From positions 274,156 to 338,155 of the forward strand of contig RPGP01000001.1 in assembly GCA_004193555.1 (NCBI GenBank): a stretch of 64,000 bases of DNA, in the 5' to 3' direction. The translations under genes and the position numbers were made by a program. Every line of letters starts with the position of its first letter. The first letter of the stretch is position 1. The stretch comes from Desulfobacteraceae bacterium Eth-SRB1. Its GTDB lineage: Bacteria; Desulfobacterota; Desulfobacteria; Desulfobacterales; ETH-SRB1. Below are positions 1 through 64,000 of the stretch, one piece after another. The notes beneath the pieces are model-generated. The model saw only the letters and a list, made by a program, of their open reading frames with translations, searched no databases and was not told the origin of the DNA.

Positions 1-280
1 ATCCCGGCTTTGCAAATCTTCCCGGCAGTTCAAACTTTGAAAGCTCCACTGCTTCTTCGGAATTTCTTTTGATCAGGTAAATGTAATAAGGTTTATGCCA
101 ACTGTTTATTACAAAATAGATTGAATAATCGCTCTTGGAGCGGACTATATATCCATCCTCACGTGACCAGTTGTTCCCCCATTCCAAATAAAGCCGAACA
201 GCCTCTTCCGGCGTCATTTTCCAGTCAACGGAATTTACAAGCTTTCTGTTATTTTTTAATTCCTCGAGTGTCAGCATCAT
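1..280 (-). CDS. hypothetical protein, partial (3' end beyond window edge)
   Basis: Reverse-strand reading from the ATG at 278-280, preceded by GGAG, gives MMLTLEELKNNRKLVNSVDWKMTPEEAVRLYLEWGNNW... and stays open to position 1. It is edge-truncated, so it is absent from the ORF track. No family recognised. Confidence 0.4.
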   Translation of the reverse strand, partial: MMLTLEELKNNRKLVNSVDWKMTPEEAVRLYLEWGNNWSREDGYIVRSKSDYSIYFVINSWHKPYYIYLIKRNSEEAVELSKFELPGRFAKPG

Positions 281-620
281 GTTTCTCCTTTTAAAGAGGT
301 GAAAAGTTCAACCCCGCTCCGCATCAAGTACGGGATAAACTTCAGATTGTTATATGTAATCTATTGTCTTGTAATATCAAGATGCGTGCCAGAGACGAAG
401 ATATTGCCTGCTTATTTTGCAAACACCTTAAAGTACAGCTTTTCCGGCAGATCTCTAAGGAATTTTATAATATTGCTTGAAAGGGAAAAGGCAGGTTGTT
501 TTATGATACACCAAGACATATCTTATATGCCTTTTGGATATCAAAAACTATAACGATCTATAATGATTGAGTAAATGTAAAACCAATCTGTCTCACATTT
601 AGTCGTGATACATAGTTGTC

Positions 621-1103
621 TCATAAGACAGGTTGAGACGCAACCAGCTCTTTGCTGAGAAGTTTTATGTGAGTCATCTCTTCCTTGATGATTTGATCAA
701 TTTTTGTTTTACCAAGATTTTCGGATACGATTTCCTTCATGCCGAGGTAAAATACTATAGAATCCTTTTCGGCCAGGATAGCTTCCTTGAGGATCTCTTC
801 CATTGATGTTGTATCGATCTTTTTTTCAAAAAATACCCTAATGTCGGCTAATGCACGAAGATAAAGGGCTGCCTCGTCCTCAGGATCGAATACGGTTGCG
901 ACCTTTTCTTTTTCAGACAGGCCTGCTCTTAAATCGGCAAATGTTTTTTCATGTTCATCTTCCATTGCAGCAAGATCGAGCAAAAGCTTTTTTGCGCCGG
1001 AATCTGCAATCGCTTCTGCTGATTTTCTGTAAAAGGAAGCCCCATTTCTTTCAATTTGTTCCGCCATTTCAAATATTTCATCTGCATTGAAATCGTAACC
1101 CAT
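621..1103 (-). CDS. ferritin-like / rubrerythrin-family diiron protein
   Basis: 160-aa ORF with two E-x-x-H metal-ligand motifs (MEDEHEKTF, KEEMTHIKLL) in a helical-bundle-like sequence typical of rubrerythrin/ferritin-like proteins. Confidence 0.7.
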   Translation of the reverse strand: MGYDFNADEIFEMAEQIERNGASFYRKSAEAIADSGAKKLLLDLAAMEDEHEKTFADLRAGLSEKEKVATVFDPEDEAALYLRALADIRVFFEKKIDTTSMEEILKEAILAEKDSIVFYLGMKEIVSENLGKTKIDQIIKEEMTHIKLLSKELVASQPVL

Positions 1104-1161
1104 TTGATTTTATCCTTTCCTTCCGGCTTGTTGTTGTGCCAAAATAGCGTCCATCCACAAA

Positions 1162-1556
1162 CTAAATCTTTCCATGCTCCGCCAGTTCTGCTATGCCGTT
1201 GCGATCTAAAAGCTTTATATCCCGGCCTCTGACTTCGATTAGATTTCGGGAGCTCATTTTCGTGAAAATTCGCGACAAAGTTTCCGGTATGGTTCCAAGA
1301 AGACTGGCCAGTTGACCTTTTGAAATCGGCAGGGAAATATTATCCCCTGTTTTTTGCCGCCTATTGAGGATTTAAAGATTTTAACTTTGCCGTCTGCAAC
1401 CACATAAAATCCATTCCCCTCATCACCCTCTGAAAAAATCATTTCCCCCTTGTTAAAATGCCTGTCAACAACTATTTGTCTTAATGCTTCAAGCTGGTTC
1501 TCAGAAAGACCCCTGAAACCGGGAATACTTGAAAGAATGTTAAATGTTTTATCCAT
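1162..1556 (-). pseudogene. Crp/Fnr-family regulator remnant (internal deletion plus frameshift)
   Basis: The N-terminal cNMP-binding start (FRGLSENQLEALRQIVVDRHFNKGEMIFSEGDEGNGFYVVADGKVKIFK) is in one frame. The C-terminal HTH (GQLASLLGTIPETLSRIFTKMSSRNLIEVRGRDIKLLDRNGIAELAEHGKI, stop at 1162-1164) is in another frame. The span is 395 nt, not a multiple of 3, and codes about 130 aa versus about 220 aa for the family. Confidence 0.7.
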
Positions 1557-1788
1557 TTTTCCCTCTTTTTTTAAAAAATATCACCTTTTTTTGATCTAAG
1601 TCAATGTAATTACCCCTCCCTGTATGTAAAATACGTTCAAAATCAGGAAAAATTAATCAACCTAAAATGTAATAGTTCACCGGATGAAAGACATTTGACA
1701 GGATGAAAAAACTATCATGTCAAGCCTGTTTATCCTGTCAAAAAAAATAGCTGAACTATTACCCTGCAATCGGCAAAAGGATAGATAG

Positions 1789-2286
1789 ATGAAAAGACTA
1801 CGTAAAATAATAGAAATTGATGAAGAATTATGCGACGGCTGCGGGCAGTGTGTGCCAGGCTGTGCAGAAGGATCACTGCAGATTATAGACGGCAAGGCAA
1901 AAATGGTGTCGGACAACCTGTGTGACGGCCTTGGCGCCTGCATCGGCGAATGTCCCACCGGCGCCCTCAGGATTGTCGAACGTGAAGCCGACGAGTTCGA
2001 TGAAGAAGCAGTCGAAAAATACCTTGCAGAAAAAGAATCAGAAAAACAAAAGGAGCCGGCAACATTAGCCTGCGGATGTCCTTCGACTAATATCCAGACA
2101 TTTGTACCGGTTTCTTCGTGTAAGGAAGCAAATATACCGGCTTCTTTTAAAGATGGAGAATCCGCCCTTTCCCACTGGCCGGTTCAAATCAGGCTGGTAC
2201 CTGCGACAGCTCCGTTTTTAAAAGGCGCTGATCTGAAATATTTATTTCCATGCTGTTATTATTTGGTGTTACGCAAGAGTTCGTAA
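1789..2286 (+). CDS. 4Fe-4S dicluster-domain protein, apparently 3'-truncated
   Basis: Cys motifs CDGCGQCVPGC and CDGLGACIGECP. The family-like sequence ...HWPVQIRLVPATAPFLKGADL stops at about 2235, followed by 16 unrelated codons and a stop. Confidence 0.65.
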   Translation: MKRLRKIIEIDEELCDGCGQCVPGCAEGSLQIIDGKAKMVSDNLCDGLGACIGECPTGALRIVEREADEFDEEAVEKYLAEKESEKQKEPATLACGCPSTNIQTFVPVSSCKEANIPASFKDGESALSHWPVQIRLVPATAPFLKGADLKYLFPCCYYLVLRKSS

Positions 2287-2294
2287 CACCAAAT
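2261..2294. repeat. perfect 13-bp stem hairpin (atttggtgttacg / cgtaacaccaaat, 8-nt loop)
   Basis: Read directly from the sequence. It covers the stop codon of the truncated 4Fe-4S ORF at the junction with the accessory DNA. Confidence 0.8.
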
Positions 2295-2480
2295 TATTCC
2301 ACTCCGGCAAGCGTTCAGGTTCAGATATTAGTTCGAGCTTTCTTATTTTGCATATACTATTTTCAGTAAGAAAAGAAAGAAAACAACAATATGCAGTGCT
2401 ATATCGTATAGGCCAAAATCTTAAATGCTATATATAGACATTTGTTCGGGTTTCTTTCTTAGACCTTTCTTAAAATTCAA

Positions 2481-4148
2481 CTATCCTTTCTTAATAAGTT
2501 CCCACCGAGGAGCTGTTCGACTTCCGACATTAATGATCAATCCGCTTTCCCTGAGTTTTGTTAGCAAGTTGCCGATTTTATTTTTTTTCTGCACCAGGGT
2601 AAATACGTCAGGCAATTTATTAAACAATAAAGTGTTAACATCTTCTCGTTTTACATGTCCAAACCTCTCTATCAGCCCTAATACCATGTTTTCATAATGT
2701 AAGTCATCTAATCCCCTGTTTTTTATGTATTGGGCTTTTTCGTCCGTAATTTCGGCGATATGCGACGCAACATAGACATTAGGTGCACGGCCTTCAATGA
2801 GTTTCTCCTTACGGAGCATTTTGAGTTCATCTCTGCTTATTTTTTTTCGTTTCTGCACTTTGTCAAGAGCTATTACATGGCGAAGGCCAAGATCCGCCTT
2901 CTCAATCAGGATTCGACTGTAGTTTTCATCAATTAACCGTCCCATAATTTCAAGAGTTACATGGTCTGGATCGCTTAAATCATAATCTGGTAAAGGGAAA
3001 TAACGTTTGCGCTGTTCAAGAAACATTTTTTTGATTCCGTAACCCATTGTATCAATCATATCAAGATTGACCATTGCCTGTGACAGAAAGGGGTTTCGGT
3101 AACGTTCCGGTGTCTTGTCTCTTAAAAGGTAATCTTCAAGCGTGCCTTCGAAAAATCCGCCCGAATTTTGCAGGATTAGACGATCCACTTTTTCGGTCAG
3201 GATAATACGGGCATTACGGCTATAATCCTGATGGGCTATGCAATTGTTCAAAGCCTCTAATACAATCCATGTGTCATATTTATCGAGTTCAAGAGGGATT
3301 AGAAGGTTAAATGGCTGGATTTTGAATTTGATATTTCGTATGCGGTTATAAACGGAATTTACATTCAATAGAAAAGGGGGACCGAAGTGTTCATAGGCCT
3401 GCTCTTCGGCTTCCAGCTTCCATGTAATTTGTGCTATGCTCGGCAACAAATGATAACTTGCTTCAGGTTTCCCAACAAGAATGATTGCAGCCCTGGTAAC
3501 CTGTCCGTTTACGGTAAGTTTAGCTCGATCAAGGAATGTTTCTTGATCCCATTCTTCTATTTCCCCGGCAAAAGACCGAGAACGGTTTTTCGATTTGAAT
3601 TTCTTCAGGGCGACAGCAAGGGCACCTTCATCTAAATCATTGATTGTTGCTTTCTGACAAATTTGGGCAGACCAGTCATAATTATTTACCTGATTTCTAA
3701 TTTGTTCGATTTCTTGTATGTTTAATGCACCGATAGATTCACCATCTCTGCCATAAAAATGCCCCTCTCACGCAACAGAGATGCCTTGCGGTGCTGCGGG
3801 AATTTGGAACATGATAACCCGCCCTTCAGGTAGTAAAAGCTCATGAATTTCAATAAACGTAATACGGTTGGTTGTTTTATTGGCGATTTCAGACTTCAGG
3901 CTATCCAGTTTGGATCTGTCTGAGCGATAATAAGTTCCAACAACTTTTCTATGCTCATCTTCCACACCAAAAACCAGCCAGCCACATGGTTTGCCTTTGA
4001 GATTTGCTTCGTTAGACAAAGCAGAAAAGTATCGTCCCAATTTACTGAAATCATAATTGTGCTTGGCTTTCTTAAACTCCACCCATTCTGTTTCAGATGG
4101 TAACGTGCGCAATCCGTTCAACAATCTACTCAGCTCTTCTTTTGTCAT
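2481..4148 (-). pseudogene. AlbA_2/Schlafen-like ATPase with C-terminal wHTH (COG2865-type), interrupted by one in-frame TGA
   Basis: ORFs 3768-4148 and 2481-3449 are in the same frame, and the stretch between them is open. That stretch reads EGHFYGRDGESIGALNIQEIEQIRNQVNNYDWSAQICQKATINDLDEGALAVALKKFK... The only stop is TGA at 3765-3767, in the context GISVA*EGHFYGRDGES, where this family has Trp. Confidence 0.7.
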
Positions 4149-4232
4149 GGCAAAATATTTACTATAAATTCATTTTATAATTTGTGATTAATCGAGTTCC
4201 TTATTCAGTTGAATTATTTGATAAACACAGTT

Positions 4233-4325
4233 TCACTGGTTTAACTCCTTGCCCATCCGATATTTGATGTCGTAGTGGATTATGAAGTCGAGTTCTTCTT
4301 CTGTGAAGCCGTAATGCTCAGCCTA
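4233..4325 (-). pseudogene. C-terminal fragment of a DNA methyltransferase/type IIG-like R-M protein
   Basis: The reverse strand reads AEHYGFTEEELDFIIHYDIKYRMGKELNQ*. This is a tail motif (YGLTeEE..FI..yDiKYRmG) that I recognise from the C-termini of adenine-specific R-M methyltransferases. No upstream body is present. Confidence 0.35.
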
Positions 4326-4361
4326 ATCCAGGGTGAAAAGGTTTTCATACAAAAGAATATT

Positions 4362-4575
4362 TTAATCCAGATCCGAAACTTTCACAACCTGCCTGTATTC
4401 AACACCTTCAAATTCATCAAAATACGCTTTGCCGCATTTGATTTTTCTTTTCTCGCTGTCTTTAAGTTCCTGATTCTCAGATTTGGTTTCCGCTACAAAA
4501 TAGACAGTTTTTTCATTTCTCTTTAATATCGCCCAGTCAGGATTATAGCTGCCAATAGGCGTGGGTATCTGAAAC
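4362..4575 (-). pseudogene. C-terminal PD-(D/E)xK nuclease fragment of a second restriction (res-type) gene
   Basis: LPGWFQIPTPIGSYNPDWAILKRNEKTVYFVAETKSEN is the catalytic nuclease tail (..PDW...ETK) of helicase-type restriction subunits. It lies immediately downstream of the intact res gene, and no helicase body is attached. Confidence 0.5.
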
Positions 4576-4599
4576 CAGCCGGGCAGCTTAATAAAACAT

Positions 4600-7290
4600 T
4601 TAATATTCCTCTGCATATTCATAAGCTTTAACCAAGTTATCAACACTCATATTTATCTTCACGGCATTGTGCGGTATTAAGACATATTTCCAGGGTTTGC
4701 CTCCGTTACGGGTCGTAAACTTTGTTGCATGGGCACAATACTGAACAGCTGCCCTTGCCTTTTCCTGAACATCTGATGAATCAACCTCTCTTTCCTCTTT
4801 TGTTTCAATCAGATAGATAGCGCTATCTGTTTCAACCACGAAATCCGGATGATACCGTCGCGAATTATGGTCCCAATAAATATGGAATTGTTTTTCGGCG
4901 GGACGAAGCCACTTTAATACCGACTTCTTGTCATCCTCAAGTATCCAGGCAAAATCTTTCTCTGTTTTGGAACCGAATTTATAAAGATTATGGCAGGCCT
5001 TTTTAAAACCGCTGAATACTTTAGCCGGTATGGATTTGGTTGGTGTGATTGTTTCCGTATAATGATAGATATTGTCCTCTGTATATTTTGAGAAATTATG
5101 CTCTTCTATTTTTGTAAAAGGGCGTACTGTGGTTTTTACAAATCCCGGTGTTTCGTAATAGAAATGGTCCATCATCTGTACATAGATGTAATCTCCAATT
5201 TCTTTTTTTAAACATTGAATAACATTGGCAACATCTTCTTCAGCAAGATATGTCCTGAATTTTTCAACGACCTGACCCGCTAATTTGAATAGCAGATCAG
5301 ACTGATTATCGTAGTCTATCTCAGGAAAGTTGATAAGTTCGTTGACTATGATGTTTTCAAGACTGTCTGGAACAATCCCGCCCTTACCTATAACGATATC
5401 CGTGCTGTTTTCCTGTTCACGAAGTTTTTTTATCAAAATCTCTTCAGATACAGGCTGGTAGTTAAGATTTTTGGTTTCAAGATCAAAATCCTTGAATCCC
5501 GACAGTACATCATCGCTCTGCTGGATTATGATTCTTGGAATTTCGATAATGTTGCCAGCAAAATCACTTACAACAGAATCATATGCCTTCTCGACTTCCG
5601 CTATTGTCTCTTTGGCAAATAAAGACTGCTGAGGATCGCTGTATATCTTGCGCTTTATTTTCTCGACAGCAATTTCCTTGATTTCCGGTCTTGTCAGTTC
5701 ATTTACATTCTTTGCATCTTTGTTCAGCTCAGGAAGGGTATCAAGGATTGTTTTTCTCAGCTCCAGATTGATACATGCCTTTCTTTTTTCATCCGGTTCT
5801 ATAATATCTTCAATGCGTGCTCTTGCTTCCTCCAATTTTTCTTCGATACTTGAAAGCGAGGTAATTACTTCCTTTTTCTGGATAAACTCATCCGGATCTA
5901 ACTCGATGATATTCTCCTTTTTTATAATTGATCCGGGCTTATTCGCTTCATCAATGATTTCCTGAAATTTATCGTGCGCGACAATAGTCAGTTTATCGAC
6001 CTTGTCGTTTCCGGTTCTCTTGTTATAAGGCAGGCGCAATCCTCTTCCGATAGTCTGTTCCCTGAGTGTCATTGATGCCGCAGTCCGCAGGGGAATAATA
6101 GTGTAAAGATTGGTTACATCCCAGCCTTCCTTGAGCATATTAACGTGGATTACGATCTCTATTTTATTGTCGGGACTCTCTAATGAAACTAATTGAGCAA
6201 TATTTTCTTCCTTTTCAGACCCTCTTTGAGCAGAGTGGATTTCCATGACATTGTCGGCATAATTTCCTTCAAAAAAAGCCTTTGAAATAATCAGTTCCTT
6301 AAGCTTGCTTGCATGGCTGGTATCTTTGGCAACGACAAGCACAAAAGGTTTGACCTGCTGCGTCTTGTTATCCCGCGCATATATATCCAGGGCCACTTTG
6401 GTGTCCTCGTGGATTCGTATACCGTCTTCCAGTTTAATTCTGTCAAGCTCTTCATCGCTGTAATGCAAAGGATCAAAGTCTTTGCGTGTAGCCACGGCAG
6501 GCTCTTTGACAAATCCGTCCGGAATCGCCTTTGCAAGCGAATATTCATACACAACGTTTTTGAATTTTATGGTGTGTTGCCCCCGTTCCACCTGTGGAGT
6601 AGCTGTCAGTTCTAATCCGAGGACTGGATTTAATTCGTTGATAACTTCCATTCCCCTGTCCGCTCGATAGTGATGGGATTCATCCATAAGCAATACAAGG
6701 TCGTTTAGATTGGAGAGATAATTGAAATAAGAATCTCCCAAATATTCCGAAAGCCGCTTGATCCGAGGCATACTCCCACCCCTTGTCTCGGCGTTTATCT
6801 TTGATATATTGAAGACATTGATATGGACTTCTGAATCAAACATGGTTCTCTGTGAAGTATACTGGTAATTATCGCCGGTAATTATGCGAGGGCGTTTTGT
6901 TGCAAATTCGCCGATACCCTGAAATACATACTTGGGACTGTTCGGCAACGATAAATCATCAATAAGCTTGTTATAAATAGTAAGGTTGGGCGCAAGGACA
7001 AAAAAGTTCTTGATTCCCTTATGCAGATAGAGATAGGCAATAAACGCACCCATGAGACGGGTCTTGCCGACACCGGTTGCCAGGGCAAAACAGACAGATG
7101 GAAAATTTCTTTCAAAATCCGTGCATGTTGGATACGCATTCTTTACCTTGTCAAGCTCGGTTTGCAGATCGACCTCTTTCTGCAGAGTCAATTTGCCGAC
7201 CAGATCGGCAAGTATTTCCAGACTTTCTGTTTGAGGCGCCCTCAGGCTCAAGCGGTTTTTGATGAAAGTCGCGATACGATCCATTGTCAT
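4600..7290 (-). CDS. res: Type III restriction enzyme, Res subunit (SF2 helicase plus C-terminal nuclease)
   Basis: 896 aa. N-terminus NRLSLRAPQTESLEIL, Walker A ATGVGKTRLMG, DEAH-like LLMDESHHY, helicase motif VI QTIGRGLRL, and C-terminal YHPDFVVE...LIETKEE nuclease motif. It is placed directly after mod. Confidence 0.9.
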   Translation of the reverse strand: MTMDRIATFIKNRLSLRAPQTESLEILADLVGKLTLQKEVDLQTELDKVKNAYPTCTDFERNFPSVCFALATGVGKTRLMGAFIAYLYLHKGIKNFFVLAPNLTIYNKLIDDLSLPNSPKYVFQGIGEFATKRPRIITGDNYQYTSQRTMFDSEVHINVFNISKINAETRGGSMPRIKRLSEYLGDSYFNYLSNLNDLVLLMDESHHYRADRGMEVINELNPVLGLELTATPQVERGQHTIKFKNVVYEYSLAKAIPDGFVKEPAVATRKDFDPLHYSDEELDRIKLEDGIRIHEDTKVALDIYARDNKTQQVKPFVLVVAKDTSHASKLKELIISKAFFEGNYADNVMEIHSAQRGSEKEENIAQLVSLESPDNKIEIVIHVNMLKEGWDVTNLYTIIPLRTAASMTLREQTIGRGLRLPYNKRTGNDKVDKLTIVAHDKFQEIIDEANKPGSIIKKENIIELDPDEFIQKKEVITSLSSIEEKLEEARARIEDIIEPDEKRKACINLELRKTILDTLPELNKDAKNVNELTRPEIKEIAVEKIKRKIYSDPQQSLFAKETIAEVEKAYDSVVSDFAGNIIEIPRIIIQQSDDVLSGFKDFDLETKNLNYQPVSEEILIKKLREQENSTDIVIGKGGIVPDSLENIIVNELINFPEIDYDNQSDLLFKLAGQVVEKFRTYLAEEDVANVIQCLKKEIGDYIYVQMMDHFYYETPGFVKTTVRPFTKIEEHNFSKYTEDNIYHYTETITPTKSIPAKVFSGFKKACHNLYKFGSKTEKDFAWILEDDKKSVLKWLRPAEKQFHIYWDHNSRRYHPDFVVETDSAIYLIETKEEREVDSSDVQEKARAAVQYCAHATKFTTRNGGKPWKYVLIPHNAVKINMSVDNLVKAYEYAEEY

Positions 7291-7317
7291 GATCTCCCTG
7301 TTTTATTACGACAAGCG

Positions 7318-8967
7318 CTAATCAAAAAGTTTTCCCTGTTTCATAGCGTCCTTTTTCTTTTTTCCGGTTGTTTCTTTTCCGGGTCCAGGCGGCACGAAAT
7401 CAGGCGCATCAGGATCAACAGGCATGGTTACGATATTAAAACTATAATCATCCCTTCCGAACTCACACCTGCCTAACAACATTCCAGGTATTTTTTTGAC
7501 GGTGATTCCAGAATATTGGTTTTCGCAGGCCTTCTGAAACGATTTGCAACAGATGAGCAGGCTTTCTCCGGGTTTCATGTCCTCCCTGATTTTGTCCAGG
7601 GTCTCGACGGTGACAAACTGCGTAGTGGTAAAGATAAAGTCTTTTTCAGTAGATTGTCCCTGTTTCCAGTAAATCTCTTCATCGGGATTATATTTGAATC
7701 CCTCGTGCTTTGCCATGGCAGCCGCCAGCATGTCTGCATTGTATCGTTCGTCAATTACCCAGTTGCCGTGCTTATCTTCCTTGAGCAGACTGGGGGCAAG
7801 ATAGTAATATCTGAATCCTCCCCCGCCTTTCCAGTTTACTGATTTTGAAATCCCACCCTGATCCGTTCCGTCAGCCACCTTTTGCAAGCGCGGAAGGCAG
7901 TGCGTGTGGCAATGTTCACCCAGTTCGACCCCGATCCATTTGCGGCCCATTTTATGGGCTACGGCGGCGGTAGTACCGGATCCGAGGAAGGAATCGAGGA
8001 TGAGATCGCCTTCATTTGAAGCCAGTGTAAGAATACGCTGGATTAATCGTTCTGGTTTTGGGGTTGTGAATACTTCGACATCATTAATATCCTTTGTTTC
8101 TTTCTTTGCCTCTTGGTTGTCACCTACTTCATTACGCAACCAAATAGTTTTACTTACCGAACCATCTTTTACTTCTGACAAAAATTTCTTTACTGATGGT
8201 ACATTATTACCTGTTTTCCCAAACCATATCCTGTTATCAATAATCAGTTTTTCAAATTTTTCCTTCGATGTAACCCAACATCGACTTCCTGGAGGATTAA
8301 CAATTCGTCCTGATGGCAAGGTAATCGGATAATCGCTGTTAGCATTATAAGTTTTAACTGAAAAATCGGCAGGTTTCCACGGACCTCTTGGATCATTATC
8401 TGGGTTCTTATATCTTTTGTTCATTTCTTTAGTTCGAGGCAATAAATTAGGACGCCATATTTTTTTTGATTTTGCATAAACAATAATATGGTCGTGACTA
8501 TCAGAAAGCCACTTTGCATCATTCTGGGGTGAGTACTTCTTTTCCCAAACAACATTCGCCACAAAATTTCTGCGCCCGAATATTTCATCACAAAGCACTT
8601 TCAAATAATGTGATTCATCATCATCAATCGAAATCCACAGGCTCCCATTATCGGAAAGGAGCGCCCTCAGCAGTTCAAGGTGAGGCTTCATAAGGCTTAG
8701 CCAAAGCGAATGTTCCAGCCCGTCGTCATAATGCTCAAACGCATTTCCAGTATTATACGGCGGATCGATGGAAATGCAGTTGATCTTCCCCGCAAAATCC
8801 TGTTCCAGCGCTTTCAGCGCGAGGAGGTTATCGCCGAATACCAGCATATTTTCGCTGTTCCTATCACCGTAAGACTTTTCAGGGTCTTCTATCAATATTC
8901 TCGGCTCTATCTTCGGCAGGTTATCCTTCCCGATCCACGTAAGTTCCAGTTTTTGTCGGTTTTTCAT
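7318..8967 (-). CDS. mod: Type III R-M Mod subunit, beta-class N6-adenine (or N4-cytosine) DNA methyltransferase
   Basis: Motif IV SIDPPYNTGN precedes motif I LDSFLGSGTTAAVAHKMGRKWIGVEL. N-terminus KLELTWIGKDN. The start is set at ATG 8965-8967 (GGAGA 5 nt upstream) rather than the TTG at 8991 used by the ORF track. Confidence 0.9.
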   Translation of the reverse strand: MKNRQKLELTWIGKDNLPKIEPRILIEDPEKSYGDRNSENMLVFGDNLLALKALEQDFAGKINCISIDPPYNTGNAFEHYDDGLEHSLWLSLMKPHLELLRALLSDNGSLWISIDDDESHYLKVLCDEIFGRRNFVANVVWEKKYSPQNDAKWLSDSHDHIIVYAKSKKIWRPNLLPRTKEMNKRYKNPDNDPRGPWKPADFSVKTYNANSDYPITLPSGRIVNPPGSRCWVTSKEKFEKLIIDNRIWFGKTGNNVPSVKKFLSEVKDGSVSKTIWLRNEVGDNQEAKKETKDINDVEVFTTPKPERLIQRILTLASNEGDLILDSFLGSGTTAAVAHKMGRKWIGVELGEHCHTHCLPRLQKVADGTDQGGISKSVNWKGGGGFRYYYLAPSLLKEDKHGNWVIDERYNADMLAAAMAKHEGFKYNPDEEIYWKQGQSTEKDFIFTTTQFVTVETLDKIREDMKPGESLLICCKSFQKACENQYSGITVKKIPGMLLGRCEFGRDDYSFNIVTMPVDPDAPDFVPPGPGKETTGKKKKDAMKQGKLFD

Positions 8968-8980
8968 GCCGATCTCCATG

Positions 8981-9304
8981 TGCTGAGTCAAGTACCTCCG
9001 ACATAGCCGGAGGCTTGATGGTTACGCCCTCAAAGGGCGGCTGGGTACCCAGGTACTCCAGTTATTGGTTCTAAAATCCGAATCCATTTCTGAAACACAA
9101 TACTCGGATTCTCAAAATACTGATGGGTTGCTATTGTCGAAATTTAAACGTGTCCCGAATACCTTTCTGATACCCGTGATTACTTTTGTTATTTGGTCTA
9201 TTAATTATTTACCAGAGATTGAGTTGTCTACCGCCTGATTATTCCAGGAACTGTCAAACTCTGGGAGTCCCCCGGCATAGCCGAGGGTTTACCATGGTTA
9301 ATTA
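8981..9304 (+). repeat. copy A of a 0.32-kb non-coding element with matching sub-terminal hairpins
   Basis: Near-identical to 14433-14781 apart from a 25-nt indel and a few substitutions. Left hairpin cctccg-acatagc-cggagg; right hairpin cccccgg-catag-ccgaggg. Each hairpin is followed by ..tggtta. Confidence 0.85.
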
Positions 9305-9948
9305 TACGACCTGAAGGAGGTCCTGGAAACACCATTTCTAATTCTTGTGAAATGAACGGATAGTTTGAAAAGGAATAAATAGAATCCGTAATCGCTCAAT
9401 GTAAAAATTCTCTGGCGTATTACAGATTTTTCCTCAAGCAGATTGGCTGGACAGTTATTTGTACGGTCAAAAAATACGATAGAATCATTTTCGAGTTGAC
9501 CACCTTTGGGAAGGTAAAATATATGGCTGATATGTTGTTTCCGTATGTCGGCAATGTGCGAATTTATTGATTCAATTGATCTCTGGTCGGTATCAACATG
9601 ATTTTTAATAAGACTTTGTTCGTATTTCCCAAGGTTGATTATCGGAGCATAAACCATCCGTAACGGCATAAGACGTTTATTTGCCTGATCTATATCACAA
9701 GTATTTGATAAGATCATGCCTGGCACTTGGTCAACATTAGTGTCTGGGAAATGGATATACAGCAAATTTTGAATTCCATCACCTTGAAAAAGATTTGTAT
9801 GGTTGTGCAGATAAGTTGTATATAATCTTTGATCAATATTATGTGGGAATGCTTTTAATTCGTTAAATAATTCTTGTTCTGCGGTAGAGGATAGATGCTG
9901 CGGAAGATACTTTTTTATTTCTTCGAATGGAATCATATCAAATCCCAA
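9298..9948 (-). CDS. hypothetical protein (216 aa), third gene of the AT-rich cassette
   Basis: ORF overlapping the upstream ORF by 16 nt. No family recognised. Its stop codon (9298-9300) lies inside the terminal ttaatta of repeat copy A. Confidence 0.5.
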   Translation of the reverse strand: MGFDMIPFEEIKKYLPQHLSSTAEQELFNELKAFPHNIDQRLYTTYLHNHTNLFQGDGIQNLLYIHFPDTNVDQVPGMILSNTCDIDQANKRLMPLRMVYAPIINLGKYEQSLIKNHVDTDQRSIESINSHIADIRKQHISHIFYLPKGGQLENDSIVFFDRTNNCPANLLEEKSVIRQRIFTLSDYGFYLFLFKLSVHFTRIRNGVSRTSFRSYN

Positions 9949-10232
9949 AAGTTTTCATCGACAGTTTTAGAAAATTCAGGGTCTAAATCTTTGATGTTGT
10001 CTAATATGGACGAAGCGAATTTATGTATTATATCAATTTGTTCAAGCATTACAGACTGATCTGGATTTATTATTTGATAATAATCATATTTTATTTCTTT
10101 TGGCGCACTAATTTGTATATTTGTATTTACAGTATCCAAGTTGATTGTTGTTGGAGCGCCGAGATATGAATAGAATAAAACACCAGCGGTAACGGTGCTT
10201 CCGACAACATTTCTAAATTGTGGCACTAACAT
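9933..10232 (-). CDS. hypothetical protein (99 aa)
   Basis: Tightly packed between the two flanking ORFs, with a 1-nt gap to the upstream gene. No family recognised. Confidence 0.4.
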   Translation of the reverse strand: MLVPQFRNVVGSTVTAGVLFYSYLGAPTTINLDTVNTNIQISAPKEIKYDYYQIINPDQSVMLEQIDIIHKFASSILDNIKDLDPEFSKTVDENFWDLI

Positions 10233-10233
10233 C

Positions 10234-10956
10234 TTATTTTTCCTCGTAAACTGGATTTAATGATGACAAAAATTCGTTTCCTAATAAATTAAAAAATAGT
10301 GTTTTTTCAGCATGGTGCGCGCATTCTATCGCGTCTTGAAAGTTGCCAAACTTATCAATTTCCACATTAGTATCTATATCGATAATAGAACCTTTTATAA
10401 TCTGGTTTTCAATAGCTACTTCGGCATGATTTATTAGCTTGAGATTACTTGCACCATATTCGTATGGAAATTCTGAAGAAAAATTTATTTTATTATCATT
10501 AATCTGCTCGTCATTAAGTAGTATTTTTAAGTTTGATTTGTTGAAGACATTAATGTCTGGAAATACATTAATGTATCTAAGCGCAGTGCGATAATGTTTA
10601 TTGATTAATTTTAACTCTGATAACTTATTATAAGTATCATATATTTTTTTAGAAAATTTATCCCAGCCGCAATAATCCTTCAAATTTGCCAACGAGAAAA
10701 CTTTAGGGCCAATTTGAATAATAAAATTATCTTTTTTAATTTTGTAATAAGGCGTAAATTTGAGATTAGTGTCTTGGTTTCTGATTGCAGCAGGTAATTG
10801 TAAAACTGGCAATTGTTCTACTTGTTGAAATTCATCCTTAAACTGGTTATAAACGATTCCAAAAATTGCATCGTCAGGCAAAGATGCCTCGAATCGAACT
10901 TCGAAAATGACCTCAATAATTGGACATGGATCTATTGAAACTGGCAATTTATTCAT
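10234..10956 (-). CDS. TIGR04255-family protein (function unknown)
   Basis: The N-terminal signature PIIEVIFEVRFEASLP and the 240-aa length fit my memory of the TIGR04255 family. Not verified by search. Confidence 0.55.
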   Translation of the reverse strand: MNKLPVSIDPCPIIEVIFEVRFEASLPDDAIFGIVYNQFKDEFQQVEQLPVLQLPAAIRNQDTNLKFTPYYKIKKDNFIIQIGPKVFSLANLKDYCGWDKFSKKIYDTYNKLSELKLINKHYRTALRYINVFPDINVFNKSNLKILLNDEQINDNKINFSSEFPYEYGASNLKLINHAEVAIENQIIKGSIIDIDTNVEIDKFGNFQDAIECAHHAEKTLFFNLLGNEFLSSLNPVYEEK

Positions 10957-11547
10957 TATATAATCCCCAAATGTCGTATATTTTATTCATATTACGTAAT
11001 TACTGTTAGACAATTTTACCTTGCTTTGCAATAATAAATTTTATTATGATTTTTTAAATACCCCATCCGCTTGCGGCGGGGAGCTTCATTCTGCTTTATA
11101 TCAAGCGATTTGCCGTCCATCATTTTTTCCCCTTATTATTTAAAACCAGCTATTCGATCTTTATTCTATTATAGCCTAACCTACAAGATATTTTCAGGCA
11201 GGTATAATCTCAACTGTCTTATCGCCTTCTTTCAGGATTTTTTCTTCACATAAAGTGATAATTTTTCCGGTTCCAAGGCCAGGTTCTTTCATTGCACAAA
11301 CCAGCAACATAACTTACCGGTTTGCTGACGAATTAGCAATATCAGTTTCCGATATTAATTTCCGATAAGTTGTTCTGTCAAAAAAGCGGAATCTTTTTAC
11401 CAGTGTTCCTGGTATAAGTTCAGGCCACGAGAGGTCGTGCGAGTTTGTATTCATTTTGTTTATTTTTCATTTGTTTGAAATGTCGCTTTATTTCTGATAC
11501 TAATTAAAAATAGGTAGTTACTACTGCACAGAAAAATAAAAATCAAT

Positions 11548-12339
11548 ATGACACCTGAAAAGCTGAAAAAAAAGCTCGACACCCTTTATGATAAATATAA
11601 CCGGCGCAGGTATGTTCATCCTGACCCCCTCGAATTTCTGTATTCATACAAAGATATCAGAGACCGTGAAATAGCCGGGCTCATTGCTTCTTCACTTGCG
11701 TACGGCAGGGTTGCACAAATTTTAAAGAGCGTTGCATATGTGTTAGACATTATGAATCCGTCCCCTTACCTGTTTTTAAAAAATTCAACCTATACATCGA
11801 TTAACAGGACTTTTGCAGGTTTTACACACAGGTTTGCCAATGGAAGTGAGCTTGCTGCTTTACTTTTTGAAATAAAAAACGTGATTAACCGATTTGGCTC
11901 CCTCCATGAATGTTTTTTAGACGGTTTTTCGGAAGATGATGAGAACATTATCCCTGCCATGACTTTTTTTGCAATGCAACTTACTGCTGGAAGAAAGAAA
12001 CCGGGACATCTTATCGCCCTTCCTGAAAAAGGTAGCGCATGCAAGAGAATGAATCTTTTTTTAAGGTGGATGGTAAGAAAAGACAGGGTTGATCCGGGAG
12101 GATGGGCCGGCATACCGTTATCCAGTCTCATAATCCCCATTGATATACACATGCACAGAATAAGCCTTGCTTTGAATGTCACAAAAAGAAAACAGGCAAA
12201 TATGCGTACTGCTCTTGAGATAACATCCGGTTTTACAAAAATAGTCCCTGAAGATCCGGTTAAATACGATTTTGTGCTAACCCGCTTTGGAATAAGAAAT
12301 GATATGGATATTGATGATTTTATTGATCAGGTTAAATAA
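11548..12339 (+). CDS. TIGR02757 / DUF2400-family protein
   Basis: 263 aa with the motifs DPLEFLY, IAGLIASSLAYGRVAQILKS and IPIDIHMHRIS, which are typical of the DUF2400 family. Confidence 0.65.
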   Translation: MTPEKLKKKLDTLYDKYNRRRYVHPDPLEFLYSYKDIRDREIAGLIASSLAYGRVAQILKSVAYVLDIMNPSPYLFLKNSTYTSINRTFAGFTHRFANGSELAALLFEIKNVINRFGSLHECFLDGFSEDDENIIPAMTFFAMQLTAGRKKPGHLIALPEKGSACKRMNLFLRWMVRKDRVDPGGWAGIPLSSLIIPIDIHMHRISLALNVTKRKQANMRTALEITSGFTKIVPEDPVKYDFVLTRFGIRNDMDIDDFIDQVK

Positions 12340-12423
12340 ATATGTTATTTTTTAAAAAAAGCATCTCACGCAAAGGCGCAAAGTTTTCAGGAAAATTAAA
12401 GACGCCCACAATTTCAATGAAAT

Positions 12424-13785
12424 TTGTCTATATTCACTATGAGTAAACTATTGCTTAAAAAAATAATATCCAATCAAAAAAACCTGGAACGTATCCTTGA
12501 CAGTATAAAGGATGGTATAATTGCGCATGATTTGAATAGGCGCATTTTTTATTTTAACAGGGAAGCAGAGAAAATAACCGGGTACAGCAGAAAAGAAATT
12601 CTTGGAAAGGATTGCCATAAAGCGTTTGGCGAACCTTTCTGCGGGGAGCGCTGCTCATTTTGCGGCGATAAACCGGTATTGAGTGATAGATCCGAATATT
12701 TGATGAATATAATAACAAAAGATGGCGAGTCCAGACAGGTTGAAATGTCTGTTGTTATGATGAAAGATGAAAAAAATCATGATTTCGGAGTTCTTGCCTG
12801 TTTTAGGGACATTACCGATTTGTTATACCTTAAGATCAAAGCCGGAGAGCTTGCCGGATTTTCCAACATCGTCGGCAGGAGCAGTAAAATGCTCATGCTG
12901 TTCAGACAAATAAAAGATGTGGCCGGATACGATTACCCTGTGCATATTTCCGGAGAAACCGGAACCGGTAAAGAATTGGTTGCAAAAGCAATTCATAATG
13001 AAAGCCGGCGGGGGGGCGCTCCGTTTGTGCCTATTAACTGTGGCGCTCTTCCCGGAGGTCTTATTGAAAGCGAACTCTTCGGTCATGTTAAGGGAGCTTT
13101 TTCAGGCGCAATCCGGGATAAAAAAGGAAGGTTTGAGCTTGCAGACAGAGGCAGTATTTTACTTGATGAAATTACGGAACTTTCAAAGCCGCTGCAGGTA
13201 AAGCTTCTGAGATTTTTGCAGGATGGAACTTTTGAAAAAGTCGGCGGCGAAAAAACCGTATCGGTTAATGTTCGTGTGATAAGCGCAACCAACAGGGACC
13301 TTAAAAAGGAGGTGCAGAAGAACAATTTCCGTAAAGATCTCTATTACAGACTCAATGTTATTCCGATACATATTCCCCCACTCCGTGAAAGAAAAACCGA
13401 CATTCCTCTTCTCATCGATTATTTCCTGAGCCAGGCGGAAAATGAAGATAAACAATCAATAAAAATATCGAATGAAGCCCTTTCTGTAATGATGGACTAT
13501 GACTGGCCCGGCAATGTTCGGGAACTTCAGAATGCTGTCTCATTTTCGATTGTAAAATGCCGCAAAGGTATTATTAAACCAGATGATCTGCCCATGGAAC
13601 TTAAAGCTTTTAAAAGCAGCATTCACACACGCGGCCCATCCGTGAAGCTGGATATTGATGCAGTCAATAAAGCCCTTTTAAAAACAGGCGGTAATAAAGC
13701 AAAAGCAGCCAGGGTCCTCGGGGTCGGACGGGCGACTCTTTACAGGTTTTTAGGGAATTATCCGGCAATACTCAAATCTAATTAA
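12424..13785 (+). CDS. sigma-54-dependent transcriptional activator (PAS, AAA+ and Fis-type HTH domains)
   Basis: PAS-like N-terminus, Walker A GETGTGKE, ESELFGHVKGAFSGA (GAFTGA-type loop), and C-terminal GGNKAKAARVLGVGRATLYRFL. Confidence 0.9.
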   Translation: MSIFTMSKLLLKKIISNQKNLERILDSIKDGIIAHDLNRRIFYFNREAEKITGYSRKEILGKDCHKAFGEPFCGERCSFCGDKPVLSDRSEYLMNIITKDGESRQVEMSVVMMKDEKNHDFGVLACFRDITDLLYLKIKAGELAGFSNIVGRSSKMLMLFRQIKDVAGYDYPVHISGETGTGKELVAKAIHNESRRGGAPFVPINCGALPGGLIESELFGHVKGAFSGAIRDKKGRFELADRGSILLDEITELSKPLQVKLLRFLQDGTFEKVGGEKTVSVNVRVISATNRDLKKEVQKNNFRKDLYYRLNVIPIHIPPLRERKTDIPLLIDYFLSQAENEDKQSIKISNEALSVMMDYDWPGNVRELQNAVSFSIVKCRKGIIKPDDLPMELKAFKSSIHTRGPSVKLDIDAVNKALLKTGGNKAKAARVLGVGRATLYRFLGNYPAILKSN

Positions 13786-14248
13786 TGACCAGCACCGAAA
13801 TATTCTTAACCAGGTTAAACACTTTTTGTGAAATACTGCCAAGAATAAACTCCTTAATTCCAGACTGCCCTCTTCTTCCCATGATAATGGTGTGATAACC
13901 GGATTGCGTTTCTTTAACGATATCCCTTGCAACTCCCTTTTTTTTGCGTTTTGCCTTTATGGTTACATTCTTTTTTTTAAACCCTGCATCTATTAAGATT
14001 TGCCGTGCTTTTTGAAGTGCGTTGTCAACCAGGTCCTTTTTTTTCTCTTCAAGTGTACAAAAGGACTTTTGTTGAGATTTAAAATATGGGGTTAATTCCG
14101 GGCTATTCATATCACACAAGGTGGCGGTGTCCTGGACTATATTTAACAGTGTAATTTTATTGTCCGTGGCAAAATTTTTTGCCACATATTCCACTGCCCG
14201 CATAGCGTTTTCAGAGTCATCAAATGCTACAAGTATTTTTTTATCCAT
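13778..14248 (-). CDS. universal stress protein (UspA family)
   Basis: 156 aa with MDKKILVAFDDSENAMRAVEY and a C-terminal ATP-binding motif IIMGRRGQSGIKEFILGSISQKV. Confidence 0.85.
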   Translation of the reverse strand: MDKKILVAFDDSENAMRAVEYVAKNFATDNKITLLNIVQDTATLCDMNSPELTPYFKSQQKSFCTLEEKKKDLVDNALQKARQILIDAGFKKKNVTIKAKRKKKGVARDIVKETQSGYHTIIMGRRGQSGIKEFILGSISQKVFNLVKNISVLVIN

Positions 14249-14432
14249 GAGTTATCTCCTCCTTATTATTATATAATTTAATCCACAGATTACGCAGATT
14301 CCACAAATTTTTGCAAGCTATTGATTAAGTTCCCCGATGCTTGCGTTGAAACCTTTGCAAAACACTCCCCTTTTGCTTCCCGCTCGTAGCTAAATCAGGC
14401 TCAAACTTTAATCAGCCTTGAGAGACTAATAC

Positions 14433-14781
14433 TGCTGCCGTCAAGTACCTTCGGCATAGCCGGAGGCTTGATGGTTACGCCCTCAAAGGGCGGCTTAAGA
14501 CCATGAGCCGCTCAGGGCGGGGTACCCACGTACTCCAGTTATTGGTTCTAAAATCCGAATCCATTTCTGAAACACAATACTCGGATTCTCAAAATACTGA
14601 TGGGTTGCTATTGTCGAAATTTAAACGTGTCCCGAATACCTTTCTGATACCCGTGATTACTTTTGTTATTTGGTCTATTAATTATTTACCAGAGATTGAG
14701 TTGTCTACCGCCTGATTATTCCAGGAACTGTCAAACTCTGGGAGTCCCCCGGCATAGCCGGGGGTTTACCATGGTTAATTA
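14433..14781 (+). repeat. copy B of the 0.32-kb hairpin-ended non-coding element
   Basis: Aligns end to end with 8981-9304. It carries an extra 25 nt (ttaagaccatgagccgctcagggcg region). Its hairpins are ccttcgg-catag-ccggagg and cccccgg-catag-ccggggg. Confidence 0.85.
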
Positions 14782-15102
14782 AACATTTTTCAAAGGTCTC
14801 ATACTGTTATGTATCTTCGCCACATAAGCCGAACTGTTGAGGTCGAGTCACAACATCTTGACAATCTCCGACTCTTTTTTTTATATAGCTTAAATATATG
14901 TTATGCAATATAAATGACAAAAGAATGAAAAATTCCTTTATGAAGAACCGGACAAACCATGGTGCAGGGGTACCGTGGACAGAGTCCGATATCGAGTTAA
15001 GAGAAATGATTTGACTTGCATATAACAATTTCATATTTTAACAGAAAATAAGTGGTTACAAATTTAACGAACGCCTAAAAAGGGAAAGACAAAAAATATT
15101 AT

Positions 15103-16575
15103 ATGAGCTGTAATATACTGATCAATGCGGTAGATCCTGAAGAATGCAGAATTGCAAAGGTTAAAGATGGCAAACTGAAAGAATTTCATATTGAAAGCGC
15201 TGCAAGGGAAATCACCCACGGCAACATATACAAAGCTGTCATTGCCCGTGTAGAGCCCAGCCTTCAGGCTGTATTTGTCGATTATGGCTTAGATCGGCAC
15301 GGGTTTTTGCAGAAACATGAAATACATAGTGAATACTTTCAAGATAATCAGCCGGGAGTACATTCCATAAAAAATATGGTTAAGCGCGGCCAGGAACTTG
15401 TTGTGCAGATCACAAAAGATCCTTTCATGAAAAAAGGGGCTATGCTTACAACATATATTTCTTTGCCCGGAAGGTTTCTGGTTCTTATGCCGGGAAGCGA
15501 TACAAAGGGCATTTCACGCAAAATTGAAGATGAGGCGGAAAGAAACCGTCTGAAGGATATAATAAACGGGCTGAACCTGCCCGAAGGATTCGGCATCATC
15601 GTCCGTACTGCCGGTATAAATTGTACAAAGGCGCTCCTGTCCAAAGATTTGGCATATCTCCTGCGGCTATGGAAAAACATCAAAAAAAATGTGATGAACA
15701 CAAAGGCTCCGGCGCTTCTTTACAAAGAAAGAAATCTGGTTTTAAGATCCATCCGAGACTATTTTGCATCCGATGTTACTGAAATTCTTATAGATGATGC
15801 TGCAGTGTACCGTGAAACAAAAGATTTTATGCATATCATATCTCCGAAACAGACCAAAATAGTCAAACTTTATAAGAGCGACAAACCGATATTTACAAAA
15901 TATCAGCTTGAAGACCAGATTGCGTCCATATTTAAAAATCGTGTTAACCTAAAATCCGGCGGTTCCATTGTAATAGAACAAACCGAAGCTTTGGTATCAA
16001 TAGATGTAAATTCAGGCAAGGCAACGCAGAAAAAAACTGTTGAACAGACAGCATTTACAACTAATATTGAAGCTGCCGAGGAGATTGCACGTCAATTGCG
16101 ATTAAGGGATCTGGGCGGGCTTATAGTGCTTGATTTCATAGACATGAGAGACTCGAAGCATAAGGCAGAAGTTGAAAAGACTTTAAAAGCCCATGTAAAG
16201 GGGGACAAGGCCAAGACAAAAATTGGAAAAATCTCAAAGTTTGGGCTGATTGAAATGTCACGGCAGAGGATCAGGCCGTCTATTGAATCCGCAAGTTTTG
16301 ACCACTGCAAATACTGCAAGGGGAAAGGGCTGATACCTTCTCCAGAAGCCCTGGGGGTGGGTTTTTTGCGCAAACTTCGTCTTGAAACATTAAAAGAAGG
16401 AATAACCTGTGTAACAGCGATGATCCCGGTTGAGGTCGCCCACTATATACTAAATAAAAAGCGCAGGGAAATCATAGAACTGGAAGACAGGCGTAAGCTC
16501 TCCATTGCGATCAAGGGGGACAAAGCGATGATCCCGGGGGAGAGCAATATTATTTGTGAAAAACAGAAGAAGTGA
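15103..16575 (+). CDS. rng: ribonuclease G (Rne/Rng family)
   Basis: 490 aa. S1-domain start GNIYKAVIARVEPSLQAVFVDYG, followed by SIVIEQTEALVSIDVNSGK and LGGLIVLDFIDM catalytic-core motifs. Confidence 0.85.
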   Translation: MSCNILINAVDPEECRIAKVKDGKLKEFHIESAAREITHGNIYKAVIARVEPSLQAVFVDYGLDRHGFLQKHEIHSEYFQDNQPGVHSIKNMVKRGQELVVQITKDPFMKKGAMLTTYISLPGRFLVLMPGSDTKGISRKIEDEAERNRLKDIINGLNLPEGFGIIVRTAGINCTKALLSKDLAYLLRLWKNIKKNVMNTKAPALLYKERNLVLRSIRDYFASDVTEILIDDAAVYRETKDFMHIISPKQTKIVKLYKSDKPIFTKYQLEDQIASIFKNRVNLKSGGSIVIEQTEALVSIDVNSGKATQKKTVEQTAFTTNIEAAEEIARQLRLRDLGGLIVLDFIDMRDSKHKAEVEKTLKAHVKGDKAKTKIGKISKFGLIEMSRQRIRPSIESASFDHCKYCKGKGLIPSPEALGVGFLRKLRLETLKEGITCVTAMIPVEVAHYILNKKRREIIELEDRRKLSIAIKGDKAMIPGESNIICEKQKK

Positions 16576-16581
16576 TAATTT

Positions 16582-17340
16582 ATGCCTCAACAAAACAGTC
16601 AAAAGATTGTTGGTATTATTGTAATCTGTGCGGTTATTATCGCTGCGGCTGCAACAGGTTTATGGTTGTGGACAAAGGAGGGGAAAGATGCTGTTTCAAA
16701 AACAATGCCTCCAAAAGCTCAAATGCCTGTTAAATCCCAGTCTGTCATAGATTACAATAAGCTGGAAAAAGATAAGAATCTTCAGGCTCTTATTCAGAAG
16801 CGTAAAACAGACTTCGGGGTTGAAAAAGGGGTTGACATTATAGTCAAATCCGATGAATCCGTCAAAATTGGCGATTCAACAATCCCTATGCAGGAGATTC
16901 TGGATAAGATACGTCTTAAATCAGGCGATATTATTGAACAAGATATAAGTTCCGGAAAAAAGGAGCCTGAAAACAGCGTAGAATCATTTGGAATATATGT
17001 AGTCCAACCCGGAGACAACATCTGGAATATACATTTTCAATTTTTAACGGAATATTTTGACCACAAAGGCATTAGACTTTCTCCTGTTTCCGACGAACCT
17101 GACAGACTGGGCTTTAGTTCCGGAGTGGGCAAACTTTTAAAATTTTCAGAACACACTGTTTATATTTACAACATCAAAGAAAGAAAACTGGATGTTGACC
17201 TTAACCTGATTGTTCCGTTAAGTAAAATTGTTGTTTACCGGATGGACCGGATTTTTACACTTCTGGATCAAATCGATTATAAACAGATAAACCGGATCCG
17301 GTTTGACGGTGAAACGCTGTGGATACCTGCGGAACAGTGA
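16582..17340 (+). CDS. membrane-anchored hypothetical protein with a LysM-like segment
   Basis: N-terminal TM helix (IVGIIVICAVIIAAAATGLWLW) and YVVQPGDNIWNI, which resembles a LysM core. Confidence 0.45.
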   Translation: MPQQNSQKIVGIIVICAVIIAAAATGLWLWTKEGKDAVSKTMPPKAQMPVKSQSVIDYNKLEKDKNLQALIQKRKTDFGVEKGVDIIVKSDESVKIGDSTIPMQEILDKIRLKSGDIIEQDISSGKKEPENSVESFGIYVVQPGDNIWNIHFQFLTEYFDHKGIRLSPVSDEPDRLGFSSGVGKLLKFSEHTVYIYNIKERKLDVDLNLIVPLSKIVVYRMDRIFTLLDQIDYKQINRIRFDGETLWIPAEQ

Positions 17341-17415
17341 AAAAGTGGAAAAGTGGAAAACCAGCAACGAGTAACGAGTAACAGGTAACCAGCTAAAACA
17401 GGAAAGTACAGGATT

Positions 17416-18711
17416 ATGATAGAACGATATACAAGAAAAATAATGGGAGATATCTGGACCGACGAGAACAGATATAAGGCATGGCTGCAAGTTGAGATAC
17501 TTGCCTGTGAGGCGCTGGCAAAAATTGGGAAAATCCCCCGAAAGTCGCTTAAAAATATCCAGAAAAAAGCCGGCTTTTCCGTTAAAAGAATCGAAGAGAT
17601 CGAGGCTGAAACAAAACATGATGTTATCGCCTTTCTGACAAGTGTCGCAGAACATGTGGGGCCGGACTCAAGATATATTCACATGGGCCTCACCTCCTCA
17701 GATGTTCTTGATACAAGCATGGCGTATCTTCTCAGGCAGGCGGGCACAATTATTCTCAAAGATTGCGGCAGCCTTTTAAATGTTATAAAGAAAAAAGCTC
17801 TAAAGCATAAAAATACCGCAATGATCGGACGCTCACACGGGATACACGCAGAGCCGATCACCTTTGGGTTGAAATTAGCGGTCTGGTATGATGAAATGCG
17901 CAGAAACAGAAATAGATTTAAGAGGGCTGTTGAAACTGTCAGTTTTGGAAAACTTTCAGGCGCGGTAGGAACATTCGCAAATATTCCTCCGGTTATTGAG
18001 GCATATGTATGCAAAAAGCTGAAGCTCAAACCTGCTCCTGCCTCGACTCAGATAGTTCAAAGGGACCGTTATGCCGAATATTTTACAACCCTGGCCATCA
18101 TGGCCTCATCCATTGAAAAAATGGCTCTTGAAATAAGGCATTTGCAAAGGACCGAAGTCCTTGAGGCGGAAGAGTTTTTTTCAAAAGGCCAGAAAGGTTC
18201 TTCGGCCATGCCTCACAAGAGAAATCCAATTGGATCTGAAAATCTTTGCGGTCTTGCCCGCATTATACGATCAAACGCCATGGCATCCCTGGAAAATATC
18301 CCGCTGTGGCATGAACGGGATATCAGCCATTCCTCCGTGGAAAGGATCATTGCCCCTGACTGCACAATATTAATGGATTATATGTTAAACAGGATTACAG
18401 GTATAATAAAAAATCTTGTTGTATATCCCAAAAGAATGGAAGAAAATCTTAACACGCTGAAAGGCCTGATCTTTTCACAGCAGATATTGATAGCCCTCGC
18501 AGAATCGGGCATGTCCCGTGAAAATGCCTACAAAATTGTACAGGAACAGGCTATGCAGGTATGGGATAAAAAACATGATTTTAAAGATCTGATTATGAAC
18601 AACAGAAAGATTTGCAACCGGCTCGGCAAGGAAAAAATCAAAGAAATATTTGACGTAAGCTATCATTTAAAGTATATCAGCGCCATTTTTAAACGTGTAT
18701 TTGTTAGGTAA
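17416..18711 (+). CDS. purB: adenylosuccinate lyase
   Basis: 431 aa with MIERYTR..MGDIW, HMGLTSSDVLDT and the lyase signature SSAMPHKRNPIGSENL. Confidence 0.92.
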   Translation: MIERYTRKIMGDIWTDENRYKAWLQVEILACEALAKIGKIPRKSLKNIQKKAGFSVKRIEEIEAETKHDVIAFLTSVAEHVGPDSRYIHMGLTSSDVLDTSMAYLLRQAGTIILKDCGSLLNVIKKKALKHKNTAMIGRSHGIHAEPITFGLKLAVWYDEMRRNRNRFKRAVETVSFGKLSGAVGTFANIPPVIEAYVCKKLKLKPAPASTQIVQRDRYAEYFTTLAIMASSIEKMALEIRHLQRTEVLEAEEFFSKGQKGSSAMPHKRNPIGSENLCGLARIIRSNAMASLENIPLWHERDISHSSVERIIAPDCTILMDYMLNRITGIIKNLVVYPKRMEENLNTLKGLIFSQQILIALAESGMSRENAYKIVQEQAMQVWDKKHDFKDLIMNNRKICNRLGKEKIKEIFDVSYHLKYISAIFKRVFVR

Positions 18712-18725
18712 CGGGGGCAGCAAAG

Positions 18726-19355
18726 TTGATCAACAAGTATTTTGTTAAAATATTATTAATTTTTGTTGTTATCCTTTGCCTGGGATGTCAGGCTTTTGAA
18801 CCGATTAAACAGCTTCAAGAATCATCTGATCCATATCATGGCAGTTCTTACAAGTCGGAATTTGATAAATGGACCAGGGAAGCACGTATTTACGTAGGTC
18901 TTGATGTTAAATTGATAGCTTCCGCTACTTTTAAGTCGTCTCAATTTAGAGATGCCTATTCAACCGAGTATGCCAGGATTCACAGGCTAACCCACGCAGA
19001 AAAGGAAAAATTTGTAAAGGATCAAAGAAAGGCAGCCGCAGCTTACAATGATTTTGTGCTGGCCGCATATGTCCCGGATAAAAAGTGGAACGATTTCAGT
19101 AAAAAGGATTCTATCTGGAAAATATATTTGACTGTAGGAAAAAACAAACTGCTTAAACCGGTAGAAATTCGAAAGATTAAAAAAATTAATGCTGTCACAG
19201 CCCACTTTTTCCCATTTATATCGCCATGGAAATCTGTCTATCTTGTCAGGTTTCCGGCAGACGACAAAACTATTGTTGATGGCAACGCCTTAAATATTAA
19301 ACTTATTATAACCGGTGTGTTTGGTTCTGCTGAAATGGTTTGGAATAAAAAATGA
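18726..19355 (+). CDS. putative lipoprotein, function unknown
   Basis: Signal peptide with the lipobox-like sequence VILCLGCQA. No family recognised. Confidence 0.5.
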   Translation: MINKYFVKILLIFVVILCLGCQAFEPIKQLQESSDPYHGSSYKSEFDKWTREARIYVGLDVKLIASATFKSSQFRDAYSTEYARIHRLTHAEKEKFVKDQRKAAAAYNDFVLAAYVPDKKWNDFSKKDSIWKIYLTVGKNKLLKPVEIRKIKKINAVTAHFFPFISPWKSVYLVRFPADDKTIVDGNALNIKLIITGVFGSAEMVWNKK

Positions 19356-19370
19356 TGTATTCGTAAAAAA

Positions 19371-19398
19371 TCGAATTCATCAGGTGTTAGGTGTTAAG
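19371..19398. repeat. left arm of a perfect 28-bp inverted repeat flanking yajC
   Basis: tcgaattcatcaggtgttaggtgttaag is the exact reverse complement of 20064-20091. Confidence 0.9.
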
Positions 19399-19513
19399 AT
19401 AAAATATTTAATTGTCATATCAAATGATTAACATTTGACACATTTCGCAAATAGCAATTCTTGGACTTTTTACGAATACATTAAAATTTAGTAACTTAGA
19501 AGGAGGATTAATC

Positions 19514-19858
19514 TTGATTAGTTTAGCATATGCAATGGGCCAGGGTGGAGCAGGCGGTCAGGGAGCAGGTGGGTTTTCATCTTTTATCCCTATTATATTA
19601 ATGTTCGCTATATTCTATTTTTTGCTGATCCGGCCACAGCAAAAAAAGCAGAAAGATCACCGCACAATGATCAGCAGCCTTAAAAAGGGAGACCAGATAG
19701 TAACAACCGGCGGTCTTTATGGACGTATCACAGGTATAAGTGATACCGTAATAACATTGGAAATAGCGGAAAAAGTTCGTGTAAAGGTTAATCGAAGCAG
19801 TGTTACTGCATTAAACCAGCCGGCTCAGCAGCCCCAGCAGGAAAAAAACAGCAACTAA
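19514..19858 (+). CDS. yajC: preprotein translocase subunit YajC
   Basis: TM helix followed by FYFLLIRPQQKKQKDHRTMISSLKKGDQIVTTGGLYGRI, located upstream of secDF. Confidence 0.9.
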   Translation: MISLAYAMGQGGAGGQGAGGFSSFIPIILMFAIFYFLLIRPQQKKQKDHRTMISSLKKGDQIVTTGGLYGRITGISDTVITLEIAEKVRVKVNRSSVTALNQPAQQPQQEKNSN

Positions 19859-19993
19859 ATTTACTTAGCAAAAAGCCCCATTGATGAATGTCAAGCGCGC
19901 CCGGATACCAGATTTTACGATTTGACCGTCCGGCGGTTTGACCGATTCTGGGGCTTTCATGTGATAAAGATTAAACATGCTTGTTTAGAAAAC

Positions 19994-20091
19994 GTGTTAA
20001 GTGTCAGGTGTTAAGTGTTAAGAGCTTGATAAACAGGTAATTATTTTAACTTAACACCTGACACTTAACACCTAACACCTGATGAATTCGA
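19994..20091. repeat. 23-bp perfect-stem hairpin (19994-20016 / 20049-20071) plus the right arm of the 28-bp yajC-flanking inverted repeat (20064-20091)
   Basis: gtgttaagtgtcaggtgttaagt is the reverse complement of acttaacacctgacacttaacac. The repeat is built from gtgttaag/gtgtcagg words. Confidence 0.9.
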
Positions 20092-20130
20092 CTTTTTATG
20101 AATTCATCAATACAATAAAGGAATATATCA

Positions 20131-21708
20131 TTGAAGAATCTTTCATGGAAACTCATTCTGGTTCTAACAGTTATAATAGTTGCCGTCATCTATGTACTTC
20201 CTACTATAAAGCCTGCATTGTGGCCACACAAGAAGATAAATTTAGGGCTTGATCTTCAGGGAGGAATGCATCTTGTCCTTGAAGTCGAAACGGAAAAAGC
20301 CGTGGAAAGTACAATGGATCGTATAACCAATGAACTAAATGGCGCCTTAAGGAAAGACAAGATAAGATATCTCAGCATAAACAGGGTTGACGGCGCAAAG
20401 ATATTTCTCAAGATGCAGGGAAAGGACAATATCGAAAAGTTTGAGAAGCTTCTTGATAAGGAGTATAAAGATCTGCGCATTCTTTCAAAATCAACAGATA
20501 ATGGGGTCCTGACCATAGTAATGGATCTTCCTGACAGAGAGACCGAGCACATCAAAAAACTTGCCACAGGACAGGCCCTTGAAACCATAAGAAACCGCAT
20601 AGATCAATTCGGCGTCAGCGAACCGGATATCAGACTTCAGGGGAAAAAACGTATCCTCATTCAACTTCCCGGAATCAAGGATACACAGAGGGCAAAGGAT
20701 CTCATCGGCAAAACAGCCCTTTTAGAATTCAAGCTTGTGGATGAAGTACATGATGTTAATGCGGCCCTAAAGGGGAATGTCCCGCCGGGAAGCGAAGTTC
20801 TTGTTCATATTACAGAAGATCCGGAAACAAAGCGGGAGATAAAAGATTACTTTCTTATAAAAAAGCAAACGCTTTTAACAGGAGCTAATCTGACAGATGC
20901 CCGGGTTCAAATAGATTCACAATATAACGAACCATATGTATCCATCAGTTTTGATAAAAAAGGGGGAAGAATCTTTGCCAGAATAACTGAAGAAAATGTG
21001 AAAAAACGTCTTGCAATCATTTTAGACAATACGGTTTATTCCGCGCCTGTTATTCAGGAAAAGATTGCCGGGGGCGAGGCTCGCATAACCGGTAATTTCA
21101 CGACAGAAGAAGCCAGCGATCTTGCCATTGCTCTTCGTGCAGGCGCTCTTCCTGCTCCGGTTAAAATACTTGAGGAGAGAACCGTGGGTCCTTCTCTTGG
21201 AGCTGATTCAATCAACAAAGGGCTTATTTCCGTGTGTATCGGAGGTATCCTCGTAATTATATTTATGATTATTTATTATAAAGGTTCGGGCATTATAGCA
21301 GACCTGGCATTGGTTCTGAATATTATCCTTATTGCCGCAGGGCTGGCCGGCTTCCAAGCTACCCTGACGCTGCCCGGTATCGCTGGAATCATACTTACAA
21401 TAGGAATGGCTGTAGACGCCAATGTTTTAATATTTGAACGGATAAGAGAAGAAATGGGTATCGGCAAAACCCCCCGTGCAGCGGTAGATGCAGGCTATAA
21501 CAAGGCAACGCTTACAATTCTCGACGCAAATGTCACAACACTTATCGCCGCGCTTGTTCTGTTTCAGTTCGGCACAGGTCCTATCAAGGGATTTGCAGTA
21601 ACACTAAGTCTCGGTGTGCTTGCCAGCCTGTTTACTTCCCTTATTATTACACGGCTTGTATTTGATTATCTATTGATGAACAGGAAAGTTAAAAGATTAA
21701 GTATCTAA
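20131..21708 (+). CDS. secD: protein translocase subunit SecD
   Basis: 525 aa with LGLDLQGGMHLVLEV and IRNRIDQFGVSEP, plus a C-terminal six-TM region containing AVDANVLIFERIREE. Confidence 0.93.
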   Translation: MKNLSWKLILVLTVIIVAVIYVLPTIKPALWPHKKINLGLDLQGGMHLVLEVETEKAVESTMDRITNELNGALRKDKIRYLSINRVDGAKIFLKMQGKDNIEKFEKLLDKEYKDLRILSKSTDNGVLTIVMDLPDRETEHIKKLATGQALETIRNRIDQFGVSEPDIRLQGKKRILIQLPGIKDTQRAKDLIGKTALLEFKLVDEVHDVNAALKGNVPPGSEVLVHITEDPETKREIKDYFLIKKQTLLTGANLTDARVQIDSQYNEPYVSISFDKKGGRIFARITEENVKKRLAIILDNTVYSAPVIQEKIAGGEARITGNFTTEEASDLAIALRAGALPAPVKILEERTVGPSLGADSINKGLISVCIGGILVIIFMIIYYKGSGIIADLALVLNIILIAAGLAGFQATLTLPGIAGIILTIGMAVDANVLIFERIREEMGIGKTPRAAVDAGYNKATLTILDANVTTLIAALVLFQFGTGPIKGFAVTLSLGVLASLFTSLIITRLVFDYLLMNRKVKRLSI

Positions 21709-21720
21709 AAGGAAATATAA

Positions 21721-22761
21721 ATGCAGTTTATCAAACCTGACATAAATATAAATTTTATCGGCAAAAGAAAAATCGCTTTTTTTATTTCAATTATAATGAT
21801 CATTATCAGTATCGCTTCTTTAATAATTCACAAGGGGCCCAAGTACGGAATAGACTTTGCCGGCGGAACGTTAATACAGGTAAAGTTTATATCGCCTGCA
21901 AACATTGATGACATAAAATCAGGGCTTGCCGCCATTGAGCTTGGGAAATCATCGGTTCAGCAGTTTGGTGACTTAAAGGATAATGAATACCTTATCCGGA
22001 CAGACAGATCCGTCATGACTGCTGATGGATTTTCTTCCAGGGTAAAAGCGGCGCTGGAATCCGCAACAGGAAAGGATGCTGAAATCCGCCGTGTTGAAAT
22101 GGTTGGCCCGCAGGTAGGTAAAGATCTGCGTGAAAAAGCCCTTTTTGCCATGTTCTACGCCCTGCTCTTTATCACAATATATATATCCGGCCGTTTTGAG
22201 TTGAAGTGGATTTTAAGTGGTGTCATGGCTGCAGCGCTTATGGCCGCTGTATATTTTCTTTCAATTTTCAACGTCAGCATTCTGTTCCTGATTACAGCAG
22301 CTATCTGTGTAACTCTTGTGTTTTTCTGGGCTCTTGAACTGAAATATGCCATGGGCGCTGTTGTGGCTCTTGTACATGACGTTACCATTACTGTCGGCAT
22401 TTTTTCCATTTGTGGCAAGGAATTTACTTTGCCGATTATTGCAGCGCTTTTAACAATCATCGGATATTCCTTAAATGATACGATAATTGTTTTTGACCGC
22501 ATCCGGGAAAATCTTAGAAAATATCATAAGAACCCAATGGAAACCATCGTCAACAAAAGCATTAATGAAACACTCAGTCGTACAATATTAACATCTATAA
22601 CAACCCTGTTTGTAGTGGTTACCCTTTTTGTTCTCGGAGGCGGAATTATCCATGACTTTGCATTCGCAATGATAGTTGGAATCCTTGTCGGGACATATTC
22701 TTCAATTTACGTTGCAAGCCCCATACTCCTTGCCTGGCAAAGACGTGGGAAGAGGAAGTAA
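21721..22761 (+). CDS. secF: protein translocase subunit SecF
   Basis: 346 aa with YGIDFAGGTLIQV and YSLNDTIIVFDRIREN, directly after secD. Confidence 0.93.
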   Translation: MQFIKPDININFIGKRKIAFFISIIMIIISIASLIIHKGPKYGIDFAGGTLIQVKFISPANIDDIKSGLAAIELGKSSVQQFGDLKDNEYLIRTDRSVMTADGFSSRVKAALESATGKDAEIRRVEMVGPQVGKDLREKALFAMFYALLFITIYISGRFELKWILSGVMAAALMAAVYFLSIFNVSILFLITAAICVTLVFFWALELKYAMGAVVALVHDVTITVGIFSICGKEFTLPIIAALLTIIGYSLNDTIIVFDRIRENLRKYHKNPMETIVNKSINETLSRTILTSITTLFVVVTLFVLGGGIIHDFAFAMIVGILVGTYSSIYVASPILLAWQRRGKRK

Positions 22762-23868
22762 GTGGAAAATATTCTTCCATGGTTTGCCCTTAAAAGTGTT
22801 CCCGGCGTAGGAAGCCATCTTTTCAAGCGGCTGATTGACAAGTTCAAGTCTCCCCCTATTGTTTTTGAAGCATCTCATGATGATCTGCTGAAAATTGACG
22901 GTATCACCGATCGCATTGCATCGGCAATCAAGCGCCATAAAATTCCTGAACACGTTAAAAAGGATTTCGATTCGGCGCTAAAAAATGGTTACCGGATTGT
23001 TACCATGCTCGATCCTGATTATCCTCCGCTTTTGCTTGAAATACCGGACCCTCCTCCTTTTTTGTATGTTTTTGGACAGCTTGCCCCCTCCATAATGAAT
23101 ATTGCGGTTGTGGGTTCAAGGAATGCAACACCCTATGGCATATCAACAACAAAGCGGTTGTGCGGCGATCTGGCTCTGCGTGGAATAACAATTGTCAGCG
23201 GAATGGCAAGGGGAATTGATACTGCCGCCCACGAAGGGGCTTTAATGGGCAAAGGGAAAACAATAGCCGTTCTCGGAAGCGGCTTTGAAAGAGTCTATCC
23301 CGCGGAAAATCTGAATCTTTTTTACAAAATTGCTGAAAGTGGAGCTGTTGTTTCAGAGTTTCCTTTAAAAACAGAGCCCGAAGCCCATAATTTCCCGACA
23401 CGCAACAGGATAATCAGCGGCATTTCTCTTGGAACGGTTGTTGTGGAAGCAACTAAAAAGAGCGGCTCACTCATTACCGCACGCCTTGCGGCAGAGCAAA
23501 ACAGGGAAGTTTTTGCTGTACCGGGAAGCATTAATTCTTTTAAAAGTATCGGAGCCCACACCCTTATAAAACAGGGTGCAAAACTTGTCGAACATGCGCA
23601 AGACATAATAGAAGAACTTTCACCTGTACTCCAGGCTTATGCCGCCGCCGATAATGAAAACAAAAAAACGGCCGAACTTTCTCCTCTATCGTCTGAGGAG
23701 TCGCTGGTGTTAAAAGAACTTGGGCCGTATCCTGTTCATATTGATAAAATTGTCAGAAATATCTCCATGGAACCCGGAAAAGTTTCAGGCATCCTGCTAA
23801 GACTTGAACTCAAGGAAATCGTGAAGCAGATGCCGGGGAAATTGTTTTCCGTCAAGGAAGAAAATTAA
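22762..23868 (+). CDS. dprA: DNA-processing protein DprA
   Basis: IAVVGSRNATPYG, IVSGMARGIDTAAH and FPTRNRIISGIS motifs, plus a C-terminal wHTH-like tail. Confidence 0.9.
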   Translation: MENILPWFALKSVPGVGSHLFKRLIDKFKSPPIVFEASHDDLLKIDGITDRIASAIKRHKIPEHVKKDFDSALKNGYRIVTMLDPDYPPLLLEIPDPPPFLYVFGQLAPSIMNIAVVGSRNATPYGISTTKRLCGDLALRGITIVSGMARGIDTAAHEGALMGKGKTIAVLGSGFERVYPAENLNLFYKIAESGAVVSEFPLKTEPEAHNFPTRNRIISGISLGTVVVEATKKSGSLITARLAAEQNREVFAVPGSINSFKSIGAHTLIKQGAKLVEHAQDIIEELSPVLQAYAAADNENKKTAELSPLSSEESLVLKELGPYPVHIDKIVRNISMEPGKVSGILLRLELKEIVKQMPGKLFSVKEEN

Positions 23869-26138
23869 TGACCAAACCGCTTATTATAGTTGAATCACCG
23901 ACAAAGGTCAGAACCATAAAAAAGTATCTTGGCAAAGGCTATAATGTGGCCGCAACTGTCGGGCACATAAAAGATCTGCCTGCAAAAGAAATGGGCATCG
24001 ATATCGAAAACGGTTTCAAGCCAAAATACAGGAACATCCCTGGAAAGCAAAAGGTTATATCATCATTAAAAAGGGCTGCGGGTGATGCCATGGATATCTA
24101 CCTTGCTGCCGATCCTGACAGAGAGGGCGAGGCAATTGCATGGCATGCAGCCGAAGTCCTGAAAAAAAAAGATAGAAAATTTCACAGGGTTCTTTTTAAC
24201 GAACTCACACAAAATGCCATCAATAAGGCAATTGCCGCTCCTGAAGATCTCAACAAGAAAAAATATGAGGCTCAGCAGGCACGCAGAATATTAGACAGGC
24301 TGGTGGGATATCAGGTTTCGCCCCTGCTGTGGCGCAAGGTCAAAGGCGGGCTGAGCGCAGGCAGGGTGCAATCTGTCGCGGTGCGGATAATCTGCGAGAG
24401 AGAGCGGGCCATTTATGCATTTAATCCTGAAGAATACTGGTCGATAACAGCCTGGCTTGAGGGCAGCGAACCACCCCCATTTACTGCAAAACTTGCAAAA
24501 AAAGACGGAAAGAAAATCAGAATTCCCGATAAAAAGGCATCAGACGCCATACTTAATGATCTGTCAGGCAGCGATTTTATTGTAGAAAAAGTTCAAAAGA
24601 AAACCACAAAAAGAAATCCTCTTCCCCCTTTTATCACAAGCAAACTTCAGCAGGAAGCCATCAGGAAACTCAGGTTTTCCGCTAAAAAAACCATGATTAC
24701 AGCACAACAGCTCTATGAAGGTATAGACCTGGGGCCCGGCAAACCGGAAGGGCTTATTACCTACATGCGTACAGATTCAACCAGGATATCAAGAGAGGCT
24801 GCCGAAGAAGCCCTTTCGCTGATCCGGGAACGTTTTGGCAGGCAATATGCTCTTGAAAAGCCAAGGTTTTTCAAAAACCGCAAAAAGGCTCAGGACGCGC
24901 ATGAGGCTATACGACCTACATCGGTATTTAACACACCTGAAAAAATCGCCGGTTATCTTTCCAGAGACCAGCTGTCTTTGTACACCCTTATATGGAAGCG
25001 ATTTGTTGCATCACAGATGAAACAGGCCCTTATAGACACCAGCCTGATATCTATCAAGGCCGGTTCCTGTTTGTTTACCGCAAGCGGATCAACCATTAAA
25101 TTTCCAGGCTTTATGACCCTGTATATTTCCGCTGATAATGGAGCTGAAAGTGAAAGAAAAGCAGATGATCTTCCGGAACTTACTGAAGGGATGATATTAA
25201 AATTCCACAAATTGGATCCAAAGCAGCATTTCACATTGCCGCCCCCAAGGTTCTCAGAAGCATCACTTGTCAAAGAGCTTGAAGAAAACGGAATAGGACG
25301 TCCAAGCACCTATGCCGCTATATTGTCAACTATCAGACAAAAAGGATATGTGGATTTTATCAAAGGTTATTTCAGGCCAAGCGAATTAGGGTTTATTGTA
25401 AATGACCTTCTAATAGAAAGCTTCACCGATATATTCGGCATCGATTTTACCGCAAGAATGGAGAATGATTTAGACAGCATTGAAGAAGCAGAGGCCGATT
25501 ATTTAGAGATACTCACACGTTTTTACGACCCTTTTAAAAAAGATCTGGATGCCGCGTCAGAATCGATGCTCAGTATGCGGGGCGTGGGTTTCCCGACAGG
25601 TTTAACCTGTCCCAGATGTAACAAACAGTTGCATGTCAAGGTGGGCAAAAACGGACATTATCTTGCCTGTAGCGGATACCCTGAATGCAAATATTCGACA
25701 AACTATACACGGGATGAAAAAGGGGAAATCCAGCCGGTTGAACTGCCGGAAGATGAAGCTTCAGACAAGGTTTGTGATAAATGCGGCAAACCAATGGTCA
25801 TTAAACAGGGACAATACGGTCCATTTTTCGCATGCAGTGGATATCCGGAATGTAAAAACACCATATCAGTAAATTCAAATCATGCCGGACAGGATACAGG
25901 TGTTAAATGCCCTGAAAAAGGGTGCGGCGGCAGCCTTGTTGAAAGAAAATCAAGGCGCGGCAAAATTTTCTATAGCTGTAACCGCTATCCTGAATGCAAA
26001 TTTGCTATCTGGGATAAGCCGGTTGCAAAAGAATGTCCTGAATGCGGGGCAAAATTTCTGGTCGAAAAATCCACCAAAAAAAAAGGCGTTGTTATAACCT
26101 GCTTAACAAAAGGGTGTAGTCATAAGGAAAATAAGTGA
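23868..26138 (+). CDS. topA: DNA topoisomerase I
   Basis: TOPRIM start LIIVESPTKVRTIKKYLG, active-site region ITYMRTDSTRIS, and multiple C-terminal CxxC zinc ribbons. Confidence 0.95.
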   Translation: MTKPLIIVESPTKVRTIKKYLGKGYNVAATVGHIKDLPAKEMGIDIENGFKPKYRNIPGKQKVISSLKRAAGDAMDIYLAADPDREGEAIAWHAAEVLKKKDRKFHRVLFNELTQNAINKAIAAPEDLNKKKYEAQQARRILDRLVGYQVSPLLWRKVKGGLSAGRVQSVAVRIICERERAIYAFNPEEYWSITAWLEGSEPPPFTAKLAKKDGKKIRIPDKKASDAILNDLSGSDFIVEKVQKKTTKRNPLPPFITSKLQQEAIRKLRFSAKKTMITAQQLYEGIDLGPGKPEGLITYMRTDSTRISREAAEEALSLIRERFGRQYALEKPRFFKNRKKAQDAHEAIRPTSVFNTPEKIAGYLSRDQLSLYTLIWKRFVASQMKQALIDTSLISIKAGSCLFTASGSTIKFPGFMTLYISADNGAESERKADDLPELTEGMILKFHKLDPKQHFTLPPPRFSEASLVKELEENGIGRPSTYAAILSTIRQKGYVDFIKGYFRPSELGFIVNDLLIESFTDIFGIDFTARMENDLDSIEEAEADYLEILTRFYDPFKKDLDAASESMLSMRGVGFPTGLTCPRCNKQLHVKVGKNGHYLACSGYPECKYSTNYTRDEKGEIQPVELPEDEASDKVCDKCGKPMVIKQGQYGPFFACSGYPECKNTISVNSNHAGQDTGVKCPEKGCGGSLVERKSRRGKIFYSCNRYPECKFAIWDKPVAKECPECGAKFLVEKSTKKKGVVITCLTKGCSHKENK

Positions 26139-26142
26139 ATTT

Positions 26143-26985
26143 ATGAAATTCGGAGATTATGAATGTTTCTCTGTTGAGATGGGCAGGTTTTTCCTTGATG
26201 GCGGAGCTATGTTTGGAATTGTTCCCAGGGTGTTGTGGGAAAGAAAGATCCCGGCAGATGAAAAAAATCTTATTCCCATGAATGCAAGGTCGCTTCTGAT
26301 ACAGGGAAGGGGGAAAAACATTCTAATTGATACGGGGCTGGGCAGCAAGTCCTCTGAAAAGATGATAAAAATATACGGAATAGACGAAGATTCAACAGAC
26401 ATAGACAAATCATTATCAAAATATGGATTGACCCGCCACGATATAACCGATGTCATAATAACCCACCTCCATTTTGACCACACCGGAGGATCAACCTGTA
26501 TCAAAAACAATAGAACTGTGCCGACCTTTCAGAATGCCACATATTATATTCAGAAAAAACAGTGGGAGACAGCAAACAACCCCTCAGTAAGAGACAGCGC
26601 AAGCTATATGAAAGAAAATTTCATGCCGCTGGAGGAAGCCGGAGTCTTAAAGCTGATTGATGGGCCAACAGAGATATTTAAAGGCATAGATCTTATTATA
26701 ACAGGTGGCCACACACCCGGCCAGCAGCATCCCCTGATAAAGGGTGAAACCGGCTGCCTCTTTTATTGCGCTGATTTTATTCCCACCTCTGCGCATCTGC
26801 CTGTTCCCTGGAATATGGCTTATGACAACTATCCCATGGTTTTAATCGAGGAAAAGAAAAAACTTCTCAGCAGAGCACTAAAAGAAAACTGGATTCTATT
26901 TTTCGAACACGATCCTGATATTGCTGCGGCAAGCATCAGGCAGGGTGAAAAAAACATCGAAATTAATAAAATTATTTCTATTTAG
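26143..26985 (+). CDS. MBL-fold metallo-hydrolase
   Basis: THLHFDHTGG (HxHxDH) motif within a 280-aa beta-lactamase-fold-like sequence. Confidence 0.8.
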   Translation: MKFGDYECFSVEMGRFFLDGGAMFGIVPRVLWERKIPADEKNLIPMNARSLLIQGRGKNILIDTGLGSKSSEKMIKIYGIDEDSTDIDKSLSKYGLTRHDITDVIITHLHFDHTGGSTCIKNNRTVPTFQNATYYIQKKQWETANNPSVRDSASYMKENFMPLEEAGVLKLIDGPTEIFKGIDLIITGGHTPGQQHPLIKGETGCLFYCADFIPTSAHLPVPWNMAYDNYPMVLIEEKKKLLSRALKENWILFFEHDPDIAAASIRQGEKNIEINKIISI

Positions 26986-27113
26986 TGTCCATCCACTCCC
27001 CAAAAAACAAACAGCTAAAGCGCTACGGAAGTCCTTTGGTCGCAAAAAAAATCAACAGATTTCCCCACATTTGCAGTTCCGATATCCCCGCCCCCTGCCT
27101 ATCTTAGGATTAT

Positions 27114-27218
27114 ATAATTCTTGCCTTTTCATTAAAAATGATGTAATATTAATATATTATAACGATAAAAAAAGAACCTGTTAATATCAAATATCACTGA
27201 TTTATTTCTTAACATTTA
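27114..27218 (+). repeat. copy 1 of a 105-bp AT-rich direct repeat (promoter/operator-like)
   Basis: Aligns with 28486-28590 (ataattcttgcctttNcattaaaaa..atattaatatattataac...cctgttaatatcaaatatcactgatttatttcttaacattta). It is preceded by cttaggattatataattc, which recurs at 28154-28171. Confidence 0.85.
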
Positions 27219-27352
27219 GTGCCCTTACATGATCCTAAGAAGTAAGAAGATGTTTAATATCAAAGCATACAACACTGTAACCGGTATATTACGAAGAGTT
27301 CTCAAGCTTAAAAAATATGACAGGAAAATTAAAAAATATATGAGGTCACGGG

Positions 27353-27748
27353 CATGGAAGAAAAAATTAAATATTGGATAGATATGGCTGAATATGACTT
27401 GGAAACAGCACGTATCATGTTAAAAGGTAGGCGGTTTCTGTATGTTGGGTTTATGTGCCATCAGGTTGTAAAAAAATTCTTAAAGGATATTATGTTTTTA
27501 TAAAAAAAGAAAATCCACCTTATACGCATAATTTGAATTATCTTGCCAGCCAGAGTGGAATATATGATAAAATGACAGAAAAGCAAAAGGACTTCATAGA
27601 TCTGCTGGAACCGTTAAATGTTGAAGCCAGGTACCCCACACATAAAGAACGGCTAATGCTGTCTTTAAGTGATGAAAGATGCAAGGAAATAATTCAAAAA
27701 ACTGAAGGATTATATCAATGGATAAAACAACAGCTATCAGGCATGTAA
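27353..27748 (+). pseudogene. HEPN-domain protein (partner of the MNT), readable only with two compensating frameshifts
   Basis: MEEKIKYWIDMAEYDLETARIM is in frame 2. LKGRRFLYVGFMCHQVVKK is in frame 0, after the T-run at 27419-27421. ILKGYYVFIKKENPPYTHNL... returns to frame 2 after the A7 run at 27470-27476. The straight reading stops at 27428. Confidence 0.6.
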
Positions 27749-28038
27749 AGCAATATGCGGATGTTGTAAGGCAGAATTTTAACGTTAAAAAAGTTATATT
27801 ATATGGTTCTTACTCAAGGGGCTCTGCACGAAAAGACAGCGATATTGATGTTGCTGTGGTTTTAAGTCGTATTGATGAGGATTTTCTAATGGCTGAAGCA
27901 AAACTTTTTCGATTGAGAAGAGAAATTGACACGAGAATAGAGCCAGTCTTATTGGAAGAATCAAATGACAAAAGCGGATTTTTAGAAGAAATTTTGAAAA
28001 CCGGGGAAGTTATTTATAATGCTGACCTGGCACCATGA
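27718..28038 (+). CDS. nucleotidyltransferase (MNT-type, HEPN/MNT module)
   Basis: LYGSYSRGSARKDSDIDVAVV matches the GS-x-RG...D-x-D minimal nucleotidyltransferase motif. It overlaps the HEPN ORF. Confidence 0.85.
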   Translation: MDKTTAIRHVKQYADVVRQNFNVKKVILYGSYSRGSARKDSDIDVAVVLSRIDEDFLMAEAKLFRLRREIDTRIEPVLLEESNDKSGFLEEILKTGEVIYNADLAP

Positions 28039-28485
28039 TCAAGCTTAGAAAGGATTGGGGACATCATCGACAAATTAGACAAATACTGCGTTCTCCGGCA
28101 GGGATATTAGCCGGCCGCTCAACTACTTGAAGACTCGCTTCCCCCATATCTCGCTTAGGATTATATAATTCGCAACTACTCACGTAGTCAGGCTGAAGCC
28201 GTTTAGGCTGAAGGCTGAAGGAATCCGAAGAGCACGATTGCCGTACTTTGGCGGAAATACCTACCCGCCACCTGCCCGCAATGCCTCTATTCCGCATGAC
28301 TTAGTTTTGCCGCCTTGTTCCTGCAAGCATAATTAACAAAATGAATAGGGCGTATTTAATGCATGGCTGGCGGGTCGCGAGCTCAGACGAGGCGGGCGGG
28401 TCTGATTCTTGCATCAAACATAGCTTTTTAATGCGCTTTTTCCTAACAGTCTTCAGCCTTCAGGCTAATAACCTGAATAGTTACT

Positions 28486-28590
28486 ATAATTCTTGCCTTT
28501 GCATTAAAAACAATGCAATATTAATATATTATAACAACCAAGAAACGACCTGTTAATATCAAATATCACTGATTTATTTCTTAACATTTA
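28486..28590 (+). repeat. copy 2 of the 105-bp direct repeat, 160 nt upstream of the kinase gene
   Basis: See 27114-27218. This copy contains the perfect palindrome ttgcatt-aaaaac-aatgcaa followed by an AT-rich -10-like tract. Confidence 0.85.
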
Positions 28591-28749
28591 ATATTGAGCA
28601 GTAAAAAATAATGGGTGAAAAAACTGCAAAAGAAAATCAATATTCATTTCTTGACGATACAAAATTATAAACTGAGGAGCATCCCCATAAATAGCCAAGT
28701 AATTTTGCAGCTCAACTCGGCCATTGGGTGCTTGGGGATATAAGTAAAA

Positions 28750-31700
28750 ATGGCTAAGAAACGAAATAAAAGGAAAGCGACTTCTCGCAAAAATCAACCC
28801 AAAAGTCTCGTCCAATTTAAACAGAGGCTGTGGGGGCAGAAGAAATATAATCCCAAAAAAGTTTTTCGCGAAATCCATGCCTTCCGGGATTTTCAGGAGA
28901 TGAGAGTTGTTGCCAAATATGTAGAGAGCCAAAACAGTTCTTTTCATCGTTTCATATTCGGAACCCCCTTTGCTAAGTCATATCAAGATGTACGTTCTAC
29001 CCGATTCTTCGCTTTCACAGACAATTTGCAGCGGGACCTCGATTGGATGTCTCTGTCTGTAATTCGTTACGCTAAGGAAATATCGTTATTCGTTAAACAA
29101 ACTGTATCTTTTCAAAAAGCTTTCCTTTTGGGTGCCTACGAAAAGGCAAATGCCGTGCTTGAATCAATAACTGGTGAATTCGGACCCTCTCTCTGGGTGT
29201 TGGAGAAGAGTTGCCTTTTGGCAGAGTATGCTTCTGGTCTGGAAGCCAACAAGAAGTTACTGACTCAGATTGTTGGAGATGAGAAGAATGACGCGCTCTT
29301 GCGCTTTATTTCTGAATATGTAAGTCTGAGATGCGAGACCAAACTTTCAGCTGAGAATTACAATCTAAGGCTAATTCGAGTCTTAGAAGATATCGAGGGG
29401 GACTTTCCTGAGCTCAGTGTCTACATTCGCTACCGACTTGAGCATCTTAGTCTGAATCCAATACCCGTTGCAACTCTCGTTACATACTTCGAGGGTCCCT
29501 CGCCGGTCGTAGACCGCTATCTTACCTTTATTGCTATTTTACAATCTTGTGCTGTGGTTGGCGCTGAGTTTTGGGATATCGCTGCCAATGTCCTTTCTAG
29601 AGTGGATGGTCTGATCCATGATTTACGCATCGATGCCCTTCTCCAGTTCTTCACTCCAGAACGCAAACAGGAATGGAGTTCCTTGACAGCCGAGGTGTTG
29701 GATATCCTGGATAACTATACTGATGGAAACTACGAGAGTAGCGCCAAGGCGAGCACCAAGCTCCTTATTGAGAATCCAGAAGTATACGAATTATACTATG
29801 TTTACATCCGTTCACTGGAGCATATGAAAAAATCTTTCATACAGGTGTTCCCCAAGGACTCGGTAGCGGCGTCCATTCTGGAACATACCAATGTGGTCAT
29901 AAGAGGAGAGAAGTCTTGGCGTGGCAGTTCCGATGCCATTTTCAAACTCTCTTTGTCACTTTGGAGAGACCCATTGGCCTACGGACTCTATGACTTCTAT
30001 GTACAGGATGCGTTGCCATCTCCAGAAAAACGATTCCATAAATTGGCTTTGCTCAATGCCTCGAGCGTTAATCCCCGTTTCGCGATGATCTACGGAGATC
30101 CTGATAAGGCAAACAAGTTCTTAGGTCAGCTTTCACACCGAGCAGGCGAAGCCAGTACCTTATCGCTAATTAGAGGAGTAACAGTAACATCGCACAATGA
30201 CGAAAATTATAAATTTCCTCAGTCAATTCCCGAGACACGAAGACGAGTTTACAGTGCGTTAATTCACGAAGCCGCTTCACGGCCTCAACTTGCCATCTCG
30301 GTCCTTAAGCCACTGCTCACACACATAACGGAAGACAAACTGCATGGAGGCTTTCATACTCGTGATCGGGTCACCAGGGCACTGTTTCGGTGTTATCTTG
30401 ATACCAAAGAATTAGCCGAATGTACGGACATGGTCGTACGCTCCTTCCTGCAGAACGAGCTCTCGACTAGGAATCTTCCCTTGACCCTGCTGGTCGATGC
30501 AATCGATGAGACATCTCCTCCAGATGTAATGCGGAGGATCACGTACCCGATTCTGTACGCCATCGTTTACACAAAAGCCCGCGCCATTTATGTAGCATAT
30601 GACAATTTTCTTAGTAGTCTTGGGGTGTACCGGCCGTCGCAGCTCCTTGACATCGCAGATCAGTTCTGTCCAAATGAGCTGCATGAGTTCCTTTTTAGGG
30701 TCTGCACGGTTGATGTCCTCGCATGCTCATATCACTTCACCGGAACGAAGGATTTGGAAACTGAGAGAATTCGTATCTGCCAATTCTTATCTGAAAGAGA
30801 TCCGACAAACCTGAAGGCATACTCTGACGAGATTAGTATCATTACCTCCCGTTCGCTGATTAGAGAAGGCATGCGTCAGATCGACGACAGTAAGATCTAT
30901 GTCGACGAGACAGGGGTGCGAACAACAGGGCGCAGACTTCTTGAGGAGAGCTTTGCGCGCTATCGCGAATTGGCCTCCATGAGCAGCATTGACACTCTCC
31001 GGATGTTGGACACGGAATCCCTTCATCTCTATCAACTGACCGAGGATGGCAAGATCGTGAAAAAACCGATCTCAATGGCAGAACTGGAACGTACTGTTCC
31101 GGAGAAACGAGTCGTCCACAATTCACACTTTCTTCTCTTCAAAGAGTTGTTCATCGATGTGCGGAATCGATTTATATCTAGTGGTGAGCACGGGCTTGAT
31201 GGGTACCTGAGCGTTAGGATCAGACATGGCGTTCTGCAAAATCAGATTCGCAGTCCTTTCGAGGTGTTACACTTGATTTCAGAGAAAGATACGACGACGG
31301 GGGAGTACCTGTCAAATCCATACTGGGATACTAGACTCGAAGATGTTTCTGAGGAGAGTCGTTTAGTAATCCAGGGACTACTGGCTAATTTTTCACGAGA
31401 AGTGGACGAAGCAGCTCAAAAACTAAATAAGAAAATGATTCAGGTAAGGACAGAAAAGAAAAACGCGGCTGGACTCTTCGACTATGAATTCAGTACAAAA
31501 GAACTCCTTGCCATGTTCGAAGGCGAGTTTCTCAATATTAGAGATTTCGATCAGTTTCTTGATGGTGTGTTTCGGGTATTGTGGACGCGCACGCAGGAGA
31601 ATCTAGAACGTATTCGAAGGTTTATTTCGGTGGAGCTGAAGGATATAATCTATGATAGCATCAGCCAACTCGACCGAGAAATTCGCAACAGAATTGTGCC

Positions 31701-32310
31701 CCACCAAGCCGCAGAGCTCCTTCAAAACATTGCCCGTTGCCAAACCAAGTTACAGTATTCACTTGAGAGCATTGCGCAATGGTTCACAATCTCTATGTCA
31801 AGTCTTGCCCCTCAATTTAGTGTTGATGATTTGGTGAACATTTGCATTGAAAGCATCAAAAACATTTACCCGCATAAGAAAGTTCGTCCCGCCACCAAAT
31901 TTGATGGTGAGGTGATTATTGACGGGGGGTTCTTTGCTCCTTTTTTTGATATTGTGCGGACTCTTATGGACAATGCCTTAGTACATTCTGGCATTCCGCC
32001 GGAGGAAATGAATATTGTGATTGAAACCAAAGTCGCAGATGACCGTCTGATAATAAGGATAAAGAACAGCTTGGGGGAGGAAGTACGAAAGGCCGATCCT
32101 GTTGGTAGCTTAAAAGCAATCCATGCATCTGTGAAGACATCAGAAATTGCCGGAGTTGTTGCAAGTGAAGGAAGATCTGGTTTGATGAAAGTGCGAAAAA
32201 TCATGGCTATAGATTTGCAGCGCAAGAATTCCTTGCTCGACTTTGCGTATGACGAAGACGGAAAGTTCGTTGTAATGCTTAGAATGGAGATGGAGGGGCT
32301 TAGAATATGA
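28750..32310 (+). CDS. dtcA: Detocs-type sensor histidine kinase (large cytoplasmic helical sensor plus GHKL ATPase), DtcA-like
   Basis: 1186 aa with no obvious TM segment. C-terminal GHKL motifs RTLMDNALVHSG (N box) and SEGRSGLMKVRKI (G2-like). Candidate H-box SVRIRHGVLQNQIR (His826, codon 31225-31227). ATGA overlap with the next gene. Confidence 0.8.
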   Translation: MAKKRNKRKATSRKNQPKSLVQFKQRLWGQKKYNPKKVFREIHAFRDFQEMRVVAKYVESQNSSFHRFIFGTPFAKSYQDVRSTRFFAFTDNLQRDLDWMSLSVIRYAKEISLFVKQTVSFQKAFLLGAYEKANAVLESITGEFGPSLWVLEKSCLLAEYASGLEANKKLLTQIVGDEKNDALLRFISEYVSLRCETKLSAENYNLRLIRVLEDIEGDFPELSVYIRYRLEHLSLNPIPVATLVTYFEGPSPVVDRYLTFIAILQSCAVVGAEFWDIAANVLSRVDGLIHDLRIDALLQFFTPERKQEWSSLTAEVLDILDNYTDGNYESSAKASTKLLIENPEVYELYYVYIRSLEHMKKSFIQVFPKDSVAASILEHTNVVIRGEKSWRGSSDAIFKLSLSLWRDPLAYGLYDFYVQDALPSPEKRFHKLALLNASSVNPRFAMIYGDPDKANKFLGQLSHRAGEASTLSLIRGVTVTSHNDENYKFPQSIPETRRRVYSALIHEAASRPQLAISVLKPLLTHITEDKLHGGFHTRDRVTRALFRCYLDTKELAECTDMVVRSFLQNELSTRNLPLTLLVDAIDETSPPDVMRRITYPILYAIVYTKARAIYVAYDNFLSSLGVYRPSQLLDIADQFCPNELHEFLFRVCTVDVLACSYHFTGTKDLETERIRICQFLSERDPTNLKAYSDEISIITSRSLIREGMRQIDDSKIYVDETGVRTTGRRLLEESFARYRELASMSSIDTLRMLDTESLHLYQLTEDGKIVKKPISMAELERTVPEKRVVHNSHFLLFKELFIDVRNRFISSGEHGLDGYLSVRIRHGVLQNQIRSPFEVLHLISEKDTTTGEYLSNPYWDTRLEDVSEESRLVIQGLLANFSREVDEAAQKLNKKMIQVRTEKKNAAGLFDYEFSTKELLAMFEGEFLNIRDFDQFLDGVFRVLWTRTQENLERIRRFISVELKDIIYDSISQLDREIRNRIVPHQAAELLQNIARCQTKLQYSLESIAQWFTISMSSLAPQFSVDDLVNICIESIKNIYPHKKVRPATKFDGEVIIDGGFFAPFFDIVRTLMDNALVHSGIPPEEMNIVIETKVADDRLIIRIKNSLGEEVRKADPVGSLKAIHASVKTSEIAGVVASEGRSGLMKVRKIMAIDLQRKNSLLDFAYDEDGKFVVMLRMEMEGLRI

Positions 32311-32756
32311 GAATCTTGATTATCGAAGATGACAGTAACAAGATGAGACGTATTTCTAATGAGGTTCGAGAAATTCGTAAGGATGTCCAACTCACCGAGG
32401 CACGTTCATATCAGAGTGGCGTTCGTAATCTCATGTCTGGTCAATTTGACTTCTTACTTCTGGACATGAGTCTTCCAATATTTGACATCTCACCCGAAGA
32501 GGATGGGTTCCAAGTGGATCCGTTTTCAGGGCGCAACATTCTGGCAGAGATGAGCCGGAAGAACGTGCTTGTTCCCACCGCAGTCATCACGATGTTCGAG
32601 ACTTTCGGCGACGGTGCTAACTTGATGACGTTGGAGGAACTCGACAAGGACCTCGCGGAGAAGTACCCTGCGATTTATCGAGGAGCAATTTATTACAACT
32701 CGTCGGAAATCAACTGGAAGGAATCGTTAAAAAAGCTTATTGAGGAGAGTTCATGA
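32307..32756 (+). CDS. dtcB: stand-alone receiver-domain protein, DtcB-like
   Basis: 149 aa with MRILIIEDD and FLLLDMSLP (Asp53) and no output domain. It overlaps both neighbouring genes by 4 nt. Confidence 0.8.
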   Translation: MRILIIEDDSNKMRRISNEVREIRKDVQLTEARSYQSGVRNLMSGQFDFLLLDMSLPIFDISPEEDGFQVDPFSGRNILAEMSRKNVLVPTAVITMFETFGDGANLMTLEELDKDLAEKYPAIYRGAIYYNSSEINWKESLKKLIEESS

Positions 32757-33982
32757 TACAGATACTTATCCTTGACGATAACAAGGCTAAAGCAGAACGG
32801 GTTCGTGAGGTTATCGAAACAATACCCGAAATTTTGCCCGATGATGTCTTTGTTGCACAAGACCTCATCCAGGCGCGTGATGCCTGTCGGCAGCATCTTT
32901 ATGATCTGCTGGTTCTTGACCTGCGTCTGCCTAATAGAATTGGAGATACGCCCGAGGACATGGCGGGATGTGAATTTATCAAGGAACTCAACAGCAGCAC
33001 AACCCTGCTTCGGCCGTATCATATCATTGGACTTACTGCCTATGAAGATGTCCTTGAGAAGGCGGATCCGGTTTTTGAGAACGATTTGTGGCGAATTATC
33101 AAGTACGACACACGGACAAACATCTGGCGTCGTCAGCTGGCGTCAAAACTTCAGTACCTCGTGACATCCAAGAAAGCGCTCCTCAAAGCGGACTCAACTC
33201 GTCATATATACGACATGGGTGTTGTGACAGCGCTTCATGTGCCCGAGTATCAGAGCATCCTCGATCTACCTGCCGAATGGCAGGAGGTCAAGCAGCCAAA
33301 CGACCCAACTATCTATCACAAGGGACGTTTTCAGAACGGAGAAAAGCAACTGTCTGTCATAGCGGCTTGCGCGCAACAAATGGGCATGCCTGCAGCGGCT
33401 GTTCTATCGTCCAAGCTCATTGCGCAATTTCGTCCACGATACCTTGCGATGAGTGGCATTGCGGCGGCTGTCAAAGATGGCGATGCAAGGATAGGTGACA
33501 TCCTCATCGCCGATCAATCCTGGGATTACGAAAGCGGCAAGCACAAAATCGTGAAAAACAAGCAGGTTTTTGAGCCTGATCCAAGAAGTATTCCTCTACG
33601 TGTGGACGTAAAGGAGCGGTTTTTGCATCTCCATGCACAGAACTCCTTTCTCGCGGACATACAGAATGCCTGGAGGGGTGGAAAACAGGAGGGACGGTTG
33701 CAAGTACACATTGGGCCGATTGCCTCTGGCTCGGCTGTTGTGCAAGACGAGGGCATTGTTGCACATATTAAAGCACACAGCCGCAAATTGATTGGGCTTG
33801 ACATGGAAACCTACGCAGTTTTCTTCGCAGCAGAGAATAGTTCCCTTCCCCGTCCAATTCCACTGTCAATCAAGTCTGCTTGCGACTATGCTGATAAGGA
33901 AAAATCAGACGATCATCAAGCATACGCCGCATTTACAAGCGCACAGTATTTGTTTCGTTTCGCTTTAGCGTATTTAAAGTAA
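32753..33982 (+). CDS. dtcC: receiver domain fused to a PNP/UDP-type nucleoside phosphorylase (nucleosidase) effector, DtcC-like
   Basis: 409 aa. N-terminus ILILDDN...LLVLDLRLP (Asp56). C-terminus MGVVTALHVPE, LAMSGIAAAV, GDILIADQSWDYESGK, IGPIASGSAVV and LIGLDMETYAV, typical of the PNP_UDP_1 fold. Confidence 0.8.
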   Translation: MIQILILDDNKAKAERVREVIETIPEILPDDVFVAQDLIQARDACRQHLYDLLVLDLRLPNRIGDTPEDMAGCEFIKELNSSTTLLRPYHIIGLTAYEDVLEKADPVFENDLWRIIKYDTRTNIWRRQLASKLQYLVTSKKALLKADSTRHIYDMGVVTALHVPEYQSILDLPAEWQEVKQPNDPTIYHKGRFQNGEKQLSVIAACAQQMGMPAAAVLSSKLIAQFRPRYLAMSGIAAAVKDGDARIGDILIADQSWDYESGKHKIVKNKQVFEPDPRSIPLRVDVKERFLHLHAQNSFLADIQNAWRGGKQEGRLQVHIGPIASGSAVVQDEGIVAHIKAHSRKLIGLDMETYAVFFAAENSSLPRPIPLSIKSACDYADKEKSDDHQAYAAFTSAQYLFRFALAYLK

Positions 33983-33984
33983 TG

Positions 33985-34205
33985 AACTCAAGTTTCGCAC
34001 CCCCTAATTATAGCAGTATATTGTATAATTTCGAGTGGATAGACAATTGCTATGCCAAAATCAGTGCAGGAGCAATATTCGCAAAGCCTTAATTAGCGCG
34101 GGGTCTGTTTTGCATTTTGAAAAAATGTTCGTCAAAAATATTGACCCCGTTTTTCGTAAAACCCCTTAATATCTATGCATTTTTATGGGTGCGAAATTTG
34201 AGTAA
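33985..34205. repeat. about 220-bp segment bounded by 18-bp imperfect inverted repeats (MITE-like or boundary hairpin)
   Basis: aactcaagtttcgcaccc (33985-34003 region) versus gggtgcgaaatttgagta (34187-34205 region) match at 16 of 18 positions. It starts 3 nt after the dtcC stop. Confidence 0.6.
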
Positions 34206-34900
34206 TGAAGATACCCAATGATGGGGGAAGACACAGGGGAATATAGGATATCCGTTAAGTCCCTCAGCCTCCTGTCCATCCTTGACTCTGTATTTTAATG
34301 CCGGGGCATTCTTTAATTACTTCTTCCGTATTATTTTTAAAATGCTCCCAGAAAGGAAATGTTCTGCACTGCGAGAGGCTCGGTCACATCTTGATTAGCA
34401 CATTAGTGGAAGTAGAACGCCCTCTCGAAACCTGAAAAGTAAAGGATGTCCCAAAATACAGGTTTGAAATTCCAATCTTCAGGAGCTTTCAGAAAACGTC
34501 ATAAACACGATCTCAACCTTTAACTAAATTGAGTTTTTTGCTCAACTTAGGTTTAAGGCACAAGAATTTCAAAAACAATACGGCAAGGAGACCGTCAACT
34601 TCTGGAAACACATAGAACACACTGAGGGCACTTGTACTTTTAATGACAATCTCTAATATTAATTTTGAGACGAACGGCGAAAAAGCCATGTAGCCGCTAT
34701 GTTTGATGGTATTAAAATTTTGCAGGTTTTCGCTATAACCATATAATTTTTTTAAAGATAATTAGATTTTGTTGTATTGAAGGGGAACTTGGTGTATCAA
34801 GTGATTTAAGTAAGATCGTCACGAAAAAAGATTTCCGTTTAATAATTAATGTTAGAATTCTACAGTGTATTTGACGCTTTAGTTCTTAGAAGAAAATGAT

Positions 34901-35950
34901 ATGAAGAATAACGTATTAAAAGACCTCTATTTGTACGATGAACTGGAAGCTGCGGCGAAACTCATCGAACTCGGATTTGGTGAATTCCAAAACTTAGACA
35001 TGGGAAATGACTTTTATTATCTCCCCTTCCAGTTACTATCAAGTGGATTTGAACGGTTAATGAAGTGTCATATCTGTCTCGGTTATCATGAAATACACAA
35101 TACGTACCCTGACAGCAAATACTTAAAAAGTTGTGGGGGGAAAGGTGGGCATGATCTCCTGAAATTAAAACAGGCCATTCTCTCCTCCTATTTTTCAACG
35201 CATAATATTCCGGTATTACACGAAGATCTTGATTTGCTTACGAACGATAAAGATTTAGGACAGCTGATCTATCTCTTGTCAGAATTTGGAAAATACGCAA
35301 GATACCATAATCTCGACATTGTGACATCTGCCGCAAAACCAAGTATTAATGTCAAAATGCTTTGGGAAGAGTATGAAAACGATATCGTGACATCAAGTCC
35401 AAAACTTTTACAGAAGTTAGGCGATCTTAATACAGGGGAAGAAGTCTTAGACCATACAAAACGCCAAATTATCATCAAGTTAGAAAAATTCGCCAGAGCG
35501 ATTTGTCGACAGTACACAATGGGCCGGTTAGGGGAAAAAGCACTACAGTTCTCTGGTCTTCTGCACACGTTTATCCTTCTGAAAAATGAGGAACTTGGGA
35601 ATCGAAATTATCGGAAAGAAACAACTCGATATAAAGAAAAGGAACGAAAAGTACATGCACGTACACTTTTTGATGAGTTTCAAAGAAAAACAAATAAACG
35701 CTATCGTCATGCCGTGATCAAAAAGGAAGAATTCGATGGTGATTGGCCATTCTATCATAACGAGGTGATTATCGAATGTCGGGAGAAGCACTGGTGTATT
35801 GTGACAGTTGACAATAAAGATTATGCATTAAATGGGAGTGCTCAAGGCCGATATAAGCTCGAAGGGATTTATGATGCAGGAATGGCAATAGTAGGAAAGT
35901 CAATTGGCCTATTTATTGAAATGGCTTTGAAGTTGGGAGAGGATATGTAA
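34901..35950 (+). CDS. hypothetical protein (349 aa), orphan gene between two defence operons
   Basis: Clean ORF with no family recognised. It contains the R-x4-H string ERLMKCH and GGHDLLKLK. Confidence 0.5.
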
Positions 35951-36149
35951 GCCAGAACATCGGAGAATTCTAACCTTGGCATGAAGATGGATGGGCTATA
36001 ATCCTGCGGCTTTGATATAAGCTTGCCTTTTTCCACCGGCCGTGGTTCTCCGCCTGCTACTTATGCCTGTTATATTTTTTTAACGCTCACATGCACTGAA
36101 TAAAATTTATTGGCAGATATAGAAGAGAAGGAACTAAAAAGGCGAGTAG

Positions 36150-38459
36150 ATGAAACTGACGGATAATGAGATAAGAGATATTAATCGCTATCTCGAGAAA
36201 GGCAAACCGCTGCCGGAAAAGTACCGTTTTTTGTTGTTTGAGGATAAGCGGGAGGTGGAGCTGGTTTGGAATGGGAAGACCAGTGAGGTTTGCAATGTGG
36301 TGCTGCCGTTTCAGGTGATTGAGCAGGTTGATGAGCCGCGCGAGGAGAAAGCCGTTAAATTGCAAATGGACCTTTTTGACATGAAAACAGGCCGGCAGAT
36401 CAAGGGCTGGAATAACAAACTGATCTGGAGCGATAATAAGCTGATTTTATCCTCGCTGAAAAACGGGCCGCTTAGAGAAGAAATCGAAGCCCAGGGCGGC
36501 ATCAAGCTGATCTATATTGATCCGCCGTTTGATGTGGGTGCGGATTTTTCGATGGACATCGAGATTGGCGGCGAAACCCTGACCAAAAAGCCGGGTATTC
36601 TGGAAGAGCTGGCCTATCGCGACACCTGGGGCAAGGGTGCGGATTCCTTTATCGCCATGATCTATGAACGGTTGATTCTGATGCGTGATCTGCTGGCAGA
36701 GGATGGCAGTATTTATGTGCATTGTGATTGGCGGGTGAACAGCCTATTAAGACTGGTTTTAGATGAAATATTCGGTTCACAGTTTGCAGTGAACGAAATC
36801 GTCTGGAAACGAACAAACGTGCACAGTCATGCTGCTCAAGGCACTAAACATTTCGCTCGAATTCAAGACACGATTTTTATTTTCACTAAAAGTGAGTCCC
36901 AGATATGGAGTCAACTTTACCGGGAACATTCAAAAGAACATATTGATAGCTCATACAAAAACATTGAAGAAGATACAGGAAGACGCTACTCAGTGGGAGA
37001 TCTGACTGTTACTGGTGGTGGGCCGAAGGGCAACCCGCGTTTCGAGTTTTTAGGAGTTACTAGGTATTGGCGGTACAACAAAGAAAAAATGGAACGGCTT
37101 TACGCAGAAGGGCGGATCGTACAAAAGAATCTTGGCTCGGTACCTCGACAGAAAAGGTACTTAGATGAAAGCCCAGGAGTCGAAGTCAGTTCTTTGTGGA
37201 CTGATATAAATCCAATTTCATCTCAATCAAATGAACGCGTTAGTTACCCTACCCAAAAACCCGAAGCCTTACTCGAACGTATCATCAAAGCCTCCTCCAA
37301 CGAAGGCGACATAGTTGCCGATTTTTTTTGCGGCTCTGGCACCACTCTTGCAGTTGCCGAAAAACTGAACCGCAAATGGATCGGCTCCGACCTTGGCAAG
37401 TTTGCCATCCACACCACCCGCAAGCGCATGATCGGCGTTCAGCGGCAGCTCAAAAAAGAGGACAAAGGCTGGCGCGCCTTTGAAATTCTTAATTTAGGGA
37501 AATATGAACGCCAGCATTATATCGGAGTCAACCCCAATCTCAGGGAACAGGAAAAGCAGAAACAACTGGAAGCCAAAGAAAAAGATTTTCTCAATCTCAT
37601 CCTTCACGCCTACCGCGCAGAAGCAGTCAGCCAGTTTAAAACCTTTCAGGGTAAAAAGAGTGGTCGGCTGGTGGCGGTGGGGCCGGTGAATTTGCCCGTC
37701 ACCCGTCTGTTTGTGGAAGAAATCATTCTGGAATGTCGCCAGAAGCATATCACCCGGGTGGATATTCTCGGCTTTGAGTTCGAGATGGGGCTGTTTCCCA
37801 ACATTTTAGACGAAGCCAAAACCAAGGGGATCGATCTGGCAATGAAATACATTCCACGGGATGTGTTTGACAAGCGGGCGGTGGAGAAAAATCAGGTGGT
37901 GTTTCATGATGTTTCGTTTATTGAAGTTAAACCGCATTTTGGCAAAGGTAAAAACAAACACAGCATTGCCGTGGAATTAACCGATTTTTCCGTCTTTTAT
38001 TCACAGGATGCCAAGGGGGCTGATGAAAGCCTGAAAAAAAGCAAGAGCAAGGTAATCGTGGACAAGGGACAGGTGGTCAAGATAAGCAAAGACAAAAAGG
38101 GCGTTGTCAGCCGCGAGGTGTTGACGCAGAATTGGACTGACTGGATAGACTACTGGGCCGTGGATTTTGACTTTGAATCCAAGCGGGAGATTGTGCGAGT
38201 AAAAAGAGAGCCCGATGCGCAGATACATCTTGACGGCAGCGCAGATCCGGTTCAACTGAAGTTAGGTGATTATGAAGAAGTATGGACAGGCGATTATGTA
38301 TTTGAAAACGAGTGGCAGTCGTTCCGCACCAAAAAAGACCGGTCGATTGAGCTGAAAAGCGTGTTCAGGGAATACCCGCCCGGGCGGCGCAAGATTGCGG
38401 TAAAGGTGGTGGATATTTTTGGTAACGACACCATGAAGATAGTTGAGGTAACGATATGA
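36150..38459 (+). CDS. mod: Type III-like DNA methyltransferase (beta-class N6A/N4C) with a long C-terminal extension
   Basis: 769 aa. EKYRFLLFEDKREVELVWNGK N-terminus, motif IV IYIDPPFDVG, motif I DFFCGSGTTLAVAEKLNRKWIGSDL, and about 330 further aa with no recognised domain. Confidence 0.85.
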   Translation: MKLTDNEIRDINRYLEKGKPLPEKYRFLLFEDKREVELVWNGKTSEVCNVVLPFQVIEQVDEPREEKAVKLQMDLFDMKTGRQIKGWNNKLIWSDNKLILSSLKNGPLREEIEAQGGIKLIYIDPPFDVGADFSMDIEIGGETLTKKPGILEELAYRDTWGKGADSFIAMIYERLILMRDLLAEDGSIYVHCDWRVNSLLRLVLDEIFGSQFAVNEIVWKRTNVHSHAAQGTKHFARIQDTIFIFTKSESQIWSQLYREHSKEHIDSSYKNIEEDTGRRYSVGDLTVTGGGPKGNPRFEFLGVTRYWRYNKEKMERLYAEGRIVQKNLGSVPRQKRYLDESPGVEVSSLWTDINPISSQSNERVSYPTQKPEALLERIIKASSNEGDIVADFFCGSGTTLAVAEKLNRKWIGSDLGKFAIHTTRKRMIGVQRQLKKEDKGWRAFEILNLGKYERQHYIGVNPNLREQEKQKQLEAKEKDFLNLILHAYRAEAVSQFKTFQGKKSGRLVAVGPVNLPVTRLFVEEIILECRQKHITRVDILGFEFEMGLFPNILDEAKTKGIDLAMKYIPRDVFDKRAVEKNQVVFHDVSFIEVKPHFGKGKNKHSIAVELTDFSVFYSQDAKGADESLKKSKSKVIVDKGQVVKISKDKKGVVSREVLTQNWTDWIDYWAVDFDFESKREIVRVKREPDAQIHLDGSADPVQLKLGDYEEVWTGDYVFENEWQSFRTKKDRSIELKSVFREYPPGRRKIAVKVVDIFGNDTMKIVEVTI

Positions 38460-39358
38460 CCTGGTTGCGTTATCCAAAATTTTATCGGCAACGCCTTATT
38501 CTGATTCTCTTAGAAAAGGCAGGAGGCGCTTTGTCAAAAATGGATTTTCAGAAACTGTTGTTTTTATTACATCAGAAGGCCGGGTTTCAGTACTATGATT
38601 TTGTTCCTTACCACTATGGCTCTTATTCGTTCCAGGCGGCATCAGACATTGAAGCTTTGCAAGCAACAGGCTGGCTTAAATCAGGGAAGAAAAATATCAC
38701 TTTGCTAAAGCGACTCTCCGAGGCAAGAGGCTTGAGTGGACATGAAACCAATGAGATTAGCCGCTTTATGAAAAATCATAAAGATTATCGGGGTCGCAGG
38801 TTGCTGCATTATGTTTATCAGCATTACCCCTATTATGCGGTCAAGAGCAAAATAGCGCGTGATGTTGTGAGTAAAGAAACCTATAGGCGCATCCAGGCTG
38901 AAAGGAGCCGGACGATAAAACAGAAGCCAGTGCTTTATACAATTGGTTATGAAGGATCAACCTTTGAGGCGTATATCAACAAACTGATAGCCAATGATAT
39001 ACACCTGTTGTGCGATGTTCGTAAAAATCCGCTGAGCCGCAAGTTCGGTTTTTCCAAAGGGATACTATCCAATGTGTTACCAAAATTAGGTATTGAGTAC
39101 TTGCATGTCCAGGAACTGGGAATTATCACGCAAAAACGAAAACAGCTCAAGACAAAGGATGATTACGCCCATCTGTTTGCTGAATACAGGGAATCTCTTC
39201 CTGAAAAAGCAACCTGTTTGCAAGAGTTGGCAGTTCTGATGGAGTCTTATCAAAGGATAGCACTGACCTGTTTTGAGAGGCTTCCTCATTTATGTCATCG
39301 TCATTGTATCAGTGATTATTTGAAAGCTGAGAAAGATATGGTGGTTGTTCATTTATGA
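38456..39358 (+). CDS. DUF488-domain protein with an unrecognised about 160-aa N-terminal domain
   Basis: C-terminal LYTIGYEGSTFEAYINKLIANDIHLLCDVRKNPLSRKFGFSKGILSNVLPKLGIEYLHVQELG ... LTCFERLPHLCHRHCISDYL matches the DUF488 pattern. 4-nt overlaps with mod and with the next ORF. Confidence 0.7.
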   Translation: MTWLRYPKFYRQRLILILLEKAGGALSKMDFQKLLFLLHQKAGFQYYDFVPYHYGSYSFQAASDIEALQATGWLKSGKKNITLLKRLSEARGLSGHETNEISRFMKNHKDYRGRRLLHYVYQHYPYYAVKSKIARDVVSKETYRRIQAERSRTIKQKPVLYTIGYEGSTFEAYINKLIANDIHLLCDVRKNPLSRKFGFSKGILSNVLPKLGIEYLHVQELGIITQKRKQLKTKDDYAHLFAEYRESLPEKATCLQELAVLMESYQRIALTCFERLPHLCHRHCISDYLKAEKDMVVVHL

Positions 39359-40185
39359 TCGAGAGACGAAAAATATTCATCACAGTCAAGACATACCCAA
39401 GCCTGTCAAAAAAATATGATGAGATTGTTTGTACGGCGGGAATACTGGATGATGGGCGCTGGGCGCGTATATATCCACTGCCGTTCCGCAAGCTGGATCA
39501 CGAAAAGCGTTATAAAAAATATTAGTGGATGGAAATTCAGTTAGAAAAAAATACGAGCGATCCCAGACCGGAAAGCTATAAGGTCTGTGATATTGCACAA
39601 GTCAAGCCTATCGGAGAACCAGTTGGGACAACAATGGGATGGGCGGAGAGAAAACGTATTGTTTTTGATCAAAATCCAATCTACACTGATTTAACCGGTT
39701 TGATCGAACAGGCAAAGAGGAATGAGCTTTCCCTCGCTACTTTCAAACCTGAGAAAATTATTGAAGTTGTTGTTACTGAGACAGAACGCGAATGGAGTAA
39801 GAAAAAATTAACTCTCCTGAAAGCAAAAGCAAAACAGCTTTCTCTTTTTCAGACGGAAGAGGAAGTGAGAAGAGAATTTTCAATAGTTGATAAATTGCCT
39901 TACAAATTTTTTTATCGCTTCAGGGACAAAAAGGGCAGAGAAGCCAGACTCATAATTGAAGATTGGGAGATTGGCATGCTTTACTGGAATTGTCTTAAAA
40001 ATTCCGGCGGTGACGAGCAAAAGGCTGTATCCAAGGTCAAGGAAAAATATTTTGATTTGTTTAGCAAGAGGGATATTTACTTGTTTTTAGGGACAACAAA
40101 ACAGTTTCATGGGTGGGCTAAAAATCCGTTTGTAATTATTGGAGTTTTTTATCCACCCTATGAACCACAGCTTTCATTATTTTAG
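39355..40185 (+). pseudogene. conserved-looking hypothetical gene interrupted by a single in-frame TAG
   Basis: The ATG at 39355 (ATGA overlap) opens MIERRKIFITVKTYPSLSKKYDEIVCTAGILDDGRWARIYPLPFRKLDHEKRYKKY. A TAG follows at 39523-39525. The same frame then continues WMEIQLEKNTSDPRPESY... to 40185, which is track ORF 39529-40185. Confidence 0.6.
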
Positions 40186-40196
40186 GTTCTCATAAT

Positions 40197-42986
40197 ATGG
40201 CATTGCATCCTGATTTTCCCAATTCTCCCCATACCGTCCTCAACCCGGATATCCGCTGGTTTCCGGCAGACGAAGCCCTCCGTGAGTCAAGCTATGAAAA
40301 GCTGCTGCCGCCTCTCGTGCATGAACTGCGTAAAAAGGTGAAGGCGTGGCGGGACAATGGCTATGAAGGGGCAACAGACACCAGTATAGCCTTGCTGGAC
40401 TGGTGGTTTAATCAAGAACATCTGCTGCCGAAATCGGGCCTGTCTGCGTGCGGACACGCACAGGCAGGCGGAACCATGGCAAAATTTCAATATTACTTTG
40501 CCCAGCAAGAGGCGGTTGAAAGCATCATTTATCTTTACGATGTGGTTAAGGTAAAGGACAAATATGATCTGCTCCGTTTTGATTCATCCGGCGCTGTTTC
40601 AGCCGGAATGTTTGATGAATCGTGGCTCCGTTTTGTAATTAAGATGGCGACCGGCGCCGGCAAAACCAAGCTGATGAGTCTAATGCTGGCGTGGTGTTAT
40701 TTTCACAAACTTTATGAGCCGGATTCGGACCTGGCGCGTAATTTTCTGCTGATTACGCCTAATATCATTGTATTGGATAGAATCCGTAGCGACTTTGACG
40801 GGTTGCGGATATTCTTTGAAGACCCGGTGCTGCCGCCCAATGGATATTCAGGCGCTTTTGAAGGGCGCAACTGGCGTGATGATTTTCAACTGACCCTGCA
40901 TATCCAGGATGAAGTTAATGTTACCCGCAAGACCGGCAATATATTTTTAACCAATATTCACCGTGTTTATTCCGGCAATAATATAGAGCCGTCTGCTGAT
41001 GATGAAGATACAATGGATTATTTTCTTGGCAGGCGTCCCACAGGAGCTACCACGGATTCCAAAATCGATCTTGGAGATATTGTCCGCGACATTGATGAAC
41101 TGGTGGTGCTGAATGACGAGGCGCATCATATTCATGATCCCCAAATGGCATGGTTCAAGTCGATTGAGGATATTCATAATCGGCTGAAACACAAGGACAA
41201 GTTTCTCTCCCTGCAAGTGGACATGACTGCTACACCCAAACACAACAATGGCGCAATCTTTGTGCAGACGGTTTCAGATTATCCTTTGGTAGAGGCTATT
41301 TCGCAGAATGTGGTTAAACATCCGGTGTTGCCAGATTCCGCCAGTCGTGCCAAGCTTGGTGAACGGCAAAGTTCAAAATATACGGAAAAATATGCCGATT
41401 ACCTGAATTTAGGCATAGAGGAGTGGCGTAAAGCATACAAAGAACATGAAAAGATGGACAAAAAAGCCATTCTCTTTGTGATGACTGACGATACCAGAAA
41501 CTGTGATGATGTGGCTGAATATCTGAAAAGGACCTATCCTGATTTTAAAGATGCGGTGCTGGTGATCCATACCAAAAACAACGGAGAGATCAGCGAGGCC
41601 GCAAGCGGCAAGAAAAAAGAGGAGCTTGAAAAGCTGCGCAAACAATCAAATGAAATTGATAGCTGGAATAGTCCTTTTAAGGCTATTGTCTCGGTGATGA
41701 TGCTCAAAGAGGGTTGGGATGTGAAAAACGTGACCACTATCGTGGGGCTGCGGCCCTATTCTGCCAAAAGTAATATTTTGCCGGAACAGACATTGGGCCG
41801 GGGCTTGCGAAAAATGTATCCAGGCTACAATGCTGAGGAATACGTCAGTGTTGTGGGAACAGATGCTTTTATGGATTTTGTGGAGTCCATCCAGTCCGAA
41901 GGAGTTGAGCTTGAGCACAAGGCAATGGGTGAAGGCACCAAACCAAAAACGCCGATTATCGTTGAAATTGATAATGAAAACATAAAAAAGGATATCGACA
42001 ATCTTGATATCGAAATTCCGGTATTAACCCCAAGGGTATATCGGGAGTACAAGAATCTCAGCGGTCTGGACACAGGGCATTTCGGCCATAAAAAAGTAGA
42101 ATACAAGATCTTCAGTCTCGAAGAACAGCGCGAGATTGTATTTAAGGACATAACTACCGGCGAGATTAATCATACAACCATTCTGGATTCAGGCGCGGTT
42201 ACCGACTACCGTTCTGTGGTGGGGTATTTCACCCAGGTTATCATGAAAGATTTAAGATTGGTCAGCGATTATGATGTGCTGTACGGGAAAGTAAAATATT
42301 TTATTCAGGATGAATTGTTTGACCTGTCTGCGTGCGGAGACGCACAGGCAGGAAAACCGGTTGACCTTGACAGCCTGAACACCTTGCGAAATCTGTCCGA
42401 ACTTGAAGCAGGCAAAACTCTGGTGGAAACATTTAAAAAGCAGATTAACGCCTTAACTGTGCAGGACAAAGGAGACGCAAAAATCCGTGATACGATTAAG
42501 TTGAGGAAAACACGGCCATTTGTCGTTAAAGAGCAGGGATATATCATACCAAAGAAAAGTATTTTTAATAAAATAATTGGCGACAGTAGCCTGGAATTAC
42601 AGTTTGCTGCATTTCTTGAAGACTGCGACGATATTATTTCCTATGTGAAAAATTATATGGCCGTTCATTTCAAGATTGATTACGTCAATGCAAATGGTGA
42701 AATATCCAACTATTACCCGGATTTTATCGTCAAGAAATCAGAGAAAGAAGTCTTTATTGTTGAAACCAAAGGGCTTGAAGACCTTGACGTGCCTTTAAAA
42801 ATGGAAAGGTTAAAACAGTGGTGTGTTGATATCAACAAAGCGCAATCAGAAATCAAGTACGATTATATTTTTGTGGATGAGGAAAGTTTTGATAGGTTCA
42901 AACCAAAAAGTTTTGAGGAATTAATTAGAAGTTTTACAAAATATAGGATTGGCATGGCGGCAGCGTCTTCATCCTTGATAAAGTAG
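40197..42986 (+). CDS. res: Type III-like restriction subunit (SF2 helicase plus C-terminal PD-(D/E)xK nuclease)
   Basis: 929 aa. Walker A ATGAGKTKLMS, DEAH LNDEAHHI, motif VI QTLGRGLRK, and C-terminal YYPDFIVKK...FIVETKG. Confidence 0.88.
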   Translation: MALHPDFPNSPHTVLNPDIRWFPADEALRESSYEKLLPPLVHELRKKVKAWRDNGYEGATDTSIALLDWWFNQEHLLPKSGLSACGHAQAGGTMAKFQYYFAQQEAVESIIYLYDVVKVKDKYDLLRFDSSGAVSAGMFDESWLRFVIKMATGAGKTKLMSLMLAWCYFHKLYEPDSDLARNFLLITPNIIVLDRIRSDFDGLRIFFEDPVLPPNGYSGAFEGRNWRDDFQLTLHIQDEVNVTRKTGNIFLTNIHRVYSGNNIEPSADDEDTMDYFLGRRPTGATTDSKIDLGDIVRDIDELVVLNDEAHHIHDPQMAWFKSIEDIHNRLKHKDKFLSLQVDMTATPKHNNGAIFVQTVSDYPLVEAISQNVVKHPVLPDSASRAKLGERQSSKYTEKYADYLNLGIEEWRKAYKEHEKMDKKAILFVMTDDTRNCDDVAEYLKRTYPDFKDAVLVIHTKNNGEISEAASGKKKEELEKLRKQSNEIDSWNSPFKAIVSVMMLKEGWDVKNVTTIVGLRPYSAKSNILPEQTLGRGLRKMYPGYNAEEYVSVVGTDAFMDFVESIQSEGVELEHKAMGEGTKPKTPIIVEIDNENIKKDIDNLDIEIPVLTPRVYREYKNLSGLDTGHFGHKKVEYKIFSLEEQREIVFKDITTGEINHTTILDSGAVTDYRSVVGYFTQVIMKDLRLVSDYDVLYGKVKYFIQDELFDLSACGDAQAGKPVDLDSLNTLRNLSELEAGKTLVETFKKQINALTVQDKGDAKIRDTIKLRKTRPFVVKEQGYIIPKKSIFNKIIGDSSLELQFAAFLEDCDDIISYVKNYMAVHFKIDYVNANGEISNYYPDFIVKKSEKEVFIVETKGLEDLDVPLKMERLKQWCVDINKAQSEIKYDYIFVDEESFDRFKPKSFEELIRSFTKYRIGMAAASSSLIK
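40439..40468 (+). repeat. 30-bp GC-rich palindromic element, in-frame inside res (copy 1)
   Basis: cctgtctgcgtgcggacacgcacaggcagg encodes LSACGHAQAG. Stem tgcgtg/cacgca plus outer cctgtc/gcagg pairing. Confidence 0.85.
42323..42352 (+). repeat. 30-bp GC-rich palindromic element, in-frame inside res (copy 2)
   Basis: cctgtctgcgtgcggagacgcacaggcagg is identical to copy 1 at 29 of 30 positions and encodes LSACGDAQAG. Confidence 0.85.
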
Positions 42987-43002
42987 TGTTGTGCTATGAA
43001 AA

Positions 43003-43365
43003 ATGAATAAATCATCAAACCATAAAATCATCAAATCCAACATTCTCATCTATCAAACAGAAGGCGGTCAGACAAAAATAGAGGTGCGCCTTGAAAATGA
43101 GACCGTCTGGCTGACGCAAAAGCTGATGGCGGAGCTTTTTCAAGTTGGTGTTAACACCGTAAACTACCATATAAAGGAGATATACAGTGAAGGCGAGTTG
43201 ATGCCGGAAGCAACTATTCGGAAATTCCGAATAGTTCAAAAAGAGGGAAAAAGGGAAGTTTCTCGTGCCGTTGATTTTTATAACCTCGACATGATCATTT
43301 CCGTCGGCTACCGCATAAAATCTCATGTCGCCACCCGTTTTTGCCAATGGGCAACTCAATTATGA
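43003..43365 (+). pseudogene. RhuM-family virulence/Fic-associated protein, N-terminal third only
   Basis: IYQTEGGQTKIEVRLENETVWLTQKLMAELFQV...YNLDMIISVGYRIKSHVATRFCQWATQL then a stop at 120 aa. Family members are about 330 aa. Confidence 0.65.
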
Positions 43366-43472
43366 AACCTTAGATTCTGCTTCCGAGCTTGGTTTTCTCA
43401 AAAAAGCAATCCCTGATTTTCTGAAAGATAATCTTAATCCTGAATTTGAATAGTTACAAATCTTTTCGTTTT

Positions 43473-44006
43473 TTATGAAATATTTGGGTTAGGTTTTTTC
43501 TCCACCAGAGCCCCGACCAGGTATCCTGCTACAAGTGACCCCGTAATTGTAAATACCGTGAGTATAGCCACATATAAGCATCCAAAGTATGAAATCATTA
43601 TTGGGAGAAGAAACGGCTTGACAGCTCTGCTGTTCAGGAAAGCGGCAATGGATGCATTTCCAGCGCCCTGGGCCTTTAATCCCTTGAGCATTGGATACCA
43701 GGCATAGATGGGTCCTGTAGAAATAATTCCTGCCGTCATTGATAGTACGAGCCCCTTAATGCCGGCTTCTTTTCCCAGAAAACTCGCAATATATGCTGGT
43801 TTTAAAAAAAGATTCAGAACTATCATAAGAATAAAAACAAGGGATAGCGGGATAATTATATTGGAAAAGATAATGCCGCTGCTTTTGAGAGCCAGGAAAG
43901 CTCTGTCCGGCATAAATGCAAAAATAATCCCATATACTGCAATTACGGAAGCCGGAAAATAGATCATCCGCATGACACTTTGTTTGCTTTTAGTTCTATT
44001 CGACAT
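43473..44006 (-). CDS. permease, C-terminal half of a split DUF318/ArsP-like transporter
   Basis: 177 aa, all TM helices, directly downstream of the fusion ORF below. Confidence 0.55.
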   Translation of the reverse strand: MSNRTKSKQSVMRMIYFPASVIAVYGIIFAFMPDRAFLALKSSGIIFSNIIIPLSLVFILMIVLNLFLKPAYIASFLGKEAGIKGLVLSMTAGIISTGPIYAWYPMLKGLKAQGAGNASIAAFLNSRAVKPFLLPIMISYFGCLYVAILTVFTITGSLVAGYLVGALVEKKPNPNIS

Positions 44007-44008
44007 AG

Positions 44009-44878
44009 TTATAGACCAATAATAATATTAATAACCGCTACAGTAAGAATCGCTATAATCAGAGACAAAGCAAAAGAGACTTTATTTCTAACAAAAGCAA
44101 ATCTTTTGCCCAGAGCTGCAATCTCAGCCGGCAACTGTACTATTCCTACCGTAACCCATGAAATGATTAAGGCGGTTACTGCAAACAGGCTGATCCCATA
44201 TCCCAGTAATTCTCCACCAATAATATAACTGTTGATGGGATTACCGGTAAAAATACTTCCCATACATGCCCCCAAGAGAGTATCTGTCGCAATATTGCCT
44301 GAAAAAACAGAGGACAGGAGCTCTTTTGACATAAATGAGCTGAATAGTCCGATGAGCAGCACCACACCGGTTAAAACAGGCAGAAGCCTGATAATCTGAT
44401 TAGCGGAATTTTTAAAAGCACGAACCAGAGCTGTCTTATCAATCTTAACGCCTGCTTCAAGGCCGGATTTAACTCCAGGCTGTCGCTGCAATTTGCCTTT
44501 TTTGTACATCTGCACAACTTCTCCAACCGTGCCGACGACTTCTTCAAGCACCTGTATGCCGTTACCTGTCAGATGGCCAATGGCAGTGGGGCTGCAATAT
44601 CCGGTTATAAGCGTATCAACTTTTTTGCTGATAACAAGCACAACAGCCTGAATGCCGGAGCCCTGGTGAGCTGAAGCGCCGGGGTTTGCAACCGCCTCGA
44701 AATCCATTGTATCCCGATCAACGATTATGAAGTATTTAGAAGTCCCAAATCTGGATCCAACTTTTGCATTCAGGTCAGGGCTGTCAGCGGAAACAGCAAT
44801 CTTCAAAGCATCCTCCTGGGTTGTTTTTACATAATTCCCATATTTTCTTATTATTGGCAAGTGTTGATGGTTTTGCAA
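44009..44878 (-). CDS. NifX/NifB-like (dinitrogenase FeMo-cofactor-binding fold) domain fused to a permease half
   Basis: The N-terminus KIAVSADSPDLNAKVGSRFGTSKYFIIVD...GIQAVVLVISKKVDTLITGYCSPTAIGHLTGNGIQV resembles the Nitro_FeMo-Co domain. The C-terminal part is membrane helices. Confidence 0.55.
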   Translation of the reverse strand: MQNHQHLPIIRKYGNYVKTTQEDALKIAVSADSPDLNAKVGSRFGTSKYFIIVDRDTMDFEAVANPGASAHQGSGIQAVVLVISKKVDTLITGYCSPTAIGHLTGNGIQVLEEVVGTVGEVVQMYKKGKLQRQPGVKSGLEAGVKIDKTALVRAFKNSANQIIRLLPVLTGVVLLIGLFSSFMSKELLSSVFSGNIATDTLLGACMGSIFTGNPINSYIIGGELLGYGISLFAVTALIISWVTVGIVQLPAEIAALGKRFAFVRNKVSFALSLIIAILTVAVINIIIGL

Positions 44879-44977
44879 TAAAAGAACTCGTAAAATTGTT
44901 TTTTATTCAAGAATATGATATTTTTTTTATATTTGAAAAATTAAGTGGAAAGATCTTAAGAAAAACAGGGGGTTTTA

Positions 44978-45616
44978 ATGCTGATATACGCTGTAGCAGA
45001 TATTCATGGCCAGCGCGACAGAATCGCATTGATCGGAAACAAAGTTCTAAAACACAAACCTGATGTGCTTGTTGTTGCCGGAGATATAACTAACTATATC
45101 AGGCCTGAGCCGGTCATTGCCAAATTAAACGATATGCCGGCGCCTGTTCTAACAATTCGTGGTAATTCCGATCTGAACAGGGTTGAAAAACTGTTTGATA
45201 AATATCCTAATATTTCTTCCCTGCATCTTAAAGAGATCTTTATTAACGGTGTTACTTTTACCGGCGTGAGCGGCACTTTGCCTGTGCCATTCAGTTCACT
45301 GATAAGCTTTAGAGAAAAACACGTAATAGACCGGCTAAGACTTCTTGTGAAAAGAGATACTGTGCTGGTTGCCCATCCTCCGCCGCGGGGAACCTTGGAT
45401 GAAGTGCTTGGCAGGTTTCATGCAGGCTGCCGGAGACTGCAAAAAATAGTTGTAAATACACAGCCACGACTGCTAATCTGCGGTCATATTCATGAAAGAC
45501 CCGGAGCATTATTTGTTGGAGAAACACTTGTTGTTAACTGTAGTATGGGCCGAAAAGGAGCAGGCATCTTAATTAATCTCAACAGGGGCATGCCCCCGGA
45601 AGCTGAACTGATTTAA
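44978..45616 (+). CDS. metallophosphoesterase
   Basis: MLIYAVADIHG, VVAGDITN, RGNSD and CGHIHE calcineurin-like motifs. Confidence 0.8.
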   Translation: MLIYAVADIHGQRDRIALIGNKVLKHKPDVLVVAGDITNYIRPEPVIAKLNDMPAPVLTIRGNSDLNRVEKLFDKYPNISSLHLKEIFINGVTFTGVSGTLPVPFSSLISFREKHVIDRLRLLVKRDTVLVAHPPPRGTLDEVLGRFHAGCRRLQKIVVNTQPRLLICGHIHERPGALFVGETLVVNCSMGRKGAGILINLNRGMPPEAELI

Positions 45617-45742
45617 TCCACAGACCTGTCCGCCTCTGGAGGATTACGCAGATTTCACAGATTTTAGCCATAAACCTGATAATGAAAGTCCGTGTGTGTC
45701 CGTGTGTGTCTGTGGCTAATAATAATTTAAGATGGAGGCAAT

Positions 45743-46225
45743 ATGGATATTAAGACAGTAAAAATCGAAAATCCGGATGGGTTGAACATGATTTTGGGCC
45801 ATTCTCATTTTATCAAAACTGTAGAGGATATTTATGAGGCTATGGTCAATGCCGTTCCCATGGCAAAATTCGGCCTGGCATTCTGCGAAGCTTCCGAGTC
45901 ATGTCTTGTGCGATATACAGGCACAGACGATGAACTTATCGAACTGGCAAAGAAGAATGCATACAACCTTTCAGCAGGTCACAGTTTTATCCTTTTTATG
46001 AAAGATCTGTTCCCAGTAAATGTTTTGGATTCGATTAAAAATGTAACAGAGGTCTGTCGAATTTTTTGCGCTACGGCAAATCCTGTCGAGGTTATTATAG
46101 CGGAAACAGAACTTGGGCGGGGAATACTTGGGGTCATTGATGGGTTTAGCTCAAAAGGCATAGAAACAGAAGATGATATCCGTACACGGAAAGAATTGCT
46201 GAGACAAATCGGTTATAAGCAATAA
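45743..46225 (+). CDS. adenosine-specific kinase family protein (PF04008-like)
   Basis: 160 aa with VKIENPDGLNMILGHSHFIKTVEDIYEAMVNAVPMAKFGLAFCEAS, which matches my memory of that family. Confidence 0.6.
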   Translation: MDIKTVKIENPDGLNMILGHSHFIKTVEDIYEAMVNAVPMAKFGLAFCEASESCLVRYTGTDDELIELAKKNAYNLSAGHSFILFMKDLFPVNVLDSIKNVTEVCRIFCATANPVEVIIAETELGRGILGVIDGFSSKGIETEDDIRTRKELLRQIGYKQ

Positions 46226-46357
46226 CCATCAATTTTGATGGCGTCGTAAAAAGTCAAATTTACCACAGAGAACACGGAGAACACAGAAATAACTGTTTAA
46301 AATAACAATATATGCTCTGTGATCTCTGTGGCCTCTGTGGTGAAAGTAATCTTTTTT

Positions 46358-47110
46358 CTAAATATATATGCCGTTTTTTTGTAATCTTATTTTCATCTTT
46401 TCATGATGAGAGCCCTGCCAGTAAATACGCCGGCACTGGGGGCAAATTTTAAACCTGTTAAAATATCTTTTTGTTTTTGGTTCAAGCCTGTGCAAAATAT
46501 CTTTTTTATTTATTGGAACAAGCTTTTTATTACATCGCAGACATCTAATAAAAAATTTAAAAGGCCCGTTTATTCCAAAAAATTTTATGATTTCAATTAG
46601 TTGATCATCTGGATATATTGACCGTACATGTCTGCCGAATATAACCTGTCTACATTCTAACAGGCCTGTATCTTTGCTTAGCACAATTCTCTTTTCTTTC
46701 CCTGAAAAGTACAAAATATCCCTGTCAACATATTTGGGAGAATATACGGCATCTAAGCCCAGCATCCTTAAAAGAAGAGCCAGCTTTCCCACATTAACAT
46801 CCACAACAAAACGTATTTTTTGCAATGGTTCCGGCCTGAGAAAGGATGGTCTGGTAACATCAAAGGGAGGAGTAATAGAAAGGACGGTTATCTTTTGCGA
46901 ATTTACCGGGATATAATTAAAATCAACCTCTTTATCTTCCGCAAAAATTTTACCAATTTCCGTGTGAGGCACGCCCAGGGATTCAATAATATGTTTGATC
47001 GAGGTCTTTTGCTCCAGAGTATAAATAATTTCCGGCCCTTTGTTTTTGCGACGCTTAAAACAATTAAATTCTTCGGGAAAACTAATCGTTAGCTGGAGCA
47101 TAGGGTTCAT
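46358..47110 (-). CDS. Mut7-C (PIN-like RNase) domain protein with an N-terminal ubiquitin-like domain and a C-terminal zinc ribbon
   Basis: IRFVVDVNVGKLALLLRMLGLD and CLRCNKKL...CPQCRRIYWQGSHHEKM. The start is moved to Met28 (47108-47110). Confidence 0.65.
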   Translation of the reverse strand: MNPMLQLTISFPEEFNCFKRRKNKGPEIIYTLEQKTSIKHIIESLGVPHTEIGKIFAEDKEVDFNYIPVNSQKITVLSITPPFDVTRPSFLRPEPLQKIRFVVDVNVGKLALLLRMLGLDAVYSPKYVDRDILYFSGKEKRIVLSKDTGLLECRQVIFGRHVRSIYPDDQLIEIIKFFGINGPFKFFIRCLRCNKKLVPINKKDILHRLEPKTKRYFNRFKICPQCRRIYWQGSHHEKMKIRLQKNGIYI

Positions 47111-47249
47111 GAGCCGACATTGAGAGATCACATCAGTTTTTCTGTTTTGACAAAATTTTTGAGCAAAATAATTTCCGGATCGATGGTGCACTTTGAATTC
47201 ACCATATGTTAAGGAAATAAAAAATATTTTGAGGGGGTTACGTGTTCAA

Positions 47250-48161
47250 TCAAATAATGGTGGTCAAAAATAACAATCCCAGGCATGTGATCATCAGGCC
47301 GGCGATTGTTTGAATCAAATACTCAAGTGTAATCACCAGGCTGCCATTTCCGGCAACCATTCCAAGCGAGGCGGTTTTGCCTAATATGCCCATTACCACT
47401 ACGCATGTGATGGTAAAGGCCATGCCGAGGGAAACGGTAACCCCAAGCATGATGCCCAATCCGATTAGATTCATAGACAGAGCAAACAGCATAACCATTA
47501 CTACCCCGGGGCATGGAATCATACCGACCACCAATGCCGGTAACAAAGGACTGTTGAGATATCGTTTATTGCTCTTATCGAAAGATGGGCGGCTGTTTTT
47601 TGCGCTTTTTATCCACCTGTAAATGCTTTTGATCAGAATACCCAAACCCAGGCAGGTAATCAGGCTGAAGCTGATGATTTGGGTGATGCGGGTTACATCT
47701 TCCAATGTTCCTGTAATACTCTTCTCCAAAATAATGCGGATAATCAGCACAAACAGGATTCCCGACAAGCCATGAAACAGGGCAATAAAATTGCCAAAAA
47801 GCATCCCCCGCAATAATCCTGGACGTTGCGACAGAATGTACGATATGGCAAATAATTTGCCATGCCCTGGACCGGCTGCATGGATCGCCCCATAGGCAAA
47901 GGCAACCACCAATAGAAAGGCTAAAGGTTTCAGGCTGTTGGTCGCTTTGGCCTCGCGCATCAGATCCGCCATTTTCTGGTTGAGCCGGTGCTGCCACAAA
48001 GTGATCATGGACAGAAACTGATTCCTGGCAGCAGGATACGTCGTCACATGATGGGCTTTTGATTCAGGCTTGGCGGTAAACGGGTTCTGCGCAAAAACCG
48101 GCTGCAGCATAACTGCTGTGTAAACAGTCAAAAGGCAAAGTAATAAAAATGTGATTCTCAT
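47250..48161 (-). CDS. nickel/cobalt transporter (HoxN/RcnA-like membrane protein)
   Basis: Polytopic membrane protein with HAAGPGHGK and MIPCPG motifs, paired with a DUF1007 gene. Confidence 0.7.
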   Translation of the reverse strand: MRITFLLLCLLTVYTAVMLQPVFAQNPFTAKPESKAHHVTTYPAARNQFLSMITLWQHRLNQKMADLMREAKATNSLKPLAFLLVVAFAYGAIHAAGPGHGKLFAISYILSQRPGLLRGMLFGNFIALFHGLSGILFVLIIRIILEKSITGTLEDVTRITQIISFSLITCLGLGILIKSIYRWIKSAKNSRPSFDKSNKRYLNSPLLPALVVGMIPCPGVVMVMLFALSMNLIGLGIMLGVTVSLGMAFTITCVVVMGILGKTASLGMVAGNGSLVITLEYLIQTIAGLMITCLGLLFLTTII

Positions 48162-48769
48162 GACTTTAACCTGAATTTCAGAAATAGCGCCCAGGGATTG
48201 ACCATGCCAAAATAAATCGAGGTGGATTTATCTTCTTTAATAGAGCTTTCAATCATAAATCGATCTCCATTCTCAATAAATGCGGGCCGGTTTCTGGCAA
48301 AGAAAATGGCGGTAAAATAGGAGGAATCATATGCGGCAATAACGATTTGTTTAAACAATTCGCCGGCTTTCACATGGCAAGGCACAAAAAAGCGATAGGA
48401 AAGCCTGCCGTTTTTTAAAACTGCATTAAAATCCTTGATCCACTTAACTTTGAAGGGCTGACCATCGATTTTCACGAAGACAAAATAATCGTATTCAGCA
48501 ATATATAAGAATGCTTTTTCTTTCACCATTGCAACTTCGGCTGCTTCCAGAGAGCTGTTTTGGTTTTGATCGTAATCCGCAGCAATCATACTGCTGAACA
48601 TCTCATCGAAATTCCACTCGACCCAAAATCCTGTCAGGCCTTGATTGTCAAACACGATGCTCAATCGCTGGACAATGAATATATGCGGATGGGCAATTAC
48701 ATTAGAACCGATACACAAGACGTTCAAAAAAAGAATCAAATATAATACCTGTTTTCCAAACCAAATCAT
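48158..48769 (-). CDS. DUF1007-family periplasmic protein (partner of the Ni/Co transporter)
   Basis: Signal peptide followed by AHPHIFI. 4-nt overlap with the transporter gene. Confidence 0.6.
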   Translation of the reverse strand: MIWFGKQVLYLILFLNVLCIGSNVIAHPHIFIVQRLSIVFDNQGLTGFWVEWNFDEMFSSMIAADYDQNQNSSLEAAEVAMVKEKAFLYIAEYDYFVFVKIDGQPFKVKWIKDFNAVLKNGRLSYRFFVPCHVKAGELFKQIVIAAYDSSYFTAIFFARNRPAFIENGDRFMIESSIKEDKSTSIYFGMVNPWALFLKFRLKS

Positions 48770-48838
48770 GTGTATCTCACCATCAGGTCAAATCCGTTAT
48801 CAACGGCAATCTTTTCAGCGAGCCCTAAAGCGCCGGTG

Positions 48839-49921
48839 TCAGGCTCTGGAATATGTTGCGCTATCCTGGATGAACTCTTCGATGATCTCGTCGGTCAGGG
48901 ATGGAGTAATTTGTGCAACAACTTTGACAAATGTCTCTGTGGTAACCTTATACTCTTGCTTGCTTGTATACTCCAGCTCGAATGCCGACTGTGCAACCTT
49001 CTGGAACATATACTCGATATCAGCAGGTGTAAATCGATCGGTAAGAGCGGTGACTTGATCGATGTCAACATCTCCTGTATTGAGTCTGGACAGATAGTGC
49101 CTCAATATCGTTTCCCTCCCCTTATCATCCAGTCCTCCAACCGGAATAATGCAGTCAAATCGTCCTGGGCGGAGCAGCGCGGCATCTAATTGCCGGATAT
49201 AGTTGGTGGCACATACCAGCAGGATCCTGTTTCCCTGGTTTTTCAGCAAAGGCACCTGTTTCAAAAATTCATTTGTGATCGATTTGTCAATGCGGTTAGC
49301 TGTATCCCGGCTGGCTGCTATTTCTTCAAACTCGTCTATGAAAATGACCGCTTGTTCCAGTTGGCGGGCTTTTTCCATGACATTGCGCAGATTGACGCCA
49401 AGTTTATCTATTCCATCAGCCATGAGCATGCTGGGCGCAATTTCAATATACCACCATGACAGGACTCCTGCTATTGCCTTCACGAAATGGGTTTTTCCGG
49501 TTCCGGGCGGGCCAAAAAAGATAATCGTTTTGGGAGAAACAACGCCGTGTTTTCTGGCAAGCTTTTCCTCGGTTAAAGGAAGAATAATTCTACGTTCAAC
49601 CACCTGCTTGGGCGGCTGAGAATCGGAAATGGTGTTCCATATTTCTCTGCCGACTGTCTGCGCCCCCATCTCTGCAAGGAGGTCAGGCTGCTTATAAGCC
49701 ATGAATTCTTTGTGAGCCTGGTCGATGTTTCCAAGAAAATCTATGCTTGCAGTTCGCAGCCCAACGTCGCGGCCGAGTTTTTCAGACATAAGCCATTTGT
49801 GTTGCAAAATTTTCGGCCAAAGCTCGGCAGCAATATCAGGGGCAAACTTCGAACCGCTGAATTCAAATATCTTGCCTGCACATGCTTCTGGCAAGAGTGT
49901 ATCTGTATTACTTTCGTTCAT
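48839..49921 (-). CDS. AAA+ ATPase (CDC48/FtsH-type module) with an unrecognised N-terminal domain
   Basis: Walker A GPPGTGKTH, Walker B VIFIDEFE, and the second region of homology LLRPGRFD. Confidence 0.8.
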   Translation of the reverse strand: MNESNTDTLLPEACAGKIFEFSGSKFAPDIAAELWPKILQHKWLMSEKLGRDVGLRTASIDFLGNIDQAHKEFMAYKQPDLLAEMGAQTVGREIWNTISDSQPPKQVVERRIILPLTEEKLARKHGVVSPKTIIFFGPPGTGKTHFVKAIAGVLSWWYIEIAPSMLMADGIDKLGVNLRNVMEKARQLEQAVIFIDEFEEIAASRDTANRIDKSITNEFLKQVPLLKNQGNRILLVCATNYIRQLDAALLRPGRFDCIIPVGGLDDKGRETILRHYLSRLNTGDVDIDQVTALTDRFTPADIEYMFQKVAQSAFELEYTSKQEYKVTTETFVKVVAQITPSLTDEIIEEFIQDSATYSRA

Positions 49922-49981
49922 GATTTACCTCCGGGCTTTACCTGCTTTCCCAAGCCTCAACATATATCAAGAGAGGACATA

Positions 49982-50077
49982 ATGGCAAAAGAAAGATTAT
50001 CTACGCGAAAAATAAGAGAGATTTTAAGACTTAAACCGGTAGACAGTAAAAGGCGCTATGAAAGATGTCTTGACTGA
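49982..50077 (+). mobile_element. IS21-family transposase (IstA) N-terminal fragment, 31 codons
   Basis: MAKERLSTRKIREILRLK matches the characteristic IstA N-terminus. The reading degenerates and stops at 50075-50077. Confidence 0.5.
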
Positions 50078-50115
50078 ATCTTCAATGCCGTCAAATTGAT
50101 AATTCGTAATAGGAA

Positions 50116-50439
50116 TCAGTCATCATTAATATACTGCTGTTCTTTATGCAAAATTTTCTTTTGTATAGGAGTATTAAGATTAATACATATGTCTTCTTGT
50201 TCTTTTTTCACAACCATTCCATCAATATCTATTAATTCACCACATAATAATGTCAATTTTCCGCTCACCCGGTATTCAACCTCCATTTTTCTATCATAAA
50301 AAAACCTAAGTGCCCTTTCGGATAAATCTGCGACTTTAAACTCGTTTTCGCCAACTTTTAAAGTGGGCCTTTTATCAGGTTTATAAGTTACCCTTAAATT
50401 TTTTCTTCTTTCTGGGCCATTATATTTTACATTTTTCAT
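50116..50439 (-). CDS. PilZ-domain protein
   Basis: 107 aa with ERRKNLR...(D/N)xSxxG-like DLSERALRF. Confidence 0.65.
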   Translation of the reverse strand: MKNVKYNGPERRKNLRVTYKPDKRPTLKVGENEFKVADLSERALRFFYDRKMEVEYRVSGKLTLLCGELIDIDGMVVKKEQEDICINLNTPIQKKILHKEQQYINDD

Positions 50440-50482
50440 TGGAGATCCCTTTAGTCAATTGCTTAAATTATTACTCAGTTTC

Positions 50483-50848
50483 CTATCCAATTAGCTCTGC
50501 AACCTTATTTATCAATGCCAGGGGACTGAAAGGTTTTGTAAAATAGTCGTCAGCGCCGGCGGCAAGGCCTTCTTCCCTTTCATAGCTCTGGCCTTTAGAG
50601 GTTAACATAATTATAGGACATCCTTTGGTTTCAGGATCGTTCTTCAATATCCGGGTGGCTTTCAGCCCATCCATTTCCCCTTGCATCATGATGTCCATAA
50701 TAATCAGGTCAGGTTTTTCGGCCTTCACAATCTCAATGGCTTGTTCCCCGCTTTCAGCCTGAAGAATCTGGTAATCTTCAATTCTGAGAGTCATATCCAC
50801 CAGCCTTCTAATCTCGAACTCGTCATCTACTATTAGGATTTTTTTCAT
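50483..50848 (-). CDS. single-domain response regulator (CheY-like)
   Basis: MKKILIVDDE, LIIMDIMMQGEMDG and MLTSKG motifs. The start is moved to ATG 50846-50848. Confidence 0.85.
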   Translation of the reverse strand: MKKILIVDDEFEIRRLVDMTLRIEDYQILQAESGEQAIEIVKAEKPDLIIMDIMMQGEMDGLKATRILKNDPETKGCPIIMLTSKGQSYEREEGLAAGADDYFTKPFSPLALINKVAELIG

Positions 50849-50941
50849 TGCTTTACACCCCCTATTCCATTTCGGATTCCGCAATTTGTTTTGCTGTCAG
50901 GCAAACCATGCCTCCTTCAGAAAAATACTTGACCGGATTGC

Positions 50942-51133
50942 TCAAAATCTTTCTAAGACCTGCCCGATCTTGTCTGACTCCTTTCCAGTGTGGAGGCATA
51001 GGCTGAATATGGGACAATTACAGCAACTTTCCCCGTTTTTTGCCGAGATTATAACAATTTTCTGGCCGCTTCTTATTTTTCTCAAAATCTCCGAAAAACC
51101 GGTTCTCAGTTCTCCTGTTGTAAGTGTTTGCAT
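50942..51133 (-). pseudogene. Phd/YefM-type antitoxin, frameshifted
   Basis: MQTLTTGELRTGFSEILRKIRSGQKIVIISAKNGE then continues sensibly only in another frame (KVAVIVPYSAYASTLE...) after an a6c-g4-a3 homopolymer patch. Confidence 0.45.
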
Positions 51134-51526
51134 ATGGGCCTCTTTGTATTGTATATTTGTTTAAAATATTCAGTTCTTGGCGACTTGTCAAGAACTGAAA
51201 AACAACGGTTCTCCGTTTCTTTTTGAGCTTGATTTGCAGGTTTCATATAATAATATATAAATAATTATGCTGGTTGTCTTGGATACCAATATCATTATCT
51301 CCGGCCTTTATTCAAAAAACCGCCATGTTGTCGGCTGTCAGGTAGTGACCGGTAAACGGCTACAACCTTTGCTTAACAGCATTTACAACATCAAAGGTAA
51401 GGCTCAGCAGCGCTGGAATCAGGAATATGGTCTCCTACTTCGTATATTTTTTCTTGTTGACAATATGAATATTCAGTCGCATAAAGACAATTAGTTCATA
51501 TGGTGACGGATAACTCACAAAGTGAG

Positions 51527-51668
51527 ACCTTTGAAAAATGTTCAATTTTGTTCGAGTACAAGGAAGGCGAAAATTTCAACCACAGGAATACATTGAGTAT
51601 TTCGAGGATTGAAATTTGAGCCTGACGCAGTAATCGGGCAAAAGGGAGCGTTTTGCAAAGGTCTCAAA
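51527..51668. repeat. nested inverted-repeat element upstream of tetR, sharing two blocks with 14349-14415
   Basis: gtgagacctttgaaaaatg pairs with cgttttgcaaaggtctcaa, and gaaaatttcaacc pairs with ggattgaaatttg. The reverse complement shares acctttgcaaaacRctccc..ttttgc and tcaggctcaaaYttYaatc with 14349-14415. Confidence 0.6.
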
Positions 51669-51683
51669 GTATAGAGGTTTAAG

Positions 51684-52331
51684 ATGGAAAAAAGCAAGCT
51701 TTCAAGAAAGGAACGGGAATATTTACGCCACCGTCAAGAGATTCTTCAGGTGGCGCTGAAACTCTTCTCTGAAAAAGGCTTCCACAATGTTTCAATGCAT
51801 GAGATAGCTAAAAAGTCCGAATTTGCGGTTGGAACACTGTATAAATTCTTTTCAAACAAAGAAGACCTTTATAAAGCACTTATGCTGGAAGTGTCGAACA
51901 TGTTTCATTCGTCATTAATGGCAGCACTTGCAACATCCGGGAATGAACTGGAAAAGATTAAGGCGTGTGTGGAAGCCAAGTTAAAAGTCTTTATGGATAA
52001 TTTAGACTATGTCCGTCTTTATTTGGCTGAAACACGTGGAGCTGGTTTTAATGTCAAGGCTGGTCTGGATACCGACATAAAGATGAGCTATGAAGAGTTC
52101 GTTAAAAAACTGGCACGTGTATTTGAAAAAGGAATTAAGAAAGGACTTTTCAAGAAATTTGATTCCTACCTCCTTGCAATTGCCCTTAACGGTATTTCTA
52201 ATGCCTTTCTATTTCAGCACCTGGAATATCCTGATGCCCATCCGTTTGATGCGGATTTGATTATAAACATATTTTTTCACCGGGTTTATGAAAAGGGAGA
52301 AATGGAAAAATGCAATACAAAAACAGTTTGA
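51684..52331 (+). CDS. TetR/AcrR-family transcriptional regulator
   Basis: N-terminal HTH FSEKGFHNVSMHEIAKKSEFAVGTLYKFF, upstream of the efflux operon. Confidence 0.85.
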   Translation: MEKSKLSRKEREYLRHRQEILQVALKLFSEKGFHNVSMHEIAKKSEFAVGTLYKFFSNKEDLYKALMLEVSNMFHSSLMAALATSGNELEKIKACVEAKLKVFMDNLDYVRLYLAETRGAGFNVKAGLDTDIKMSYEEFVKKLARVFEKGIKKGLFKKFDSYLLAIALNGISNAFLFQHLEYPDAHPFDADLIINIFFHRVYEKGEMEKCNTKTV

Positions 52332-52521
52332 ATTATTATCGACTGATAACTCCTGAGGTGCCTATGGGCTTTAAGCACAGGTGGCTGCGGCAGGCTAAAG
52401 GCACAGTCTTTATGGACAACGTCTCCTTTATTCGCCTCTATTTTGCTGAAACCTGGGGACTCTAAAAACCCAAATCCGCTCGCTATTATCAATATTACTA
52501 TTAATACTTGGAGGATCTCCG

Positions 52522-53727
52522 ATGCAACTCAGTGAAATAGTTTACAAACCCCTCAAATGGACTGTGGTGCTGGCCGCCCTGTTAAGCACCCTTTTGCTGG
52601 CAGGTTGCGATCGCCAACAGCAATCCCCGCCGCCTCCTCGTGTTCCGGAAGTAGCCACGGTGACGGTTCAACCTCAAAAGGTCGTACTGACTACTGAATT
52701 ACCGGGCCGCACGTCCGCCTTCCGTGTTGCAGAGATCCGGCCCCAGGTCAGCGGCCTGATACTAAAACGCCTGTTTACGGAAGGTTCCGATGTAAAGGTC
52801 GGCCAAGCGCTCTATCAGATCGATTCCGCTCCCTTTCAGGCGGTGCTCGACAATGCCAAGGCCGCCCTCGGCCGGGCCGAAGCCAATCTGCCTGCGCTCA
52901 GGTCGAGGGCCAAGCGTTACAGGGAATTACTCGCGGACAAAGCAGTGAGCCAGCAGGACTATGACGACGCGGCTGCCGCCCTGACACAGGTCGAAGCGGA
53001 TATTCAGTATTGGAAAGCGACGGTGGAAACGGCCCGTATCAATTTGGGCTATACCAGGATCACCGCGCCCATCTCCGGCCGGATCGGCAGATCCAGCGTG
53101 ACGGATGGTGCTATCGTCACGGCCTATCAGCCCATCCCTCTTGCCATTATCCAGCAACTGGACCCCATTTATGTGGATGTTACCCAATCCACCACCGAAT
53201 TGTTGCGCTTGAAACGCCGTCTAAATGACGGCCGTCTTGATAACGATGGAACGAACCAGAACAAGGTCAAGCTCATCCTGGAAGACGGCACAGCATATCC
53301 ACAGGAAGGGATGCTGCAGTTTCGCGATGTCACGGTGGACCCAACCACCGGATCCGTCATACTGCGGGTTGTCTTTCCAAATCCTGAAGGCGTTCTTCTG
53401 CCGGGCATGTTTGTCCGGGCGGTGATTAAAGAAGGCGTCAAGGAACAGGCCATCCTTGTTACCCAGCAGGGGGTCGCCCGAGATCGCAAGGGGAACCCCT
53501 TCGTGCTGATCGTAGATGCTGAAAATAAAGTGGTTATGCGAATGCTCACCCTTGACCGTACCATCGGCGACAAATGGCTCGTGTCAGCAGGCCTTGCTCC
53601 CGGTGATCGTGTGATTGTTGAGGGAAGGCAAAGGGTGCGGCCCGGTGCGGCTGTGAAGGTTGTCCCTTTTAAAGAGGATGAGACGAAGCCAGCGACACCT
53701 GAAAATACAACCAACGGAGGCGCGTGA
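52522..53727 (+). CDS. RND efflux membrane-fusion (periplasmic adaptor) protein
   Basis: Lipobox LLAGC, with RVAEIRPQVSGLI and ITAPISGRIGRS motifs. Confidence 0.9.
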   Translation: MQLSEIVYKPLKWTVVLAALLSTLLLAGCDRQQQSPPPPRVPEVATVTVQPQKVVLTTELPGRTSAFRVAEIRPQVSGLILKRLFTEGSDVKVGQALYQIDSAPFQAVLDNAKAALGRAEANLPALRSRAKRYRELLADKAVSQQDYDDAAAALTQVEADIQYWKATVETARINLGYTRITAPISGRIGRSSVTDGAIVTAYQPIPLAIIQQLDPIYVDVTQSTTELLRLKRRLNDGRLDNDGTNQNKVKLILEDGTAYPQEGMLQFRDVTVDPTTGSVILRVVFPNPEGVLLPGMFVRAVIKEGVKEQAILVTQQGVARDRKGNPFVLIVDAENKVVMRMLTLDRTIGDKWLVSAGLAPGDRVIVEGRQRVRPGAAVKVVPFKEDETKPATPENTTNGGA

Positions 53728-56700
53728 TGTTATCGAGATTCTTTCTGGACCGTCCTGTCTTTGCCTGGGTTATAGCCATTGTCATGATGACGGCAGGCGT
53801 CCTGGCAATCTATAATCTCCCCATATCGCAGTATCCCCCCATCGCGCCGCCGTCCATCGCCATCGATGCATTTTTCCCAGGGGCCTCGGGGGAGACTGTT
53901 GAAAACACCGTGACTCAGATCATCGAGCAGAAGATGACCGGTCTGGACGATATGATCTACCTTTCCGGCACCAGTTCTTCGTCCGGCGCGTCCCGTATCC
54001 AGCTTACATTCGCTCCGGGGACCGATCCGGATGTGGCCTGGTCCAAGGTACAGAACAAATTGCAGTTAGCCATGGCGAGCCTGCCCGATGTGGTCCAGCG
54101 TCAGGGGGTCAAGGTCAGCAAATCGACTAAAAATTACCTGATTATTGTGGGGCTGATTTCGGAAGACGGCAGCATGGACGGCGTAGACCTTCGGGACTAC
54201 TCCCAGTCCAATCTGGAAAAAATCCTGTCCCGGGTGCCGGGTGTAGGCGAGGTGGAAAATTTCGGCACCCAGTATGCCATGCGGATCTGGGTCAACCCGG
54301 ACAAACTGACCAGTTACCATCTGACAATGGAAGATGTCATCATGGCGCTGCGGGCGTATAATGTAGAGGTCTCCGCCGGTCAATTCGGCGGGGCGCCGGC
54401 CGCGGAGGGCCAGCGCCTGAACGCCGTTATCATCGTCCAACACCTGCTCCAGACCCCGGAAGAGTTCGCCGCCATCCCCATCCGAACCAATCCGGACGGC
54501 TCGGTGGTCCGAATCAGGGACATCAGCCGCACGGAATTAGGGACCGAGCGTTACGACATCGTCGCAAATTACAACGGCAAGCCCTCCGCCGCTATGGCCA
54601 TCCGGCAGGCCGCCGGCGCTAATGCGCTGGATACGGCCAATGCCGTCAAGCAGAAACTCAAAGAAATGAGCCGATACTTCCCTCCCGGCATGAAGGTTAT
54701 TTACCCCTACGACACTACCCTTTTTACCCGGGTGGCCATCGAAGAGGTGGTCAAGACTCTGGTCGAGGCAGTTCTGCTGGTTTTTGTGATCATGTATCTT
54801 TTCATGGGAACCTTCCGGGCCACCCTCATCCCCACCATTGCCGTGCCGGTGGTGCTCCTGGGGACGTTTGCGATTTTAGGGCTCTTCGGCTTCTCCATCA
54901 ACATGCTGACCATGTTTGCCATGGTTCTGTCCATCGGCCTGCTGGTGGATGACGCCATCGTGGTGGTTGAAAACGTGGAGCGGATCATGAGCGAGGAGGG
55001 ACTTTCTCCGAGGAAAGCCACGGCCAAGTCCATGGACCAGATCACCAGCGCTTTGATCGGCATCGGGCTTGTGCTCTCGGCTGTGTTCGGTCCCATGGCC
55101 TTTTTCCCCGGCTCCACCGGAGTCATCTACCGCCAGTTTTCTGTAACCATCGCTGCCTCCATGCTGCTTTCAGTTCTGGTGGCCCTGATCTTGACCCCGG
55201 TGCTCTGTGCGTCGCTCCTTAAGCCGGTGCCCAGGGGGCATAAGCCGGCAGACAATGCCGTTTCTTTTCTGCGGCCCTTTTTCAGGTGGTTTGACCGCTT
55301 CTTTTATGGTGCCAGAGAGCTGTACGTCAAACTGGTTGGCCGCATGCTGGCCAAAAAACTCCGCTATATCTTTCTGTTTGTGCTGATCGTGGCCGCTATG
55401 GGATATCTGTTCCAACGCATGCCGACCGCCTATCTCCCGGATGAAGACCAGGGGAGCCTGATGGTTCAGGCCATGCTCCCCTCGGGCTCGACCCTGGACC
55501 AGACCCAGAAGGTCATGAATAAGATCAGGGACTATTTTATGGAGCATGAAAAAGACGGGGTGGATTCTTTCATGTCGGTCGTTGGTATCAGTTTTGGCGG
55601 CCAGGGGCAGAACATGGGTATGGGATTTGCCAAACTCAAGGACTGGAAGCTTCGTGAGCGGACGGACCTGAAGGTCAAGGCCATCGCCGGCAGGGCCATG
55701 AGAGCGTTTTCCCAGATAAAAGGCGCCATGGTGTTCGCGTTTCCGCCGCCGGCAGTCATCGAATTAGGCAATGCCACCGGGTTTGATTTTCAGTTGCAGG
55801 ACCGGGGCGGCCTGGGCCACGAAAAACTGATGGCAACCCGCAACCAGCTCCTCGGTATGGCGATGCAGGATCCGCGATTGATCAGCGTCCGGCCCAACGG
55901 CATGGACGATGTATCCGAATACCACATTGACGTGGACTGGGAAAAGGCCGGCGCCCTAGGCGTTCCCATCACTTCCATTCATAACACCATCGCGGCGGCC
56001 TTCGGCAGCGCCTATGCCAACGATTTTATCCAGGCTGGTCGGGTCAAAAAGGTCTATGTTCAGGCAGATACCCCATTTCGCATGCTGCCGAAAGATTTGA
56101 AAAAACTCTATGTGCGTAACAGCATGGGCAAGATGGTCCCTTTCTCTTCCTTTGCCTCCGGACACTGGGCACTGGGTTCTCCCAAGCTGGAGCGCTACAA
56201 TGCCTTTCCATCCATCAACATCTGGGGCGAGCCGGCGCCGGGAAGGAGTTCTGGTGAGGCCATGGCTGCCATGGAAGAAATCGTCTCCAATCTGCCCCAG
56301 GGGATCGGTTTTGACTGGACCGGGCTTTCCTACCAGGAACGGATGGCCGGCACCCAGGCGCCCCTGCTGTATGCATTTTCCATTTTCGTAATCTTCCTGT
56401 GCCTCGCGGCCCTGTATGAAAGCTGGCCCATCCCCATCGCAATTCTGCTGTGTCTGCCCCTTGGGGCCATCGGCGGGGTTATTGCTTCTTCCATGCGGGG
56501 AATGCCCAACGATGTCTATTTCCAGATAGGGCTGCTGACTGTCCTGGGCCTGACCACCAAGAATGCCATCCTGATCGTTCAGTTCGCCAGGGCCAGAGTC
56601 GATGAAGGGGCAAGGCTGGTCGATGCAACTTTAGAGGCAGCCAAATTAAGACTGCGACCAATTGTCATGACCTCGTTGGCCTTCGGGTTCGGTGTTTTAC

Positions 56701-56900
56701 CCCTTGGGCTTGCAAGCGGGGCCGGAGCAGGTGCACAAAAGGCCATCGGCATTGGAGTACTGGGAGGAATGGTTACCTCAACCTTCCTGGTGACTTTGTT
56801 TGCACCGCTTTTTTACGTAATGATTTACAAGGCATTAGGAAAACACAGAAAGGACGTAACGATGAAGCATGTTGAGAAAAGTACATCAGAGGATCAATGA
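53724..56900 (+). CDS. RND multidrug efflux permease (AcrB/MexB-type, HAE1)
   Basis: 1058 aa starting FFLDRPVFAWVIAI, with GLLVDDAIVVVENVER and 12 TM helices. Confidence 0.93.
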   Translation: MMLSRFFLDRPVFAWVIAIVMMTAGVLAIYNLPISQYPPIAPPSIAIDAFFPGASGETVENTVTQIIEQKMTGLDDMIYLSGTSSSSGASRIQLTFAPGTDPDVAWSKVQNKLQLAMASLPDVVQRQGVKVSKSTKNYLIIVGLISEDGSMDGVDLRDYSQSNLEKILSRVPGVGEVENFGTQYAMRIWVNPDKLTSYHLTMEDVIMALRAYNVEVSAGQFGGAPAAEGQRLNAVIIVQHLLQTPEEFAAIPIRTNPDGSVVRIRDISRTELGTERYDIVANYNGKPSAAMAIRQAAGANALDTANAVKQKLKEMSRYFPPGMKVIYPYDTTLFTRVAIEEVVKTLVEAVLLVFVIMYLFMGTFRATLIPTIAVPVVLLGTFAILGLFGFSINMLTMFAMVLSIGLLVDDAIVVVENVERIMSEEGLSPRKATAKSMDQITSALIGIGLVLSAVFGPMAFFPGSTGVIYRQFSVTIAASMLLSVLVALILTPVLCASLLKPVPRGHKPADNAVSFLRPFFRWFDRFFYGARELYVKLVGRMLAKKLRYIFLFVLIVAAMGYLFQRMPTAYLPDEDQGSLMVQAMLPSGSTLDQTQKVMNKIRDYFMEHEKDGVDSFMSVVGISFGGQGQNMGMGFAKLKDWKLRERTDLKVKAIAGRAMRAFSQIKGAMVFAFPPPAVIELGNATGFDFQLQDRGGLGHEKLMATRNQLLGMAMQDPRLISVRPNGMDDVSEYHIDVDWEKAGALGVPITSIHNTIAAAFGSAYANDFIQAGRVKKVYVQADTPFRMLPKDLKKLYVRNSMGKMVPFSSFASGHWALGSPKLERYNAFPSINIWGEPAPGRSSGEAMAAMEEIVSNLPQGIGFDWTGLSYQERMAGTQAPLLYAFSIFVIFLCLAALYESWPIPIAILLCLPLGAIGGVIASSMRGMPNDVYFQIGLLTVLGLTTKNAILIVQFARARVDEGARLVDATLEAAKLRLRPIVMTSLAFGFGVLPLGLASGAGAGAQKAIGIGVLGGMVTSTFLVTLFAPLFYVMIYKALGKHRKDVTMKHVEKSTSEDQ

Positions 56901-56901
56901 T

Positions 56902-58311
56902 ATGAATAGGCATCTGTTTTTTCTACTAATTGGAATAGCCCTCTTTCTGAGCGGCTGCTCTCTGGCCCCGAAATATACACGGCCTGAATCTCCAATTCCT
57001 GAAAGCTGGCCGACCGGCGCGGCATACAAAGATACCCAGGCCGCGACTGGTGCCTCAACAGACTTGGAGTCGAAATGGCGGGAATTCTTCATTGATAAGC
57101 GGCTTCAAGAGATTATTGAGACGGCCTTGAGCAACAACCGTGATCTGCGGCTTGCCGCCTTGAATGTGGAAAGGGCACGCGCGCTGTACGGCATTCAACG
57201 GGCTGAACTGTTCCCTGCGGTCAATGCAACAGGAGCAGGAGGTAAACAGCGCCTTTCCTCCGATCTTATCAGCCCCGGGGATCCCAGGACAATGGAACAA
57301 TACAGCATGAATCTGGGTATTGCTTCCTGGGAGATCGATTTTTTTGGTCGCATTCGCAGTCTGAAAGATCAGGCGCTGGAAAAGTACCTGGCCACTGAGC
57401 AGGCCCGCCGCAGCGCGCAGATTGCGCTGGTGTCCGAGGTTGCCAGGGTGTACCTGACCCTTGCTGCGGATCGGGAAAATCTTAAGCTGGCCCAGTCCAC
57501 CCTTGAAACCCAGCAGGCCGCATACAGTTTAGTTCAAAAACGTTATGACGTTGGACTCGCGACCGGACTGGATCTGCGTCGAGCGCAAACCCCGCTGGAT
57601 GCGGCCCGAGTAGATATCGGCCGCTACAGGCAAATGGTGGCGCAGGATCAGAATGCTCTCAACCTTCTATCCGGTTCTCCGACGCCGGAGGAGTTTTTAC
57701 CGGTTGACCTGAGCAGTGTAACCCCGCCCAAGGAAATTTCTCCGGGTCTGTCCTCCGAGGCACTTTTGCGACGGCCGGACATTGTGGCGGCGGAACATCG
57801 GCTCAAGGGAGCCTACGCCTTTATCGGCGCGGCCAGGGCCGCCTTCTTTCCCCGCATTTCGTTGACCACCTCGATCGGAACCGCAAGCGATGATCTGTCC
57901 GGTCTCTTCAAATCCGGCTCAGGCACCTGGAACTTTGCACCTCAGATCGCTATACCGATTTTTGATGCCCGCACCTGGGCCGCGCTGCGGGTCAGCAAAG
58001 CCGATCGGAAAATTGTCCTGACCCAGTATGAGAAGGCAATCCAGACGGCTTTCAGGGATATAGCCGATGCCCTTGCCGTTCAGGGCACGATGGACCAGCG
58101 GGTCTCTGCGCAACAATCTCTGGTCAATGCAGTTGCAGAAACATATCGCCTTTCAAATAAACGCTATACAAAGGGGATTGACAGCTACCTAAGCGTCCTT
58201 GATGCGCAGCGATCCCTCTATGCGCAGCAGCAGGTGCTTATCGCGCTCCGCTTGGCCAAACTCTCTAACCAAGTGAGGCTTTACGCGGTATTGGGCGGAG
58301 GTGCTGAGTAA
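56902..58311 (+). CDS. outer-membrane factor lipoprotein (NodT/OprM family)
   Basis: Lipobox LFLSGCSLAP, with PDIVAAEHRL and FFPRISLT motifs. The start is moved to ATG 56902, 2 nt after the permease stop. Confidence 0.9.
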   Translation: MNRHLFFLLIGIALFLSGCSLAPKYTRPESPIPESWPTGAAYKDTQAATGASTDLESKWREFFIDKRLQEIIETALSNNRDLRLAALNVERARALYGIQRAELFPAVNATGAGGKQRLSSDLISPGDPRTMEQYSMNLGIASWEIDFFGRIRSLKDQALEKYLATEQARRSAQIALVSEVARVYLTLAADRENLKLAQSTLETQQAAYSLVQKRYDVGLATGLDLRRAQTPLDAARVDIGRYRQMVAQDQNALNLLSGSPTPEEFLPVDLSSVTPPKEISPGLSSEALLRRPDIVAAEHRLKGAYAFIGAARAAFFPRISLTTSIGTASDDLSGLFKSGSGTWNFAPQIAIPIFDARTWAALRVSKADRKIVLTQYEKAIQTAFRDIADALAVQGTMDQRVSAQQSLVNAVAETYRLSNKRYTKGIDSYLSVLDAQRSLYAQQQVLIALRLAKLSNQVRLYAVLGGGAE

Positions 58312-58406
58312 CACTAACGGAAGATATTGTCATACTCAACTTAAAAGAAAATATTCTCCTTCAAGCGACTAATTTGACAGCAAAATATTATATGATATGA
58401 TATCTT

Positions 58407-59453
58407 ATGCGAATAAAATCAATATCTGTCTTTCTCTTTAGTCTGTTAGGATTACTCCCTTTGACGGCCATGGCTCAAGACGAAACAGCCAAAGATTTCA
58501 ACACGTTTACCTTATACGTTGAAAATGACATGCTCCATCATACTGACTCCCTGTACACTAGCGGGTTGAAGTTAAGCTGGATTTCACCGGACCTGACGGA
58601 CTACCGAGAAAATTCCCGGTTACCCGAATGGAGCTACCCCTTAATCAAACGGCTGCCATTGGTTAACAAGCCAGGACTTCAGTACTCTGTGTCAATGTCC
58701 CTCGGCCAAAATATTTACACGCCCGAAGATACCGAAAGCAGTGACCTGGTCAAGGATGATCGTCCCTATGCGGGAATACTCTACTATGCAATTGGGTTTC
58801 ACAGCAAGAGTAGTCGCCGAATGGATAGCCTGGAATTTCTTCTGGGGATAGTGGGGCCGCATTCCTATGCCGAGGAAACTCAAGAAAAAGTGCATGAACT
58901 GAGCAATAATGATATTTTGAATGGTTGGGACAACCAACTTGAGGATGAGCCGGTTTTGGGAGTCTTCTATAACCGCAAATGGAAATTACGACAGTCAAAA
59001 ATTGACAGTGGTTTCGGGTATGATTTGATTCCCCACATGGGAGCCGGTTTAGGAAATGCTTTAATCTATGCTCATGCCGGAGCGGGGCTTCGGTTTGGGT
59101 GGAACCTGCCAAACGATTTCGGCACTTTCACTATCCGGCCTGGTTCCGATACAAACGCTGCGATTGATGAAACGGATGCGCGTTTCTTTCGCGGTGGCCC
59201 CCACTTTGGAATCCATGTTTTTACCACAGTGGGTGGGTCGTGGATCCTGCGAAACATCTTCTTCGATGGCAACACCTTCCGGGATAGTCACAGCGTAGAT
59301 AAGGAGCCTTTCGTAGGCAACTATATGGTAGGCGTAGGACTCGTACTCAGTCGCTTCAAAATGAGCTTTGCACACGTTCATAAGACAAAGGAGTTCAAAA
59401 CCCAAAAAAATGAACATTCTTTTACGGCAATAACCCTCTCTTTTTCCTATTGA
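58407..59453 (+). CDS. LpxR-family (DUF2219) lipid A 3-O-deacylase-like outer-membrane protein
   Basis: Signal peptide followed by FTLYVENDMLHHTDSLYTSGLKLSW. C-terminus ends in an aromatic residue (SFSY). Confidence 0.6.
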   Translation: MRIKSISVFLFSLLGLLPLTAMAQDETAKDFNTFTLYVENDMLHHTDSLYTSGLKLSWISPDLTDYRENSRLPEWSYPLIKRLPLVNKPGLQYSVSMSLGQNIYTPEDTESSDLVKDDRPYAGILYYAIGFHSKSSRRMDSLEFLLGIVGPHSYAEETQEKVHELSNNDILNGWDNQLEDEPVLGVFYNRKWKLRQSKIDSGFGYDLIPHMGAGLGNALIYAHAGAGLRFGWNLPNDFGTFTIRPGSDTNAAIDETDARFFRGGPHFGIHVFTTVGGSWILRNIFFDGNTFRDSHSVDKEPFVGNYMVGVGLVLSRFKMSFAHVHKTKEFKTQKNEHSFTAITLSFSY

Positions 59454-59831
59454 ATTAGAGGGATAGTCGCCGCCGTAGCTCTCTGTTACAAACGCTATGC
59501 CCCTTTATTTTCAAAGTTCCGATACATGCGCCAGGCATAAGGATGGTTGATCTCTTGATAGGTCTAAGTTATCATACAAAAAACGGAATATTTATCCAAA
59601 TCGGTGGAGTGGAAGATATATTTGACTCTTGTGAATCGGGCACGGACTTTACTTTTTTCCTGAATGCGGGTATGAATTTCTGAAGCTCAGTTCAGGTACT
59701 CATGTCCGCACCAAAAGTGCGATAAACTTGATGAAGAAAGCACAAACAAATATGTCCTGCCAAAGAAGACCCGCTCCGAACGCATCTCGGTGACTACAGC
59801 GGTTTGAAAGATTGCCTGAGGAGTTGTAACC

Positions 59832-60974
59832 ATGAATAGACATAACAACGCACAATCGTGGTGGCGGATCGAATCTGCTCCCGGGTTTACCAGGGTGATA
59901 CCCATGGGGGCTTGGCGCATAGCCAATCTGAAACGGATCGAAGAAGAAATCAACCGAACCCCTCCGAGTGTCCCTGCCGGAGACATTATCATTCTCGATG
60001 GACAAGGGTTAACGGAGTTATACGCTTCCGGCGCCCTGCTCATGTATAGACTCGCGGCCACCGCCGGCGCTGACTCCAGCGATATTGAGTTGGCAAATTT
60101 TAAAAAGAAACATGAAAATATCACTCTTCTTGTCAGAAAACACCTTGTCATCGCCAGAGACTTACGCCTCGCATCGCGGTTAAACCCTGTACAGGTCATC
60201 GGCAGGGCAGCTATCGAAGTCGTCCGCAGGGCAGTCAACTTCATAAGCTTTCTCGGCGAGACAAGTTATGAAACAGGACGCGCTTTGCGCGCGCCATTCC
60301 ATATCCGCTGGAAAGAGCTGGTTGTACAGATGGAAAGAGCGTGTCTGGATGCTATCCCTGTAGTGGCTCTTGTTAATTTTCTCATTGGTGTTGTGATTGC
60401 CTACCTTTTTGCCACCCAATTAGAGAAATATGGAGGGAACATTTTTGTCGTTGATGGCGTTGGGACCGCCGTGTGCCGGGAATTAGCTCCTCTGATTGTC
60501 GCCATTGTCGTGGCTGGACGTTCGGGATCTGCTTTTACCGCCCAGATTGGGACAATGAAGCTCAACGAAGAGATTGACGCGATGTTAACCCTGGGACTTT
60601 CCCCCATGCAGGTTCTGGTTCTTCCCCGCTTGCTGGCACTCATGATCGCCCTGCCGCTTCTGGTCTTTATCGGAGATGCAGCCGGCATCTTCGGGGGCAT
60701 GCTCATCGCACACAGCCAGCTTAGCATAACGATGACCACATTCATTGAAAGGCTGCAGGTGGTCATTTACCCAAAAACTTTCATGGTGGGCATAATCAAA
60801 GCGCCGGTTTTTGCTGCCTTTATAGCGATAATCGGCTGTCGCATGGGGTTGTGCGTCCAAAATAACGCAAGAAGCATCGGTCTCAATACGACCTCAACAG
60901 TGGTGCAAAGCATTGTTTCCGTCATTCTTCTCAATGCCGTCTTCGCAGTCATTTTTGTTCAACTCGGTATTTGA
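59832..60974 (+). CDS. MlaE-like ABC permease with an N-terminal STAS-like extension
   Basis: 380 aa. The C-terminal 250 aa carry VVAGRSGSAFTAQIGTMKLNEEIDAM, typical of MlaE/Ttg2B. Confidence 0.8.
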   Translation: MNRHNNAQSWWRIESAPGFTRVIPMGAWRIANLKRIEEEINRTPPSVPAGDIIILDGQGLTELYASGALLMYRLAATAGADSSDIELANFKKKHENITLLVRKHLVIARDLRLASRLNPVQVIGRAAIEVVRRAVNFISFLGETSYETGRALRAPFHIRWKELVVQMERACLDAIPVVALVNFLIGVVIAYLFATQLEKYGGNIFVVDGVGTAVCRELAPLIVAIVVAGRSGSAFTAQIGTMKLNEEIDAMLTLGLSPMQVLVLPRLLALMIALPLLVFIGDAAGIFGGMLIAHSQLSITMTTFIERLQVVIYPKTFMVGIIKAPVFAAFIAIIGCRMGLCVQNNARSIGLNTTSTVVQSIVSVILLNAVFAVIFVQLGI

Positions 60975-61039
60975 CGAACGTCAAAAAAACTTGTTACTTT
61001 CGCGGCAACATGATAAAATTTAAACGAAAATTTTAAGTC

Positions 61040-61789
61040 ATGAAATCTCAATCACCGGTCATTATTGTTAAAGACGTCCAGACCCGCTTCGGCACGGCTT
61101 ACGTTCACCAGTGCGTCAGTTTCTCAATTGGCCCGGGAATGATCGTCGCCCTGATCGGTGAAAGCGGGAGCGGCAAATCGGTTTTACTTAAAGAGATGAT
61201 CGGACTGTTACGGCCAACTGCTGGAAATATTTATCTTTTTGGCAAAAATGTCTGGCAATGTCCTGAGTATACATTGAAAAAGCTGCGCAGCCGCATTGGA
61301 GTCCTCTTTCAAAACGGGGCGCTCTTTTCCGCGCTTTCCGTGGGGGAAAACGTGGCAGTCCCTCTGAGGGAACAGACGGATTTATCGGACAGCCTTGTCA
61401 GAGCAATTGTACATCTTTGTCTGGCCTTTACCGGGTTGCCGCCGGAGACCTGCTTGAAGATGCCTAGCGAACTTTCGGGAGGTATGCGCAAACGGGTAGC
61501 GCTGGCACGGGCTTTGGCCCTGGAACCGGAAGTTCTGTTTCTGGACGAGCCGACTTCAGGCCTTGACCCGATCAATGCGAGAGCCTTTGATCTACTCGTC
61601 AGGACCCTGTGTGATAGTCTTGACTTAACGATTTTTTTGGCAACTCACGATCTGGACACCATCGCAGGGATCGCGGACCGGATCATCGTACTCAGCAGAG
61701 GAACTATTATAGCCGATGGCACCCTGGAAGACACTGCCCGGGTAGATGATCCGTGGCTCCAAGCATATTTTTCATCGAGAGTAACGTAA
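61040..61789 (+). CDS. MlaF-like ABC transporter ATPase
   Basis: Walker A GESGSGKS, signature LSGGMRKRVALARAL, and Walker B VLFLDEPTSGLD. Confidence 0.9.
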   Translation: MKSQSPVIIVKDVQTRFGTAYVHQCVSFSIGPGMIVALIGESGSGKSVLLKEMIGLLRPTAGNIYLFGKNVWQCPEYTLKKLRSRIGVLFQNGALFSALSVGENVAVPLREQTDLSDSLVRAIVHLCLAFTGLPPETCLKMPSELSGGMRKRVALARALALEPEVLFLDEPTSGLDPINARAFDLLVRTLCDSLDLTIFLATHDLDTIAGIADRIIVLSRGTIIADGTLEDTARVDDPWLQAYFSSRVT

Positions 61790-61827
61790 TTTCAAAATAA
61801 CCGGTTTAGCCAATTTAGAAGGGCACT

Positions 61828-62799
61828 ATGGAATCGCACGCAAAATATACGCTCGTCGGCTGCACTCTGATTGTCCTCACGATGCTCATTGTGGCATCGA
61901 TTTTCTGGCTATCCGAGGCAGGCATGCGGGGCAAGACCAGATTTTACACCGTATATTTCGAAAAACATTCACTATCCGGACTGCAGGTTGATAGCGAGGT
62001 CACCATGAGGGGCATTAAGGTGGGGACCGTTTCTCAGTTACACATCTCACATGAAAATATCGAGCGAGTTAAGGTAATCGTGAAACTGGATGCCGAAACC
62101 CCGATAAAGAGGGACACAAAAGCAGTCATAAGGCGTAACCTGCTCACCGGACTTGCCGACATCGATCTCGTCCGCAGCAGCCAGGAGAGCCCCCCGCTTA
62201 CCGAGATAAAAGAAGGTGAGGAATACCCGGTAATCCCCGAAGGCAAGACAAAACTGGAAGCCATCCGGCAAACATTGCCTAAACTCCTGGAAAACATTAG
62301 CGAGGTAGTTCACCGAGCCGGCACCGTCTTCACGCCTGAGAATCAGATGGCATTGAAAAAAGCGTTGCATAACGTGACGGTAATCACCGAAAGATTAGCC
62401 AAAAGTGAAGGTAAACTGCCGGAAATGATCGATGAGATATCCGATCTCGCGACGGAAATGCGGGTGGCGGTCAAGAGGCTTGATGAGAGATCTGCGGCAG
62501 CCGGCCTGTCCTTGACCAAGACGGCAGCGGTTATTACTCGCCAAGCTGAGGAGGTGCCTCGCATGGTCGAAGGGCTTCGCACACTTGCCAAAAACCTTGA
62601 TGCAAAGACGGCAGAAGTAAGCCACTCGCTGACCAATTCGGCAGCGAGAATTTCGAGGGTAGCAGAGAGCCTGGCCGAAGAACTGACTGAGACGGCCCGC
62701 AAGCTCTCGGCTACCCTCGAAGCATACGAAGACCCCAAGGCCTCATTATGGGGCCCGAATTTGGACTCACTCGGTCCGGGAGAAAGAGAAACAAGATGA
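61828..62799 (+). CDS. MlaD/MCE-domain protein with a long helical C-terminus
   Basis: N-terminal TM helix and an MCE core (GLQVDSEVTMRGIKVGTV). Confidence 0.8.
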   Translation: MESHAKYTLVGCTLIVLTMLIVASIFWLSEAGMRGKTRFYTVYFEKHSLSGLQVDSEVTMRGIKVGTVSQLHISHENIERVKVIVKLDAETPIKRDTKAVIRRNLLTGLADIDLVRSSQESPPLTEIKEGEEYPVIPEGKTKLEAIRQTLPKLLENISEVVHRAGTVFTPENQMALKKALHNVTVITERLAKSEGKLPEMIDEISDLATEMRVAVKRLDERSAAAGLSLTKTAAVITRQAEEVPRMVEGLRTLAKNLDAKTAEVSHSLTNSAARISRVAESLAEELTETARKLSATLEAYEDPKASLWGPNLDSLGPGERETR

Positions 62800-63440
62800 A
62801 CGCTTTTCGTGTTATACTCTTATGTACGTTTTTTATTTTGTCTTCCACTGCATGCAATCTTAAGGTCGGCGGAGTCCCGCCGGCACCGAAAAAATACTAC
62901 GTGCTAAATGATGCCCCACATATTGGCATCCGGTCCTTTGCACGCCGGCCATTCAGCATCATGGTCCGGCAAGCAACTGCTCCTCCGATGATTGACAGTT
63001 GCAAGATAATCTTCAGTGACAATCCCTCAACCCGCGGATTTTACCGGTTTGCCTCCTGGGTGGAACCCCCGCCTAAGCGGTTTACATTTCTGCTGGCCCG
63101 TAGAATGGAGGAGGCGGATCTGTTCGCCAGCGTCTTGCGTCGACCAATGGCAGTCCCCATCGATCTGCAATTGTGTTTGGAACTATGCGATTTTTATCAC
63201 GATATTTCTAACAAACCGGGGGCGGTCAAGATCAGTGTCAGGATGACATTGATCGATTCAAGAAGACAGGTAATGGTGGCCAATAAATGTTTTTCCATGT
63301 CGGGCGAAGTTGATAGTTTTGATGCAGCAGGCGCGGTCAGGGGTTTCGACCAGACTGTAAGTAAAATACTCGACCAGGTTGTCGTTTGGCTTGACGAGAT
63401 TACAGGAAGTTTGCCCGCCGCTATTACTGATACCTTTTGA
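62796..63440 (+). CDS. ABC-type transport auxiliary lipoprotein (DUF330-like)
   Basis: Start moved to ATG 62796 (ATGA overlap with the MCE gene). Lipobox LSSTAC. Confidence 0.65.
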   Translation: MNAFRVILLCTFFILSSTACNLKVGGVPPAPKKYYVLNDAPHIGIRSFARRPFSIMVRQATAPPMIDSCKIIFSDNPSTRGFYRFASWVEPPPKRFTFLLARRMEEADLFASVLRRPMAVPIDLQLCLELCDFYHDISNKPGAVKISVRMTLIDSRRQVMVANKCFSMSGEVDSFDAAGAVRGFDQTVSKILDQVVVWLDEITGSLPAAITDTF

Positions 63441-63701
63441 ACTTATAAAATCCCAAATTTCAAGCATCAAATTACAAATAAATCCCAAATTTCAATATTC
63501 AAATGACCAATACATCTAACGAAAAGCCCGGGTAGCTTTAGCGAATTGAAATGTTTTTTCTTCAAGATCATATACGGGTTTGGGATTTTGAATTTTGGTC
63601 ATTGTCATTTATTTGATATTTGATATTTGTTATTTGTTATTTGTTATTTCAGGAAAGGAAATCCCTATACTATCAAGTTACAGGCGCTAAACCTGTGCAA
63701 C

Positions 63702-63992
63702 TCATATTACTTTCTCAAGAGGCCATCCAAAGACCTTGAACTCCTTTCCCCCCATACGTTTATGAAGTGATTGCAGGCCCTTAAAGACAGCCGGTTCTAT
63801 TGCTCTATCTACAGCCATCATTAGCGCGCAGTTAAAACCAGGCCATACAGCATCATCCATCTTTGGGTCTGATCGCTCACCCTTCCCCAGTACTCGATCC
63901 CACTTTGTATATCCTGTCACGCCACATGCGGAAAGAGTCTCTGTAACATCCTCGTCAAAACCAACGTCATAGACTATTAGAAACATTTTCAT
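63702..63992 (-). CDS. small hypothetical protein, possibly PII-like fold
   Basis: 96-aa ORF starting MKMFLIVYDVGFDEDVTE. Family tentative. Confidence 0.4.
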   Translation of the reverse strand: MKMFLIVYDVGFDEDVTETLSACGVTGYTKWDRVLGKGERSDPKMDDAVWPGFNCALMMAVDRAIEPAVFKGLQSLHKRMGGKEFKVFGWPLEKVI

Positions 63993-64000
63993 ATTGATAT

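Follow-up and report, generated by a model that had tools for sequence, protein, structure and literature searches.

Two unannotated 0.3-kb repeats in Desulfobacteraceae bacterium Eth-SRB1 are most probably (at roughly 90%) non-autonomous, gene-less derivatives of the IS200 group of the IS200/IS605 family, i.e., PATEs (palindrome-associated transposable elements). PATEs are ends-only derivatives of IS200/IS605 elements that are mobilised in trans (PMC7290912; PMC10055086; PMC3119063), and a PATE of the IS200 group is an already known kind of element. Both copies lie within the 64-kb stretch of DNA that was analysed, which is referred to here as the window. A PATE-like IS200/IS605 derivative was one of the readings offered in an initial annotation of this DNA, and it is supported by the direct homology of the ends, the absence of a tnpA remnant, and the insertion of copy B in another repeat. 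The copies represent two separate insertions into intergenic or junction DNA. As a pair they delimit neither an island, nor a composite transposon, nor a functional 5.1-kb unit.

Extent and Identity of the Two Copies

Two direct repeats, at 8987-9307 and 14440-14784, were detected in the window using a repeat search and blastn, and no third copy of the 0.3-kb element was found there by either method. The elements were delimited as follows.

8987-9299, minus strand: copy A, putative PATE of 313 nt, with the left end (LE) at 9299 and the right end (RE) at 8987 in the tnpA orientation
14440-14776, minus strand: copy B, putative PATE of 337 nt, nearer to the ancestral form than copy A
14496-14519, minus strand: 24-nt segment private to copy B, contributing to a third RE hairpin that is also present in full-length relatives

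Global alignment of copy A with copy B over these limits gives 98.7% identity, with four substitutions (8998C/14451T, 9001A/14454G, 9052G/14529C, and 9284A/14761G) and one indel. The near-identity of the direct repeats reported in the initial annotation is thereby confirmed; the indel, given there as 25 nt, is 24 nt in the alignment. The pentamer tgctg was also said to precede both copies. It is present, at 8981-8985 followed by 1 nt for copy A and at 14433-14437 followed by 2 nt for copy B, but it is one base out of register. The pentamer is missing from the relatives and was therefore assigned to the DNA outside the element.

End Hairpins

Each copy contains two sub-terminal hairpins on one strand with the identical loop CATAG, each followed by ATGGTTA, as had been described. 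A pattern derived from these hairpins has exactly four matches in the window, compared with 0 expected from 100 shuffles. The hairpins are listed below.

9269-9287, minus strand: LE hairpin of copy A (hairpin 2), CCCTCGGC-TAT-GCCGGGGG
14746-14764, minus strand: LE hairpin of copy B (hairpin 2), CCCCCGGC-TAT-GCCGGGGG
8995-9013, minus strand: RE terminal hairpin of copy A (hairpin 1), CCTCCGGC-TAT-GTCGGAGG
14448-14466, minus strand: RE terminal hairpin of copy B (hairpin 1), CCTCCGGC-TAT-GCCGAAGG
9025-9039 (A) and 14478-14492 (B), minus strand: inner RE hairpin CGCCC-TTTGA-GGGCG, located from the alignment of right ends

On the minus strand the left end reads TAATT, the element boundary, AACCATGGTAAA, the hairpin CCCCCGGC-TAT-GCCGGGGG, and then ACTC..GTTTGAC. 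The right end on this strand consists of two or three short GC-rich hairpins, the final one being CCTCCGGC-TAT-GCCGGAGG, followed by TACTTGAC. No terminal inverted repeats were found: the LE terminus AACCATGGTAAAC is unrelated to the reverse complement of the RE terminus, GTCAAGTACCTCC.

Pairing in the stems was evaluated in alignments of 10 left ends (A2) and 7 right ends (A3). The LE terminal stem is paired in 100% of the cells with one compensatory G-C to A-T change, and the RE terminal stem in 98% with one compensatory G-C/A-T exchange; slid controls for the two alignments gave 42-58%. Stem covariation, proposed earlier as a check, amounts to one compensatory change per terminal stem. In A3, segment 14496-14519 of copy B aligns with a hairpin located 3' of the tnpA stop codon in the full-length relatives, and the GCCGC-TTTGAG-GCGGC hairpins of the relatives line up with the inner RE hairpin. 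The stems are perfect in the family consensus, from which copy A departs by the 24-nt deletion and by one A.C mismatch per terminal stem, and copy B by one G.T wobble. The initial annotation had read the substitutions as keeping or improving the pairing. Against the consensus there is no evolutionary improvement, since the A.C mismatches were gained by copy A and the wobble by copy B. Copy A is, as judged from its sequence, the more decayed copy.

Homology of the Ends to IS200-Type Elements

On the minus strand, the end that contains hairpin 2 is homologous to the LE, situated upstream of tnpA, of IS200-type elements that are full-length and tnpA-only, and the end that contains hairpin 1 is homologous to the RE of these elements. 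The relatives are located in cyanobacterial, proteobacterial, and Desulfovibrionales plasmids. In a blastn search against plasmids, the left end of copy B (query 285-350) matches plasmids of Leptolyngbya, Solidesulfovibrio, Rhodanobacter, Azotobacter, Acidovorax, and Iodobacter at 80-90%. For the right end (query 10-86) the matches are in enterobacterial plasmids, at 78%, and the plasmid RE matches extend across the segment that is private to copy B.

The full-length relatives (n = 5) are from Leptolyngbya (L007), Iodobacter (L010), Acidovorax (L034), Azotobacter (L035), and Pseudodesulfovibrio (L036). An annotated IS200/IS605 tnpA follows the LE match at a distance of 50-60 nt in L007 and L010, with the RE hairpins on its other side. 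L034-L036 have the same ends and are likewise full-length and tnpA-only. At two further loci (L006 and L008) the matches adjoin truncated tnpA fragments in the expected orientation. The TnpA proteins of the relatives match Pfam Y1_Tnp with E values of 1e-36 to 1e-41 and score 152 bits against the NCBIfam transpos_IS200 equivalog (cut-off 55). Genes for tnpA with matching end hairpins, which the initial annotation had suggested looking for elsewhere, are present in all five full-length plasmid elements. A search for the hairpin variant of the window in GTDB representative genomes, JGI metagenomes, and viral contigs returned one solo fragment (L019) and otherwise chance matches, and no partner transposase element with this hairpin pattern came up in these collections.

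Flanks and Insertion Sites

The flanking features of the two copies are the following.

9300-9304, minus strand: TAATT abutting the LE of copy A, presumed target or transposon-adjacent motif
14777-14781, minus strand: TAATT abutting the LE of copy B, part of an interrupted MITE
14347-14439, plus strand: left portion of the MITE that copy B interrupts, an unrelated element with terminal inverted repeats
14777-14801, plus strand: right terminus of the interrupted MITE (…AACATTTTTCAAAGGTCTC), with 24/25 bases equal to the terminus of the intact copy

TAATT is found 5' of the left end in copy A, in copy B, and in the metagenomic solo fragment (n = 3, in different contexts), and similar TAAT motifs are found in the relatives. 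From these three junctions we infer the positions at which the element would be cleaved. No target-site duplication was found; the 5' flank is ..TAATT, and the 3' flanks are TCAGCAC for copy A and GGCAGCA for copy B.

Copy B splits the MITE, and the intact paralogues of this MITE represent the unoccupied form of the site. An intact 144-nt copy is located at 51523-51666 in the window. The MITE is also found intact in the relative L022 (13126-13300), upstream of the orthologous usp and without a PATE. The interrupted MITE is short by ~40 nt beside copy B relative to the intact copies, so the reconstruction of the empty site is imperfect. No empty site was found for copy A.

Copy A had been reported to supply the stop codon of ORF 9298-9948, and this is confirmed: the TAA codon (minus strand, 9300-9298) straddles the junction of flank and element, and its T comes from the flanking TAATT. 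A promoter-like site, TTTCCA-17-TATAAT, is found on the minus strand at 9329-9301 and overlaps the TAATT junction.

Internal Region

Between the ends, each copy contains one further segment.

9061-9235 (A) and 14538-14712 (B), no strand assigned: AT-rich internal "cargo" of ~175 nt and 36% GC, identical between the copies

No homologue of the cargo, and no tnpA remnant in it, was found by blastn or tblastn. No tnpA was detected in the 64-kb window by tblastn with two TnpA proteins (E > 0.2 throughout). The element lacks a Y1 HUH transposase (Pfam PF01797) and is therefore classed as a derivative (PATE) and not as an autonomous IS. None of the internal ORFs (26-70 aa) is conserved between the copies or matches a Pfam family, in agreement with the earlier statement that no ORF is conserved in the element. 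ORF 14503-14715 starts, as also stated, at an ATG within the extra segment of copy B, and has no protein family match.

The initial annotation also considered an omega-RNA or reRNA relic. In such an arrangement the PATE would carry the guide for a TnpB or IscB encoded elsewhere, and the cargo and right end would form a functional RNA gene. According to the literature, omega-RNAs that are used in trans are frequent in PATEs (PMC10055086), the cargo is identical in both copies, and the folding z-scores range from -2.1 to -4.9. However, 5/5 of the full-length relatives are tnpA-only, about 640-700 bp in length, and without tnpB, and the copies, 98.7% identical overall, share a recent origin that accounts for their identical cargo. 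Neither a tnpB remnant nor an omega-RNA scaffold was found beside the RE in protein-family and Rfam searches of the element. The Rfam search, an earlier suggestion, gave 0 matches in the window at the gathering score and only noise at E <= 10. The only suggestive match is that of the IS200-derived STnc490, which aligns to the LE hairpin of copy B at 13.8 bits (gathering score 56) with E = 3.5. An omega-RNA gene is thus very unlikely.

Genomic Surroundings

Copy A lies close to a restriction-modification operon start and copy B is located 190 nt before usp (minus strand).

7318-8967, minus strand: type III mod gene, likely start ATG at 8967, 20 nt downstream of the right end of copy A

This start is supported by the PADLOC MTase_III profile, whose first position falls on the methionine at 8967. 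Copy A is found inside a 9.3-kb island (about 2236-11541). The 5.1-kb interior between the copies contains a core block of DUF2400, a sigma-54 activator, and usp.

The initial annotation described the copies as bracketing this segment. They could accordingly be regarded as the ends of a composite transposon, or as products of segmental duplication or recombination, with the interior as a meaningful unit. The copies are directly oriented and 5.1 kb apart, both are near synteny breakpoints, and TnpA could in principle pair the left end of copy B with the right end of copy A. Against this, the three core genes keep the order and position that they have in L022, with 89-94% DNA identity, and the block was therefore not moved as a unit. 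The island boundaries match neither copy, the left one being far outside copy A and the right one 2.9 kb short of copy B. The homology between the copies ends exactly at the IS ends and the flanks are unrelated, which indicates two insertions and not a larger duplication. A meaningful unit between the copies is highly improbable, and the bracketing is not upheld.

It is barely credible that the repeats are an independent structured noncoding RNA or a common 5' leader regulating the minus-strand mod-res and usp: both copies are upstream of minus-strand genes and have stable hairpins, but what is conserved coincides exactly with the two IS200-type transposon ends, a homology that largely refutes such a leader, and in addition the PATE sequence is missing upstream of the orthologous usp in L022/L023, copy B is located within another MITE, no Rfam family is matched, and mod and usp are unrelated in function. 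Nothing indicates the independent, unclassified structured RNA that had been suggested.

Proposed Mechanism

For the two PATEs, the steps of mobilisation can be proposed from the established mechanism of the IS200/IS605 family. A dimer of Y1 (HUH) TnpA, supplied in trans, would bind both hairpins on single-stranded DNA and make two cuts, one between TAATT and the left end and the other on the 3' side of the right end. The excised single-stranded circle would then re-insert on the 3' side of a further TAATT. Copy B appears intact. In copy A, the mismatches in both terminal stems and the loss of one right-end hairpin have probably reduced or abolished mobility. Homologous recombination between copies A and B is possible in principle.

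Copy A puts 313 nt between mod-res and the upstream DNA, and transcription of mod-res must therefore pass through the element or start within it. It is very unlikely, in our estimation, that the cargo is a functional module (an outward promoter or a small RNA), that copy A supplies or gates mod-res transcription, and that excision by TnpA or recombination between the copies acts as a restriction-modification switch.

Comparison with Known Elements

The IS200-group elements used for comparison include those annotated on Leptolyngbya boryana pLBX, Iodobacter fluviatilis pl1, and Pseudodesulfovibrio profundus paDPRO. The element of the window shares with them homologous LE and RE, same-strand sub-terminal hairpins, an AT-rich motif adjoining the left end, and the lack of terminal inverted repeats and of target duplication. 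It differs in having no tnpA or any other gene, with ~175 nt of unrelated AT-rich DNA in place of ~435 nt of tnpA together with the 5' leader. The loop variant CTATG and the TAACCAT before both hairpins are specific to the lineage of the window element.

PATEs have been described in Haloquadratum walsbyi, Halanaerobium hydrogeniformans, and Geobacillus stearothermophilus (PMC3119063, PMC7290912, PMC10055086). Like these, the window element is short and gene-less and has kept only the IS200/IS605-type end hairpins, with mobilisation in trans by TnpA presumed. The PATE-like elements of H. hydrogeniformans and G. stearothermophilus have IS605-type (tnpA + tnpB) ends and can carry a 3' fragment of tnpB or an omega-RNA. 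In contrast, the window element belongs to a tnpA-only IS200 lineage, no such RNA is seen in it, and the host is a sulfate reducer of the Desulfobacterales.

REP/REPIN sequences, mobilised by RAYT (REP-associated tyrosine transposases), are also short, palindromic, non-coding repeats, and REPs are handled by a Y1 HUH enzyme related to the TnpA of IS200. REPs are palindromes of 20-40 nt, often in inverted pairs, and are linked to a RAYT gene; the unit in the window measures 313-337 nt, and its left end differs from its right end. REP/REPIN was excluded by unit size, by the distinct LE and RE, and by the scores of the relatives' transposases, which reach 152 bits for IS200 and 47.7 bits for the RAYT model, under its cut-off of 80. 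With classical MITEs, such as the 144-nt element of the window, the PATE copies share small size, repetition, and a non-autonomous, non-coding nature. MITEs are DDE-transposon derivatives bounded by terminal inverted repeats, whereas the PATE copies have same-strand hairpins and no inverted termini.

Significance

The two repeats of Desulfobacteraceae bacterium Eth-SRB1 are explained as probable transposon relics and not as RNA genes, and the finding matters mainly for annotation. The spurious ORF call at 14503-14715 is removed. The unusual C-terminus of ORF 9298-9948, its stop codon, and the 313-nt gap before mod are accounted for. The known mechanism of the IS200/IS605 family is unchanged. 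The PATE catalogue gains a derivative without tnpA from a tnpA-only IS200 lineage, and the TAATT-adjacent left end provides a handle for finding the partner transposase.

Sequence of the Two Copies

Two direct repeat families identified by a repeat search of the window jointly span 8987-9307 and 14440-14784. Copy A was the sole match in the window when copy B was used as the blastn query (91.6% identity over 345 columns, with the indel counted). In a global alignment, copy A (8987-9299) and copy B (14440-14776) are 98.7% identical and differ by four base changes and one indel of 24 nt. On the plus strand each copy contains two sub-terminal hairpins, both with a CATAG loop and each followed by ATGGTTA, as described in the initial annotation. 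A degenerate pattern for the hairpin has exactly four matches in the window versus zero in 100 shuffles. The stop codon of ORF 9298-9948 is supplied by copy A and the start codon of ORF 14503-14715 is present in copy B only, as previously noted. The genes surrounding the two copies are listed below.

Genes around copies A and B
4600-7290, minus strand: res (Type III R-M), left of copy A
7318-8967/8979, minus strand: mod (Type III R-M), left of copy A
9298-10956, minus strand: three ORFs with no Pfam or PADLOC family match, between the copies
Beyond the 9298-10956 ORFs, between the copies: DUF2400 gene, then PAS/sigma-54 activator and Usp genes
Right of copy B: RNase G gene

Homology of the Ends to IS200-Type Elements

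No full-length match to copy B was obtained from the plasmid collection using blastn; two sets of partial matches were obtained instead. The first ~80 nt match about 20 enterobacterial plasmids at 78%, and the last ~60 nt match plasmids of Leptolyngbya, Solidesulfovibrio, Rhodanobacter, Azotobacter, Acidovorax, and Iodobacter at 80-90%. In the Leptolyngbya (L007) and Iodobacter (L010) plasmids, the match to the hairpin-2 end precedes an annotated tnpA of the IS200/IS605 family by 50-60 nt, with the gene on the opposite strand. On the far side of tnpA in both plasmids are hairpins that resemble hairpin 1 and its neighbouring GCC..TTTGAG..GGC hairpin. Truncated tnpA fragments directly adjoin the matches in the Enterobacter (L006) and Solidesulfovibrio (L008) plasmids, in the expected orientation (tblastn). 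When the full Leptolyngbya element was used as the query, three further full-length tnpA-only relatives were obtained from Acidovorax, Azotobacter, and Pseudodesulfovibrio (L034-L036). The transposases of these three match Pfam Y1_Tnp and the NCBIfam IS200 equivalog, and their score with the RAYT model is under the cut-off. No TnpB domain was detected in the 411-aa gene adjoining the Leptolyngbya element. On the basis of this homology to tnpA-bearing elements, an IS200-type left end is assigned at 9299 and 14776 and a right end at 8987 and 14440, on the minus strand. The proposal of a PATE-like mobile element derived from the IS200/IS605 family was therefore upheld, since both ends are homologous to the ends of tnpA-bearing elements.

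Ten left ends, seven from plasmid elements and the others from copies A and B and the metagenomic fragment L019, were aligned and have the common form GGTAA-CCCCCGGC-NNN-GCCGGGGG-ACTC...GTTTGAC. The eight-pair stem is paired in 100% of the cells of this alignment, versus 42-56% with the partner columns slid; at one of the eight positions, two sequences have A-T in place of G-C. In the alignment of seven right ends, the terminal stem is paired in 98% of cells and there is one compensatory U-A to C-G change. With few sequences and mostly invariant pairs, the covariation evidence for the stems is modest; the stronger argument is that both ends are homologous in position to those of tnpA-bearing elements.

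Three of the four substitutions between copies A and B fall in terminal stems. The initial annotation had taken the substitutions to preserve pairing, which fails in that direction: relative to the family consensus, an A.C mismatch was gained in each terminal stem of copy A, versus one G.T wobble in copy B. Decay has therefore gone further in copy A than in copy B. In the alignment, the 24 nt missing from copy A correspond to a hairpin located just past the tnpA stop codon in the full-length relatives, and the enterobacterial matches cover this segment. Given the match to the relatives' hairpin, copy B retains the ancestral right end and copy A carries a deletion.

Boundaries and Insertion Sites

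On the minus strand, the sequence immediately 5' of the left end is ...GTATAATT in copy A, ...GTTTAATT in copy B, and ...GCATAATT in L019, with AACC following directly across the junction in all three. On the 3' side of the right end, the copies diverge straight after TACTTGAC. Neither a flank duplication nor inverted termini are present at copies A and B.

The DUF2400, sigma-54 activator, and usp genes are syntenic with a relative (L022/L023, ENA assemblies); this synteny extends to window position 14279, with DNA identity of 89-94%. Upstream of usp in L022 is a ~175-nt MITE with terminal inverted repeats (GAGACCTTTGCAAAA...TTTTTCAAAGGTCTC).

Copies of the MITE family
51523-51666 of the window: intact copy with terminal inverted repeats, from a 144-175-nt family unrelated to the PATE
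14347-14439 (left part) and 14777-14801 (right terminus) of the window: copy upstream of usp, split by PATE copy B
10927-11069 and 13126-13300 of L022: copies flanking the sigma-54 activator/usp block

Copy B is an insertion into a pre-existing MITE, since the left part and the right terminus of the MITE flank it. In an imperfect reconstruction, the ...TTAATT of the MITE is the putative target of copy B; ~40 nt beside the insertion are absent from the interrupted MITE versus the intact copies.

No empty site was found for copy A. The start of mod is ATG 8967 according to the PADLOC profile, 20 nt past the right end of copy A. One idea considered was that ORF 9298-9948 and mod would again overlap at an ATGA stop/start if copy A were removed. 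This was rejected: the homologues of the ORF product (208 aa) end in ...SRTMH before the stop, DNA homology with the three-gene module of contigs L031, L032, and L033 extends only to 9320, 18 nt short of TAATT, and L031 and L033 have the module but not mod.

Position of the Copies Relative to Gene Modules

Compared with L022, the window has 9.3 kb of inserted DNA at ~2236-11541, lying between a 4Fe-4S (AF_0155-like) gene and DUF2400. This island cuts the Fer4 gene short (165 versus 247 aa). The island contains res, mod, copy A, the three-gene module, and a split AlbA_2/HATPase_c_4 gene. The split gene (AlbA_2, 3768-4148; HATPase_c_4, 2481-3449) is pseudogene-like.

The two copies had been thought to bracket a meaningful segment, which did not survive comparison with the relatives: copy A is in the middle of the island, copy B is 2.9 kb outside it, and the core block between them has kept its ancestral position. 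Right-hand synteny with a second relative (L011) begins at 14997, ~200 nt past the MITE. A composite transposon, or an island boundary, is contradicted by the synteny with L022 and L011. From the island limits and the synteny, both copies are located in junction DNA between modules and not at the ends of a mobile segment. Small transposons often sit in such DNA. Recombination between the 230-bp identical stretches could in principle delete the interior. The cumulative GC skew tracks gene orientation and was uninformative for replication direction.

A 252-aa ORF at 16582-17340 (plus strand), with no Pfam or PADLOC match, separates rng from the adenylosuccinate-lyase gene. The closest relative, L011, lacks it and has 79 nt between the two genes.

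The three-gene module encodes proteins of ~240 aa (TIGR04255 family), ~100 aa, and ~208 aa.

Loci of the three-gene module
Window 9320-10956, minus strand
L031 315-1961
L033 5845-7497
L038 6959-8639
L041 3169-4810

The module recurs in mobile or defence-island contexts and adjoins the Type III R-M genes in the window. Its neighbours elsewhere are genes for a TIR-nSTAND NTPase, dCTP deaminase/dUTPase, integrases, or a serine recombinase, or toxin-antitoxin genes. The ~208-aa protein has invariant SNTCD and FYLPK motifs and 695 homologues, and the quality of its AlphaFold model (mean pLDDT of 38.6) is insufficient for searching folds. The 100-aa and 208-aa proteins have no family match in Pfam, PADLOC, NCBIfam, or PDB. 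The module is a candidate for an uncharacterised defence or mobile-element module.

A ~30-nt sequence occurs at 40438-40469 and 42323-42352 of the window, ~1.9 kb apart, and at 7877-7908 of the unrelated metagenomic contig L033 (93-97% identity). It may represent another short repeat family.

Transposase, RNA, and Cargo

With two TnpA queries, tblastn gave nothing better than E = 0.2 in the window and nothing within the element. The cargo of the element is ~175 nt with 36% GC. No homologue of the cargo was found in the plasmid or phage collections, and the small ORFs inside the element have no Pfam family match. The window contains no tRNA or tmRNA gene. Permissive Rfam scans provided noise only, including a far-sub-threshold STnc490 match on the left-end hairpin of copy B (13.8 bits, E = 3.5). 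STnc490 presumably derives from the 5' end of the Salmonella IS200, and the match is treated as a curiosity and not as evidence.

An omega-RNA is not expected, since all of the full-length relatives are without tnpB. The omega-RNA/reRNA relic suggested in the initial annotation is not supported, nor is a tnpB origin: there is no Rfam family at the gathering score anywhere in the window and no protein-family match for the ORFs of the element, and the relatives are tnpA-only.

A candidate promoter (TTTCCA-17-TATAAT) was identified by consensus match at 9301-9329 on the minus strand, and its -10 hexamer shares bases with copy A's TAATT junction. This predicted promoter would drive transcription into the PATE, towards mod. 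This match is the sole hint of a promoter or small RNA in the conserved cargo that now controls the adjacent Type III R-M operon, a reading considered very improbable.

Copies beyond the Window

The hairpin pattern has five matches in the GTDB representative genomes, all by chance and without a hairpin or extended similarity, and zero in viral contigs; the phage records also contain no match. Among eight matches in the JGI metagenomes, seven are chance occurrences in coding sequence and one is a real solo left-end fragment. This fragment (~60 nt; L019 4051-4102, Ga0307929_1006434) is 92% identical, with the CATAG loop and the TAATT junction. Two convergent genes flank it, and its 5.4-kb contig contains neither tnpA nor a right end. 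A left-end covariance model detected no further copies in the window and ~150 kb of host-relative contigs. These scans indicate that this PATE variant is rare in public data.

Proposed Mobilisation

In the IS200/IS605 family, TnpA dimers bind both hairpins on single-stranded DNA and make one cut 5' of the left end, beside a target of four or five nucleotides, and another on the 3' side of the right end. A single-stranded circle is excised and inserted 3' of the same motif elsewhere with no duplication, and PATEs are ends-only derivatives that are mobilised in trans (PMC7290912, PMC10055086). The element in the window would be mobilised in trans by TnpA via its two end hairpins on single-stranded DNA. 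Cleavage would fall on the 5' side of its left end and the 3' side of its right end, and the element would be excised as a single-stranded circle and re-inserted 3' of the same target motif without duplication. All of the cis features examined are present in the element, and the trans-acting TnpA is not in the window. Judged from sequence comparison, the repeats in this Desulfobacterales genome are most likely a PATE belonging to the tnpA-only IS200 group, a known kind of element.
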